Counted from the first letter of the stretch, positions 1 through 64,000 are shown. The stretch is 64,000 nt of DNA from Octopus sinensis (GCF_006345805.1 NC_042999.1:148986001-149050000); one strand, 5' to 3'. Program-made: numbers and translations. Notes: generated by a model not told the origin, from the sequence alone.

Positions 1-121
1 TGTGTTGGATATCTTTTATCTTTTACATGTTTATCTTCTCCATCACAAAATCTTGCCATATGCCTTCACTTTGAAATTTGAAAGTTGAAGCGAGGAGAAA
101 CTAGGAGAAGCCATATATGTA

Positions 122-510
122 TATGACCATCAAACATTTGGCCTCACAGAGGCAATGACGAAAGACCGAGACTTCTGGAGATATGCTGTGACTGCGAAGA
201 CCCGACAAATGAAGTGAGTTCATGGCTCGCAGGACGGCCTGCTGTATTTACCTTGGATCGTAGGGCAACCTGCAGTGCTTGAGGAGACCAACTGAGTCAA
301 GTACATCAACATTAAAATAAAAATCAAATGGAAATTGTACTTGTGATACCTGTGCCGGTAGCACATAAAAAAGCATCATTCAAACGTGGCCAAGGCCAGC
401 GCCGCCTTGACTGGCATCTGTGCCGGTGGCACGTAAAAAGCACCCACTACACTCATGGAGTGGTTGGCATTAGGAAGGGCATCCAGCTGTAGAAACACTG
501 AAAGATCAGA
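122..510 (+). mobile_element. RTE LINE 3' fragment (ORF end plus 3' UTR)
   Basis: ...GLTEAMTKDRDFWRYAVTAKTRQMK* is a typical RTE C-terminus, followed by the tgccggtggcacgtaaaaagcacc repeat tail. Confidence 0.75.
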
Positions 511-731
511 CTGTTTGAAGGACAGAGGGAAATATTATTTCACTTGAAATCAGATGAGGTCGATAAGAAAAGTCTGGTCATTGAAAAATCTGCTTCTACG
601 AAGTTTCCTCTGACCTATGCGAGCATAGAAAAGTAGGCATTAAAACTATGATGACGACAATGATGATGATTATGATGATGATGATGAATAATTTTCATTC
701 TAATTAAGAAAATTTAACAGATGATACTTAC

Positions 732-844
732 CCTTTGAGTTAAATAAACACTTGTAGCTCTGGAGGCAGCAATTTTGTCAAGACTAGTAGCCTCTTTTAA
801 GAAGTAACTAACATCAGCTATATGAACGCCAACCTCATATAATC
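732..844 (-). CDS. DIS3L2: DIS3L2 exon (RNB domain; last exon visible, gene continues past base 1)
   Basis: aacag|GA...AGG|gtaagt, 113 nt, phase 1->0. Translates (G)[37 protein letters not shown], matching human [38 protein letters not shown] as recalled. Confidence 0.96.
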
Positions 845-1230
845 CTGTTAATTAGATATAGATAAGTAAAATACATAAATGCATTCATTTTAATAACATG
901 TTTATATACTAATGCAGATAATGCAGCTGTTGATAGTGGTGCACTTACCTGCTTAGCTAATTACGTTTGCTTAAAAATGCAAATATTTCAGTTTGAAAGA
1001 ATCTGAATAGGAGGAGGGAGAGGGAGAGAGAAAGAGAGAGAATGTGTGTTTAAGTTTGTGTGAAGAAAAATAGTGTAAGTATACATGTGTAAAAAGTGTA
1101 TGTGTGTTGATGTAGACAGAGAAAGAGAGAGATATTCGGTGAGTGTAAGTGTAGGTGTGTGCATGTGTATGGAGAGAGAGAGAGAGAGGGAAAAAGAGAG
1201 AGAGGGAAGGAGAGAGTAGGCATAAACATA

Positions 1231-2504
1231 TTGAGTCATCCCATAAATAATGCAGTTTTTTTAATTGCATGAAATAAAAGTTGGAGAGGGACGGGATAAA
1301 CTACCTGCATCAATAGGTAGTAATTTTACCTTGTCTTTATTCTTAGTGCAAGTTTTGAAGAGTGCAGTTCGATTCTGACAGTTATTTTGTCAAAGCTATA
1401 ATGGAAGTGACAAAGGAGCATATTCGGCATATTTTGCTTTAGGAGTTCAATAAAGGTAACAGTGTAATGGAAAGTGCAAGGAATATTAACGCAGTATTTG
1501 GGGATCGGACAATAAGTGTAAGCCAGTGTAACAGTGGTTCCAGAAATTCCAAACCAGACACTACAGCCTACAAGATAAGCCTTGTCCTGGAAGATCTGTA
1601 AAGCTTGACGAGGACATCCTGCAAACCCTGGTGGAATGAAATCCCATTGTTAACTGTTGAGGAACTAGTAGAGAGGCTTGGATTTGGTCATTCAACCATT
1701 CATTGACACCTGTGTGCTATTGGAAAAGTCAGCAAATTGGGTGAATGGGTTCCTTACAAACTTTCTAAATCTAATTGTGTACAGAAAGTGAATGTGTGCT
1801 CTTCTTTGCTGTCATGTCTCACGAATGAACCTTTTGGGACTGAATAGAGGCTGCTGATGAGAAAAGGACTCTATAAAAATGTCAAGCGCTGAAGACCATG
1901 AGTAGGGAAAGGAGAAACACCAGCACCCTAATCTAAAGAAAGTCTTTACCCACATAAGGTGTTGTTATCTGTTTGGTGGGATATGAAAGGTTCAGTCCAC
2001 TTTGAACTTTTAAACACACACCAAATGTTAACAAAAGGAGATCTGCTGTGAGTAGCTTGAGCGGCTTAAGTCAGTGCTAGAAGAAAAATGACCATCTTTG
2101 GTTTCAAGACAAAAGGTGTTCTTCCATCAGGATAATGCTCAGCCGCATACAGCAAGGATGACATTCCAAAAGCTAGAGCAGTTTGAATGGGAAATAGTGC
2201 CCCACCCACCATATTCGCCGGACATTGCCCCATCTGTTTATCACTTATTCTGCAGTCTTCAAAATCACTTAGATGGAAAAAATATGAATTTTGTAGACTA
2301 AGTCAGAATGGTACTGGAGGAGTATTTTTTGTCACGGACAAGTGAATTTTGGAAGAGGGGCCTTGCAAGTCTACCAGATAGATGAAAGAGCATTGTAGAA
2401 AATGAACGAGAGTATATTTTAGGTTAAAAAAGAACTTTGTTTATCTTAATTTTGAAAAATAAAAGAAGTATAAAAAAAAATGCATTATTTATGGGATGAC
2501 CCAA
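1231..2504 (+). mobile_element. Full-length defective mariner transposon
   Basis: TA target duplication; TIRs ttgagtcatcccataaataatgca / tgcattatttatgggatgacccaa. Disrupted transposase from ATG 1401 with WVPYKL, FHQDNAQPH and PHPPYSPDIAPS motifs. Confidence 0.93.
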
Positions 2505-2665
2505 TACTTGCATAGAAAAAGAGACAGAGAGAAAGTATGTGTTTGTGTGTATGTAGAAAGAGAGTGAAAAGGAATTTGAATGCATGCATATAGGGGGGGG
2601 GAATGCTTGAGTGTGCATGCTCACTCAGGTATATATTGAACAATAGAAATGACAGAAAACCCTAC

Positions 2666-2825
2666 CTTCCTCTAGTATTTCACAAGACACAGCATCATCT
2701 AAATCCCGTGCTGACGCTGGATCTATTGTAAATATACACTGTTTAGTCAAATCTCGTCTATTACTGTATTCTTCTTTCGGCACCGTCCATGGTTTGCTGC
2801 AGTCTATTGGTAAAGAATCTGTGAC
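2666..2825 (-). CDS. DIS3L2: DIS3L2 exon with the RNB catalytic motif
   Basis: tatag|GTC...GAAG|gtagg, 160 nt, phase 0->1. [53 protein letters not shown]; the RNase II acidic motif DPxxARDLDDA is intact. Confidence 0.97.
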
Positions 2826-2960
2826 CTATAAATAGAAACCAATACGTTTACTTCCATATATATATATGTGGCAGGAACAGTTAGCAACTGAACCTGGATC
2901 ACTATGTCCAATGCAAGGAAAACAACTCAAAAATACGACTGTGATTCACTAGACCACCAA

Positions 2961-2988
2961 TCTCTACATATATAAATGGCAAAATGTC

Positions 2989-3019
<31 letters not shown>

Positions 3020-3326
3020 ATCCTTTATACAAATTCACAATTTTTCAGTTAGAGGGCTCGCACTTTCTATGGTCATTCAAAACCGTCCAAGGGTGGTCGT
3101 GCACATCTTTACATTTCCCCAGTCACCCTGCAAATCCATTAAAAATCAATAGAAGTGACTTTTTTGTAAATTTTCTATCCAAAACCCAATCAAAATGCCC
3201 GAAACTTGATACACCAATTGAATGCCAGCTAGCTGTATGTGATTGGTCAGAGATTTGCATATACAGTACCAGCTGAATATGCATGTACTAGCACTATGAC
3301 CTGGCGTTGCTGGGTCATAGTGCTAG
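2961..3326 (+). mobile_element. Non-autonomous Helitron-type element
   Basis: A|TC 5' end, internal (GT)n, 3' hairpin actagcactatgacc/ggtcatagtgctagt, ends CTAG|T. Confidence 0.75.
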
Positions 3327-3639
3327 TGTCATAATAAAATGTGGCCAATCAAGACTTCATGTGGAACTAGATATAACAACTATTTCATCTTTAGCATGCT
3401 TTTTCTGAGCAAGACCACCCTATATATTCAGCACATTTTAGCACCAACCGACAGATGGCGAATGGCAGGCATCAGAGCAGACATAGAATATAGCAGTCAG
3501 CAAACAGCAGCTGGCTAGAGCACTGTGACAACAGAAAAACAATGGATGGATTGTAATCATAACACACAATGATCAGCTAACATCAGGACAGTGACTACTA
3601 TCATGTCTGGTCCAAGACCAATATGTACCGAATTATCTT

Positions 3640-4040
3640 GGTGTTTGATGTGTTACCAGTGCCGGTGGCATGTAAGAGAACCTTCCGTTTCACGACCGTT
3701 GCCAGCGCCGCCCCGACTGGCCTCGTGCCGGTGGCACGTAAAAAGCACCATCTGTTCGTGTCCATTGCCAGCCTCGCCTGGCCCTCGTGCCGGTGGCACA
3801 TAAAAAGCACCATCCGTTCGTGGCCGTTTGCCAGCTCTGTCTGGCACCTGTGCGGGTGGCACGTAAAAAGCACCCACTACACTCACGGTGTGGTTGGCGT
3901 TAGGAAGGGCATCCAGCCGTAGAAACACTGCCAGATTTGACTGGGCCTGATGAAGCCTTCTGGCTTCACAGACCCCAGTAGAACCGTCCAACCCATGCTA
4001 GCATGGAAAACGAATGCTAAACGATGATGATGATGATGAT
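3640..4040 (+). mobile_element. RTE-tail SINE-like repeat with internal ~54-bp units (representative). Other copies near 5870, 10985, 13630, 15737, 17700, 26860, 31600, 33225, 33765, 42700, 43010, 48690, 49250, 54035, 54770, 57950, 58420, 59045
   Basis: Recurrent gccggtggcacgtaaaaagcacc units, ending ...catgctagcatggaaa...(GAT)n. The same sequence forms the 3' end of the RTE fragments at 122-510 and 50745-52790. Confidence 0.85.
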
Positions 4041-5169
4041 GATTTGGCATTTGTAGTAATGACATTTTTTTAATGATAAAAATAAATGGTTTTTTTTTTA
4101 TCAAAAATCTCAAACAGATTTCAATTTTCTTTGAAGAAATATACACATACACACATATATTTATGTAAGAATATAATTTTTATGTAGCATACATTCATTT
4201 TTCTACCCTAGCTTGGGTGGGGATAGTCTTTGCAAATTTGCCACGTGACTGTTGAAGCTATTGTTCTTACATCTGAAAGAAGTTTGTAAAGTTAAATCAG
4301 CCAATTCTACCATTGGTATGAAAGCAACATGCAATCAACTAAGAAAACTAAGATGGATATTAGGAAAGACAAAGAGTTAAAGTAGCTTAGCTTTAATAAG
4401 GAATTTCTTCATTCTGATGAAAGACGTATGGTATTATACTCACTTTCCCTTTCTTCTCAGCAGGTTCTGTTACACACTAACCTCAAATTCTCAATATTTA
4501 TTGCCCTTCTCAGCCTCAAGAGCCTTATTCTCAGTCCTATTTTTTCCAGCCAAAGTGCCTTTCTATATGAATTAAGACCAACATTCTTTTCACCTGATCT
4601 GAGTATAAACAAAATTCTAAATCAGTCTTGGGGAAAACTGCAGCCAGTAGGACTTTCTGAATGGCTTAATGAGAAATTAGTTTGAATTCTTTTTAGTAGT
4701 GTGGCCTATCTGACGATGAGCCATGTTTCATATGGCCTGCTTCTTAAAAAGGTTGCCCATGTCTGTTCCAGACCTCCTCAGTATAGTTGACAACGTCTAG
4801 TTGTATACATCACTACTATAGGGTTGTTGCCTGAGTGGTGCAAATGTTGTCATCTGCCAGGAGTAGGGAATCACTATTACAATGTATCCTTCCACAGGAT
4901 GATGATGATGATGATTATGTATCTACAATAGATATATCATCATCATCATCATCACCATCATCATTATTATCGTTTTAATGCTCACTTTTCCATGGGTTGT
5001 ATGGAGGATATTGTTGTAGATTTTCCCTTCAGATGCTCTTCATGTTGCCAGCCTTTACCTGTTTCCAAGCAATATTTCCCTATGGCCACATATGTTTTCA
5101 CAGAAAATTGGAAATGAACGACATTCATTTACAACAATCACATGACATCAAGACAAGGACACACACACA

Positions 5170-5320
5170 CATGATGGGCTTCTTTTAGTTTCTGTTTACC
5201 AAATCCACTCGCAAAGCTTTGGTTGGCTCAGTGCTACAGAAGACATTTGCCCAAAGTGCCATGCAGTGGGATGAAACCTGAAACCAAGTGGTTGGGACGC
5301 AAACTTCTTTAACCACACAA
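5170..5320 (-). mobile_element. CORE-like tRNA-derived SINE (representative). Other copies near 13280, 17165, 36620, 37410, 41670, 47860, 49710, 52870
   Basis: Head ggctgtgtggttaagaag...gggttcagtcccactgc followed by ggcaccttgggcaagtgtctt, which resembles the MIR CORE domain. Confidence 0.7.
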
Positions 5321-5441
5321 CCACACCTGGACTCGTAAAATATTTTTGTTATTTTACAGATACCAGTAAAATGAAAGAAGAGAATCAGAAAAGTTCACAG
5401 AAACGAATATTGAAAATATTTCAAATCAGTTTTAGATTTAC

Positions 5442-5541
5442 CGAATCAGGAAATTCACTCTCATCAATGTCATTCTCTATGAGAATTCCTTTTGTCTCAG
5501 TTTCAATGTCTCCCGATTCTCCAAGGCATTGTAAAAGACTC
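5442..5541 (-). CDS. DIS3L2: DIS3L2 exon
   Basis: tttcag|G...TCG|gtaaat, 100 nt, phase 2->0. SLLQCLGESGDIETETKGILIENDIDESEFPDS resembles human [29 protein letters not shown]. Confidence 0.95.
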
Positions 5542-6515
5542 CTGAAAGAAGAAAATATATATTAAATATCAACATTTCTAAAACATTACGAATAACTGTC
5601 ATTAATATAAGTGAAATGATTCTGTTGTTACCATTGTGATTGTTGTTGCATAACCCCTGGATAGCTTCAACTGAGCACACTTATGGCACAAAAGTGACTG
5701 GTTGAACATCTTTGTGCAAACTGTAGATAATCTATTGTTCCATGTGTGGCATGCATCTACCTAGTTGAGCACCATACGGCTCGCTTTTGGTATGAGACAT
5801 GATTATCAGCTGTTAATGAAGGAGTTTAATTACTTATCAATCTTGATACTAGTGCAACAGTTAATTAACATTTGTACATGCTTGTGCCACATAAAAAGCA
5901 CTAAGTCCACTCTGCTGAGTGGTTGGTGTTAGGAAGGGCTTCCAGCTGTAAAAATCCTGCCAAAACAGTCACAGAAGTCTGGTGCTGGCTTTGGCCTGGC
6001 CGGCTCTTGTGGTACCATCCCACCCATGCTAGCATAGAACACGGGCATTAAATGATGATGATGACATGTTAAAGTTAAAATTATTTCAAAGCCAATACAA
6101 ATTTTAAATTATTTCAAAGCCAATACAAAACAGAACAACTGTTTACATTTTACCTTTACTTTTAAATTTCAGGTTTAAGACTCCCTTGTCAGGAGAAAAT
6201 AGAGGATGGTGTCAAGCTGGTATCTTTTGCTCAGATAAGTTGGTATGAGGTTGTAGCATGCATAGGCTGATATTGTATAATGCCTTGTGCAATTCATGGA
6301 AGCATGGCTTAGTGGTTAGGGTGTTGGACTCATGATCGTAAGATTGTGGTTTTGATTGAGAGTGTGATGGACGCTCCTACATGCCACCAGCATGGGTGCC
6401 AGTTATATGACACCGGCATCGGTCACATTGCCTCTCTGAGGCCCAGCACTTGAATAGTGCTTTTTTACATGCCACTATAACATACAATAATAAAAAAACT
6501 CAAACTACACTATTC

Positions 6516-6876
6516 TTATTATCTCTGCCTTAGCGAAGGCAGAGGTATTGTTTTCAGTCGTGTTTGTTTGTCTGTGGACAAGATATCTCAAGAACTGCTG
6601 GATGGATTTGGATGAAACTTTCAGGGATGTTTGGCCTCATGACTGGTATGAACTGACTAGATTTTGGGATCAATCCGGTACTAGACAAGGATTCTGGATT
6701 ATTCTTCTGGTTTCTTTACTTAATTTTTGAGAGCAGTCGGGTTCATTTTCAGTATTCTTGTTTGTGAGAGCGAGTTTGTTTCAGATATTCTCATTTTAAA
6801 AATCATCTCTGGCTAATCGTTGAGAGGATGCTGGTGTTGCCTTGGCAGAGGTTTGCGTTCTCTGAGTGCTCTTGTT
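6516..6876 (+). mobile_element. DINE-1/HINE-like (Helentron-associated) element, copy A
   Basis: Starts ttattatctctgcc..ggcagagg, has gtttgtttgtctgt, ends ggcagaggtttgcgttctctgagtgctcttgtt. Confidence 0.7.
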
Positions 6877-7012
6877 TATATAATACTTCTCAAGTCAGGC
6901 AAAGCTTTACTAATAATTTAAGACTATTCTGTTACATTTAAACTTTAATACAAAATCATTGTACATAGAATGACTTTTGTGATTATCATAGAGACAAAAT
7001 AGATTCAATTAC

Positions 7013-7374
7013 AACAAGAATACTCAGAGAGCACAAACCACTGCTAAGGCAACACCAACGATTAGCCTGAGATGATTTTTAAAACGAGAATATCTGAAAT
7101 AAACTTGATTGCACTCACAAACGAGAATACTAAAAATGAACCCAACCACTCTCAAAAATTAAGTAAAGAAACTAGAAAAATAATCCAGAATCCTTGTCCA
7201 GTACCAGATCGGTCCCAAAATCTAATCAGTTCGTGCCAGTCACGAGGCCAAATATCCCTGAAAGTTTTATCCGTATCCATCCAGCAGTTCTTGTGATATC
7301 TTGTCCACAGACAAACAAACAAACAAACACAACTGAAAACAATAACTCAGCCTTTGCTGAGGCAGAGATAATAA
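7013..7374 (-). mobile_element. DINE-1/HINE-like element, copy B (inverted relative to A)
   Basis: Reverse complement aligns end to end with 6516-6876. Confidence 0.7.
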
Positions 7375-7458
7375 CTAATGAGTATTTTAACTTCTTTTAA
7401 AACTAATTTCTCCTGAATAATATTTCACATGTAAGACTTTATAAATGAAAACACTTAC

Positions 7459-7546
7459 CCTAGCGTCAGGGTTCCAGTAGCATTTTGATTGAGAATTTTG
7501 GCAACAAACAGTACTCTAGAAAAGTCTTCTGGACGTTGTAAATATT
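7459..7546 (-). CDS. DIS3L2: DIS3L2 exon (CSD2)
   Basis: ttttag|AA...GG|gtaagt, 88 nt, phase 1->2. (E)YLQRPEDFSRVLFVAKILNQNATGTLTL(G) resembles DFVARPKDYANTLFICRI...FALG. Confidence 0.93.
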
Positions 7547-8008
7547 CTAAAATATGAAGAATGATGAAAGTTTAGCAATAAAAAAAGAGTTGATTGAAAT
7601 TGATAATTAACACTGATTGGTTTAAAGTTTGATTAAAAAAAAATTATTCATGAAATTTAAGTGAAGTTTTAATCAACAAAGAATTAATATAATGCTTGGA
7701 ATTTCAAGAAGTTATAAGTTTGTGACTTCTCAAGGAAAAATGGCAGAATCAATAAGATTCTGAACAACTACTTTACAATACAAGATGTTCTGGGAATGGT
7801 TTTCAACCTTGACTGCATAAGGAATTGAAAAAGCACTCCTCCAGTATATCCTATCCTAAAAAATTCTATAGATGATTCATCTACAGAATTACTGGAAGTT
7901 ATCTTTAACAAATAGTGTTACAATTATTGTTTTTTCTTTTATATCCTTATTTCTCTTTAAATATTATATTACTGGCTCTAAGTTCAAAATATGGCAATTT
8001 TCATTCAG

Positions 8009-8060
<52 letters not shown>

Positions 8061-8370
8061 CTTCAAAGAAATCTTGATTTATGACAGCCACTTAAACTGT
8101 CTTTTTACCCTATCCATAAAGGATAGATTCTAGTTTCTATTAGACTTGATAAATTAGTCTATAAATTAGAACTAAACCCCCCCACCACCACCACCACCAC
8201 CACTAGTAAATCTGAAGAACAAATATAATCAATGATAAGCAGTGTCTTCCTTTGAAAAAAAATCTCAGTTACAACTGTTATGTTGTTGATAAAACATGTT
8301 CTTTGTGATTTTGGATAATAAGAAAACTATACAAATGAATCTTTTAAATTTAACTAAATTCTATATTTTT

Positions 8371-8459
8371 ATGCAGCTGAAGATTGCTCTACATTTTAAA
8401 TTGATGTAATGTTTGCATTGTTCAATTAAATGGAGTCGCATGAAACGATCGTACTGCAT
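8371..8459 (+). ncRNA. Type I minimal hammerhead ribozyme motif (Penelope-type) with long stem II
   Basis: ATGCAG-CTGAAGA-[57-nt AT-rich hairpin]-GAAA-CGATCG-TA-CTGCAT. Stem I is a perfect 6 bp and loop III is palindromic. Confidence 0.6.
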
Positions 8460-8990
8460 TACCTCTGGATATCCTTGTTGCTTATTTTGATTATATATAT
8501 ATATATAAAACTATGTTGATAATATAAATGTATTTAAAGAATAAAAGATAGTAATGTCTTCAAAGTTTGAAGAAAATTAACTGGTGTAGCTGTATGATTA
8601 AGTTCACTTGGCAATCAAGTGACTCTAGATTCCTTTGAACTGCACAGCCTTGGGTCAACAAATAATTTGTAAGTGAAATTTGGTACACGGAAACTGTGAG
8701 GATACCCATCATGTCTGTGTGCATGTGTATATGTATATATCCATGTGTATGTCTACATCAACAAGCTGGTGTAAAGCAGTAAACCCTGCTGTATTTATGC
8801 CCAACTGAACTACCTCCCCTTACACCAATGATAAATATCTTGTATCCGACAGCAAATACCAAATAAATACCCAAATTCTCAAGTTGATATAAATGACTAA
8901 AAGTCTTGAAAGTGGCGCCCTAGTTTGGCCACAGTCCAATAACTGAAACCAGTGCAAAAAAAAAAAAATAGTAAATAAAGAAGAATTTAC

Positions 8991-9129
8991 CTTTAGGACA
9001 TTCCGAAAGAGGAACAGATAATCTTGGAATTCGAGAATCAATTGGATTAAAGCGAACACATTTAATATTTGCCATGCCAAGATGGCCAATACATTTACGA
9101 GGATGTTTCTCTTCCAGAACTAACAATAC
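8991..9129 (-). CDS. DIS3L2: DIS3L2 exon (CSD2)
   Basis: ccatag|GTA...AAAG|gtaaat, 139 nt, phase 0->1. VLLVLEEKHPRKCIGHLGMANIKCVRFNPIDSRIPRLSVPLSECPK resembles VVYILEKKHSR...FSPSDHRVPRIYVPLKDCP. Confidence 0.95.
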
Positions 9130-9397
9130 CTATGGAGTAAATAAATAAAAAAAAATTACCAATATAACTTATTTTTTTTGCCCAAATTTGTGTTGGGCTG
9201 CATCTGACCTACAATAAATTCTAATGGTACAACAGTTATTCTGTACCCAAAAGTTTTATACAGTCATACACAAATAGACATATTCTTCATTTTTATGTGA
9301 AGTTATATATAAAAACTGTTGGACATTAAATTGAAAGCTCACTCAATACTTTTCAGTAGAGTGACATATTTATTAAAATTTCCTTTTTTTCTACTCT

Positions 9398-9600
9398 AGG
9401 CACAAGACCCGAAATTTCGGGGGAGGGGGCCAGTCAATTAGATCAACCCCAGCACACATCTAGTACTTAATTCATCGACCCCGAAAGGATGAAAGGCAAA
9501 GTTAACCTCAGTGGATTTTGATCTCAGAATGTAAAGACAGACGAAATGCTGCTAAGCATTTCGCCTGGCATGCTAACGTTTCTGCCAGCTTGCCATCTTA
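9398..9600 (-). mobile_element. tRNA-derived SINE with a conserved central GGTCGACTTTGCCTTTCATCC domain (representative). Other copies near 29860, 30130, 30360, 32940, 33395, 34775, 35015, 44946-46115, 60180
   Basis: Recurrent ggcagaaacgttagc...ttctgagttcaaatt...gactttgcctttcatcc...taagtac...ggggtcgat. Confidence 0.75.
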
Positions 9601-9719
9601 TATTTATTAAAATATTACAAGTTGATAGTAACTGTGAAGTTTTGGTTTCCTAGCCAATATCAGGCACAACAGCGTTGATTGGTAGAATCATCAGAGCATC
9701 AGACAAAATGCCTTCAAAT

Positions 9720-10900
9720 ATCTAAGTTCCAGCCTTTTTAGAGTCTGAATTTAAATCCAATCCTGCTAAGAACAATTTTACCTTTTGTCCATTTGGAGAC
9801 TGTAAAATACAATAGCAGTCAAGTACAGGGTTTGATTTAATCAACTGATGTTGGCATTTTACAGGGTTCTCCAAGCAAAAGACTATGGTTGAGAATTCTG
9901 AATGAATCTTCTGAATGTTTCTTGCATTTTGAGGGTGGAAAACCCCCAAGGGCCATAGCGTTCATGAAATGAGCAGTAACTTCAAGTTTTATTAACTTTG
10001 AAAAGTTTAACAATGGAAGAAAACCACCCGAATCCTATTTAAAGTGTTAAATGGTGCATTTATCATTGAGTGTAATGCAAGTCATCAAAAGAAGAGGTGA
10101 TAACTGCTTCTTCACATCTTATCCTGAATGTCAAAACATCTGTAATGAACTTTGAAACTTTGAAGATTTGTCACATTGGCCAAGTGAACCTCATTTATAG
10201 CTACAATAGGAATATCATTTTCTAAATCACAATGTTCCATGAATTGGTGAAGTGAGTGTCTTTGGTTTCTGTAACAGAGGATGAGAGACTAATCTTCACC
10301 TGGACAGGATACTAGCCCAGCACAACTAGATTTTCCCGGTGGTAGACATAATTTGTCACCAAATTTAACATCACCACCTGAATACCTTTAGTAGAATCCA
10401 CTCTGCTGCAAACATTCAAATCATGTTTCACGTCAGAGAATAACTTTCTCTCTTCATTTCATTGGGCATGGAGGCCATGAAAAACATCAAAGGCAATGCT
10501 CTTTCTGATAAAACCATTAAAAAATTCCAACAAATTACTTGTTAATTCTGCAGGAATGCTGCTGATTATAGTTATACTGCTAGTGGTACCTACTTACAGC
10601 CAGGTGGACTTAACTGTTGACAGCTGATGATCACAAACACATACATGGCTGATGACAATACAGCTTGCCCAGTACAATATAAAATTACTGCATCAGTAAG
10701 TTGAAGTACTAAACAACTGATGAATACTTCGTTAGTTTGCACTAGAAGTAAGTTCACATCTCAAAGAATTTCAAAGAGGAAACAGACATCTTTCCTGAAA
10801 GCAAATTAGAGAATCTCCACTAAATGGGCATCTCCAACTAGGAAAGATTCAGCAATTAATTAGTTCTCTTTGTCATTCTTGCACAGAAGATATCAACTGA
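9720..10900 (-). mobile_element. Highly degenerate hAT-like transposase remnant
   Basis: Stop-riddled translation contains CDHQLSTVK...FIRKSIAFD...SRVDST...VITSS, reminiscent of hAT C.AH.LQL / RKS / TRWNS motifs. Confidence 0.35.
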
Positions 10901-11196
10901 CTTACAGATATGACTTAGTACCAACTTGCTGAGCTGGTGAGAGAATACTTCTTTGACATATCCTCACGCTATTAATTAATCAGTCATCATCATCATCATC
11001 GTTTAACGTCCGCTTTCCATGCTAGCATGGGTTGGACGGTTCAACTGGGGTCTGACAAGCCCGAAGGCTACACCAGGCCAGTCAGATCTGGCAATCAGTG
11101 TTATCAATAATTTAAAATCTATATTAAATTTGAACTAAGCAATTAAAATATCTATTTTGATGCATGCATTCTGACTTTTAACACTGTTATCATTAC

Positions 11197-11326
11197 CTTC
11201 CCAGTACGCTGAATATACATATCCACACTCTTCCGATCTTCTAACACTCGCTGCAAGTTAGCATCCTGGTTCAAATCCCCAATAGATGTGTATTTTTTCC
11301 CTGGTAGATCTTTCTTTTGAGGAGTC
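11197..11326 (-). CDS. DIS3L2: DIS3L2 exon
   Basis: ttttag|G...AAG|gtaatg, 130 nt, phase 2->0. TPQKKDLPGKKYTSIGDLNQDANLQRVLEDRKSVDMYIQRTGK; the end matches LQRSAK|VV. Confidence 0.92.
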
Positions 11327-12223
11327 CTAAAAAAATATGAATGAAAATCAAATTAAAAAATTAGCTGTCACTTAGAAGTGGGCAAGATTCAGTACCTTGT
11401 TTCATGCTTTCACTAATTGCTTTAAGTGTCTATGGAACAGATAGACACCTTCTTGGTTCACTGGAACATTGAAGAAGTGGCAGCTGGGGGAGAGAGAGAG
11501 AGAGTGCTGCACCTCAGTCTGCTGGTATTCATTTACAGTTGAGTAGGCTGGAGCAATACAAAATGAAGTGACTTCCTCAAGGACAAATGTTGTGTCCTGT
11601 ACATGAATCAAACCCATAATCATGATTGTCAGTCTTACACTCTTAATAACTAGGTCATGTACTTTCACTGAATATATGAACAGAAATACAAACATACATA
11701 TATCGTTGCTATTATGTTAAACTGTCATATGTCCAAATTTGGCCAAATGCGTTTATTTTTTCAATATTTATTTTTGCTTGCAACAGCTGGTTCTTTTGGT
11801 CAAACTATCCTATCTCCAGCTGCTTCAGATGCCAAGATATCACCAATTGTCAAAGTGTAGTACAACGGTTTTGCTATAGAATGGTGAAACTATTTTTCTC
11901 TTTTCTGAAAAAGCAACATTTTGGACTTACGGCACTTTTGCATAATAGCAACGATATACATACACATGTATACATATATACTACTAATATAGGATGAAAT
12001 TTTTTTACAGAAAAAAAATTTCATCAAAAAAGTGGCAGCATATTAAAATACCTTTAAAGGTTAAAATTATAAACAACTTATAAACAAGGGCAAAAGAAAA
12101 TTATTTCTATGCCAATATGCTGATAACAGACTTTTAAATTGTCAATTTCCACATATTATTATATACCCACTACAGCACAACGTATTTCTGTAGTGGGTAT
12201 AATAATATGTGGGTATATATATA

Positions 12224-12266
<43 letters not shown>

Positions 12267-14169
12267 GTTAATCAAATATATCCTTTGAGAATAAAGTGTA
12301 CTGGATTTCAGATAGTTGCTCTTGATAGGAGAAATGTCTAAAACCTTAAAAGTATTTAGAGATTCAATTAAAGCGATTATATATTAGAGAGTAAAAGTAG
12401 GAAAAATTACATCGTAAAAATATAAGAATATGAAATATAACAACACCTTTACCATACGATTTTAAATAGCATCTCTTTCATTCGATTTACTACACAGAAA
12501 TTCATCGTTTTCTCTGATGAGAGGATATACTTCCTAATAATTGCTATCAACTTTGGATTTCATTTCGAAAGGTAGTATGTTCATGAAACGATTGTAAGAT
12601 CTCTCAAATCTTTTTAAATGATCATAGCTATACTTCATATTTTTATTTATTTATACAATTTTGTTTATATTATGGACGTATCGCTGCTGTGATTTTCATG
12701 CTATAATTTTTCCTACTTTTACTCTCATATATATATATAAAACATGTTACTAATTTTTGTGGAAAAATTATATTAATACAAAAATATATTATCCACTGAA
12801 GATAACTGATTATCGTTGAAATGTTAATATTTTAGATTAGGGAACTGATAAGAATATGAAGTCTTCATCATGAAGTCTACTGAGATCTGGAAATTGGACA
12901 GCAAACAATTTATAAGCAAACGCAATGGAAACAAAGATGTCTAAAATCTGCAGCCAAGTCTTACAGGAATGTGGTTTGGATTTAGATTTTAACCAAGCAG
13001 AAAGAAAAAAACTAAGGAGTATCACATGTCCAATGATTGAGATGTATTCTTTTATATTTTACTTGTTTCAGTCATTAAACTGTGGTCATGCTGAGGCACC
13101 ACCCTGAAGAATTTATAGCTGAATGAATGGACCCCAATACTTATTTTTGTTTTTTTAAGCCTGGTATTTATTCCATCAGTCTCTTTTGCTGAACTGTTAA
13201 GTTACATGGACATAAACACACCAGCGCTGGTTATCAAGTAGTGGTGGGGGGACCAACACAGACACACACATATATATATTTATATATGATGTGACAACAT
13301 TCTTTCAGTTTCCTTCTACCAAATCCACTCACAAGGTTTTGGTCAGTCCAAGGCTGTAGTAGAAGACACTTGCCGAAGATGCCACGCAGTGGGACTGAAC
13401 CCAGGACCATGTAGTTGGAAAGCAAACTTCTTAACACACAGCTATGCCTGCGCCTATATTGTAGATTGTTAAATACCTACAGTATGTCAGAATCTTCAAC
13501 CCTTCAGCATTTAAACCAGCCACATCTAGCCCAAATACTATACCTGTTTTACGTTCAAATTGACCATATTCAGCCTCTCACACCTACCCTACAATGTCAC
13601 ATAAAAAACAAACAAGTACATCATCAAAATCATCATCATCATCATCATTTAACGTCCGTTCTCTATGCTAGCATGGGTTGGACGGTTTGACCAGGGATCT
13701 GGGAAACCAGAAGGCTGCACCAGGCTCCAGTCTGATCTTGCAGTGTTTCTACAGCTGGATGCCCTTCCTAACGCCAACCACTCCGAGAGTGTAGTAGGTG
13801 CTTTTTATGTGCCACCGGCAAAGGTACCAGGCATGGCTGGCAACGGCCACGATCGGATTGGTGCTTTTTACATGCCACCGGCACAGAAGCCAGTCAAGGC
13901 GGCGCTGGCATCAGCCACGTTCGGATGGTGCTTTTTATGTGCCACCGGCATAGAAGCCAGTCTAGGCGGCGCTGGCATCGGCCAAGGCGGCACTGGCATC
14001 GGCCAAGGCGGCGCTGGCATCGGCCAGGCGGCGCTAGCTGCAATGAAAAGAAGCTGCATGAGTAATTCAAAACAGTGTGGATAAATAAGCATTACGTTTG
14101 ATATGGTAATCTAAATTCTAAAGGATTAAGTTATCACTGAAGAAAGAACATCTCTGATTGAAATATTAC

Positions 14170-14411
14170 CTTTTAAGATTAGCATCCACACTAGTATTGG
14201 CTCTGCTCTCATTTGAAGCTTCTTGACAAGTGACTGGTTGTAGGTCTTTGTTCAACAGAGCTTGTGGTGAGCTACAGCTAGAGGCTGCAGCAGGTTTTGC
14301 ATCTTTGACAGCTGGGTCGTCTGTTATGCTGGTGTTAGCAAGGAGCTGTTCAATACCATCGTTATCGTCAGACTCTGATGTAAAATTTGAATCCATTTCT
14401 TTCTTGTTTAC
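14170..14411 (-). CDS. DIS3L2: DIS3L2 exon (acidic, poorly conserved CSD1 insertion)
   Basis: ttgaag|GTA...AAAAG|gtaata, 242 nt, phase 0->2. VNKKEMDSNFTSESDDNDGIEQLL...ANLK(R); phases fit both neighbours. Confidence 0.88.
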
Positions 14412-14929
14412 CTTCAAAATAAACAAATAGTTTTTAATTCAGTATCACACAACAAATCATCGTCATCATCATGTAACATCCGTTTTCCATGCTGATATGG
14501 GTTGGACAGTTTGTGTATGTATACGTATTTGTGTGTCTGTGTTTGTCCTCTTTCCATTGCTTAACAACCGATGTCAGTGTGTTTACGCACCCGTAACTTA
14601 GCAGTTTGGCAAAAGAGACCGAATAGGTACTAGGCTTACAAAGAATAAGTCCTGGGGTCGACTTGTTCGACTATAGGCGTTGCCTCAGCATGGCCACAGT
14701 CAGATGATTGAAACAAGTAAAAGAATATCAGACATGAACACTGTTGGACAAACCTGAGAGTATTTGGCTTCACAGATATTGTGGTTTAGGACTGAATCTT
14801 TTAACTCCAGTCCATTCCAGGAAATAAAAATTAACATATGACAATGATGTCAACTTATATTTTCATCTTCATCGTTTAACATTCGTTTTCCATGCTAGCA
14901 TCGGTTGTCAACTTATATTTTATCTTCAA

Positions 14930-15205
14930 CTAGCAGTATCGCCTGGCGTTGCTCGGATTTGTAAGGGAAATAACTATATAAGCATTTTAGAGAGTTACTT
15001 CCCTTATATAATAGCAAAAAATGATGGTAAATTTTTTTTTAAATCGTAGACTCATCGTAGACGCGCGCTAATACCCAGAAAGGCTCGATATGAATCACGA
15101 CTATAAGATACCCGCTTTTGGTTACACTGCACCGCAAAATGTGGGAGTAGTTAGGAATCTAAATCATAGGAGACAGACACACAACTTCACTTTTATATAT
15201 AAAGA
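14930..15205 (-). mobile_element. Non-autonomous Helitron-type element
   Basis: Minus strand begins A|TCTTTATATATAA and ends ...caacgccaggcgatactgCTAG|T; termini are related to 2961-3326. Confidence 0.7.
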
Positions 15206-15346
15206 TAACTTTTATCACAAAGAGAACAAAAACACAACACTATGTAGCAGACCCAACAAACTGACTCCATGATGGAATCCCACCCTCACCTCAAACCACT
15301 AAAATACAAAAGATAACAAATGATGATGATCATTAAAGAGAATTAC

Positions 15347-15448
15347 CTTCCATTTAGTTTTGTCATTGATGACAACAAGGACTAGGTCTCCATTAAGAGC
15401 TGAGTTACGATTCTTTGTGCCACAGATGTAGATATCTGAGTGTCCATC
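15347..15448 (-). CDS. DIS3L2: DIS3L2 exon (CSD1)
   Basis: ctttag|GAT...AAG|gtaatt, 102 nt, phase 0->0. DGHSDIYICGTKNRNSALNGDLVLVVINDKTKWK resembles [34 protein letters not shown]. Confidence 0.96.
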
Positions 15449-16747
15449 CTAAAGAAATTGGTTTAAAGAGAATGAAATAACAATGTTTTAATTTTTTCAA
15501 GTAATATGCATGGATTGATTGAAGAACATATTTTCAGGCATGTCTTTAAAATCACTAGGACTACTGCTTATGTCCCTCCTATATGTCCATATTTAACTTA
15601 AGAAAACAGAAAAATTATAGCCATCTCATAGAAGAAATCCCTCTCACTCTTGATCCAGCAGAACACTGAGTATGTGGCAGTTGGAGGATGAGAGGAATGT
15701 ACTAGCACTCAGCTGATATTCATTTCAACTATGGAATCATCATCGTTTAGCGTCCACTTTCCATGCTAGCATGGGTTGGACGGTTCAACTGGGGTCTGTG
15801 AAGCCAGAAGGCTGCATCAGGCCCAGTCTGATCTGGCAGTGTTTCTACGGCTGGATGCCCTTCCTAACGCCAACCACTCCGTGAGTGTAGTGGGTGCTTT
15901 TTACGTGCCAGACGGAGCTGGCAAACGGCCACGGACGGATGGTGCTTTTTACGTGCCATCCGTCCGTGGCCGTTTGCCAGCTCCGTCTGGCACCTGTGCG
16001 GGTGGTACGTAATGTGAAATGAAATAATCTTTATGGGCTCTCTCGAATAAATGGACTCAATGTCATAGACATTTAACTTGCATTTTTACACACAGTGTTT
16101 GTAAAGATATAATTAGCGACAGACTTAAGTGAAGCTGTGAGTCTGAGGCAGAAAGATAGGGAAGAGTGATTAGTGATGGACCTAGGAATGATGCACAAAA
16201 TGTGTGGCCAGTGGAAGAGAGAGCCAGAAGCTTTGAGTGGGTATAGTACACAGTTTGCTAGTTTCAGAAGAAACTAGCATTACGTTTGTAGTGAAGACAT
16301 AATGCATAATAGTTGAGTCTATACAGATTTCTGAAGGTACTGCAGGATATATACTTTACCATTTTGAACAGTGTTAGCACTGTAGAAATGACAAACATTC
16401 TGTTGGCTGAATGCATCAAGTTCACTTTCTTGAATTGTGGAAAGCTTTTGCAATGGACTGCCATCTTTATCTCTTATCTACTTAATATTATGGAATCTAT
16501 AGAGAAGAACCAACTTTATGGATGTCTGTGACCCAGGTTTAGCTTAACACGACATTCTACATGCCACAGTCAACTGAGTAAGGAATAGGTTCTAAATCTT
16601 CTGAGGATAATACTTGTAACATTGGCTGGGTATTACTTTAAATTTGGTGCTAAACATTAGGGTCTATAAGCCCTTGAGGGATTTTGCAGAAGTTTCTGTT
16701 AATATTTAACAAAAATAAACTAAAATGAAAGAAAGAAATAAACTCAC

Positions 16748-16801
16748 TGGGTGTGGTACATAGCAATCTTTGTAGTCCTTAGGGTTGATTCGAATTTCAC
16801 C
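16748..16801 (-). CDS. DIS3L2: DIS3L2 exon (CSD1)
   Basis: catcag|GGT...CCA|gtgagt, 54 nt, phase 0->0. GEIRINPKDYKDCYVPHP resembles GVLRINPKKFHEAFIPSP. Confidence 0.95.
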
Positions 16802-17546
16802 CTGATGGAGGAGAAATTGAAAAAAGTTAGTGAGAAAAAGGATTAATAGGAAGGGATAAATAAGACAAAGAATAGTTTTTCTATATGTTGATGTAATGAT
16901 TAACAAGATATATGTTTAAAATAAACCTTGAGTAATACAGGTAATACTTTCCCTGCTCACAGAGGTCAGGCAGAATTCATCAAGAAGGATTTTTTACAAG
17001 CCAAATGCCCTTTCCCACATAACCAAACATGTTTATATAGAAGACTGAAAACGAATGGCACTGCTTGTGTGATGGTGACACTAGTTTACAGCTATTATAC
17101 AATGTCAAGACAAAAAAGGCACAAACACGCACGCATGCACACACAGGCACACATACACACAATGGGCTTTTTTCAGTTTCCATCAACCAAATCCACCCAC
17201 AAGGCTTGGGGCTGTAATATATGATACTTGCCCAAGGTGTCCTGCAATGGGATTGAACCCAAGACCACATGGTTGGCAAGCAAATTTCTTAACTACAAAG
17301 CCATACCTGCACAGAAGTGTGGAATAAAATATATAAAGAATTCAGGACACAATAACAAACCCTTGTGACATTATGGTTAATCTTACATAAGGACCTTTGT
17401 GTAAGCAACAGCTTTCACAATGTGTAAAGGCTCAGCATTTTCTGAAACCCTTTCAACATCATTGCTGCTATAGGAAACACATAATATTAAAACACTGTGA
17501 GGGAAAATAGAATTATGATAAATAGATTTGAAAGAAAAGTTCTTAC

Positions 17547-17597
17547 TATTATTAGGTTGGGATTATTTTTAACTCGTTCTTCGATGTCTTCAATTTT
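17547..17597 (-). CDS. DIS3L2: DIS3L2 small exon
   Basis: tttcag|AAA...ATA|gtaaga, 51 nt, phase 0->0. KIEDIEERVKNNPNLII is positionally equivalent to SKEDVSEGLKRGTLIQ. Confidence 0.8.
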
Positions 17598-18249
17598 CTG
17601 AAAAATAAAATAAATAAATAGATAAATAAATAAAATAAAATAATCAAACGTTTATAAAAAAGTACTTTGAATTTGATAAAGTTTCAATAGTTATGTGTTG
17701 GACAGGCGGTACTGGCATCGATGATGCTTGAATGGTGCTTTTTATGTGCCAGCGACATGGGAGCCAGTCAGGCAGTACTGACATCGACCAGGCTTGAATG
17801 GTGCTTTTTACTTGCCACAAGCATAAGAGGCAGTCAGGCGGCACTGGCAACAACCATGCTTGAATGGTGCTTTTTACGTGCCACCAGCATGGGAGCCAGT
17901 GAGGTGACACTGGCAACGACCCACGTTTGAATGGTGCTTTTTACGTGCCACCGGCGGCAAAGGAGCCAGTCAGGCGGTACTGGCAATGAGCACACGAAAC
18001 ATGCATATATAATATATATATATGCTTCTTTCAGTTTCTGTCTACCAAATCCACTCACAAGAAAAATATGAAAGTATATTTGGCCAGCCAAAAAAAAAAC
18101 CGGAAAAGACAGGTTGAACACAGAGATATCTTCTACCAGTTAACCACTTCTCACAATGACTTAATACATACTGTGTTACAATTACAAAATATACAGAATT
18201 AAACAATTCTGTTTTATTGTATCAAGAGAATGAAATCTCATTGAATCAA

Positions 18250-18640
18250 TAAATTGCCTTGATGCAAACTTGGCTCAAGAAGAGGAAGACCATCCAGCAC
18301 TCTTCCTAGAATCCTGGAAAACTTTGTTGGTCATTTGAACATATTCAACCAGAGCTATTTATATATTTATGATTACTCAAAATGTTGATATCTTTAATGT
18401 TGCACAAAGGTGTCAGTAGGGCACGGATTAACAATTACAGACCTGTGTCACTTACATTCCACCTAAAATAATAATAATAGTCCTAGAGTGAATGATATCC
18501 AAAACTATAAACAGACACTTTTGAAAAATAGAGGCTTTTTAACGTCTAATATGGTTTCTCCCTGGGACGAAACTTCTTTAACAACAAACCAAACTGCCCA
18601 ACATGTTTTCAAGAAACCAACCAATTCCTTACAGCTAGAT
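18250..18640 (+). mobile_element. CR1-type LINE reverse-transcriptase fragment
   Basis: Broken frames give LPRILE..NIFNQS, KGVSRARINNYRPVSLT and QHVFKK. Confidence 0.55.
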
Positions 18641-18825
18641 ACAGTATGGACTGAATGCATTTTATCATACCATAGCACTTGAGATGTTATCTGTGAAAGG
18701 ACTAAACACTTTTTTTTTTCATAATTTCTGCTCTGCAATTTGCAATGCTTTTTGTCGCTCTCATTTGTTCTTTTCTTATATATAGACTTGTGTATGTTTG
18801 TATTGTAAGTATGTGTGTATGTATG

Positions 18826-18867
<42 letters not shown>

Positions 18868-18948
18868 TCATGAAAAATAATTTTGGATACAGTTCAGAAA
18901 ATAGTCAACAATTCATTAGAAGAAAGATTTTAGAAGATCCTAACATAC

Positions 18949-19043
18949 ATAAGAGGTGTTGTTTGTCTGGTTATTCGGAGGAGGTGGTGGTTGAGCCTGA
19001 TTTGACATTTTGTACATTGGTGTGAAGTTGTGAGGTGCATGAC
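18949..19043 (-). CDS. DIS3L2: DIS3L2 N-terminal Pro/Asn-rich exon
   Basis: ttctcacag|GT...TAT|gtatgt, 95 nt, phase 1->0. (G)HAPHNFTPMYKMSNQAQPPPPPNNQTNNTSY joins in frame to KIEDIE; no conserved homology recognised. Confidence 0.7.
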
Positions 19044-19335
19044 CTGTGAGAATTAAAGACAGAAACGAAAGTTGTGCATGAATTTGTGTGAAGCATGTTT
19101 CGAGAACAGAGATGAGTAGTTCTAGACTTTAAACACATTAAATACAAAAGCCAACATGTAAATAAGCCAGAAACAATTAAAACAATGGTCTCAGTGTAAA
19201 TCATTGAATTACTATTTTATTTGCTTCTTTACATAGCCTTGTAGCTTTAGAAACTTAGTGGACTATAAATAATAACACTAGAAGGGGTTTATGTCTTTTT
19301 ATTTTCATAGGGTTTTATCAAACAGAAAAAAAATA

Positions 19336-19884
19336 CTAGGTCTGATCCAAAAGCATCAGGACTGTTGCTATGGTAACAGGGCTCAAGTACACAGAGTGAA
19401 GCTGCTTAGCAGATTGATTTTGAACCCTGTTGTGTATGCATTCTCACCAACATTCTCACTCACTTCTGTTGTTTATGTAAATGCTTGGTAGTAAAGGGTG
19501 TAGAGTGCAGTTATTTCACCACACCACGGAGGTTCTATCAGTGACCACGGCAGAGAAAATTGAGCAGAGAATCTGCATTAAATTTTGCCAAAAGCTTGGT
19601 CATACCTACACTTTTTTTTCTTCTTTTCCTCTTTGCAAAAATCAAATCCCACATGAATGGGAAAAGATTCCAAGATGCTGAGGAGATCCAAGAGAATGTG
19701 ATAAGGCAGCTGCTCCCTATCTCAGAAAAGGAGTTCTGGGAATGCTTCCTCAATGGAAACAACACTGGATAAAGTGCATGGCTTCAGAAGGGGACAACTT
19801 CAAAGGAGACTAAAATGCTGAATTGAAGTATGTTGTAGTTTTCTTTTTATAGCACCAGTCTTGATAATTTTCGATCAGACCTCA
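19336..19884 (+). mobile_element. Internally deleted mariner
   Basis: TA-flanked TIRs (aggtctgatc / gatcagacct). N-terminal EQRICIKFCQKLGHT is joined to C-terminal NGKRFQDAEEIQENV...EFWECF. Confidence 0.85.
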
Positions 19885-21666
19885 TATGTGTTAAGAATGT
19901 ACACAGTTAGATATTGATAGCCATTGTGATGGATAGTGAAGAAAAAAGGTGCTTGTTAACTTCCACCTTAAATGAGCCAATGAGGCTAGAAATAGCAGCT
20001 AAATCTCCTTCGTATTACACTCTACCATCTTACAAAGGGAAAGTACACATAAAATAATGTAGTCTTGATACTTTTAAAGAGAGAGGATAATCACAGCTGG
20101 AACCTTTCTTGATTATGATGGGCTAATTGGGATATCATGACAGACTTTCTATAGCAGACAATAATGTTGGGCTCCACTACTGCTCCGGCCTCTAATGACT
20201 CCCACTAGGCAGGAAACCTTCCTGCTGCAAGGTTAACTCAAGCCGAGTGAACTAGAGCAACATGAAGTGAAGTACCTTGCTCAAGGGGAGACAACATACT
20301 GCTTGGGATGGGAATCAAAACATATAGCTTTACGATCATGAACCCAACAACCTAATGAATATGCCTTGTGCTTCCATAGATCCACTAGGGTAGCTAGAGT
20401 GTGTGCTGCCCAGGGTGGCCCTTACATTTGCTGCACCCAGACCCCACAAAAAACATATATTGCCTACAGCAATAGCCTACAACAGGATGAAAGGTGGCAC
20501 CCCATTAAAAGTATTGCCTTGGGCGGACTACCCCTACTGCCCCCCCCCCCAGCTACACTAATGCATAGGTCTGCTACATTGGGACTCAACAATTGCAATT
20601 GTTGTACACCATAGAAACACACACACATTATAATTGACCTTATATGTCTTATAAGGGAAAATAAAATGAAATTAAATTAAAATCTGTGGAGTACAGATTT
20701 TAATTTAGTGTCATCATTGCAAAAATAACAAAATACTCATATTCGGTGTGTGAAAGAAGCAAAGTACCAATTCAGTTATAAGAACTATCATGGACTCTGG
20801 ACTACTTATAATATTGAGTATAGTTCCAGTGTACCGTAAGTAATGTACAAACTTCAGACTGAAGACTGATGGTATTCTTTTGTGACAAAGCTCCTTTGTG
20901 TAAAAGAGAAAGTTCATGTTTTTAATCACTATTTTTTAAAAGTTACTATTTTCCATCCCTGATTGAACAAGGAAATAGCTATTGGTTGGTACAATATCTT
21001 TACTGTTCTACGTTTTTCCTATTGTTGATAATTCAACTCTCACAGTGAAACCTGTGAGTTTTATTTATTTAACCAGGCAGACTGGGACACTCACGTCTTA
21101 CTCAGGGACACATGTAACACAATGGCAGCAATGTGGTCAAAGGTCAACCATATTAACCAGATGACCATTATGAAGATAAGAAATAACCATTAATGGAAAA
21201 AATATCTGGTCCAATGACTAAGTGATTAAAGAAGGCTAGACGACTGACCACAAAGTCATAAGATCAAACGTCTTTGTGTTATGCCTCCTCTAAGCAAAGT
21301 ACTCCTTTGAGCAAAGTACTCCTTTGAGCAAAGTACTAAACTCAAAAACCTTTCCCTCTATGGATACAAAACATTAAAAATGCCACATTTCTCCTTTTCC
21401 TGAGAAAGAATAACATTAAACAGATAAACAGTATAGACTGTAGTATTTGCATAGTTCAAACAATGTAAATTGTTTTATACCATGAGGAAGAAGAGAAAAC
21501 TTTAACACTAGGGAGCTACACTGCAAATAAAGGTTTGTGATTTTGTGTCCTAGTGTTACAATCTTTAGGTTGTTTTTTTTTCTCTTTCTGTTTCCAAAGA
21601 AGGACAAATGTCTGAAACATTAGACATCTTCTCCACACCATAAAACATATTCCATTGTTTGAACTA

Positions 21667-21880
21667 CAGTAAGCCCTTGACTATCACGGGTGTTACGTTC
21701 CAAAACCCAATAGGTGAAAATCTGCGAAGTAAAATCAGTACTGTACTATATATATTTTTTAATTATTTTTAAAGTATATATTTATTTTATTATAAATGGA
21801 AAACAACTCCACGGAGGAATCGACGTAAGCTTAAATAATAAACTGCGATAAGTGAATCGTGATATGGCAAGGGATTACTA
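21667..21880. mobile_element. Tigger/pogo-like MITE
   Basis: TA-flanked imperfect TIRs cagtaagcccttgactatcacg / cgtgatatggcaagggattacta. Confidence 0.65.
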
Positions 21881-22634
21881 TATTTGTATTATGGTTTTTA
21901 ATGATGTAGTACATCTCTAGCTTCTTAGGATTCTACTGTTTCATTTGTACTTGTATAGATATCTAGAAAATAAATATTATTCAAGATAATATTAAGTAAT
22001 TCAAAGCATTAAAAATATTAATAAGAATTACAGATATTTAACAATAATATGATAATATATATTTCAGTGAAACAAAACCATGTAAGAAGATTCTTTTGGA
22101 AAGTACATCTATCTTCGTTTATCACAAGTGTTTGGTGAAAAACAAAAACCACCTTTTTAAATAAATCAGTTATAAATGAATGATAGAACATGGGAAAAAT
22201 AGGTTTTGTTCCTCGACCCCAGGTTTTCCTGAGCATTGTGGATGGCCACTAGTGCATGCTTTTGTAGTCTAAACAGAATCTTCGATTGTCAACCCATGTT
22301 ATCACAGATCAATTTTTGTTAAGCATAACATGTCTCACAATAAGTGTATTGTATTATCCCAGATCAGTAACTAATGAATTAGTGATAAACGAGGATAGAT
22401 GTACTAGAAAACAGAATCTACATAAAGGTTGTACAAAACTGGAGGTAACAATGAAACGGAAAATATACATTATTTTCAAGAATTATAAAAAGAAACAATA
22501 TTTAATTTAATTTTTGTTTGAATTTGCAAAATGTAATTTACCTAAAATTCCATTTGGTGGCTGAGAATATGTCTGTTTAAACGGTGGTCTGTAGTTTTGT
22601 TTGTTGGGTGGCTAAAATAATAATAATAATAATC

Positions 22635-24880
22635 ATAAACCTCATTGTTGAGTAAAAATGTCTAATACAAATGTATCAAATAACAGTGTTAATGAGGCTG
22701 GAACCAAAGGTGAAAGCCTTTCAACTGGCAGGTGCCCTGTGGTCGAGCAGCACAGGCCCAGTCGTCATCTAGAAACTGCTTGTAAACAAAGCCAGAGGCA
22801 GAGAAGAAGGTGAGATAAGGAGGCAAACCGAACAGCAATTGAATGCTGGATCAGGAGTGAACCCAGTAGAACAGGATTCCGACAACAAATGAAAGTAAAA
22901 TGGAATAAAATAGGACTCTTCGAAATAAGTGGGAAGGTGAAGATAGTGCCCATTATTGTTGGATCCTTGGGAACAGTATCAGAAGGCATTAAGGGGAATA
23001 TAAAAGAAATTGGAATAGAGTGCCCAGTAGAACTGTTACAAAAGGTTTGCCTCCTTGGCATAGCCAGAATAATCAGGTAAGTATCAGATAGCTGAAAACA
23101 ACGGATAGCATAGTACTGCAGGACGCAGGTAGCAAGCCCACTATGAATGTAAAACTCCAGGAGCTCCAATAAAACCCGTAATAAAGAGAAATGATAATTA
23201 ACACTCATTGTGAGTTCTTTATAACTGAAACTAACAAGATTATTTGGGCTGCAGCTATGGTTGCTGCAGATAGAGTTGGATACAAAAGAAGAGAACAAAC
23301 AGAATGTAAAGAACCATTCTGGCGTAGACGAATTTGTGAGAAACAAACAAAGTTGAAAAAGATATTTAGGACAAGTTGATAGATTGAATAGAGGGGAATT
23401 GCATAACGAAAGCATAAGAATAATGCTGGAGAGAACATATAGAATAAGAAATAAAAGGTATGATGTGATACTGGAATAATTGAAATAAAGCAAAATTGGA
23501 AAGGTATAACTATAGAGCAAAATAATTCAGGCAAATCAGAAGAAACTGTTTCAGGAACTAAATGGGCAATTATTACACATAACAATGATACCAAATGCAG
23601 AGGAAAGCAGGGAATTTTGGAGAGGGGAACTGGGGACCAACTTGTAGAGCATAATGATGAAACAGAGTGGCTGCATGAAATCCAAGATAGGTTAAGAAAT
23701 ATAGAAGGCCAAGAAGACAAAGATAACTAGAGAAATGATAAAAAAGCAGTTAAAAATATTCCCAAATTGGAAGAGCCCAGGATCAGATAGAGTCCAAGGT
23801 TATTGGATGAAGAAGCTGAGAGGACTCCATGAAAGGATAGCACAACAGCTAGATGAGTGCTTGCAGAAAGGCACAGTACCCAGCTGGATGACAAAGGGAA
23901 AGACATTGTTGTGTGCCAAGGGTCCTGAAAAGGAGAATTTTGCATCCAACTTTAGGCCAATAACATGCTTTCTGCTAATATGGAAACTAATGTCAGGTGC
24001 TTTGGCTGGTGAACAGTATAGATACATGGAAAACAGTGGGCAGCTACCTATTAGAGATCCAAAAGAGGAGCCAGGGAACGAAGGATCAGCTCTTAATTGA
24101 TAATCTAATTATCAGGAACTGCAAGAGAAGACACATAAACCTGAGCATGGCATGGGTTGACTATTGTAAAGCATATGGTATGATACCACACTCCTGTATA
24201 ATAAGAACAAATGGAAATGTATGGAGTAGCAGAAAATATGAGAAGCCTTATATGGAATAGCATGAAATGCTGGAGAATGGAATTGACAGCAGAGAATCAA
24301 GTATTAGGAGAAATGAAAATCAAGAAAGGTATCTTCCAGGGAGACAGTGTGTTCTCACTGATCTTCATGCTGGGAATGATCCCCTTGAGTGAAATCCTAC
24401 AGAAAACAAAGTTGAGGCATGATCTGGGAAGAGGTAAGGGAAACTGAACCCCTTGCTATTCATGGATGACCTAAAATTATTCACAAAAGCTGAGGTAGAA
24501 CCAGACAACCTAGTCCAGTCTGTGTGGATTTTCTACAATGATATTAAGATGGAGTTTTGACTCTCAAAATGTGCTATGATGGCGATGAAACAAGGTAAGC
24601 TTTTCAGAACAGAAGGCATATGGTTGCCAAGTGGTAAAATGATGAAGGCAATTCAACCTCAATCCAGCTATAAATACTTGGGAATACTTGAAGCAGATGG
24701 AATCAAACACAACGGCATGAAGGAAAAGACAAAAAGAGAGTACCTATGGCGAGTGAGAAAAATATTGGCTTCAAAGCTAAATGTCAGGAACATAATTTTG
24801 GCAATAAAATTGTGCAGTTACAGTAGTTCAGTATGGCACTGGAATCCTCAAGTGGACAGAGGACGAACTAAAGGAGTGCT
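22635..24880 (+). mobile_element. R4/Dong-clade non-LTR retrotransposon remnants, segments out of order
   Basis: [56 protein letters not shown] and YKYLGILE motifs; C-terminal VPIIVGSLG..LQKVCLLGIARIIR. Preceded by (TAA)n. Confidence 0.9.
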
Positions 24881-25120
24881 TGGTGTACCCTTGTCAGATG
24901 GGTAGTATATTGGGCTTCATATATTTGCACCTCAGTCACTTTGATGGCATGTGCTGCTCTGTCATTCAATAACACATAACATTTTGAAAATGGTGAATAC
25001 CATCAGTTTTTTTACATAAAGTAAATTCTTATTCAATTTCATTAAAGCAGGGTTTATCTCATGGAACCCCAGATTTATTTTATGGAATTCTGGGACTACT
25101 TGGCATCCACTTTTGGAACA

Positions 25121-25561
25121 TTAACCCTTTAGCATTCAGATTGGAATAATAATAGAAGGGTCAGTACAAGGACAACGCTTGTTGAGAAGCAAGTGATATT
25201 TCACTCAGTCCTTATATTGATTTTACTTGCCTGGTTGTTACAGTTCTTATTGAGATGAGGATCCATCGGGTTGGAACCACCCCTGTGCGCCATTGACGAC
25301 AATAGTAACACCATCTCATCAGCAGGAAGGTAAAATAATGGCTTGTCAACTTCTTCAAGAAGCTGTGAATACGAACCTTTTATTCATATTGTTTCGAATT
25401 AATCCTACATTATCTGTGGCTTTGAGATTTCAATGATGTGATTGCTTATTTTCAGAATAACATTGTAAGGTAAGTGAGAGAAGCCAGATCTAGCCAGTTT
25501 GAGAATAAAACAAATAGAATATTCTGGCCAGATATGGCCGGTTTAAACGCTAAAGGGTTAA
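25121..25561. mobile_element. piggyBac-type MITE (TTAA target site) carrying a captured exon copy
   Basis: TTAA|CCCTTTAGC...GCTAAAGGG|TTAA. The body matches the uninterrupted family copy at 60897-61124 except for a ~240-bp insert. Confidence 0.85.
25231..25362 (-). CDS. Candidate duplicated exon inside a MITE
   Basis: Paralogue of 25647-25801 with an open frame: LLEEVDKPLFYLPADEMVLLLSSMAHRGGSNPMDPHLNKNCNNQ. Possible acceptor tattcacag|; donor is either GC (cag|gcaagt) or a GT 4 nt further on. Confidence 0.4.
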
Positions 25562-25646
25562 TAATTACTGGAATAATAATAGAAGAGGACAACACTTGTT
25601 GAGAAGCAAGCAATATTTCACTCGGTTTTATATTGATTTTACTTAC

Positions 25647-25801
25647 CTGGTTGTTACAGTTCTTATTGAGATGAGGATCCATCGGGTTGGAACCACCCCG
25701 GTGCGCCATTGACGACAATAGAAATACTATCTCGTCAGCAGGTTGGTAAAATAATGGCTTCTCAACTTCTTCAAGAAGCTGTGAATATGAACCTTTTACT
25801 T
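25647..25801 (-). CDS. DIS3L2: Candidate N-terminal DIS3L2 exon (original copy of the duplicated exon)
   Basis: gtttgttccacag|AA...CAG|gtaagt, 155 nt, open, phase 1->0. (E)VKGSYSQLLEEVEKPLFYQPADEIVFLLSSMAHRGGSNPMDPHLNKNCNNQ. Assignment to DIS3L2 is by position and strand only. Confidence 0.55.
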
Positions 25802-27474
25802 CTGTGGAACAAACAAATACTAGATAGAAAATTGCTCATGAAGAATGTAGATGATGTTGGATGACATTCACATGGAAACAAAAATAATTTAAATGCTAAT
25901 AAAATCACTAGAATTTGAAAAGACAAAACAAATGTCAGACTGTGTCTGCAAGAAACAGTACATTTAGCAGCAGCAGCAGCAATAAAGATGATATATAATG
26001 ATTGAGGTATGTTAGCAGACTGTGAGGAGAAGAAATATCAAACAGAAAATGAGTTTTATCACACCACACCAGCTTAAAAAAAGGGAAAGGCATAAAATAA
26101 TGTAATTCTAGATGCATCTATAAAGACAGGGTGATAATAACTGCATCATGAGTCAACTTAATCAGGGTTGGCCTAGGGTTAAACAAAAACATTCAAATGT
26201 TTAAAATAAATGAATATGAATTCAGTTATTTTCTATTATAAATGATACTATTTTCCTGCACCAACCAATGTACAATATTGTACATTTCCTTAATAATTCT
26301 TTCATCCCTACTGCAACAATTATTGCAAGGTCTATGGTTCATTAATGAAGTCAGAATAAGACTCAATATGTCTGGAGTTATTTCCTCTTATTTGTCAGCA
26401 AGAATTATATTAGTCATTGAATAATATGCTGTTTTATTCTCTCATTTCTTTTAAATGCTCTATACATCAAACAGCTACATACACACACACGCATACATTG
26501 ATAGATACATAGAAAAATATATTCATCACAAGGTCTGGCCTTTGTACAGTGGTAGCTTATGTGTGTGAATGACCCTAAGAGCAATGCCAGTAGGGCCTTC
26601 CATGACGGTCAGGTCCAAGGATAGAGGCTAGACAAATAGGCAGCATGTCTCCCCAGAAGTAAAAGTCAAGTTTGCACAGGGCCAACAACCCTACCTTGAA
26701 AATATCAAAGTTACAGAAGCATTGATTATAATCCAAAACCAACTCAAGAGAGGATAACCTAGAGCCAAGAACAGTGGAGAAAAGTCATTAATGGTCTATG
26801 TTCCATAGGGAACAAGGGCTTAAGTAATATATATGTGTGTGTATATATATATCATTATCATCATCATCGTTTAACATCCGCTTTCCATGCTAGCATGGGT
26901 TGGACGATTTTGACTGAGGGCTGGTGAACCAGATGGCTGCACTAGGCCGCAATCTTGATCTGGCAGAGTTTCTACAGCTGGATGCCCTTCCTAACGCCAA
27001 CCACTCTGAGAGTGTAGTGGGTGCTTTTTACGTGCCACCAGCACGGGGGCCAGTCAGGTGGTACTGGCAATGACCTCGCTCGAATCTTTTTACGCATGCC
27101 ACTGGCACAGGTGCCAGTACGCGACGTTGGTAATATATATACACACACACACACATACACGTAACATATGGTATAATTATAAATAGGGCAAATTTTAGCC
27201 ATTTCTCCGCAGACTGGAAAAATGATGAACAACGTTAATCAATTTTCAAACCTTATTGGGTTCTCATCATAAGCATCCACATTATTTTGACAATCTCCAG
27301 AGAAACAAGCAGCCAAACTGTTTATATACTCAACAAATGCAGCAGTTACTCTATGAAGGAGTCCCTAATTTGCATACCAAAAGTGTTTAACACACTATCA
27401 ATACCAGCAGCCTGTCAACGGGGATCTTAGTCCACACAGTATCAAGGTATGATATAATATATACGTAATATACA

Positions 27475-27518
<44 letters not shown>

Positions 27519-27904
27519 ACGAAGAGTTGAGATATATTCACATCCAAAACTTTTTATCAAAAAAGGTTTCTACAAGCATACATAATAATGACCAACATAT
27601 GTTTCAATTGCAGCAACTACATATTGCTCTGTATGCAATAATGCATCCTAGTCACTGTAATTTCATCAAGGGTCCATTACTTATGATGTTTGCAAAGTGA
27701 ACTAATTCAAACAAACTTCCTGTGTTGGTATTCAGCTGAAAGTGATAGCATTACTTTTTAAATCAAATTGAATTCTGGTCTTATAATCACCTCTACTGGT
27801 ATTACAGTGGAATCATGGTTTATAAAATGTTCGTTCATATTACAATCAATTGTAGTAGTTTTACTTAGTAGTAGTAGTACATGTACTGCCAAAGCGGAAA
27901 GTGT

Positions 27905-28220
27905 AACCTCTCAAAAGAGCTGTTCTTCACTCCTGCTCCAGAGCGTCGGCTGCGGGGTCACTCCAAAAAGCTCTATCTGCGACGATTTCATCTCAATCAA
28001 AGGAGAGGGGCTTTCTCCGTCCGGGTTGCGGATCCGTAGAATAAGCTGCCGGACGAGATAGTGAAGATGCCGACGACCGCTCGGTTCAAAGTCTCCCTTG
28101 ACCACAAATGGCCTGAACTCTTTGCATGAACACCACCCTGTACATAACTCCATGTCCCCCTACATGGCCTTGCTTTTTGCTTTTTGAGCCAAAAAATTAA
28201 ATCAACTTAACTTACTTACA
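27905..28220 (+). mobile_element. 5'-truncated CR1 LINE 3' end
   Basis: PERRLRGHSKKLYLRRFHLNQRRGAFSVRVADP*NKLPDEIV..FKVSLD..W; the tail is a short aactt/actt repeat. Confidence 0.8.
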
Positions 28221-28316
28221 TTTTACTGTATGGAGTGCATTATTTATTCAGAGGTAAATCACTTATGTTGGGGTTTATACCCTCAGTTATTATTATTATT
28301 ATTACAAAGACAAACC

Positions 28317-28349
<33 letters not shown>

Positions 28350-30919
28350 TTAAAATGAGGGTGAAAAATTGGATATTAATTTGATAACATCAATTTTAAC
28401 ACCAGTGGTCTAGCATATAAAAAAAACTGAGATTCAGTAAATAGTATTATATACATAAATATAAGTGGGAATTTTTTTACCACTATGTGGAAACCCTTAT
28501 GCTAGAAGAAGATCTGCTATAGTCTTAACCACTAAAAATTGTTCTCTAGAGAACAATTCTTAGTAGTTATCAAACCTATATATATATATATAGGTTTGAT
28601 AAGTGCCAATGCAGGAAATCATGGTCCTCGGTCACTCTTTGCTTCTGCTAAATATTAATAATAAAAAAAATATATGAATGAATATATATGTAATTTGCCT
28701 CTTAAAATTGTGAGCAGTGAAACCTGTACAATTATACTGAGTTTCAAATATACTAAGTTTCAATTAAGCAGAGGTTTGTAACTAGATGCAAGGAAAATTC
28801 CAGTTATTTATCAATATGATAGCTGTTGAGTTGTTATTAAGTACAACCACCTGTTGTGCTAAAATTACAGACATAATCCCCATGTTATGGGCTCCTGTGA
28901 AGATCAAAACATACATAGTTATGACAAGATCAGGACTACCCCTTAGACACTAACAGCACTTCAATAAAGGATACAACAGCATTGGTAACTATCAATTTGG
29001 CATTGATAGTTTAAGAATTTAGAGAGATGCCTGAATTGCGACAATCCAGATAAGATTCACAGATATCAATCAACAATAGTGCCTTGATATATGAGTTAAT
29101 ATATGAGGCTGCTTGTAAAGTAAAAACCCATAAAGCAGAGCAATAATTTCCCATAGTAGCAATGTTATAAGTCGTAATTTGTTCCCAGAAAAATATTTTA
29201 CCTATGAAATTTATAATGCTCGTAAATAAATGGCAATAAAATAACAGTAGAATGCAAAGTAAAATAATGTCAAGATCAATTATAATAAAAATAATATTAT
29301 AATTGTTTTCACTTGGACTAGACCTGTGCACACCATCGCTTATAGACGTGATTGTTGATTCACAAGCACTCAGAGACAGACTTATAGATTTATTTTTAAC
29401 ATAAAAAAATAAGTCAAGAGTTGTTTACTTAGAAGAAGCTATTTTTCACCCTCTTTAAATTTCTTAGTAACATGCAGAAGCACTTGTTATAGTAGTAGAA
29501 ACGTTTGCACTTCATTCAAAATTTGGATCTTGAGCTTGAAAAATTTCCATTTATCTAAATGTTGAAATGCTTCTGCAAGTCCTTTCAAATATATGGCATG
29601 AAGAATTAGCTTATAATAATCTCTCTCAACAAAGCACACTTTCAAAATAAGACATTGAAATTTTCTGCCGTCATTTTACTCCGTTGCTATATGCAGCTGT
29701 GTGGACACGTCAGAACCAGTGTTGCTACAAATACTAAATGACTGTTTGACCTTTTTATATTTATTATAAAATAAAACTCCTAAAGCTGATGTCTCATAAA
29801 GCAAGTCCTCATAAAGTGAGGCATTACTGTATATAAATATCAATTATTACTAGCAACGACTAAGGTGGCAAGCTAGCAGAATCGTTGGAGCACTGGACAA
29901 AATGCTTAGTGGTATTTTGCCTGTCGCTACGTTCTGAGTTCAAATTCCACTGAGGTCCACTTTGCCTTTCATCCTTTCAGGGTTGATAAAATAAGAACCA
30001 GTTGAACATTGGGGTAGAATGTAATTGACTCATTCCCTCCCTGCAAATTGCTGCCCTTGTGGCAAAATTTAAAACCATTCTTAGCAAAGACCCAACTGAT
30101 AATAGCTACAGTAGTAAATTGAAGAACATTTTTAATGCGAAGGCAGTGGGTTGGCAAAATCACAAGAACATCAGACAAAATGCCTTGCAATATTTAGTTG
30201 TATTAGTCTGTGTTCTGAGTTCAAATCCTGCCACAGTCAACTTTGACTTTCATCCCTCCTGGGTTAATAAAACTAATAAGTAGCAGTCATTTACTGGGGG
30301 CAAGGGAATCAACTCCCCACTCCCCTGAAAACTGATAGCCTTGTGCCTAACTCAGAATCAAAAGTTGGTGAGCAAGCAGTGTATGTTCCAGATCTTTACA
30401 TTCTAAGTTCAATTCCTGCCAAGGTCAATACTGCCTTTTATCTCACCAGGATCAACAAAATCAAGCACCAGGTTTGGACTGAGGCCAATGGCATTGACTA
30501 ACAAACTCCTTTCAAAATTACTGGTTTCTTTCTGCCTAAATAACAATTATTATTATTATATGTTTGACTTTTGCTTTGTATTTGTACAAGTTGGCTCCAA
30601 GTTTCACCCAGAAACTTTAAGAGACAAATTAGAAGTTCATGTTGGTGTTATGCCTAGGGTGTCATATATTTGGTTTTGCACATAGTATTGTTCTAGAGAA
30701 TATTTCAGAAAACATAAGAAAATTATAAGATTTGTTTTAAAATTTGAGATTACATAGCCAGTATTTTATGTAGGTTATTATTATTATTATTATTATTATA
30801 GATGTTACACAGTATACAATATCATGAGGTTGTTGATAGAAGATATTATGTCTACTGGGGGTTTGTATTGTCTGTCAAATCACAACAAAGACCTCAGATT
30901 ATTATTATTATTATTATGT

Positions 30920-31130
30920 CAGGGTGTATGGCCTAGTTGTTAGGGTGTTGCATTAATTATCGCAAAATTAGTTTCAATTCCTCGATCAAGTGGTGTATTG
31001 TGTTCTTGAGCAAAACACTTCATCTCATGTTGCTCTGCGACCATTTTGACACCTGATGCAAAGTACACTGTACACCTGTTCAGGCAATGTCAATTTGATG
31101 GCAGGATAGAGCTTAATGTGCAGCACACCC
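30920..31130 (+). mobile_element. tRNA-derived SINE, third family (also near 6300 head only, 35155-35400 and 59160)
   Basis: tggcctagttgttagggtgttg head plus ttcttgagcaaaacacttcatctca core shared between copies. Confidence 0.6.
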
Positions 31131-32641
31131 ATTCTATCATACTTTAAATTCTCATCTCCTAGAATAAAGTTGTCTCCCTTCCTACTGTAGCCACACTCAG
31201 TTGAAGGAGATCTTAGTCTTGCAAGCTACATGGTGATCTCTCTAGAGCTGGTCCCATAAAATAAAAGCACCCAGTACACTCTGTAAAGTGGCTGGCATTA
31301 GTAAGAGCATCTAGCTATAGAAACCATGTCAAAGCAGATAGAACTTGGCACAGAAGGCAGACCTTAGAACTGTTGGGTCCTGTTAAACTCTGCAACCCAT
31401 GCTAGCATGGAACATGGATATTAAAAGATGGGATGACGAAAATGATGGCGATGCTCTCCATCAAGTTATATAATCTTAGTGAATACCTTTTGCGAGATGT
31501 TGGCAGCTCTAAAAAGTGCTAGTTTCTGTAAAGAATATTAGGTATTATATTTAGATTTCGATTTAATGTTGATTGAAATCGATCAACATCAATGGAAATT
31601 GTAGCTATGATACCAGTGCCGGTGGCACGTAAACGAACCATCCGAACGTGACCATTGCCAGCACCGCCCCAACGGGCCCCCATGCCAGTGGCACATAAAA
31701 AGCACCATCCGATCATGGCTGTTGCCAGCCTCGCCTGGCTCCCATGCCGGTGGCACCTAAAGAGCACCATCCGACTGTGGCCATTTGCCAGCCTCGTCTG
31801 GCACCTGTGCCGGTGGCACGTAAAAAGCACCCACTACACTCACGGAATGGTTGGCGTTAAGAAGGGCATCCAGCTGTAGAAACATTGCCAGATCAGACTG
31901 GGCCTGGTGCAGCCTTCTGGCTTCCCAGACCCCAGTTGAACCGTCCAACCCATACTAGCATGGAAAGCGGATGCTAAATGATGATGATGATTTAGAATTT
32001 TGGTGTTAGGAATAGAGCCAGAGGTATCCCACTACTTATTTAGACAAGTATTTATTTTATCAATCTTCATCAAATGGCTGAGTAACCCTTGTATATAAAG
32101 AGCTGTGATCCACTACACCATTTAAAACTGTTATGCAGAAACACATACAATAAATGCTTCTGTACAGTTTCAGGCTACCAAATTCTATTAACAAGGAATT
32201 AATGAACCTAAGGTTAGAATGGAAGACACTAGCTCAAAGTGCTGTGCAGTGGGTTCAAACCTCAAATCACATTGTGGTAAAGTAAACATCTTTACTTTTT
32301 TATACAAAACAACAAACATGTAACCATCTTGTCTTAATGTAATATTTTGGTCTACATTGTCTGTGTCCTTAGATGACAGAATGTGATTTGAAGAAAATTT
32401 GATTGTTATTTTTAACAGGTTAACTGAGCATGTTGAGGCTACTTCACTGGCTTGAACTGAGAGAATATGTAAAAGGTCTTTCACTGGCTTGCTATTTGTA
32501 ATTATTTGAAGTGAAATAGAAACTTTCTATTATACTTTTTAGGAAAAGAAGCCGAATGTTCTGTCTCATTGGTATCACACACCTCCCCCATAATCTTCAC
32601 AAACCAAAAATAAGTTCTGGAAACTTAGTTTTTTTTTCAAT

Positions 32642-32871
32642 TTAACCCTTGTGTTACCAACCCGGCTGAAACCGGCTTTGGCTTTGTAGTACAAATGTTT
32701 TGTTTTTAAAAGTTCTAAATTAAAATCTTCCACCAAACCTTTAGTCACGATTTATGTTCCTAACACTATCTTAATTATAACTAAGTTATTTTACTAAATA
32801 CTTTGTTATACTTAGAATAATTGAAAGAAACACAGAGCATCTCAAAATAAATACAGTAACGAAAGTGTTAA
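32642..32871. mobile_element. piggyBac-type MITE family 2 (also 34104-34566, 43644-44252, 44276-44473, 53274-53502)
   Basis: TTAA|CCCTT(T)TGTTAC...GTAACGAAAG(G/T)G|TTAA; the ~230-bp body is shared among copies. Confidence 0.8.
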
Positions 32872-35800
32872 TATAGATTAATATTGTGCTCTGTAGAGAC
32901 AAATGTTTGTTTTTACTGACAACCATAATATCCTTTCTACTTAAGGCACAAGGCCTGAAATTTTGGGGGACGGAGGTTAGTTGATTATACTCACCCTAGT
33001 GCTTAACTGGTACTTATTTCATTGACCCCGAAAGGATGAAAGACAAAGTCGACCGTGGCAGAATTTGAACTCCAAACAAAGATAAATGAAATGCTGCTAA
33101 ACATTTTGTCCGATGCGCTAACAATTCTGCCAGCTTGCTGCCTTATCTACAAGCACAATATCAAAATACATATTCTGTGACTAAGTCTATTTAAGGCTCT
33201 ATAAAAGTGCAACTCATCATTTATCATCATCATCATTTGATGTCCGTTATACATGCCGGCATGGGTTGGATGGTTTGACCGGGCTGGCACACTAGAAGGC
33301 TGCACCAGACTCCAGTCTGATTTGGCATGGTTTTCTATGACTGGAAGCCCTTCCGAATGCCAACCAATCTGAGAGTGTTTTATTATCCATTCATTTGTTA
33401 GGCAGTGAGCTGGTAGAAGTGTTAGCATGCCAGACAAAATGCTTGGCAACATTTCTTTTGGCTTTACATTCTGAGTTCAAATTCCTCCGAGGTTGACTCT
33501 GCCTTTCATCCTTTCAGGGTTGTGAGCACTGGGGGTTGATGTAACTGACTAACCCTGCCAAAAAAGTGCTGGCATTGTGCCAAAATTAGAAAACATTATT
33601 CATTCATTTGTTATATGTCTGTTTTTCCGTGATGGCATGGGTTAGATGAATGTGTTATTTAAGGCATTCTTTCACAGTTGAATGTTTTCCTGACACTAAG
33701 TCTTATCTCCATTTTAAATAAGAGACTTTTCAAGTAAGAAAGTTATAAACATTAAAACTGGCTCCTGTGCCGGTGGCATATAAAAAGCACCATCGAAATG
33801 TGGCCAGTGCCAATGCACTCTGACTGGTTCCCGTGTTGATGGCACGTAAAAAGCACTATCCGAACGTGATCAATGCCAGGCCCGCCTAACTGGCTCCTGT
33901 GCTGGTGGCATGTAAAAAGCACCCACAACACTCTTGGAGTGGTTGGCATTAGGAAGGGCATCCAACTATAGAAACATTGCCAGATCAAATTGGAGCCTGG
34001 TGCAGCTGCTGGCTTTCCAGGCCTCAGTCAAACCATGCCAGAATGGAAAATGGACGTTGAACGATGATGATGGTGGTAGTGATGGAAATAAATAAGTGCT
34101 AGGTTAACCCTTTCGATACTATATTTCTGTTGAAATAAACTGCTTTTATTTTAATTAATTTTGAAAATAATGAAGAATTTACTAAGCGGTCGAAAAAAAA
34201 AAAGAAAGAACATCAGAGATGCTTTACCCCACACAGAAACTACAGAAGCTACTCAGAGGTTTTGCAAGCTCTTCTAAATCTATTGCAATGCTGGAAAGCC
34301 TTCTGTATCGTCAGCTGGTACCTCAGGGTCACAAGCATTTCATCCCTTAGCTTGTAAGCTTCACCTGAGTCGGGCAGCGAGGAGTGAGCTGGTCTTCACC
34401 TACAGAACAATTTCACTCGCAGTCTCTTACCATCATTAAGCTGGTGCTTGGAACATTTACTAACATGAAGTTTTGATAGAAGGTTTTAATTTAAATCACT
34501 TTAAACAATAAGTTTCCATTATAGAAGCAAGAGTCTTCTCAGGTCAGTAGGTGCCAAGGGGGTTGAATGGGTTGAGATATTTAGTTACTCCCACTTTACA
34601 ACTTAAGTTCAAATTCCACTGTGGATAGCTTTGTATTTAATTTGGTGGTGGTGGTGGAGGGGAATTTATCTGATTGTATTTTATTCTGAGGCCAACTTTA
34701 CCTTCTGTCATTTCCAGGTCAAGGGTCAATGTAATCACCCTTGCCAGTACAAGAAAGGGTTATTATAATTCTTATTTCTTTACTGCCCACAAGGGGCTAA
34801 ACACAGAGAGGACAAAGAAGGACAGACAAATGGATTAAGTCGATTATACCGACCCCAGTGCGTAACTGGTACTTATTTAATTGACCACAAAAGGATGAAA
34901 GGCAAAGTTGACCTTGGCGGAATTTGAACTCAGAACGTAGCAGCAGACGAAATACTGTTAAGCATTTCCCTCCAGCATGCTAACGTTTCTGCCAGCTTGC
35001 CGCCTTATATTATAATTCTGTTGAGGTCAACCTTGCCGTTTATCCTTTCCAGGTCAGTAAAATAAGTAACAGTTGAACACTGGGGTTGGTGTAATCAACT
35101 ATCCCCTTCCCGCTAAATTTACTGGTTTTGTGCCAAAAATTATTATTTTTGCACCCTAACCACTAGGCCACGTGCCTTAGTCCAGGTGGTACATTGTGTT
35201 CTTGAGCAAAACACTTCATCTCACATTACTCTGCAATCACTTCCACACCTGACGCGTGGTACACTGTGCACCTGATTAGGCAACATTGATTTGATGGAGA
35301 GAGGGAGTTAATGAGCAGCATGAATATTTGATCGTTATAAACAAATCATTTGTGCAGGTTGTTTCACAAAAGCTGAGCACTCACATGTCATCTGTGATGG
35401 GAAAGTCCATTGTAATTATTACATATTAATTACTTACTTATATCCTGTTACCAATCTAAGAAATACAGGATTTATACTGCATCAGGTGATTCTTTAATAG
35501 GTCTCCAGTGATATTAAATGATTAAAAATAACAATTAAAAATTTAGTAAAAGTTGTATCTATTGGATATAGTGAACAATAATTGTGCAGCAATAATATAA
35601 TACAGAAAGATAGTAGGACAGTTTAGTAAGTAATACAATACAATTAAATTTCTGTATTATATATCACACTAGCTGGTCCTGTGCCATAAAAAAATGATGG
35701 CTAATTGTAGTGTTTTATATACAAATATGGTGCAAAATAATCACAGATATAAACATTCACATACTTGTACATGCACACAAATACACAGGTATACTCACAC

Positions 35801-36313
35801 AGAGTTGAAATGCTGTTTGATTTTTCTTTTCAGCGTTGAATGTTCACCACCCCACTTCCATTGCACACACACACACACAAAACAAACATTCACATGATTC
35901 CCTTTTACACACCCACACATACTAACACTGAGTTGAAACGCTGTTTGATTTTTCTTTTTTCACTGCAGCACTTCCATCACAACACTACCAAGTTCACCAT
36001 CACCTTCCTTATTCATCTATCACCCCTTCCTTTCTCATTCCTATGATGTGACGGAGAAATACACAAGAGTATTATTATAGTAGATACCTTGGTCTGCTCA
36101 GTGGGTGAAGGCTAAGGAACAAGAGAAACCAAATTTAACATCCTGGAGTTCAGTGTCCAACTACTTAAGTATATTATAAGCTTACTAAGACAGGTTTAGC
36201 ACAGTAGTAAGTTACTAAAGAGACCGTTGTCTATAAAGACTGGTGATGTACCATGCAGTCAGACTATCTTTTAATTTGACATTCTGATATTTATAGGTGT
36301 ATATGCGAGGCTC

Positions 36314-36613
36314 ACCAATGGAGAAGTTCTTATCCGGATCAAGCCAAATCTGTCGCTGGAAGCTAGAATTACCAAGCATAGATTGGCATATTTTGGTCAT
36401 ATTATGCAGAGGAAATCCCTGGAGAAGGACATCATGCTCAGAATGGTCAACAGCAAGAGAGGAAGAGGCTGACCAAGAATCCGCTGGCTTGACACCATTA
36501 AGAGTGACATGGGAATGGCCATAGCCAATCTGAAAGAAGCGACCCAGGAGAGAACTGGCTGGAGAACACTGATTCATCGAGTAACCGAGAGTTGACTTCG
36601 ACTGAGCAGATAA
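36314..36613 (+). mobile_element. BovB-like RTE LINE 3' fragment
   Basis: TNGEVLIRIKPNLSLEARITKHRLAYFGHIMQRKSLEKDIMLRMVNSKRGRG*PRIRWLDTIK...ERTGWRTLIHRVTES*LRLSR*. Confidence 0.75.
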
Positions 36614-37339
36614 GAGAGATATGTGACTGTGGTTAAGAAGCTTGTGTCCCAACCACATAGTTTCAGGTTCAGTCCCACAGCATGGCACCTTGGGCAACTG
36701 TCTTCTGTTATGGTCCCAAAGCCTTGTAAGAGTGGATTTGGCAGAGGGAAACTGCAAGAAGACTGTAATGTGTGCATGTAGGTGTGTATGTATGCAATAA
36801 CACATGTAGATACAAGTGTGTGTGTTTGTTTGGGACTTATTGCATTGACATTGTGTGATTGTTGTAAATAAATGTCTTTCATTTCCAACATTCCGTGAAA
36901 ACATGTCTGGCCATGGAGAAACATCTCCTTGCTTAGAAACAGTTAAGGGTTGTCATCAGGAAAGGCATCCAGTTATAGAAAATCTGCCTCAATAAACTCC
37001 AACTGACCCATGCAAGCATGGAAAAGTGGACGTTAAACACTGATGATGATATTAAATTTCATGAAGAATTATAGCTACAACTTTGTATGCCCTACAAGAT
37101 CAGGAAAAGGATCTTTAGCTATGAATTTCTGAAACTCTCCTACTCTCGTTTACTTGTTCCAGTCATTTGACCATGGCCATGCTGGAGCACCACCTTTTAG
37201 TTGAGCAAATCGACTCCAGGACTTATTCTTTGTAAGCCTAGTACTTATTCTATCAGTCTCTTTCGCCAAACCTCTAAGTTATGGGGACATAAACATACCA
37301 TTGTCAAGCAATGTTGGGGGAACAAACATAGACACACAA

Positions 37340-37396
<57 letters not shown>

Positions 37397-37574
37397 CGTA
37401 TATATATATACAACGGGCTTCTTTCAGTTTCCATCTACCAATCCACTCAAGGCTTTAGTCAGCCTGAGGCTATAGTAGAAAACATTTGCCCAAGGTGCTA
37501 CGCAGTGGGACTAAACCTGGAACCATGTGGTTGGGAAGCAAGCTACTTACCACACAACCACTCCTATGCCTACT

Positions 37575-37720
37575 TATCTCCTGATAAGTTCATCTTCAAA
37601 TGATTTATCGGAGAAAAGAGGTCATGGATTCTTTTAGTTACTTTTGGAAATGGTTGCTAGAACAGGTAGCTCACCTTGTTTGATTGCATCTTGTGCAGGA
37701 TTTCTTTGATATTTCGGGAT
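37575..37720 (-). pseudogene. Decayed partial duplicate of the 5' part of the Lys-rich exon
   Basis: Aligns to about 38970-39105. Reads QRNPAQDAIKQGELPVLATISKSN* with CAA->TAA where the original has Q. Confidence 0.8.
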
Positions 37721-38399
37721 GATTTTAAAGGGATGACTTTACTTGTATGTTAGAAAATGACCCTTAGAAATTCACTCAACAGTCTAACCTAAATAACACA
37801 AATTAGTTTTGGATTGAAAAAGACTTTTAAATAAATTCTTAACCATTTTATTGTTTATCTTGCATCCTTTACTCACTTCAGTCATTGGACTGCAGCCATT
37901 GCTGCTATCACCATTTTGATGGAGATATTTTATACTGAATACACCTGTATTTTCCCTTAATAATAATAATAATAATAATAAAACGTCATTCAACACAAAA
38001 TATCCCTACAAGAATATGGCTCTTTGAAAATAACTTAACGGTCAATGAAACCATTCCAAACAAAGTAAAAAAAAAAATTCAACAGAAGCTTTATTTTTTT
38101 TTTTGCTATCTTAAGAAAATCCAACTGTCATTGCATACAAACAGTAAAACTAAATATATCTCTAAGCAATCTTTGAACTTGTTACATCTATCTGTGTCCT
38201 GTTCTGTTGAGTGTTCTATATTCAAATACCTAGGTTTTTGTGAGAAAGTGAAAGTATGTAAATGAAAATGGATAAACACAAAATGTCAAACAGAATGAGA
38301 AAGAATTTGTTATGAAAAGAACCAATAAATGGATGAATAATACTATAATATCAGCAGAAAATGGTCTTTCAGTGAGAAAGAACTGAAAGACACACATAC

Positions 38400-39123
38400 C
38401 TTTAGTCTTAGCCACAATACATTTATCGGATGGTTTTTGCCCATTGTCCAGTTCACTGGACTTTTTCTTTTTCTGTTTTTTCCCTGTACACTGAGTAGAA
38501 GAAAGTTGTTTATGGTCTAAATTTGAGAACTGTTTTACAGATTGTTCTTCAACTATATACATTTTATCGTCACTGATTTCCAAATCTGTTGCTACACTTT
38601 CACCAATTCCTGAGCATTTTATTATTGCTGTGTCATATAATTCTGTTTCTATACTCAACGGTTTTTTCCTGGATTTTTTAACCCGTCGTCTCCTACGTTT
38701 TTGTTTCAAAGAAGTCTGACTACCTTCCTCGGAATTTTCACATTCACAGCTTTCATTATCAGAGTCACTGCTACCTTTCAGTTCACAAAAGTCATCTTTC
38801 TCTCTAGAAATACTCTTCAATTCGTTTCTTTCTTCAAAGTCTTTTGTAATTGTTTTCTCTGCATCAGAGTTTTTCTGAGTATTTATACTTTTATGAGATC
38901 TAGACTTTTTGTTTTTTCTTTTAGTTTTAATTGCTGATAAATTTTCTCTGACTAATTGAATTTCTGAAACTCTCCTGATAAGTTCTTCTTCAAATGATTT
39001 ATCGGAGAAAAGAGGTTGAGGATTCTTTTGGTTACTTTTGGAAATGGTTGCTAGAACAGGCAGCTCACCTTGTTCGACTGCATCTTGAGCAGGATTTCTT
39101 TCAATTTTACAAGACTCCATCAT
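38400..39123 (-). CDS. DIS3L2: Candidate first coding exon of DIS3L2: 241-aa Lys/Glu/Ser-rich extension
   Basis: Longest non-transposon ORF in the window. Starts ATGATG and ends AAAG|gtatgt (phase 1), compatible with acceptors at 25801 and 19043. Linkage to DIS3L2 is inferred. Confidence 0.65.
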
Positions 39124-41795
39124 AAAAATAATAAAATCTATTTACACTTTATTTCTTTAAAAATGTTATATTTGTCCATTATATTTAGTTAAAAATAAAA
39201 GAAAGAATTTCAAATTCATATGAATTGAAATATATAAATATGGTTAAATTTTCAATATAACTGTTTTTCTAATAATTTTATGAGATTGAGTTAATAGAAA
39301 TTTGAATGAACATTTTAAACTGAATTTAAAAGTTAGGTTAATGTTGAAATAAAAACAAATGTTAGAGATCTTTCATTATAATTTCTGATGTATTTTTTAA
39401 AAAGGATATGTTGATATAAGGCAGATTTTGATTCTTGACACCAAAGGGATGTATATGGCATATAAATTGAGTGCCTTGAGTTGATACGAAAAACAAATCT
39501 GGTAGCCACAGTAGAGTAGACGCAATGCTGACAATGGCGATGATAGAAAATATAACCCAGTCTTATTGTACGGTGACCAAGGATGGCATATATTTGTCTT
39601 TTTTCCTAGATACTTTTCTTCTCAATAATTCCCCAAAAACCTTTCCACTAACAGAGACGATGCCTAGGAATAAAGAAAATATTACAAAATAGTTTCCCAG
39701 GAATAAGAGTATTTACAAAAGTAGCGAGGACAAAAATAGTTTACTTGGAATTTTTGCGAAAGCAGGGAAAAGAGAGAAACTTTAGTAGTTATGAAAGTTT
39801 ATGGACCAGTTAGGACAAATTGTGGAAACTCAGGGAAGGCAAGCAAAAAGACTTGTAGTGAGCAAGTGAGCAATTATAGAAGCATTAAACAAGGCTTGTA
39901 AACAGTTGGTCAGTATTAGATTAAAAAATGAAATTAAACAAAAAAAAAAAAAGAAAAAAGAAAAAGAAAGAAAACTGTCAGTTTATTTGAAATTAAAACA
40001 TGAAATGACTTTTGAGAGCTGATGATAACAGATCATTGTGGTCATGCTGTTACATCGATTGCAATCTGATGAACAGCTTTTCCACAGGTTTTAAACTGCC
40101 ATTGTTATCATCAGTAAGTATTTACATATTAGATACAAAGTTCATATTAGGGGCTCTATATTTAGACATTTTTTGTTTTCATCCATTTTACAATGCTAGT
40201 GCAGATGGGTTCGTTTTTTTTTTTTTTTTCGTTTAATGTCCGCTTTCCATGCTAGCATAAAATATTTAGATATTTTCATATCACCAAAGTAATTGTTTCA
40301 ATGCAGGCACAGTCGATTGGTTATCATATAATTGTTGATGAATAACCAGTTAAGACAATAAATTAATAATGGTATTCATCAGTTAAATTGCCAGTCAGAA
40401 ATATATCACAATCAAATGTTGTAAAGGTAGCAAAATGAAAGGAGGAGGGAATCAGATCAGAAAAAACATGCAAAATTAGGGAAAAATGTGGAAATTCAGG
40501 CTAATAGCATTGAGGTTTTAGGATAGAGAAAATATTGATGAAATATAAGAAAATTACTCCAATGCTGCTTGTAACCCCTATTTGCAATCAAAATGGATAC
40601 CAATATACAGGAAGACGGTAGGATTAAAATATAGAGCAGCATAGCAATCAGATATTTACTTCAGAATTATGGTGCAGCTGTAATATAAGATAGGTTTTGG
40701 ATTATTCAGTCAAACGTAATGCTTGTTTATTCATTGTTTTAGGTTAATTATGCATTACCTCATAGCTTTGAGATTTCAATAAGTGATTGTTCATTTTTAG
40801 AATGACAGTGTAGGGAAGGAGTGAGAAGCTAATTCTGCTGGTTTTAACAGAAAACAGGCAGAATATGGTTGGTTTAAATGCTAATGAGTTAAAGCTTTAG
40901 AGTTAACTTTCATTTTAATTAATGATTTCCTTGAAAAAGTGGGATACGAACATACACAAAAACATAGAGAGAGAGAGAGAGAGAGAGAGAAAAGCAGGGA
41001 GAGGGAGAGCATGGGGGATGGAGGGAGAGGGAGGAAAGAAGAAAGTAATCTTTAACACTAAAATGTAACAAATGGCAGGAATCATTACAAAATCTGTTCA
41101 AGATGTACAAAAAAAAAAAGGGCTGGCTTCCATCAATCAGGATTGATCTTATATATGCACCTGTATGAGGGATTGTCTCTGAGATGAGTGTGTTTAGAAC
41201 CTCTACACAGAGTTTTGTCTATTGCACAATTAATTCCAACATATCAATATTTTTCAACTCAGTTTGACGTATATGAGTCTTTGCCATGTTTGTATTTAGT
41301 ATACAGACAACTGTCCCGAGGGATTTTTATTTTTGTTACCTCAGCCCTATTATTATAATTAGCTACTCTAATTCTGGTGTGACCAGTGGCTAACACTCTA
41401 AAGGTCATAGGTTAAAAGTCCAAGCTAAACAAAGTATGCTAACGAAAACAGCATATTATATTTAGCTTGAAAATGAAGACATAATTTCTGTATATCTTTA
41501 CACAGGAAATGCTTACAGCATATAAAATTCAAAAGAGAAATTACCTCTATTTTATTCTACATTTCTTGACCTTCAGAAATATTTTGTCTGCATAAAGTGA
41601 TTAAACAATTAATATATTTCTGTATATAGTCCAAGGAAGGTGGTTTTTTAAAAAACTTTTATTGTTTCACACAGAATTTTTTTATGGGTTCAGTCCCACT
41701 GTGTGGCACCTTGAGCAAGTGTGTTATACTATAGCCTCGAGCCGACCAAAGCCTTGTGAGTGGATTTGGTAGGCAGAAACTCAAAGAAGCCTGTC

Positions 41796-41833
<38 letters not shown>

Positions 41834-43754
41834 TTGTGTATATGTTTGTGTGTCTGTGTTTGTCCCCCCAACATCGCTTGACAACCGATGCTGGTATGTG
41901 TTTATGTCCCTGTAACTTAGCAGTTCAACAAAAGAGACTAATAGAATAAGTACATGGCTTATAAAGAATAAGTCCTGGGGTTGATTTGCTCGACTAAAGG
42001 CGGTGCTCCAGCATGGCCACAGTCAAATGACTGATACAAGTAAAAGAGTAAGGAGTAAAGAGAGTAGTACAAGTGAGGGAGTTTTTTTCTAATGATTTAG
42101 GACAATTTGAATATTGTTAGAGCAGTTCAGGTGTTACAAAAGAGATATTTAGAGAGAGTAACTGGAAGAGAGAGACAGGTCACAATTGATTTGGAGTTAC
42201 TTTTATTAGATCTATATTATTACATTTCATGGATAATATTATGAAAACAAAGGACAGGGGAAAACTTCTCAATTACACTTGTCTAAACTATGTCAAAAGA
42301 GTAAGGCAGAAATTAAATTCATTATAAATGATGATGATGATGATGATGTTGGTGGTGATGTTTAACATGGTGATGATGATGATGAAATTGAATTTAGAAA
42401 TGTTAAATCTTTTTTCTTTGATGCTAAAATAGAAACTGAAATGATATATGATTGATGCTAAATAGCAAACACATATACAAATAGCAAAAAAAAAAAAAAA
42501 CAAAAACAATAACAAAACTTTGCTAGCTGGTCACTGCAACCTGCTGTGAAATGTGTCCGATGAAATTACCTTAGTATAAAATATCAAAACTGACATATTT
42601 GTCATATCAATGTGATATTGTGAAAATGGCATTCAATGTCAACTTTCATCAAACACTAATTAAAAATAAATTAAATAAACATTTATATAAGTAATAATCA
42701 TCATCATCGTTTAATGCCTGTTTTCTATACTGGCATAGGCTGGATGGTTTGACTGGGGACTGGCAAGCCAGAAGGCTGCACCAGGCTCCAGTCTGATCTG
42801 GCAAGGTTTCTACGGCTGGATGCTCTTCCTAATGCCAACCACTGAAAGTGTAGTGGGTGCATTTTATGTACCACCGGCACAGGAGCCACTCAGGCAGCAC
42901 TGGCATTGGCCATATTCGTCCAATATATTTAACAACATTCTACATTTAGTAACCAAATAAAACAGCTGAGCCAAATTATAATCATAATAAACGAGGATTT
43001 ATATTTTCATAAAAAGCACCATTCAAGCATGGCCGATGCCAGTGCTGTGTAATTAGCACCTGTGCCAGTGGCACATAAAAAGCACCATACAAGCATAGCC
43101 GATACCAGAGCTGCCTGATTGGCAGACATGCCGGTGGCACGTAAAAAGCAGCAGTTGAGCGTGACTGATGCCAGTGCCACCTGACTAGCTCCTGTGCCAA
43201 TGGCATTTAAAAGGCACCCACTACACTCTCAGAATGGTTGCCATCAGGAAGGGCATCCTGCTGTAGAAACCTTGCCATATCAGATTGGAGTGCAGCCCCC
43301 AGGATTACCAGTTCTCAGTCAAACCGTCCAACCCATGCCAGCATGGAAAGCAGACATTAAATGATGATGATGGTGACTTATAGCTATTTTGTAAACTAAA
43401 ATATAAAAAAAAATATTAGCCACACAATCACAGTAAATATACAATGAAAATGTTTTAATTTTCTTAAATTAAACAAGGATGAAAATTGATAAATGTAAAT
43501 GGGTCTTTGTTGGGTTTTAACAATGAGGATTCACTTATTTGGATCAGTGAATGGCTGAGCATTGCATAGACATATGTACTTTGACTCTTTAGCATTCCCT
43601 TTATTCTGTCAAAAGTAATGCTTATGATTCAAATTGTTTTGAATTAATCCTTTTGTTACCATATTTCTGTTGAAATGCTCTGTGTTTCTTTTAATTAAAT
43701 ACAAGAAAGAATTTAGTAAAATAACTTAGTTATCATTAAGCTAGTGTTAGCAAC

Positions 43755-44134
43755 GGAGGCGCAATGGCCCAGTGGTTAGGGCAGCGGACTCGCAGTCATA
43801 GGATCGCGGTTTCGATTCCCAGACCGGGCGTTGTGAATGTTTATTGAGCGAAAACACCTAAAAGCTCCACGAGGCTCCGGCAGGGGATGGTGGTGATCCC
43901 TGCTGTACTCTTTCACCACAACTTTCTCTCACTCTTACTTCCTGTTTCTCTTGTACCTGTATTTCAAGGGGCCGGCCTTGTCACTCTCTATGTCACGCTG
44001 AATATCCCTGAGAACTACGTTAAGGGTGCACGTGTCTGTGGAGTGCTCAGCCACTTACACGTTAATTTCACGAGCAGGCTGTTCCGTTGATTCGGATCAG
44101 CCGGAACCGACAGAGTGCTTCCATCCCCATCCAT
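43755..44134 (+). mobile_element. Young full-length tRNA-derived SINE
   Basis: A box TGGCCCAGTGG, B box GGTTTCGATTCC, (CCAT)n tail, and 13-bp TSD TAGTGTTAGCAAC at 43742-43754 and 44135-44147. Confidence 0.9.
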
Positions 44135-46429
44135 TAGTGTTAGCAACATAAATTGTGACTAAGGTTTGGTGGAAGATTTTAATTCAAAACTTTTGAAAAC
44201 AAGACTACAGAGCCAGAGGTGGTTTCAGCCGGGTTAGTCTCAAAAGGGTTAAGAATTGTTTCTCTATTATACATTTTAACCCTTTTGTTACCATATTTCT
44301 GTTGAGATACTCTGTGTTTCTTTCAATTAATTCTAAACATAACAAAGAATTTAATAAAATAACTTAGTTATCATTAAGCTAGTGTTAGGAACATAAATTG
44401 TGACTAAGGTTTGGTGGAAGATTTTATTTCAGAACTTTTGAAAACAGAGCCAGGTTGGTATCAAAAGGTTTAATCATGCAGTATTTTGCAGCTTTTAAAA
44501 TTTTGATGCAGGAACTGTTTATTTTTAGAATGATATTGTAGGGTTGGTGTGAAAGGTTACATCTGGTCAGTTTGAGTATAAAAAAAGAAGAATATTTTGG
44601 CTGGATATGACTGGCTTAAATGCTAAAGGGTCAAATGTAATTCCTAAGCACAATCACATGACACAGTGTATGAAAAGGCTGTACTTTTTAATGAGGAAAA
44701 GAGAAAGCTGTGCAAGAGGGGCTAGGGTTCCTGTTAATAGTAGGAAAGTAATATCCGATTTTAGAGGATGTGATGGATTTCATTAAATAAGAATAAAAGG
44801 AGACATCAAGAATTCCCATGAATGGTGGGGGAGGGGACCAGAGAAAAATGCCCAATGAAATCATAAAATCACAACAATCCATAGATGCCATGAGTAAAGA
44901 AATAAACAACAGATCAATCAATGCATTACTGTTATTAATATCATTAGAGCAGTGGATTGGGAGAATTGTTAAGGTGCTGAAGAATGCTTTGCAGTGTTTG
45001 TTCCGGTTCCTTACATTCTGAGTTCAAATCTTACCAAGATAAACTTTGCCTGTCATCTTTTAACTTTGATAAATTTGAGTACTAGTCACATGCTAGGATC
45101 GATGTAATTGATTAAGTCCTCCCTTTTCCCTTCAAAATTGCAGGCCTTGTACCAAAATTAGAAACCATTATTATTATTATGTTGAGGGTCGTGGATCCTT
45201 AGCGCATAGGACAAAATGTCTTGAGGTATTTCTTTTGTTCTGAGTTCAAATCCCACCAAGGTTAGCTTTGCCTCTCTTCCTTTCAAGGTGAATAAAATAC
45301 AGTATCAGTCAAGAACAGGAGCCAATGACACTGACTAATTCCACCCCAACAAATTTCAGGCCTTGTGCCTACGATAGAAACAACTGTCAAGGGTGGAGGA
45401 TTTAGCAGAATTGAAAGAGCATTGACAAGAAAAATCATGTGGTATTTGTTCCAACTCTTTACATTCCGAGTTCAAATACTGCTGAGGTGAGCTTTGCCTT
45501 TCATCCCTCCAAGATTAATAAAATAAGGTATCAGTCAAGTTTTAGGTTCGATGGCATCAACTAAGGCCTCCTCACATCCCATCAAAATGGTTGGCCTGTG
45601 CCTAAATCATAAACGGTTTATTCTGAAGAAAGAGAAGTGGTAGCAGATCTAGCAAGATGTCTTTGCATTAGTGTTGTGATGAAATATCACTGGTTGTCAG
45701 ATGACTTTTGAGTATAACAGAAGATCCTCATTAATGAATTAGTCACATATATGTTCTGAGTTCAAATTACACTAGTAATCAACCTTGCACTTCACTGCTT
45801 CAGCTCACTAAAATTAGTACTAAATGTATACTGGTATCAACTTATTAACTATACAGCCTTTCTACAAATTTGTGGCCTTGTGCCAATGTAAGAAATACTT
45901 ATTATGAGGGTTGTGGGTTGGCAGAAATGTTAGAGTGTAACTACAGATATTTATGTTTTGAGTTCAAACTTTACTAAGTTCGACTTTGCCTTCCATCCTT
46001 CTGGGGTTGATAAAATAAAGTGTCAGTCAAATACTAGATTTGATTCCAATTGACTACATCAGCCACCAAAATGTATGGCTTTGTGCCAATGTGAAAAATC
46101 CTCATCATCATCATCACGACATAAGAAAGGTTGTACACCATATTCAGATACTGACATGAAACTGTTTATGTCTTAAAATAAACTAATAACAATGGTAAAA
46201 GTAAAACTTTCCCTAAAGCTAACTAGGAAAGACCAAGATGTCTGGTGATATGAGGTTATTGGAAAGACATGTCCACATCAGTAAAACTGAGTTCTAGAAG
46301 CTTTGTGTTCCACCCACACGTAAGAAAACTTTCCATACTCCCTACCCCAACAAACCAAACTCACATTTCCACTTCATTGAAAGAAAAATGACAACGCTAT
46401 TCAAAAGAAGATTTGTTTTTTTTAGCTTG

Positions 46430-46950
46430 GAGCTGAGAAAACTAATAAGGAGGGTACAGGAGGTGGTTGAAAAAACCAGCTTCTATATATGGCTGAAGCG
46501 AGAAGACCAAAAATGGCTTGAAAAGTCATGACATGCTGGCGGAAAATAACATCACTAGGTGAGACAAGCTGACACTGAATTAGCTTCGCTGAATGACAGG
46601 TGACAGTCGTTCAGAGAATGCGTGGGCTAAGTCTATGAGCCTTCATTGGTCAGTTAAAGTTGAGACAGTGTCACATGACAACGTGCTGGGGCTGCCTGCT
46701 GGAGCCTAGCAGCAGGTATTTAAAGGGAAAAATTTGACAAGTCAGTCAGTCGCCCGTTAACACTCATTGACATTACATCAAAGAGGCCAGGTAACAGAAG
46801 AAAGAAGACATGCACCCAACACCAGAGCTGAAGACACCTCCGAAAAGGGGGGGGCCCTGCCACGTCAAAACGGTAGAGGAGTAGGGGCCAAAACCAGATG
46901 TGGTTCCTCTTGATGATGTCTTGAGCTAACCTAGATTCTATATAGGAGCT
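46430..46950 (+). mobile_element. 3' end of a restriction-like-endonuclease non-LTR element (NeSL/HERO-like)
   Basis: ELRKLIRRVQEVVEKTSFYIWLKREDQKWLEKS* followed by a GC-richer UTR. Confidence 0.5.
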
Positions 46951-47941
46951 GTTGTGGTAGCAGACCACGAAACATGGTTGAAATACCTTCCTGCTTATGT
47001 CCCACTCCCTGATCTTGTCCTCTTGGCCCTATTTCACATATCATTGCTATCTGCTAACTCCCCCCCCCCCGACCTGTGTGTTCCACCCACATGTAACAAG
47101 AAAACTTTTCACACACCCTACCCCAACAAACCAAACTATATATCTACATCTCTTCTCTTCCTCACATTTCCTCCTTCATGCACTATGCACACTTCTCACC
47201 CCTCAATCTGGTCCTCATGGCCCTGCTTCTCTGTATCATTGCTATCCAGTACCTCTCCTCCTCATTCTATATACCCAGGTTCTCACCACTCACTGCATTC
47301 CCCTCCCCACTCTCTTATTTGGCAATGTCCTGCCACTTATGACGTTTGAACCTCAAGAGTATGCCCTGGCACCTGCCACCATCTATATCTCTCTCTGCCT
47401 TTACTTGACCATCCCATTTATATTTTGACCCCTGTCCCTTGTGAGTATGCCCGGCAATTTGCCACTATCTCTATCCTGCTGTCTCCCACTCTTTCTCTCC
47501 TTCTCCTGCTCTTCCCTCAGCTTGGATAACCAAGAATCTCCGTTGGGTAACCATCTCCCTTGTGGCAGCACACCTGTTTCTGTCCTCATTCCTGATCTCT
47601 CTCTGACCAGGTAACCTTGTACCTCCTCTACAACAAGACACCTGTTTCTGTCTATCTGTCTCACTATAACCTTTCATCATCCAACACAAGATCACCTCCT
47701 CCAATGCCCCCTCCCCTCTCAAAAGATTTTTGTCTTGCAAGTTACATGGTGACCCTGTCAGTGCAGGTGACACTTAAAAAGCATCCAGTCGACACTGTAA
47801 AGTGGTTGGCATTTGGAAGGACATCCAGCTGTAAAAACCTTGCCAAAACTATAATAGAAGATACTTGCCAAGGTGCCATGTAGTGGGACTGAACCAGGAC
47901 CCATGTGGTTGGGAAACAAGCTTCTTACTACACAACCACAC

Positions 47942-48020
<79 letters not shown>

Positions 48021-48269
48021 ATCATCATCAGCCAGTATTTTAAATCCAGGTTTTGTCCCTGCTAACAGGGGTGGCTGGATCTACCTCAATGCCATAGCAT
48101 CTGAGGTAGGCAGATGCAGCCCACCCCAACCTTTGGGCTGGCTAGTGCCCATCCTCCTTTGCTATCATGAGGCTTTTTTTGGAGCTGGATTTTCTACAGG
48201 AAGCAGTTTCTAGACATGAGTGGTCCCAAGACCAAGGCCTCAACCACAATTGGGGCTGTTATTTCTGTT

Positions 48270-48640
48270 GGCCACTAACTGTTTCTCTCTCAGTGAAAGG
48301 AAGATTGTATGATGCATGTATACAAACAGCAATTCTACACAGTAATGAAATGTGGGCCCTGAATGCAGAGGGCGTGCAAAGTCTAGAGAGGAATGAGGCT
48401 AGTACGCTCTGCTGGATGTGTAATACAAGTGTACATGTTCGACAGAGTGCTAGTGTTTTGAGAGAGAAGTTAGGCATAAGAGGAATTGGTCGCAAGAGAG
48501 AAGACTGCTGGTTTGGTCATGTGATGCAGATGGATGCCAACGGCTCCATAAAGAGGTGCTGATCTCTCAAAATGGATGGAACATGTGGAAGTGAGAGACC
48601 CAAGAAGACCGAAGGATCGAGATGCCTGGTGCTTTGCCAA
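48270..48640 (+). mobile_element. RTE LINE C-terminal fragment
   Basis: KGRLYDACIQTAILHSNEMWAL...REKLGIRGI...WFGHVMQM. Confidence 0.8.
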
Positions 48641-49014
48641 ACTCAAGAAGACCCATACTCTGCAGCAAAAGTGTTAAGACCAATTCTTCTGGTGGTGTAA
48701 AATACTTGTGCTGGTGCCACACAAAAGCATCCATGTGGCAACACATAAAAGCATCTATGTAGTGCCATGTAAAAGTGCCCGTGCGGTGTCACATAAAAGC
48801 ATCTGTGTGGAACCACATAAAAGCGTCCATGTGGTGCCACATAAAAGCAGTCAGCCTACTCTGTAAAGAGATTGGCATTAGGAAGGGCATCCAGCCATAG
48901 AAAGCATGCCAAAGTAGACTGGAGTCTGGTGCAACTCCCCACCTTGCCAGCTCTGGTAAAACCGTCCAACACATGCCAGTATGGATAATGGACTTTAAAA
49001 ATGATGGTTAAAAA

Positions 49015-49075
49015 TAGTGGTTAAGATCCCTGGCTTTCACCCAGGCGGTCCCAGGTTAGTTTCCTGACATGGGAA
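49015..49075 (+). tRNA. 5'-truncated tRNA-Glu(TTC) pseudogene or tRNA-derived head
   Basis: TAGTGGTTAAGATCCCTGG-CTTTCAC-CCAGG...CATGGGAA closely follows metazoan tRNA-Glu-TTC. Anticodon stem CCTGG/CCAGG is perfect with TTC at 49036-49038. The first ~12 nt are missing, the T loop is mutated and there is no CCA. Confidence 0.75.
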
Positions 49076-49110
49076 ATTGTTCAGCTTAGATATACTTGGA
49101 GACTGTCAGA

Positions 49111-49174
49111 ATGATGCAGACGCCTCTGAGGAGAACCAGATGTGGTTCGAAAATCGATTAGGGTTCTTCATCAT
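49111..49174 (+). ncRNA. Type I minimal hammerhead ribozyme (Penelope-type), core intact
   Basis: CTGAGGA-GAACC-agatgt-GGTTC-GAAA-ATCGAT-TA. Stem I atgatgcagacgcct / gggttcttcatcat. Predicted UUA cleavage after 49160. Confidence 0.75.
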
Positions 49175-50380
49175 ATTTTTAATGGCAGTGCATCAGCACG
49201 GCCGCAGCTCTAAGCTGAAACTACAGAAAGAAAAATATATGTATATATATCATCATCATCATCATCATCGTTTAACGTCCGTTCTCCATGCTAGCATGGG
49301 TTGGATGGTTCGACCGGGGATCTGGGAAGCCAGAAGGCTGCACCAGGCTCCAGTCTTATCTGGCAATATTTCTACAGCTGGATGCCCTTCCTAACGCCAA
49401 CCACTCCGTGAGTGTAGTGGGTGCTTTTTACGTGCCATCTGCACAGGTGCCAGGCAAGGCTGGCAACGGCCACGGTCAGATTGGTGTATTTTATGTGCCA
49501 CGGAAACCAGTCGAGGCGGCGCTGGCATCGGCCACGAGTCGGATAGTGCTTTTTACGTACCACCAGACCAGGGATCCTGGCTGGTTCAATTCGATTTCGA
49601 TTTCGCTTGCCCCAACATGTCTTCGCAAGCAAAGGGGGTTGGCATGGGTGCCTGTCGTACGGTTGGATTGGTGTATTTTACATATATATAGACACACACA
49701 CACACACAGAGGCATGGCTGTGTGGTTAAGAAACCTGCTTCCTAACCATGTGGTCTTGGATTTTGTCCCTTTGCGCAGTGCCTTAAGCAAGTATCTTCTA
49801 CTATAGCCTCGGGCCGACCAAAGCCTTGTGAATGGATTTGGTAGACAGAAACTGAAAGAAGCCTGTCGTATATATATGTATTTGTGCATGTATACTCTTC
49901 TCTGGACATCACATGATGGTTGTAAATAAATATCAGCATCATACAAGCCGGCTTGTTCATTTTCAGTCTGCCATGAAAAACACGCCTGGCCATTGGGTAA
50001 TATTTCCTTTCTTGGGAATAGCTGTAGAAAATCTGACTCAACAAATTCTGTCTGATCTATGCAAGCATGGAAAAGTGGACATTAAATGATGATGATGATG
50101 ATGATGATCTGTTTAAATTGCAATGATGTTTATATCTTGTTATTTAATGATTGTGATGAAGAAAGAAACCTTGACCATGCTAGTTAGATAAGACTGGAAC
50201 TTGTACGAGACAAAATACTTTCATTTTAAGCCTATTGTTGTTTGGTGTCAAGTCAGCTCAGATCAAGTCAAGTAAACTTACAATCAAAAACATTCGAGGC
50301 CATAATCACTCCATCTCATTTTTGAGAAGAGAGAACTAATGGGTACTTTATTCAGTATGTTCCTTTTGTTCCAGTGTGCA

Positions 50381-50564
50381 CAAGGGGTTGCTGAAAAGTT
50401 CCTGGCTTTAAGGGTATCCCAAAAGGCCAGGACTTAGAAAAACTGAAGGACAGCTGCAATAGGTATGTAAATCTGAAAAGGGAATATGTTGAATAAAATC
50501 ATAATTAACTGATCTGCCTATATTTTCTTTTACTCAAAGCCAGGAACTTTTTAGTACCCCCTTG
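50381..50564. mobile_element. mariner-derived MITE
   Basis: TIRs caaggggttgctgaaaagttcctggcttt / aaagccaggaactttttagtacccccttg|TA. Confidence 0.75.
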
Positions 50565-50744
50565 TATAAGGGAGATGTAGGTTCTGTCTCTAGCAGGTTC
50601 GGTCTATGTAGAGGCTCCCTCATCAGAACAGTTTTCTTTATGATGATGATTTCATCATTGTCATCTTTTAATGCCCACTTTCCAATGCTTGCATGGGTCA
50701 GACGAATTTTGTTGAGGCAGATTTTCTATGATGAAACACATTGT

Positions 50745-52790
50745 CACAGAATCATCATCATTGTTTAACGTGCGCTTTCCATGCTAGCATGGGTTGGATG
50801 ATTTGACTGAGGGCTGGCGAACCAGATGGCTGCACCAGGCTTCAATCTTGATCTGGCAGAGTTTCTACAGCTGGATGTCCTTCCTAATGCCAACCATTCC
50901 GAGAGTGTAGTGGGTGCTATTACATGCCACCAGCACGGGGCCAGTCAGGCGGTACTGGCAACAACCTCGCTCGAATCTTACACATGCCACCGGCACAGGT
51001 GCCAGTAAGGCTATGCTGGTAACGATCAAGCTTGAATGGTGCCTTTTACATGCCACCGGCACGGAGGCCAGATAGCCGCTCTGGCAATGATCACGCTTGA
51101 ATGGTGCTTTATACGTGTCACCGGCACAGAAGCCAGTTAGCTGCTCTGACAATGATCACACTCAGATGATGCTCTTAGTGCTCCACTAGCACAGATGCCA
51201 GTCATAGAATTTGATTTTGATTTCACTTGCCTCAACAGGTCTTCACAAGCAGAGTTTAGTGTCCAATGAAGGAAAGGTACTCATAAGTGGGCTGGTTACA
51301 CCCCTGGCATAAGCCACAGGTTATGGTCTCACTTGGCTTGCCAGATTTTCTCAAGCACAGCTTATTTCCAAAGGTCTTGGTCACTAGTCATTGCCTTGGT
51401 GGGGGCCTAATGTTCAAAGGTCGTACTTCACCACCTCATCCCTGGTCTTCCTGGGTCTACTTCTTCCACAGGTTCCCTCAACCGCTAGGGTGTGGCACTT
51501 TTTCACAAAGCTATGCTCATTTATTTTTGCCACATGACCATACCAGCGTAGTCGTTTCTCTTACATACCACATCTAATGCTTCTTAGGTCCAACTTTTCT
51601 CTCAAAGTACTTACACTCTGTCGAGTATGTCCTGCTGGACATACTGGCTTCATTCCTTCAGAGCTTACGCATGTCCTCAGCAGTCACCGCCCATGTTTCA
51701 CTGACATGTAGCATGGTTGTTCGTACACATGCGTCATACAGTCTACCTTTTACTCTGAGTAGGAGGCCCTTTGTTACCAGCAGAGGTAAGATCTCTCTAA
51801 CTTTGCCCAGGCTATTCTTATTCTAGCAGCTACACTTTCAGTGCGCCCACCCCATTACTGACTTAGTCACCTAGGTAACGGAAACTATCAACTACTTCTA
51901 GTATTTCTCCCTGGAATATGGCAGAAGTTGTTCTCTGCACATTTTCAGTGCTTATTGCTCCTGAGCATCTGCCACATACAAAAACTATCTTCCCAGCTAG
52001 CCTTCCTTTGATATTGCTGCACCTCTTATGTGTCCATAGCTTAACATCTTATAGGATACATCTTATAGAGTTTCTACCTACGCCTTTTCTACAGATTGAG
52101 CAGGGCCATCTACCTGAAGGAATTTGTGGTTTGTCTGCCTTCCTACTTACTAGGACTTTAGTTTTAGCTGGGTTGACTCTAAGGCCCTTCGATTCTAATC
52201 CTTGCTTCCACACCTGAAACTTCTCTAGTTCCCTGCCCAGAAAATTTTGTACCTGTGTTCTTTGCTTGTGAGGAACCTAGCGGAACCTCCTCTCCACCTT
52301 ATTTCTTGGAGGCAGCTCAAATCGACACATCTCAACAATCTTACCAGACCTACATTTCAGTGTGCCGACATTGAGAGTGCCAACCCTGAGGGTGTGGGAG
52401 GTGTGGGCTTGCGAGACCCTGGGACGGGGGACAGTAGCATCATGTACCTGAAAAGAAAGTTCGCATTTGGCAGAATTCATAAACAAACAATAGCCTTCAA
52501 TTCAACCTGCATACACTACACCATCATATTTATGCACTATATGATCACTACCTTACATAGGAGATAAACCCTAAGTAGTGGGTCATCGGAGACAACCAAA
52601 GGATGACAGAAGAGAGGAACTCACGGTACAGGTTGAGGGGGTGGGAGGACAGGCGTACCGCGAACTAGCAAATTTAGACGAGAGCATCTTCTGGATACAT
52701 ATTCTTTTGGCGGAGGTATTAAAAATCGAGTAGGGGAATCCAAGTGCATGTGCTAGTTTATATAGGGTGGTGGTGGTGAAGTCTTGGCAA
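50745..52790 (-). mobile_element. Internally deleted RTE LINE (APE N-terminus joined to the post-RT region, plus 3' UTR)
   Basis: LRVGTLNVGTLKCRSG...RYKIFWAG is joined at about 52230 to WKQGLESKGLRVNPAKTKV...EVVDSFRYLGD...RLRWYGHV. The 3' end is the common SINE-like tail. Confidence 0.85.
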
Positions 52791-52822
52791 AGCAAGTGGT
52801 AATCAGAAGAGAGAGAGAGCCA

Positions 52823-52869
<47 letters not shown>

Positions 52870-54413
52870 GACAGGCTTTTTCAGTTTCTTTCTACCAAAT
52901 CCTCTCATAAGACTTTGGTCTGCTGGGGCTATGGTAAAAGACACTTGCCTAAGGTACTGTGCAGTGGGACTGAACCCAGAACCATGTCTTTGGCAAGCAA
53001 GCTTCTTAACCAACCGACCATACCTGTGTCTATTTACAAATATTTCACCATCATATGAAATATATTGATTTGTTATCTGAACACTATTCAGCTATATTAG
53101 ATTAAGCACAAGGCCACAAGTTTATGTTATAAATGATGAATGGCAAAGTCAACCCTGGCATGACTTAAACATGGAATGTAACTAAACACCACAAGCTCTA
53201 CCAGTTCTGACACCACTCTATTCATTTCTTCAAGATATTAAAATGGTATTTTGATTTATTATAAAAGAAGTCATTAACCCTTTTGTTACCAACCCGGCCA
53301 AAACCGGCTCTGGCTCTGTAGTACAAATGTCTCATTTTCAAAAGTTCTGAATTAATATCTTCCACCAAACCTTAGTCACAATTTATGTTCCTAACACTAG
53401 CTTAGTGATAACTAAGTTATTTTACTAAATTCTTTGTTATATTTAAAATAATTGAAAGAAACACAAAGCATCTCAAAATAAATACAGTAACGAAAGGGTT
53501 AAGATATTTTTTCTTCCAAGTTTGAAATATTCTAATACCATAATTTGGGTAAAGGAAATATTCTATAAACATCTTTGTCGGGCAGTTCTGAGCAACTCTG
53601 AACCAGTTTATTATAAATCAGTGAACAAAACCAGTAAATATGAAGACCAGATTTTAAAATATTGAACAGTGGTTCTCAACCATTTTTTACCTAAGGACTA
53701 GTGGCAGCTCATGTATAGGAACTGTAGAACTGCAGCACCCCCTATTTCTGCTTGATATTATCTACAACATTCAATACAATGAGTCCTGTTATCTTTAATT
53801 CTTTCTTTATACTTGTACATTATATAATCCTTAAGCTTAATGTCAGTAGACATCCCCTAGTTTATGAAAAAAATACAAAACTCCTTGTATAAAATATGCT
53901 CTTCACAGTTCCAGCAACGCGGTGATTGGCTATTGTACGCATGTTCACCTATTCGAGGGAAAGAGAGCACTACGCGAACGACAGTGTTGACCCCAGTGTT
54001 CCAGTGGAAGGTAGTGTTTCTTTTTGACTATATATATCATCATCGTTTAACGTCCGTTTTCCATGCTAGCATGGGTTGGACAGTTCAACAGGGGTCTGGG
54101 AAGCCAGAAGGCTGTGCCGGGCCCAGTCTGATCTGGCAGTGTTTCTACAGCTGGATGCCCTTCCTAACGCCAACCACTCCGTGAGTGTAGTGGGTGCTTT
54201 TTACGTGCCACTGGCACGGGGGCCAGACAAGGCTGGCAAGGGGAGAAAGAAAGTGAACTTTGAGCGAAAAATTAAAAAATAACTTTCAGGGACAGTAGTG
54301 GTTTATCGAGGGGGAAGGTTGTGGATTTTTTCCATATCGAAGTATAAGCTGAAAGAGTTCTTTTTATATTTCACGGTAGGTGACCAGGGTTGCCAGGTGT
54401 GCGAATAAGAATA

Positions 54414-54748
54414 CAGGAGTTATGGATTGGAGTAGGTAAGATCCAGGTTATGTATGTTTCATAGCAAGCAGAACCTTAGAAGTGGTAAAAATCCAAGCGA
54501 GGTGTATACCATCAGGTAGGTACACTTCAGGCCAAGGATATCTTGATTAAATTTGAATCTGATTGAATTTTCCATGCGTCAACATGAACCTCCTTGTGAC
54601 AATGTAACCTTTAATTTAATCAAGATGTCCTTATCCTGAAAAGTACCCAGTGGTATACACCTCACTTGGATTTTTACCATTTCTGAAGTTACGCTTGCTA
54701 TGAAACATATGTAGCCTGGATCTTACCTACTCCATTTTGTAACTCTTG
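54414..54748. mobile_element. Fold-back MITE with ~140-bp arms
   Basis: TA-flanked; 54414-54553 is the reverse complement of 54613-54748 with scattered mismatches. Confidence 0.85.
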
Positions 54749-54865
54749 TATATATATATGTATATCATCATCATCATCATCGTTTAGCATCCGCTTTCCA
54801 TGCTAGCATGGGTTGGACGGTTCAACTGGGATCTGGGAAGCCAGAAGGCTGCACCAGGCCCAGTT

Positions 54866-55060
54866 GAGGTTTCTTTGCACATGCGCGCGATTTATACATA
54901 CTGCGAATGTGCAAAAATCGAAACGAATCGGAGCGTCAAATATCTGTTTTGAAAATTCCTCTTCAACGTCTATCTTTCTCTAAAGTTCGTGACGCTCTTT
55001 TGATGTGTGCCTCGTAAGGAAGAGGCGAATTTTGCGAAATATATACCATAAGGATAAACA
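54866..55060. promoter_or_regulatory. CpG-rich unique segment, candidate promoter
   Basis: High CpG density in an otherwise CpG-poor window, and an NRF1-like tgcacatgcgcg. No transcript evidence. Confidence 0.3.
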
Positions 55061-55846
55061 AAATGAGCTAAATAATGATTAAAGTTAAGTAAAGGAAATA
55101 AGGGCAACAATGAAATTTAGAGCAAAAGGGGTTTTAAGCATATCAAAAATGCAGGGTTGTATGGTAACTTTAGTAGAGTATACGTGTGTTGATGGTAAAA
55201 ACATTGATCCGATATACATTTCGGAAGTTATATATAGTTTCTCATTTCTTTGTAGAAAGTTAGATCGGAAAAGAAGGCACTTTTATATAACTTGACATCG
55301 CTAAATAATTTATGCTTTTTACAGACATCAACGGAAGGGCTTTGTGCTTTTATTTACACTATTAACAACTATGTAATCATTAATAATTGGGAAAAGTGAA
55401 AATGAAAATAGTGGACGAAAACCAATGTTAGATGACATCCAAGAAGAAAGTTGTGTGTTTAATACAAAAAGAAATAATAATAATAAATGGCTAAAGCATG
55501 AAAAATGGTTAGCATTATGAATAACGCCATTCCTTAAAGGTTTAGAAGCTAAGCATTAGGAGTAGCAGAAAATAACGAGGGATTAACTTATCAAAATAGT
55601 AATAATAATAAAATACTATTGATTTCTGTTAATAATATTAATAATAAAGATGCTTTTTTTTACATAAATATTTGTTATCCTATATTTTACCACGAAGCAA
55701 TAACAGAAAATATTGCAATACAAAACAACAATGAAATTGTTAAGATTTTTCTTTGTTATTTTGAAGAACCAAGTGTTTACATCATTATATAAATAAATAA
55801 ATATCATGCAACAATATAAAATGTTTCGTTGCTTTATGTTTACAAA

Positions 55847-55884
<38 letters not shown>

Positions 55885-56844
55885 CTGGGTTACATAAGGG
55901 TGGTGAGACAAAATGAGTAATTTCTGATTTCTCGTTATTTTCTCCATACCTGTTTCAAACAAGTATTGCACCATCATCATTTTGTATTGCTACATTATAT
56001 CTCTTATGATAATTTAGGAATAAAAATTAGTTAGCATAGTTGTTGTTGTTGAAGTTCAAAATCCTAAACATAAACAGGTGACAAGTACTTATTTTTCAAG
56101 AAATTTTTCCTCAACTTTGACCCGTTTGCAATTGAGGTTGAGAACTAAGTATCTGGATAAGTTTTGGTATTTAATTTTTTCTCTTTAATTCTTTTCTCCG
56201 TTGGATTCCAAGTCATTGTCCCCCCCTCACACACACACTAATGATAATTTTCAAGTTTCAATAAAAATAATGTCTAAAGTGGGGTAAAATGAGTAATGAC
56301 ATGGTGTGTAAATGTATCATAAAGAGAAACACTCCAGCAGATCGCGAAGAAGCTATAGGGAATATTTTCTTTTCTTTTTTTTTATTTAGTCGACTTTCGT
56401 TAATTTCATATCATTTGCCATTTTCCCCTAATCCTCTTTCATTTGACCTAGATATTATTTTTTTTATTTCTGATGTCTAAGGATGAATATCGATGTATAT
56501 GAGTGTTTTCAAATGTAATTCTGGAGAATTGAAGTAGCAAATTTTACCTTATCTTGTCTTACTCATTTTGCCCCATCCAAATTTATCTTTTATACGCTCA
56601 AAGAGAACAGCGATAATTTTCAGAAAGCGATCAGATTATGTTATAATGCTTTTAATGCATTTCGGGAAGGCCAATTCCTTAGCTTATATAGCTTTTGTAA
56701 AGAAGTGAACATTTATAAAAAAATTTTTTTTTGTCAAAAATTCAATAAAAACTCATCGTGCTCCCCCACACCATATATAAATATATACATACACACGTAC
56801 ACAAATATTATGCAAGAACACTAGTGTCTCGTGTACTTATATGC

Positions 56845-56887
<43 letters not shown>

Positions 56888-57850
56888 ACATATATATAGT
56901 ATGTGTCTATGTAGTGCCGTCTTAAAATATTGGCATACTGGATAGTTGCCCGGGTCCTCAGAGGTCTACGGGCCCAATTCTGATTAATGTATGTTGTGGT
57001 TTACTGTCAATAAATGATATAGGTCCTAGTACTTTGATTTGCCCGGAGGCCTATAATGCTACTAAAAAGGCCCTGTATGTACACACACAGATATCTATCT
57101 ATCTGTTTATACACTGTTCAGAATATATATACTTGTGTGAAGGAATGGAGGTAAAAATAAGCAAACAGAAATCGATGAAAATTTATAGATTAACGGGATT
57201 TCGTTATCGTTAAAAAAAAAAAAAAGAGAGAGAGAGAGAGAGAATAAAGAATCAATCATTAACAATTCTCTCTCCCTTCAAATCACCAATAAAAATTAAA
57301 ATAATTATAATCAGAATTACAAATATGGTAATAAACACAAGCGTAATTATATACATGTAGAATACAAAGAAAAATTGATAAGATTAAATATAAATATAAT
57401 AATACTAACCGATGTTTTAGTCTTGAAGTTGTGATAGCATAAAAGTAAAGGCTAAAAATGCAGTATATATATGTGGTGTGTATATGTATAATATATATAT
57501 ATACTTCAATATATATTTATAAATAGGTATGTATATATTATATGTGTCAAGGCAGCAAGCTAAAGTTAAAAATTTGGTGTAAGTCTTAAAAAAAAAAAAA
57601 ACAGCTGCCACAATTTTTTAGAAAATGATCAGAAACGATGAACTATAAACAACTGCTTAACTCGCGTAGTCTACCACAGTTGCTGGCTGCTACAGGGAGC
57701 TTCAAGTGAATGACATCGAGTGACGAGTAATGTGCGAATGTAGGTTTGGGCGAGTCGGTTTATGGTTTATGTGCTGTGTGTATTTCTCTCACACTATTTC
57801 TCTTTCACACACATACACACATAGTTCTCTCACTCCACGTGTACGTGTGT

Positions 57851-57897
<47 letters not shown>

Positions 57898-58366
57898 ACT
57901 GGTTTCTTTCAGTATACATATATATGTATATATATATTATATATATATATCATCATCATCGTTTAACGTCCGTTCTCCATGCTAGCATGGGTTGGACGGT
58001 TCGACTGGGGATCTGGGAAGCCAGCAGGCTGCACCAGGCTCCAGTCTTATCTGGCAATGTTTCTACAGCTGGATGCCCTTCCTAACGCCAACCACTCCGT
58101 GAGTGTAGTGGGTGCTTTTTACGTGCCACCCGCACAGGTGCCAGGCGAGGCTGGCAACGGCCACGGTCGGTTTGGTGCATTTTACGTGCCACCGGCACGG
58201 AAGCCAGTCAAGGTGGCGCTGGCATCGGCCACGATTCGGATAGTGCTTTTTACGTACCACCAGTCCAGGGGTCCTGGCATCTGCCGGGTGCCAGTCATAG
58301 GATTGATTCAATTTCGATTCCGATATTCGATTTCGATTTCGATTTCACTTGCCCCAACATGTCTTC

Positions 58367-58403
<37 letters not shown>

Positions 58404-58910
58404 ATAATATATATATATATATCATCATCGTTTAACGTCCGTTCTCCATGGGTTGGACGGTTCGACCGGGGATCTGGGAAGCCAGAAGGCTGCACTAGGC
58501 TCCAGTCTGATCTGGCAGTGTTTCTACAGCTGGATGCCCTTCCTAACGCCAACCACTCCGTGAGTGTAGTGGGTGCTTTTTACGTGCCTCCTGCACAGGT
58601 GCCAGGCGAGGCTGGCAATGGTCACAATCGGATTGGTGCATTTTACGTGCCACCGGCACGTATATATATAAGTGAAAGAATGGAGTCGAACGACGATTTT
58701 AACAAAATTCCTTTATTCTCGACATTTTGTTAAAATCGTAGTTCGACTCCATTCTTTCACTTATTTATAGTTAAAAAAGCACACAAATTTCCACACGAAA
58801 ACACATGATTTCTGCCCCTGCATGCAGCTTCAACCGTGTTTTCTGACGTGAATTCGCTACCCGGGTATCGGTTAGCCGAATTGTCCATACTAAGATAATC
58901 CATTCACCTA

Positions 58911-58914
<4 letters not shown>

Positions 58915-58994
<80 letters not shown>

Positions 58995-59003
58995 AAATAT
59001 ATA

Positions 59004-59035
<32 letters not shown>

Positions 59036-59040
59036 ATATA
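58915..59040. repeat. Long (TA)n/(TG)n microsatellite (representative; others at 2995, 8010, 12215, 27475, 37350, 47945, 52826, 57850, 58368)
   Basis: Visible directly in the sequence. Confidence 0.95.
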
Positions 59041-59399
59041 TATGTTGGCGTTAGGAAGGGCATTCAGCCATAGAAACCATGCCAGATCAGACTGGAGTCT
59101 GGTGTAGCCCCGTTAAATGATGATGATGATGATGTGCGTTTGTCTTTCTGTCTGTGCCTATACAGGCAATGTCGATTTGATGGCGGGTGTGAGCTTATGT
59201 AAACACAAACATTTGTTCCCTATAATGTTTGATCACTATAAATTATTTGTGTTATTTTTCAGCAACAAATTGAGGAACCCTCATCCATCATTTAATGATG
59301 GGAGAGTTCATAATGTGTGTGTGTGCATATATGTTGATGTTTGTTTTCATGTTCAGTTATGATAAAAACAATTTTACATAAATCTGATGGGTTTCTCTG

Positions 59400-60000
59400 T
59401 ACTTTTGTAGAGTACAAATTTATTATTCTCAAACAAGTATATTATTGACAGGGACAGTGGCCAATTAAACCATTGTTGGACTGTGATGCCTTGAAGTTAA
59501 TCTTGGCTGCATATAATCTCTGTTGAGTTAAAATCCTCCTTGGTGTTTGGATTTTTGAGAGGAGTGGTAATTAAGTTTTTGGGTGGGTTGTTAAGGAGAG
59601 GTGTTTTGGAGAAATTTTTATTGATTAGATCTGGAGTTCTGTCATTGTTTAGAATTTTCTAATGTATGTAAAACTTTTAGGTGTGATTTTTTTTTGCTTG
59701 GTAGGTATGGGATATATCAGTAGTTTTAGTTATTTCTGGTTTTGGTAGATTTAATCCTTTTCTTTCACAATGTAAAGGTCAAAGGTTCAAAGTTTAGTTG
59801 TTAGTATAGAAATTTGTTTATCATGGGCTTTGCTATTCACAAGAGGATGTGAGTTGTAAGGGTTTTTGGTCTGTATGTTTCTCTCTAGATATTCATTGCT
59901 CTGTAAGCAATTTGATTAGTATGATGAAATTTTAACCCTTGTGTTTTATGGGGGTAGAGATTGTGGGCTGTGTGTTTATAAATATTTCTTCAATTCTGTT
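59400..60000 (-). mobile_element. Possible degenerate Penelope-like ORF remnant
   Basis: A/C-rich minus strand with IPYLPS...LINKNFSK-like fragments and many stops. Confidence 0.3.
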
Positions 60001-60717
60001 TTGAACATAGATATTTTATAATGTATTGTTATTACTTGACAAATATCCTCACCTTCCAAATAAAAACAGGAAATACACTAAATAACAACAATGACAAATA
60101 AAGAAACTGACCAGATTAAACATTTAGGAGAGCTACATGAGTATCTCCCCTACAGCAAGAACCTTTTTTTGTCCCACCCCTTCCCTCATACCTATTTCTT
60201 TACTACCCACAAGGGGCTAAACACAGAGAGGACAAACAAAGACAGACAAACGGATTAAGTCGATTATATTGACCCCAGTACACTACTGGTACTTAATTTA
60301 TCGACCCTGAAAGGATGAAAGGCAAAGTCGACCTTGGCAGAATTTGAACTCAGAACGTTGTGGCAGACGAAATACCGCAAAGCATTTCGCCTGATGTGCT
60401 AATGGTTCTGCCAACTCACCGCCTTCCCTCATACCTTAGCCATCATCAACAAGCATAAATCCCTCCCCTTAGCGTTCATGGGCTCGCAAATTACTGATGG
60501 TACATCAAAAGCACTCATTGTGCTCTGTAAAGGGACTGGGATTAAGAAAGGCATCCAGATGTCGCAAGCATGCCAAAACAAACCCTGGACCACAATTCTG
60601 TCCTTGGACCAATCGGATCCTGTCAAACCATCTTCCCTATGCCAGAATTGAACATGGATGTTAAATAGTGATGCTAATGATCATATATATATATATTTAT
60701 ATATGTATGTTTATATA

Positions 60718-61781
60718 CAGGATGTGGTGAATAAATTGTCATCTATATTTTGCAAAAATGAAAATGACACTGACATCTCGTTTTAACAGATATATTTACC
60801 AAAATTACATAAAAATAACTTGAATTGCCATTGGCTTCAACCATGGCCTCCAGATGACTTCGGAATCTCTTGAACTCTTCTAGAGAGTCTCCTTGTTTAA
60901 CCCTTTTGTGTTAAAACTGGTTGTATCTGGCCAAAATATTCTCCCTGTTTTATGTTAAAACTGGTCAGATATGGTCTTTCATAGCTACCTTACAGTGTTT
61001 TTTCAAAAATAAACAATCACATCATTGAAATCTCAAAGCCATGAAATAATGCATGATTCATTTAAAATGGTGTGCATACATAAGCTTTACATTTGACAGA
61101 ATAATCTGAATGCTAATGGGTTAAGTTGGTGAATGCTGCCATAATCCTTGCTTTCTGTTCATCTTTGGTGTTACAAGGAGTTTTGTTGGTCTCTTGCTCA
61201 ACTGTGCCCCACACATTATAATCAAGAGGGTTACAGTCTGGGGAGTTAGGTGGCCAGATGTTAGGGGTGATGTGGTCACAGAAATTGTCTGACAGTCATG
61301 ACTGGGTTCTGTTTGTGTGGCATGGTGCAGAGTCCTGTTGCCAGACATAGGGTCTTCTAGTAGCCACCTTCTTGACCTGGGGCAGCACTGCCTCCTCCAT
61401 GCACTTGATGTAGGCTTCCATGTTGAGTGTGAGGCCATGTGGGAAGATGAATGGAGGCATAACATCGCCATCACAAGTGATCACTCCAAATACCATGATG
61501 TTGACTGGATGTTTGATTTTTATCATTCTCACTACATGTCTTCAGATTGACACCCAGACATTCTGAAATGTTCCTATTGGAGCTCCTAGTGTGAATGCCA
61601 AGCAGTACAGTATATTGTTTCCAAATTTCTGTCAGAGTGAATTGCATCATGGTGCTGTTTTTCTCACAGACAGTGCCCAATTGACCCTACTATACTGTGC
61701 AGTCAACAAAATCAAGAACAAACAATGCACATGTGTGAAATTAACAATATAAAATGTCGACAATTTACCCATTGCACCTTG
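60718..61781 (-). mobile_element. Tc1/mariner maT-type transposon interrupted by a TTAA MITE (60897-61124)
   Basis: TA-flanked TIRs. HPVNIMVFGVITCDGDVMPPFIF, YVWQQDSAPCH and WPPNSPDCNPLDY motifs. Confidence 0.88.
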
Positions 61782-61829
61782 TATATTGCCCAGGAGAATA
61801 CCTAGATGTAGTCTGTAGTTTCTATTACA

Positions 61830-62650
61830 TTAGTGGTCTAATAATCAGTGGAGGAGAATGTACTGAAAATATAGTTGTTAGAATATGAACCAGCTGGAGA
61901 AAGTTCAGAGTGCTATTACTTTTGTTAGTAATAAAAGGCATCTCTCTCAGAGTGAAAGACAGATTGTGTGATGCATGTGTATGAGCAGCAATGCTACATG
62001 GTTGTGCAAAGCAGGTCATGAATGCAGAGGACATGTGAAGTCTAGAAAGAAATGAAACTTATCATTCAGCCTGCAGCCTCTTACCTCATAGCTATCTGCA
62101 TGGTCGTGTCCTCTGTCTTCTGCTAGGTCATTCTACTAGGTCTTTATTCTCATCTGGTGCAGCGGCAGCAGGCTGGAAGAGGCCTTGCGGAAGGCCCCAA
62201 ACCAGATGACTAGACATGGTTGAGGAAGATCTCAAAAGGCTCAATATCACTTTAGAGGGTACAGAAGGGCTGGCATGGGGCCACCAGCGATGGAGAGCAC
62301 TGGAGAACCTGGTCAGTTCTATGCATGATGAACCCTCTGGGGCCACTAACTTGGAATGACCCTAGCCCCATCAAGCAAGAGCATGAAGCCAAGCCAAATC
62401 AAACCAGTTCTGCAGGATGTTCAACATCAGTGTACAACAAAGTGCAAATGCATTCAGAGAAAAGCTGGGGATAGGAGGCATCAAGTGTAGTGTGCAAGAG
62501 AGAAGACTGTGTTGGTTTGGTCATGTGATGCATAATAGCTGCATAAGGATGTGCTGATAGCATAAAGTGGATAAAATTTATGGAAGAGGGAGACATGGAA
62601 CAAGGTAGTGAAAACTAACCCCAGGTTGTTGAGCTTCATGAAGGAGATGA
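61830..62650 (+). mobile_element. RTE C-terminal fragments with a nested RTE/RTEX-like 3' end (about 62050-62400)
   Basis: GWKRPCGRPQTR*LDMVEEDLKRLNI...WRAL with an (aagcc)n tail, flanked by degenerate KGRLYDACV / WFGHV-type sequence. Confidence 0.55.
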
Positions 62651-63395
62651 AAAAAATTGAGATAATTGGTAATTCATTGTGCTTGAGAAAACCTGTCTAC
62701 CTCAGCCAAAAATAAGAAAAAATATGGTCCTAAAAGCATATTGTAACATCTGCTCCTAATTTGTACCTGTCAAACCTTCTCCACAACTCCTTTTTGTAAT
62801 ATGCATTCCTCCTTCAAAGCTCAAACTACAGTACTATTTCCTCAGCTGCTGTAATTACACAAGAGTAGATCTGCTGCCAGTTATTCCTCTCCTTGGTACC
62901 ACTTCCCTTGTCACATCCTGCATTCTTAACACCATCCTGTACCACTTAATTTTACACTGAATGCCTCTTTCCATAAACACCCTCTCATACCTACCTTTGT
63001 TTGTTACTCAATATATCCACTTCTACATGCTTCTAGCCTCTGTCATTCTGCACCCCCTCTCTCCATCACACATCACATCATCTCCCTCCACTTATGTACT
63101 GTCATCTGTCACCTCATCCGCCTTGATCCACTCCTCTTTTTCCTTTTTCAAAAAGAACAGATAGCATGGTACTGTAGGCTACAGGTAGCAAGCCCACTAT
63201 GCATGCAAGAGTCCAGGAGTTACAACAAAACCTGAGATAAAAAGAATAAATTAAAACAACAACAAAATGCCCTGATGCAGTACTAGGCAGTGGCGCTCAT
63301 GGCTTTTGATCTTAACTGATCAGAAGTGTTATCATATACATTGTTTTGTCTTGGTATAAAAGATAGGCTACAGACACACGGATGGGCTGTCAAGA

Positions 63396-64000
63396 TTGAT
63401 TCCTAAATACAATGAACTGTTAGAGGACATGGTAATAACAGCATTAAAAGCTGAAATCTTCTTTCACATTGATTCTGTTGTCACCAGGGCTTGTTATATC
63501 GATTATCATGCATGTTCTTTCTTTTTTATTCACCACAACAATGTCTGGTCAGGTGATCACACTGAATCATTGCATCCCTCAAGATTTTGCAATTCTCATT
63601 TTTGGTGACTCCTTCAGGGGTTTTCTCATACCATGCAAAAGTTCTTTATAGACTGTGATTTCCACAGAGCTCCCAATGGATCATTCTTACCACATTGTCA
63701 GTGTCCTATGAATTTGTGTTGTGTCAATTTTGGGCATTCACTAACGATGTGCCATACCATTTCACTCCTCTCACATTCTACATTTGTTGCTGTCAGTAGT
63801 GCTGTCTATTCTGCACTTCACATAGTTGGTCCTTAATACTTGCTCTTGAGCTGCATATATGAGTTCTTCTGTCTCTTTCTTCAGGTCACTTCTCTTCATC
63901 CATAACCACCAGTCCTCTGCATCTGTCTTGGCATTCACATCTCTTGCAAACTGATCGTACATTTTTCCCTTCCATGCTTTTCCTTTTTTTTGTATTCATT
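63396..64000 (-). mobile_element. R4/Dong LINE C-terminal fragment, continuing beyond the window (a + strand 3' UTR piece of the same family lies at 63160-63250)
   Basis: WLWMKRSDLKKETEELIYAAQEQVLRTNY...KCRMCERSEMVWHIVSECPKL (CCHC zinc knuckle). Confidence 0.85.

What the first reader, a model, noticed from the sequence alone, without database searches (positions are those of the whole stretch)
25121..25801. Host exon duplicated into the interior of a piggyBac-type MITE, with both copies apparently still coding
Seen: a TTAA-flanked MITE (25121-25561) has about 20 nt of its body replaced by ~240 bp (about 25143-25380) copied from the adjacent flank (about 25570-25797), which contains a well-defined exon. 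Across the 48 aligned codons there are no indels or stops and 9 substitutions. Seven fall at third codon positions (about 0.008 by a simple 1/3 binomial), four are synonymous, and the amino-acid changes are E/D, Q/L, I/M and F/L; the intronic part has indels. The donor changed from GT to GC (cag|gcaagt), while a GT 4 nt further on gives phase 1. The chain 38400 (phase 1) -> 25801-25647 -> 25362-25227 -> 19043 would be fully in frame. Inference: MITE-associated templated capture (Pack-type or gap repair) created a new tandem or mutually exclusive exon in the DIS3L2 N-terminus.
Basis: partly seen in the sequence, partly recalled or inferred. Interest (0 to 1): 0.8.

Follow-up and report, generated by a model that had tools for sequence, protein, structure and literature searches.

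The report
Exon fragment copied into intronic MITE
A small TTAA-flanked transposon relic in an intron of a DIS3L2-like gene has had about 25 bases of its interior replaced by a 241-base copy of the neighbouring exon and intron. This is a known kind of DNA-repair accident, and there is only a weak, unproven hint that the copied exon is itself used.

Summary
A TTAA-bounded, piggyBac-style MITE (25121-25561) carries a 241-bp insert (25142-25382). The insert is a copy of the sequence that begins 8 bp beyond the MITE's right end (25569-25798) and replaces about 24-27 nt of the MITE body. The source covers nt 4-155 of a 155-nt coding exon (25801-25647, minus strand) plus 78 nt of its intron. The gene is a DIS3L2 homologue.

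The architecture matches the single-copy "Pack-TIR" class described in animals: gap filling or template switching, a nearby source, a small internal gap and short junction microhomology.

The claim that both copies still code is not established. The copy lacks the parental acceptor and has an in-frame TGA just upstream, and its donor is GT>GC. The third-position excess (7 of 9) is nominally unusual (P 0.02-0.04 if only the parent is constrained). Once total divergence is included, the likelihood ratio for constraint on both copies is only 2-3, or roughly 10-15 with indels and stops.

No transcript or orthologue data could be reached.

Verdict: a new member of a known kind. The copy is probably a pseudo-exon, with about a 0.2 chance of being a real cassette exon.

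The parts
25121..25142 (+). Left TTAA target-site copy plus the MITE 5' end (TTAACCCTTTAGCATTCAGATT). The last T (25142) is shared with the captured sequence, giving 1-nt junction microhomology.
25142..25382 (-). Captured copy 'A' (241 bp). 25382-25231 is exon nt 4-155. 25230-25142 is the first 78 nt of the downstream intron plus 11 extra nt from indels.
25231..25362 (-). Hypothetical 132-nt (44-codon) phase 0-0 cassette inside copy A. It uses the cryptic acceptor gttcgtattcacag|CTT and the GC donor CAG|gcaagt.
   Evidence: splicing not tested
25383..25561 (+). Remaining MITE body, 3' TIR and right TTAA (25558-25561).
25562..25568 (.). 7-nt spacer (TAATTAC) between the MITE and the start of the parental segment.
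25569..25798 (-). Parental segment 'B' that served as template (230 bp).
25647..25801 (-). Parental coding exon (155 nt). Acceptor tgtttgttccacag|AAG, consensus donor CAG|gtaagt, open in the frame set by exon 1 (phase 1 in, phase 0 out).
   Evidence: exon status inferred from signals and frame, no transcript
38400..39123 (-). First coding exon (MMESCK...AKTK, ends in phase 1). Against a related species it is 91.4% identical with no gaps, while both flanks have many gaps. dN/dS is 0.51.
18949..19043 (-). Candidate next exon (95 nt), open in two frames: frame 0 VMHLTT... and frame 2 HAPHNF...
17395..17494 (-). Candidate small exon (alternative start 17467). It restores the frame between exon B's consensus donor and CSD1. 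The Pfam CSD1 alignment extends 7 positions into it.
   Evidence: weak
16748..16801 (-). First recognisable DIS3L2 CSD1 exon (GEIRINPKDYKDCYVPHP).
60897..61124 (-). 228-bp uninterrupted member of the same MITE family, used as the reference for the empty element.

Best explanation
An old, non-autonomous TTAA-specific (piggyBac-type) MITE sits in the intron 86 nt downstream of an N-terminal coding exon of a DIS3L2 homologue. At some point a break inside or at this MITE was repaired by DNA synthesis that switched templates.

Reading the + strand, synthesis copied the first 22 nt of the MITE. It then jumped to the flank 8 nt beyond the MITE's other end and copied 230 nt, that is 78 nt of intron plus 152 of the 155 exon bases. 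It then returned to the MITE about 25 nt further in.

The result is a single-copy 'Pack-TIR': an exon fragment duplicated 416-427 bp downstream of its parent, in the same orientation and inside the same intron.

The copy most likely behaves as an intronic pseudo-exon that is skipped, or at most included at a low level. It lost the parental acceptor, has a stop just upstream, and its donor has become GC. Its intact reading frame and third-position-biased differences are explained mostly by its youth, by constraint on the parent, and by chance or gene conversion.

Shown: the structure, breakpoints, family membership of the MITE, gene identity and frame arithmetic. Inferred: the repair mechanism, the order of events and the lack of function.
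For: - TIRs, TTAA ends and family copies.
- The insert is a copy of the adjacent flank and occurs nowhere else in the window.
- It replaces 24-27 nt of a roughly 228-250-nt element.
- Junction microhomology is 1 nt (left) and 1-4 nt (right, TTTA by family consensus).
- MITE copies differ by 22-30% from each other, whereas A and B differ by about 6-8% at substitution level. The capture therefore looks younger than the family.
- All of this matches the published signature of single-copy animal Pack-TIRs (cis bias, mostly <5 kb; microhomology median 2 bp; small internal gap; TE older than the capture): PMC8277862.
- Against function of the copy: no native acceptor, upstream TGA, GT>GC donor and weak cryptic acceptors.
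- Exon-part divergence (9/150) is about what 'copy neutral, parent constrained' predicts from the intron-part divergence (8.0 expected at d=0.08).
- The likelihood ratio for constraint on both copies is only 2-3.
- A second exon-fragment copy in the same gene (37577-37707) is clearly dead, which shows that such local copies arise here and decay.
Against: - Seven of nine coding differences are at third positions. P is 0.02-0.04 even if only the parent is constrained.
- This bias is not typical of the gene's own N-terminal exon, which shows 23/17/22 by codon position and dN/dS 0.51.
- Both indels fall in the intron-derived part (P 0.26 under a neutral copy).
- The copy has no stop in 50 codons (P about 0.7-0.8), whereas the comparable exon-1 fragment copy has two.
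- CAG|GCAAGT is the best possible context for a GC donor.
- In-frame ways of including the copy exist.
- The repair mechanism and the timing relative to MITE insertion are inferred, not observed.
Confidence: 0.66

Rival explanations
1. The copy is a real new cassette exon. After capture it is spliced in behind the parental exon through the cryptic acceptor at 25363|25362 and the GC donor (132 nt) or the +4 GT donor (136 nt). This adds a tandem 44-45-residue repeat to the disordered N-terminal extension of DIS3L2. Both copies are held by purifying selection.
For: - The frame is intact over 50 codons.
- 7 of 9 differences are at third positions and dN/dS is 0.25.
- Simulations give P(>=7/9 third) of about 0.2, and 0.33 from the Poisson expectation, if both copies are constrained, against 0.015-0.04 if only the parent is.
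- Both indels lie outside the coding part.
- The last 75 coding nt carry a single synonymous difference (P 0.02 for such clustering).
- The dead exon-1 fragment copy offers a contrast.
- In-frame chains with A132, A136 or A150 all reach CSD1 without stops.
- Animal Pack-TIRs of exonic origin are often transcribed as chimeras with host genes (PMC8277862).
Against: - The native acceptor is not included and there is an in-frame TGA upstream.
- The cryptic acceptors are poor (8/16 and 5/16 pyrimidines, against 11-13/16 for the gene's real exons).
- The donor has mutated GT>GC.
- Total exon divergence (9) is about twice what strong constraint on both copies predicts from the intron divergence (4.4 at d=0.08).
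- The combined likelihood ratio is only about 10-15 before the damaged splice sites are counted, and the pattern was selected post hoc.
- With two acceptors, two donors and two open downstream frames, some in-frame combination is expected by chance.
- There is no transcript evidence.
Confidence: 0.22
2. The element is, or was, a mobile Pack-MITE. The exon fragment was acquired in a transposition-dependent way, either by abortive gap repair right after excision or by replication-fork switching. MITE plus cargo may exist elsewhere in the genome.
For: - This copy has the best-preserved ends of the family in the window: both TIRs match the 16-nt pattern with 0 mismatches and both TTAA sites are intact.
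- piggyBac elements are reported as recently active in Octopus vulgaris (PMC13282606).
- Multicopy Pack-TIRs exist in animals (PMC8277862).
Against: - There is no second cargo copy in 64 kb.
- The source lies 8 bp from the element's own end, which indicates an in-situ event.
- Only 24-27 nt of the MITE are missing. Excision-triggered abortive repair is expected to give larger, terminally biased deletions (PMC8277862).
- No peptide homologues of the cargo were found among 5.8 billion predicted proteins. That database appears to lack this species.
Confidence: 0.08
3. The two copies arose by an ordinary tandem or segmental duplication, or by unequal exchange unrelated to the MITE. The MITE ends are juxtaposed by separate events, such as two insertions plus deletions.
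For: Direct repeats 416-427 bp apart resemble a tandem duplication. Another small local duplication exists in the same gene.
Against: - The unit is not repeated. MITE sequence follows copy A but not copy B, and a 22-nt MITE end precedes A but not B.
- The two MITE parts are collinear with one complete family member apart from a gap of about 25 nt, and they are bounded by a single TTAA pair.
- This scenario needs three or more independent events instead of one.
Confidence: 0.04

Closest known systems
Single-copy Pack-TIRs of animals, formed by transposition-independent gap filling (Tan et al. 2021, Nat Commun, PMC8277862)
   Same: - Host sequence lies between the two ends of a short, old TIR element.
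- The source is nearby on the same chromosome (most cases <5 kb; here 8 bp from the element).
- Junction microhomology is 1-4 nt (published median 2 bp).
- Only a small internal part of the TE is lost.
- The TE family looks older than the capture.
- It is single-copy as far as can be seen.
- The source is exonic and the capture lies inside a host gene.
   Different: - The superfamily here is TTAA/piggyBac-type. Most published cases are hAT and Tc/Mariner, and piggyBac is not mentioned in that paper's main text.
- The host is apparently a mollusc, which that text does not cover.
- The missing part is about 11% of the element, against a median of 4.6%.
- The copy sits in the same intron, in the same orientation and directly downstream of its parent exon. 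It could therefore in principle act as a tandem exon rather than as a UTR or retained-intron chimera.
Pack-MULE / Pack-CACTA (Pack-TYPE) transposons of plants (PMC6379663, PMC8903248)
   Same: Non-autonomous TIR elements whose interior is replaced by fragments of host genes, including exons with flanking intron.
   Different: Plant Pack-TYPE elements are often multicopy and mobile, and they capture in trans from other chromosomes. Here there is no evidence of mobility after capture, and the source is the immediate flank.
Filler DNA and internal deletions from abortive or template-switching gap repair of DNA transposons (P element, Ac/Ds; microhomology-mediated MITE birth, PMC3814204)
   Same: An internal segment of the element is replaced at short microhomologies by sequence copied from a nearby template.
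   Different: Most described fillers are short or come from the element itself. Here the filler is 241 bp of host gene.
Tandem exon duplication and mutually exclusive exons
   Same: Two similar exon-derived segments lie in the same orientation within one gene, and both have open frames.
   Different: Canonical cases duplicate the whole exon with both splice sites and keep length and phase. Here the acceptor and the first 3 nt are missing, the donor is GC, and the duplication is embedded in a transposon.

Membership tests
piggyBac-superfamily MITE | TTAA target-site duplication at both ends | tested here: met
   TTAA at 25121-25124 and 25558-25561. Also present at both ends of the 60897-61124 copy and at the right end of the 40700-40892 copy.
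piggyBac-superfamily MITE | Short terminal inverted repeats beginning 5'-CCC and ending GGG-3' | tested here: met
   CCCTTTAGC(A/G)TT at both ends; 17-nt arms, 94% complementary. That CCC...GGG is typical of piggyBac is from general knowledge.
piggyBac-superfamily MITE | Short, non-coding, multicopy family | tested here: met
   Five alignable copies in 64 kb. The uninterrupted one is 228 bp. The TIR pattern occurs 9 times against 0.06 expected.
piggyBac-superfamily MITE | Autonomous partner with matching ends that encodes a piggyBac transposase | not tested
   None seen in the window. No eukaryotic genome collection is available.
Pack-TIR (animal) / Pack-TYPE element | Non-TE host sequence between the two TIRs, with an identifiable parental copy | tested here: met
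   25142-25382 matches 25569-25798 at 89% including gaps. The remaining MITE parts are collinear with family members.
Pack-TIR (animal) / Pack-TYPE element | Microhomology at capture breakpoints | tested here: inconclusive
   1 nt on the left. On the right, 1-4 nt depending on which family variant was ancestral. This is compatible with the published median of 2 bp but too short to be significant alone.
Pack-TIR (animal) / Pack-TYPE element | Orthologous TE without filler in outgroups (post-insertion capture) | not testable with these tools
   Only an exon-1 contig of a related species could be retrieved. Exon-B peptide searches found nothing.
Pack-TIR (animal) / Pack-TYPE element | Mobilisation of element plus cargo (multicopy, distinct TSDs) | tested here: inconclusive
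   No further cargo copy in the window.
Tandem / mutually exclusive exon pair | Each copy flanked by its own functional acceptor and donor, with the same length and phase | tested here: not met
   The copy starts at exon nt 4 with no AG at the homologous place and has an upstream in-frame TGA. The donor is GC. Possible exon lengths are 132, 136 or 150 nt, against 155.
Tandem / mutually exclusive exon pair | Purifying selection on both copies | tested here: inconclusive
   dN/dS 0.25, Fisher P 0.06. Third-position excess P 0.02-0.04 under a neutral copy. Likelihood ratio 2-3. No outgroup is available to polarise the changes.
Tandem / mutually exclusive exon pair | Both copies present in mature transcripts | not testable with these tools
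   No transcript data. Protein databases hold no spliced product of this gene.
DIS3L2 (RNase II/R-family 3'-5' exoribonuclease) | CSD1/OB and RNB domains in order on one strand | tested here: met
   Best named hits are 'DIS3-like exonuclease 2', with PF17216, PF17849 and PF00773. tblastn places exons at 16819-16748, 15448-15341, 9129-8992, 5537-5439, 2858-2664 and 848-726 on the minus strand. Pfam CSD1 scores 22-23 bits.
DIS3L2 (RNase II/R-family 3'-5' exoribonuclease) | Physical linkage of exon 1 and exon B to the DIS3L2 body in one mRNA | tested here: inconclusive
   Several stop-free in-frame chains exist. They rest on splice-signal and frame arithmetic only. The N-terminal extension has no homologues or Pfam domains.

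The most novel reading that the evidence does not exclude
Template-switch repair inside an intronic piggyBac-type MITE created, in one step, a new in-frame cassette exon directly downstream of its parent. Under this reading the exon is now spliced through a cryptic acceptor and a GC (or +4 GT) donor. It is kept by purifying selection and gives the DIS3L2 N-terminal extension a tandem 44-45-residue repeat. That would be a caught-in-the-act example of tandem exon duplication produced by transposon gap filling in a cephalopod.
Probability: 0.2. Interest if true: 0.6.

Novelty: new member of a known kind. Interest (0 to 1): 0.33.

Why it matters
This is a clean, fully resolved example of a DNA-transposon relic capturing a coding exon fragment from its own flank. 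Both breakpoints, the source and the empty-element reference lie within one 64-kb window. It extends the animal Pack-TIR phenomenon to a TTAA-type MITE, apparently in a mollusc genome rich in such elements.

If the copy turned out to be spliced, it would show a concrete molecular route from transposon-associated repair to tandem exon duplication. If not, it is a useful annotated pseudo-exon that gene predictors may wrongly include in DIS3L2 models. It carries an open frame, a near-consensus donor and multiple in-frame splice options.

Tried and rejected
1. Protein-database search with exon 1 plus exon B, looking for annotated or transcript-derived products. It returned one genomic exon-1 ORF from a related species and nothing covering exon B.
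2. Search with conserved DIS3L2 exons, to retrieve a cephalopod annotation showing the N-terminal splicing. It returned only distant homologues (64% identity or less), so there was no usable gene model.
3. Search with the stop-to-stop ORF through exon B and its intron, to obtain an outgroup. No candidates were found.
4. Exact-pattern DNA scan of metagenome contigs for the conserved exon block. It found 0 hits.
5. Paper search for the Logan run accession to name the related species. It found 0 papers.
6. Deciding between the two open frames of exon 19043-18949, and testing the candidate exon 17494/17467-17395, by homology. Pfam CSD1 gains only about 1 bit with the candidate exon. Local alignments to DIS3L2 N-termini are no better than shuffles for either option. 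This remains unresolved.
7. Rfam scan of 24000-27000. Nothing was found.
8. Pfam on the neighbouring broken ORFs, on exon 1 and on the exon B peptide. Nothing was found.
9. Inverted-repeat search around the second exon-fragment copy. The output was swamped by a (TA)n tract and no TIR pair was seen.
10. The tandem-duplication model and the model with the copy as original and the flank as derivative were both rejected on structure. The flank copy is contiguous with the only good acceptor and with exon 1's phase.
11. An assembly artefact was rejected because the copies differ by 15 substitutions and 2 indels.

Full report
**1. What is in the sequence**

On the + strand, 25121-25561 is bounded by TTAA (25121-25124 and 25558-25561). 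It has terminal inverted repeats TTAACCCTTTAGCATT / TTAACCCTTTAGCGTT. This 16-nt pattern, allowing up to 2 mismatches, occurs 9 times in the window against 0.06 expected.

BLAST and alignment define five family members:
- 25121-25561
- an uninterrupted 228-bp copy at 60897-61124
- 43581-44634 and 13496-14129, both with nested insertions
- a left-truncated copy at 40700-40892

The copies are 70-78% identical to each other. The element is therefore a genuine, old, multicopy TTAA/CCC...GGG MITE.

Inside it, 25142-25382 (241 bp) is a direct copy of 25569-25798 (230 bp). Identity is 89% including a 1-nt and a 10-nt indel. The window holds no other copy.

The other family members read TTAACCCTTTAGCATTCAGATT-ATTCTGTCAAA(A/C)GTAATGCTTAT(T)T(A)-TTCA(c/t)A(t)TGTTTTGAATTAATC. 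The 25121 copy reads ...CAGATT-[241 bp]-TTCATATTGTTTCGAATTAATC. The insert therefore replaces about 24-27 nt of the MITE.

The T at 25142 is shared by MITE and flank, giving 1 nt of microhomology. At the other junction the flank (CCTTTTA|C) and the family consensus (TTATTTA|TTCA) share 1-4 nt, depending on the ancestral variant. The source begins only 8 nt beyond the MITE's right TTAA.

**2. The gene and the exon**

All relevant coding features are on the minus strand.

*Gene identity.* Conserved peptides from 16801 down to 726 hit DIS3-like exonuclease 2 proteins carrying PF17216, PF17849 and PF00773. tblastn places CSD1, OB and RNB exons at 16819-16748, 15448-15341, 9129-8992, 5537-5439, 2858-2664 and 848-726. 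Pfam CSD1 is found at 22-23 bits. 'DIS3L2' is therefore supported.

*Exon 1.* Upstream, a 241-codon ORF starting MMESCK (39123-38400) ends in phase 1 at AAG|gtatgt. A related species (Logan SRR11869390/91, loci L001 and L002) keeps this ORF. Identity is 91.4% with no gaps in 724 nt, against 71 and 37 gap columns in the flanks. dN/dS is 0.51, with differences spread 23/17/22 over the codon positions. It is a real but weakly constrained coding exon.

*Exon B.* This exon (25801-25647, 155 nt) has a good acceptor (tgtttgttccacag|AAG) and a perfect donor (CAG|gtaagt). It is open in exactly the frame handed over by exon 1. Its exon status rests on these signals only. It has no homologues or domains.

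**3. What the copy contains and lacks**

Copy A holds exon nt 4-155 and the first 78 nt of the downstream intron.
- It does not include the parental acceptor. The MITE sequence upstream reads ...aatatgaaTAAAAGG, which gives an in-frame TGA two codons before the homology.
- Its donor is CAG|gcaagt, a GT>GC change.
In both copies it lacks -1G and +5G.
- Two acceptors are usable. One is the cryptic internal site gttcgtattcacag|CTT at 25363|25362, with 8 of 16 pyrimidines at -20..-5. The other is aatatgaataaaag|GT at 25377|25376, with 5 of 16. Acceptors of the gene's other exons score 11-13 of 16.

**4. Frame arithmetic**

It is stop-free and reaches the conserved GEIRINPK...DGHSDIYICG.

Other chains are also stop-free:
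- (a) e1, B, 19043-18949 read in frame 0, a candidate exon 17494 (or 17467)-17395, then 16801 onward.
- (b) e1, B extended to the +4 donor, 19043-18949 read in frame 2, then 16801 onward.
- (c) Chain (a) plus a 132-nt A cassette, chain (b) plus a 150-nt A cassette, and e1 joined directly to the 150-nt A in place of B.

B with its consensus donor joined directly to 19043-18949 and then 16801 is out of frame. The true constitutive structure must therefore be (a), (b) or something not yet recognised. Homology does not decide between them.

Two conclusions follow. First, before the duplication the gene had to be in frame without A, so A cannot be required. Second, with two acceptors, two donors and two open downstream frames, finding an in-frame way to include A carries little evidential weight.

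**5. Is the copy under coding constraint?**

*Counts.*
- Over 150 gapless coding nt there are 9 substitutions, at codon positions 3, 3, 2, 3, 3, 3, 3, 3 and 1.
- Sd is 4.5 and Nd is 4.5. NG86 dN/dS is 0.25. Fisher P is 0.06.
- The intron-derived part has 6 substitutions in 78 nt plus two indels.

*Probability of at least 7 of 9 third-position changes.*

| Model | P |
|---|---|
| Both copies neutral | 0.004-0.008 |
| Copy neutral, parent constrained | 0.015-0.04 |
| Both constrained at omega 0.5 | 0.06 |
| Both constrained at omega 0.2 | 0.2 (simulation) to 0.33 (Poisson) |

*Total divergence.* At the intron-derived divergence (d about 0.08), 'both at omega 0.2' predicts about 4.4 differences. 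'Copy neutral' predicts about 8.0. Nine are observed. A profile likelihood that uses third-position, non-third-position and intron counts together gives a likelihood ratio of only 2-3 for 'both constrained' over 'copy neutral'.

*Further factors.*
- Both indels lie outside the coding part, a factor of about 3.8.
- The copy has no stop, a factor of about 1.3.
- The lost acceptor and the mutated donor count against function.

*Internal control.* A 131-bp copy of the 5' end of exon 1 lies at 37707-37577, 93% identical to 39101-38971. It also has 9 differences, but these fall 4/1/4 across the codon positions and include two in-frame stops.

*Other considerations.* The last 75 coding nt of A and B differ at one synonymous site (P 0.02 for such clustering). 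That pattern fits either selection or a gene-conversion tract between repeats 416 bp apart.

*Overall.* This is a real but weak hint that was selected post hoc and has no outgroup. I put the probability that A is, or was, a functional exon at about 0.2.

**6. Mechanism**

The simplest history has three steps.
1. The MITE inserted at a TTAA 86 nt downstream of exon B's donor.
2. Later, a break in or at the MITE was repaired by synthesis that switched to the nearby flank at a 1-nt microhomology.
3. Synthesis copied 230 nt and switched back at a 1-4-nt microhomology, about 25 nt further into the MITE.

A tandem-duplication origin does not fit. MITE sequence follows A but not B, and a MITE end precedes A but not B.

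MITE copies differ by 22-30% from each other, whereas A and B differ by about 7% at substitution level. The related species differs by about 13% at neutral sites. This suggests the capture post-dates both the family's spread and that species split. The prediction is an orthologous MITE without cargo in the sister species.

**7. Comparison with what is known**

Tan et al. 2021 (PMC8277862) describe 370 Pack-TIRs in 100 animal genomes, nearly all single-copy. They attribute these to transposition-independent gap filling on the following grounds:
- cis bias: 57% lie within 15 kb of the source, most within 5 kb;
- microhomology at breakpoints, with a median of 2 bp;
- small internal gaps, with a median of 4.6% of the TE;
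- orthologous TEs without filler in outgroups.

They also report enrichment of exonic sources and frequent chimeric transcription with host genes.

The present case fits every feature that could be tested. It differs in superfamily (TTAA/piggyBac-type rather than hAT or Tc/Mariner). It also differs in the unusually intimate geometry: the source is 8 bp from the element, in the same intron and the same orientation. That geometry is what makes a tandem-exon outcome conceivable.

Plant Pack-MULE and Pack-CACTA elements (PMC6379663) are functionally analogous but typically mobile and trans-capturing. piggyBac elements are reported among recently active DNA transposons in Octopus vulgaris (PMC13282606). 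The window's taxon was not verified here.

**8. Verdict**

- The structural and mechanistic interpretation is supported.
- 'Both copies still coding / new exon' is unproven and, on balance, unlikely.
- This is a new member of a known kind and of modest interest. Interest would rise if junction reads or orthologue data showed that the copy is used.

Noticed in passing
window 37577-37707 (minus strand), compared with 38971-39101: A second small local duplication in the same gene. 131 bp from the 5' coding part of exon 1 is copied about 1.4 kb downstream into intron 1, at 93% identity. The copy has two in-frame stops and a random codon-position pattern. It abuts a tRNA-like SINE and a (TA)n tract. 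No flanking TIR pair was found.
   Followed up: partly
window 43581-44634: A MITE of the same family carrying nested insertions. These include a tRNA-derived SINE-like segment (about 43750-43830) and a second TTAA-flanked MITE type with ends CCCTTTTGTTACC (from about 44277).
   Followed up: no
window 13496-14129; also about 3600-4000, 15780-16010 and 17650-17930: The 13496-14129 MITE copy holds a GC-rich repeat. Its translated ORFs (…AFYVPPA…GKRPRTDG…-like) recur at several other places in the window, which suggests an abundant dispersed repeat family.
   Followed up: no
window 25452-25838 (minus strand): The reading frame of exon B stays open through its donor, across the intron and well into the MITE: 125 codons stop to stop. 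An ORF-based gene caller could mistake this for a longer exon.
   Followed up: partly
window 23735-24905 (+ strand): A run of overlapping broken ORFs immediately left of the MITE looks like a degraded retroelement ORF by eye, but it gave no Pfam hit at E<=0.01.
   Followed up: partly
window 17395-17494 and 18949-19043 (minus strand): The DIS3L2 N-terminal gene model is ambiguous. Exon 19043-18949 is open in two frames. Exon B's consensus donor is in frame with CSD1 only if a small candidate exon (17494 or 17467 to 17395, weak donor AAG|gtcctt) is included. Otherwise a weak +4 donor must be used.
   Followed up: partly
L001/L002 (Logan SRR11869390/91) compared with window 38094-40166: A related species shares the exon-1 region at 86% overall identity (91% in the exon). 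Its first 30 nt also match two other window sites (34774-34803 and 60194-60223), presumably the edge of a shared repeat.
   Followed up: no
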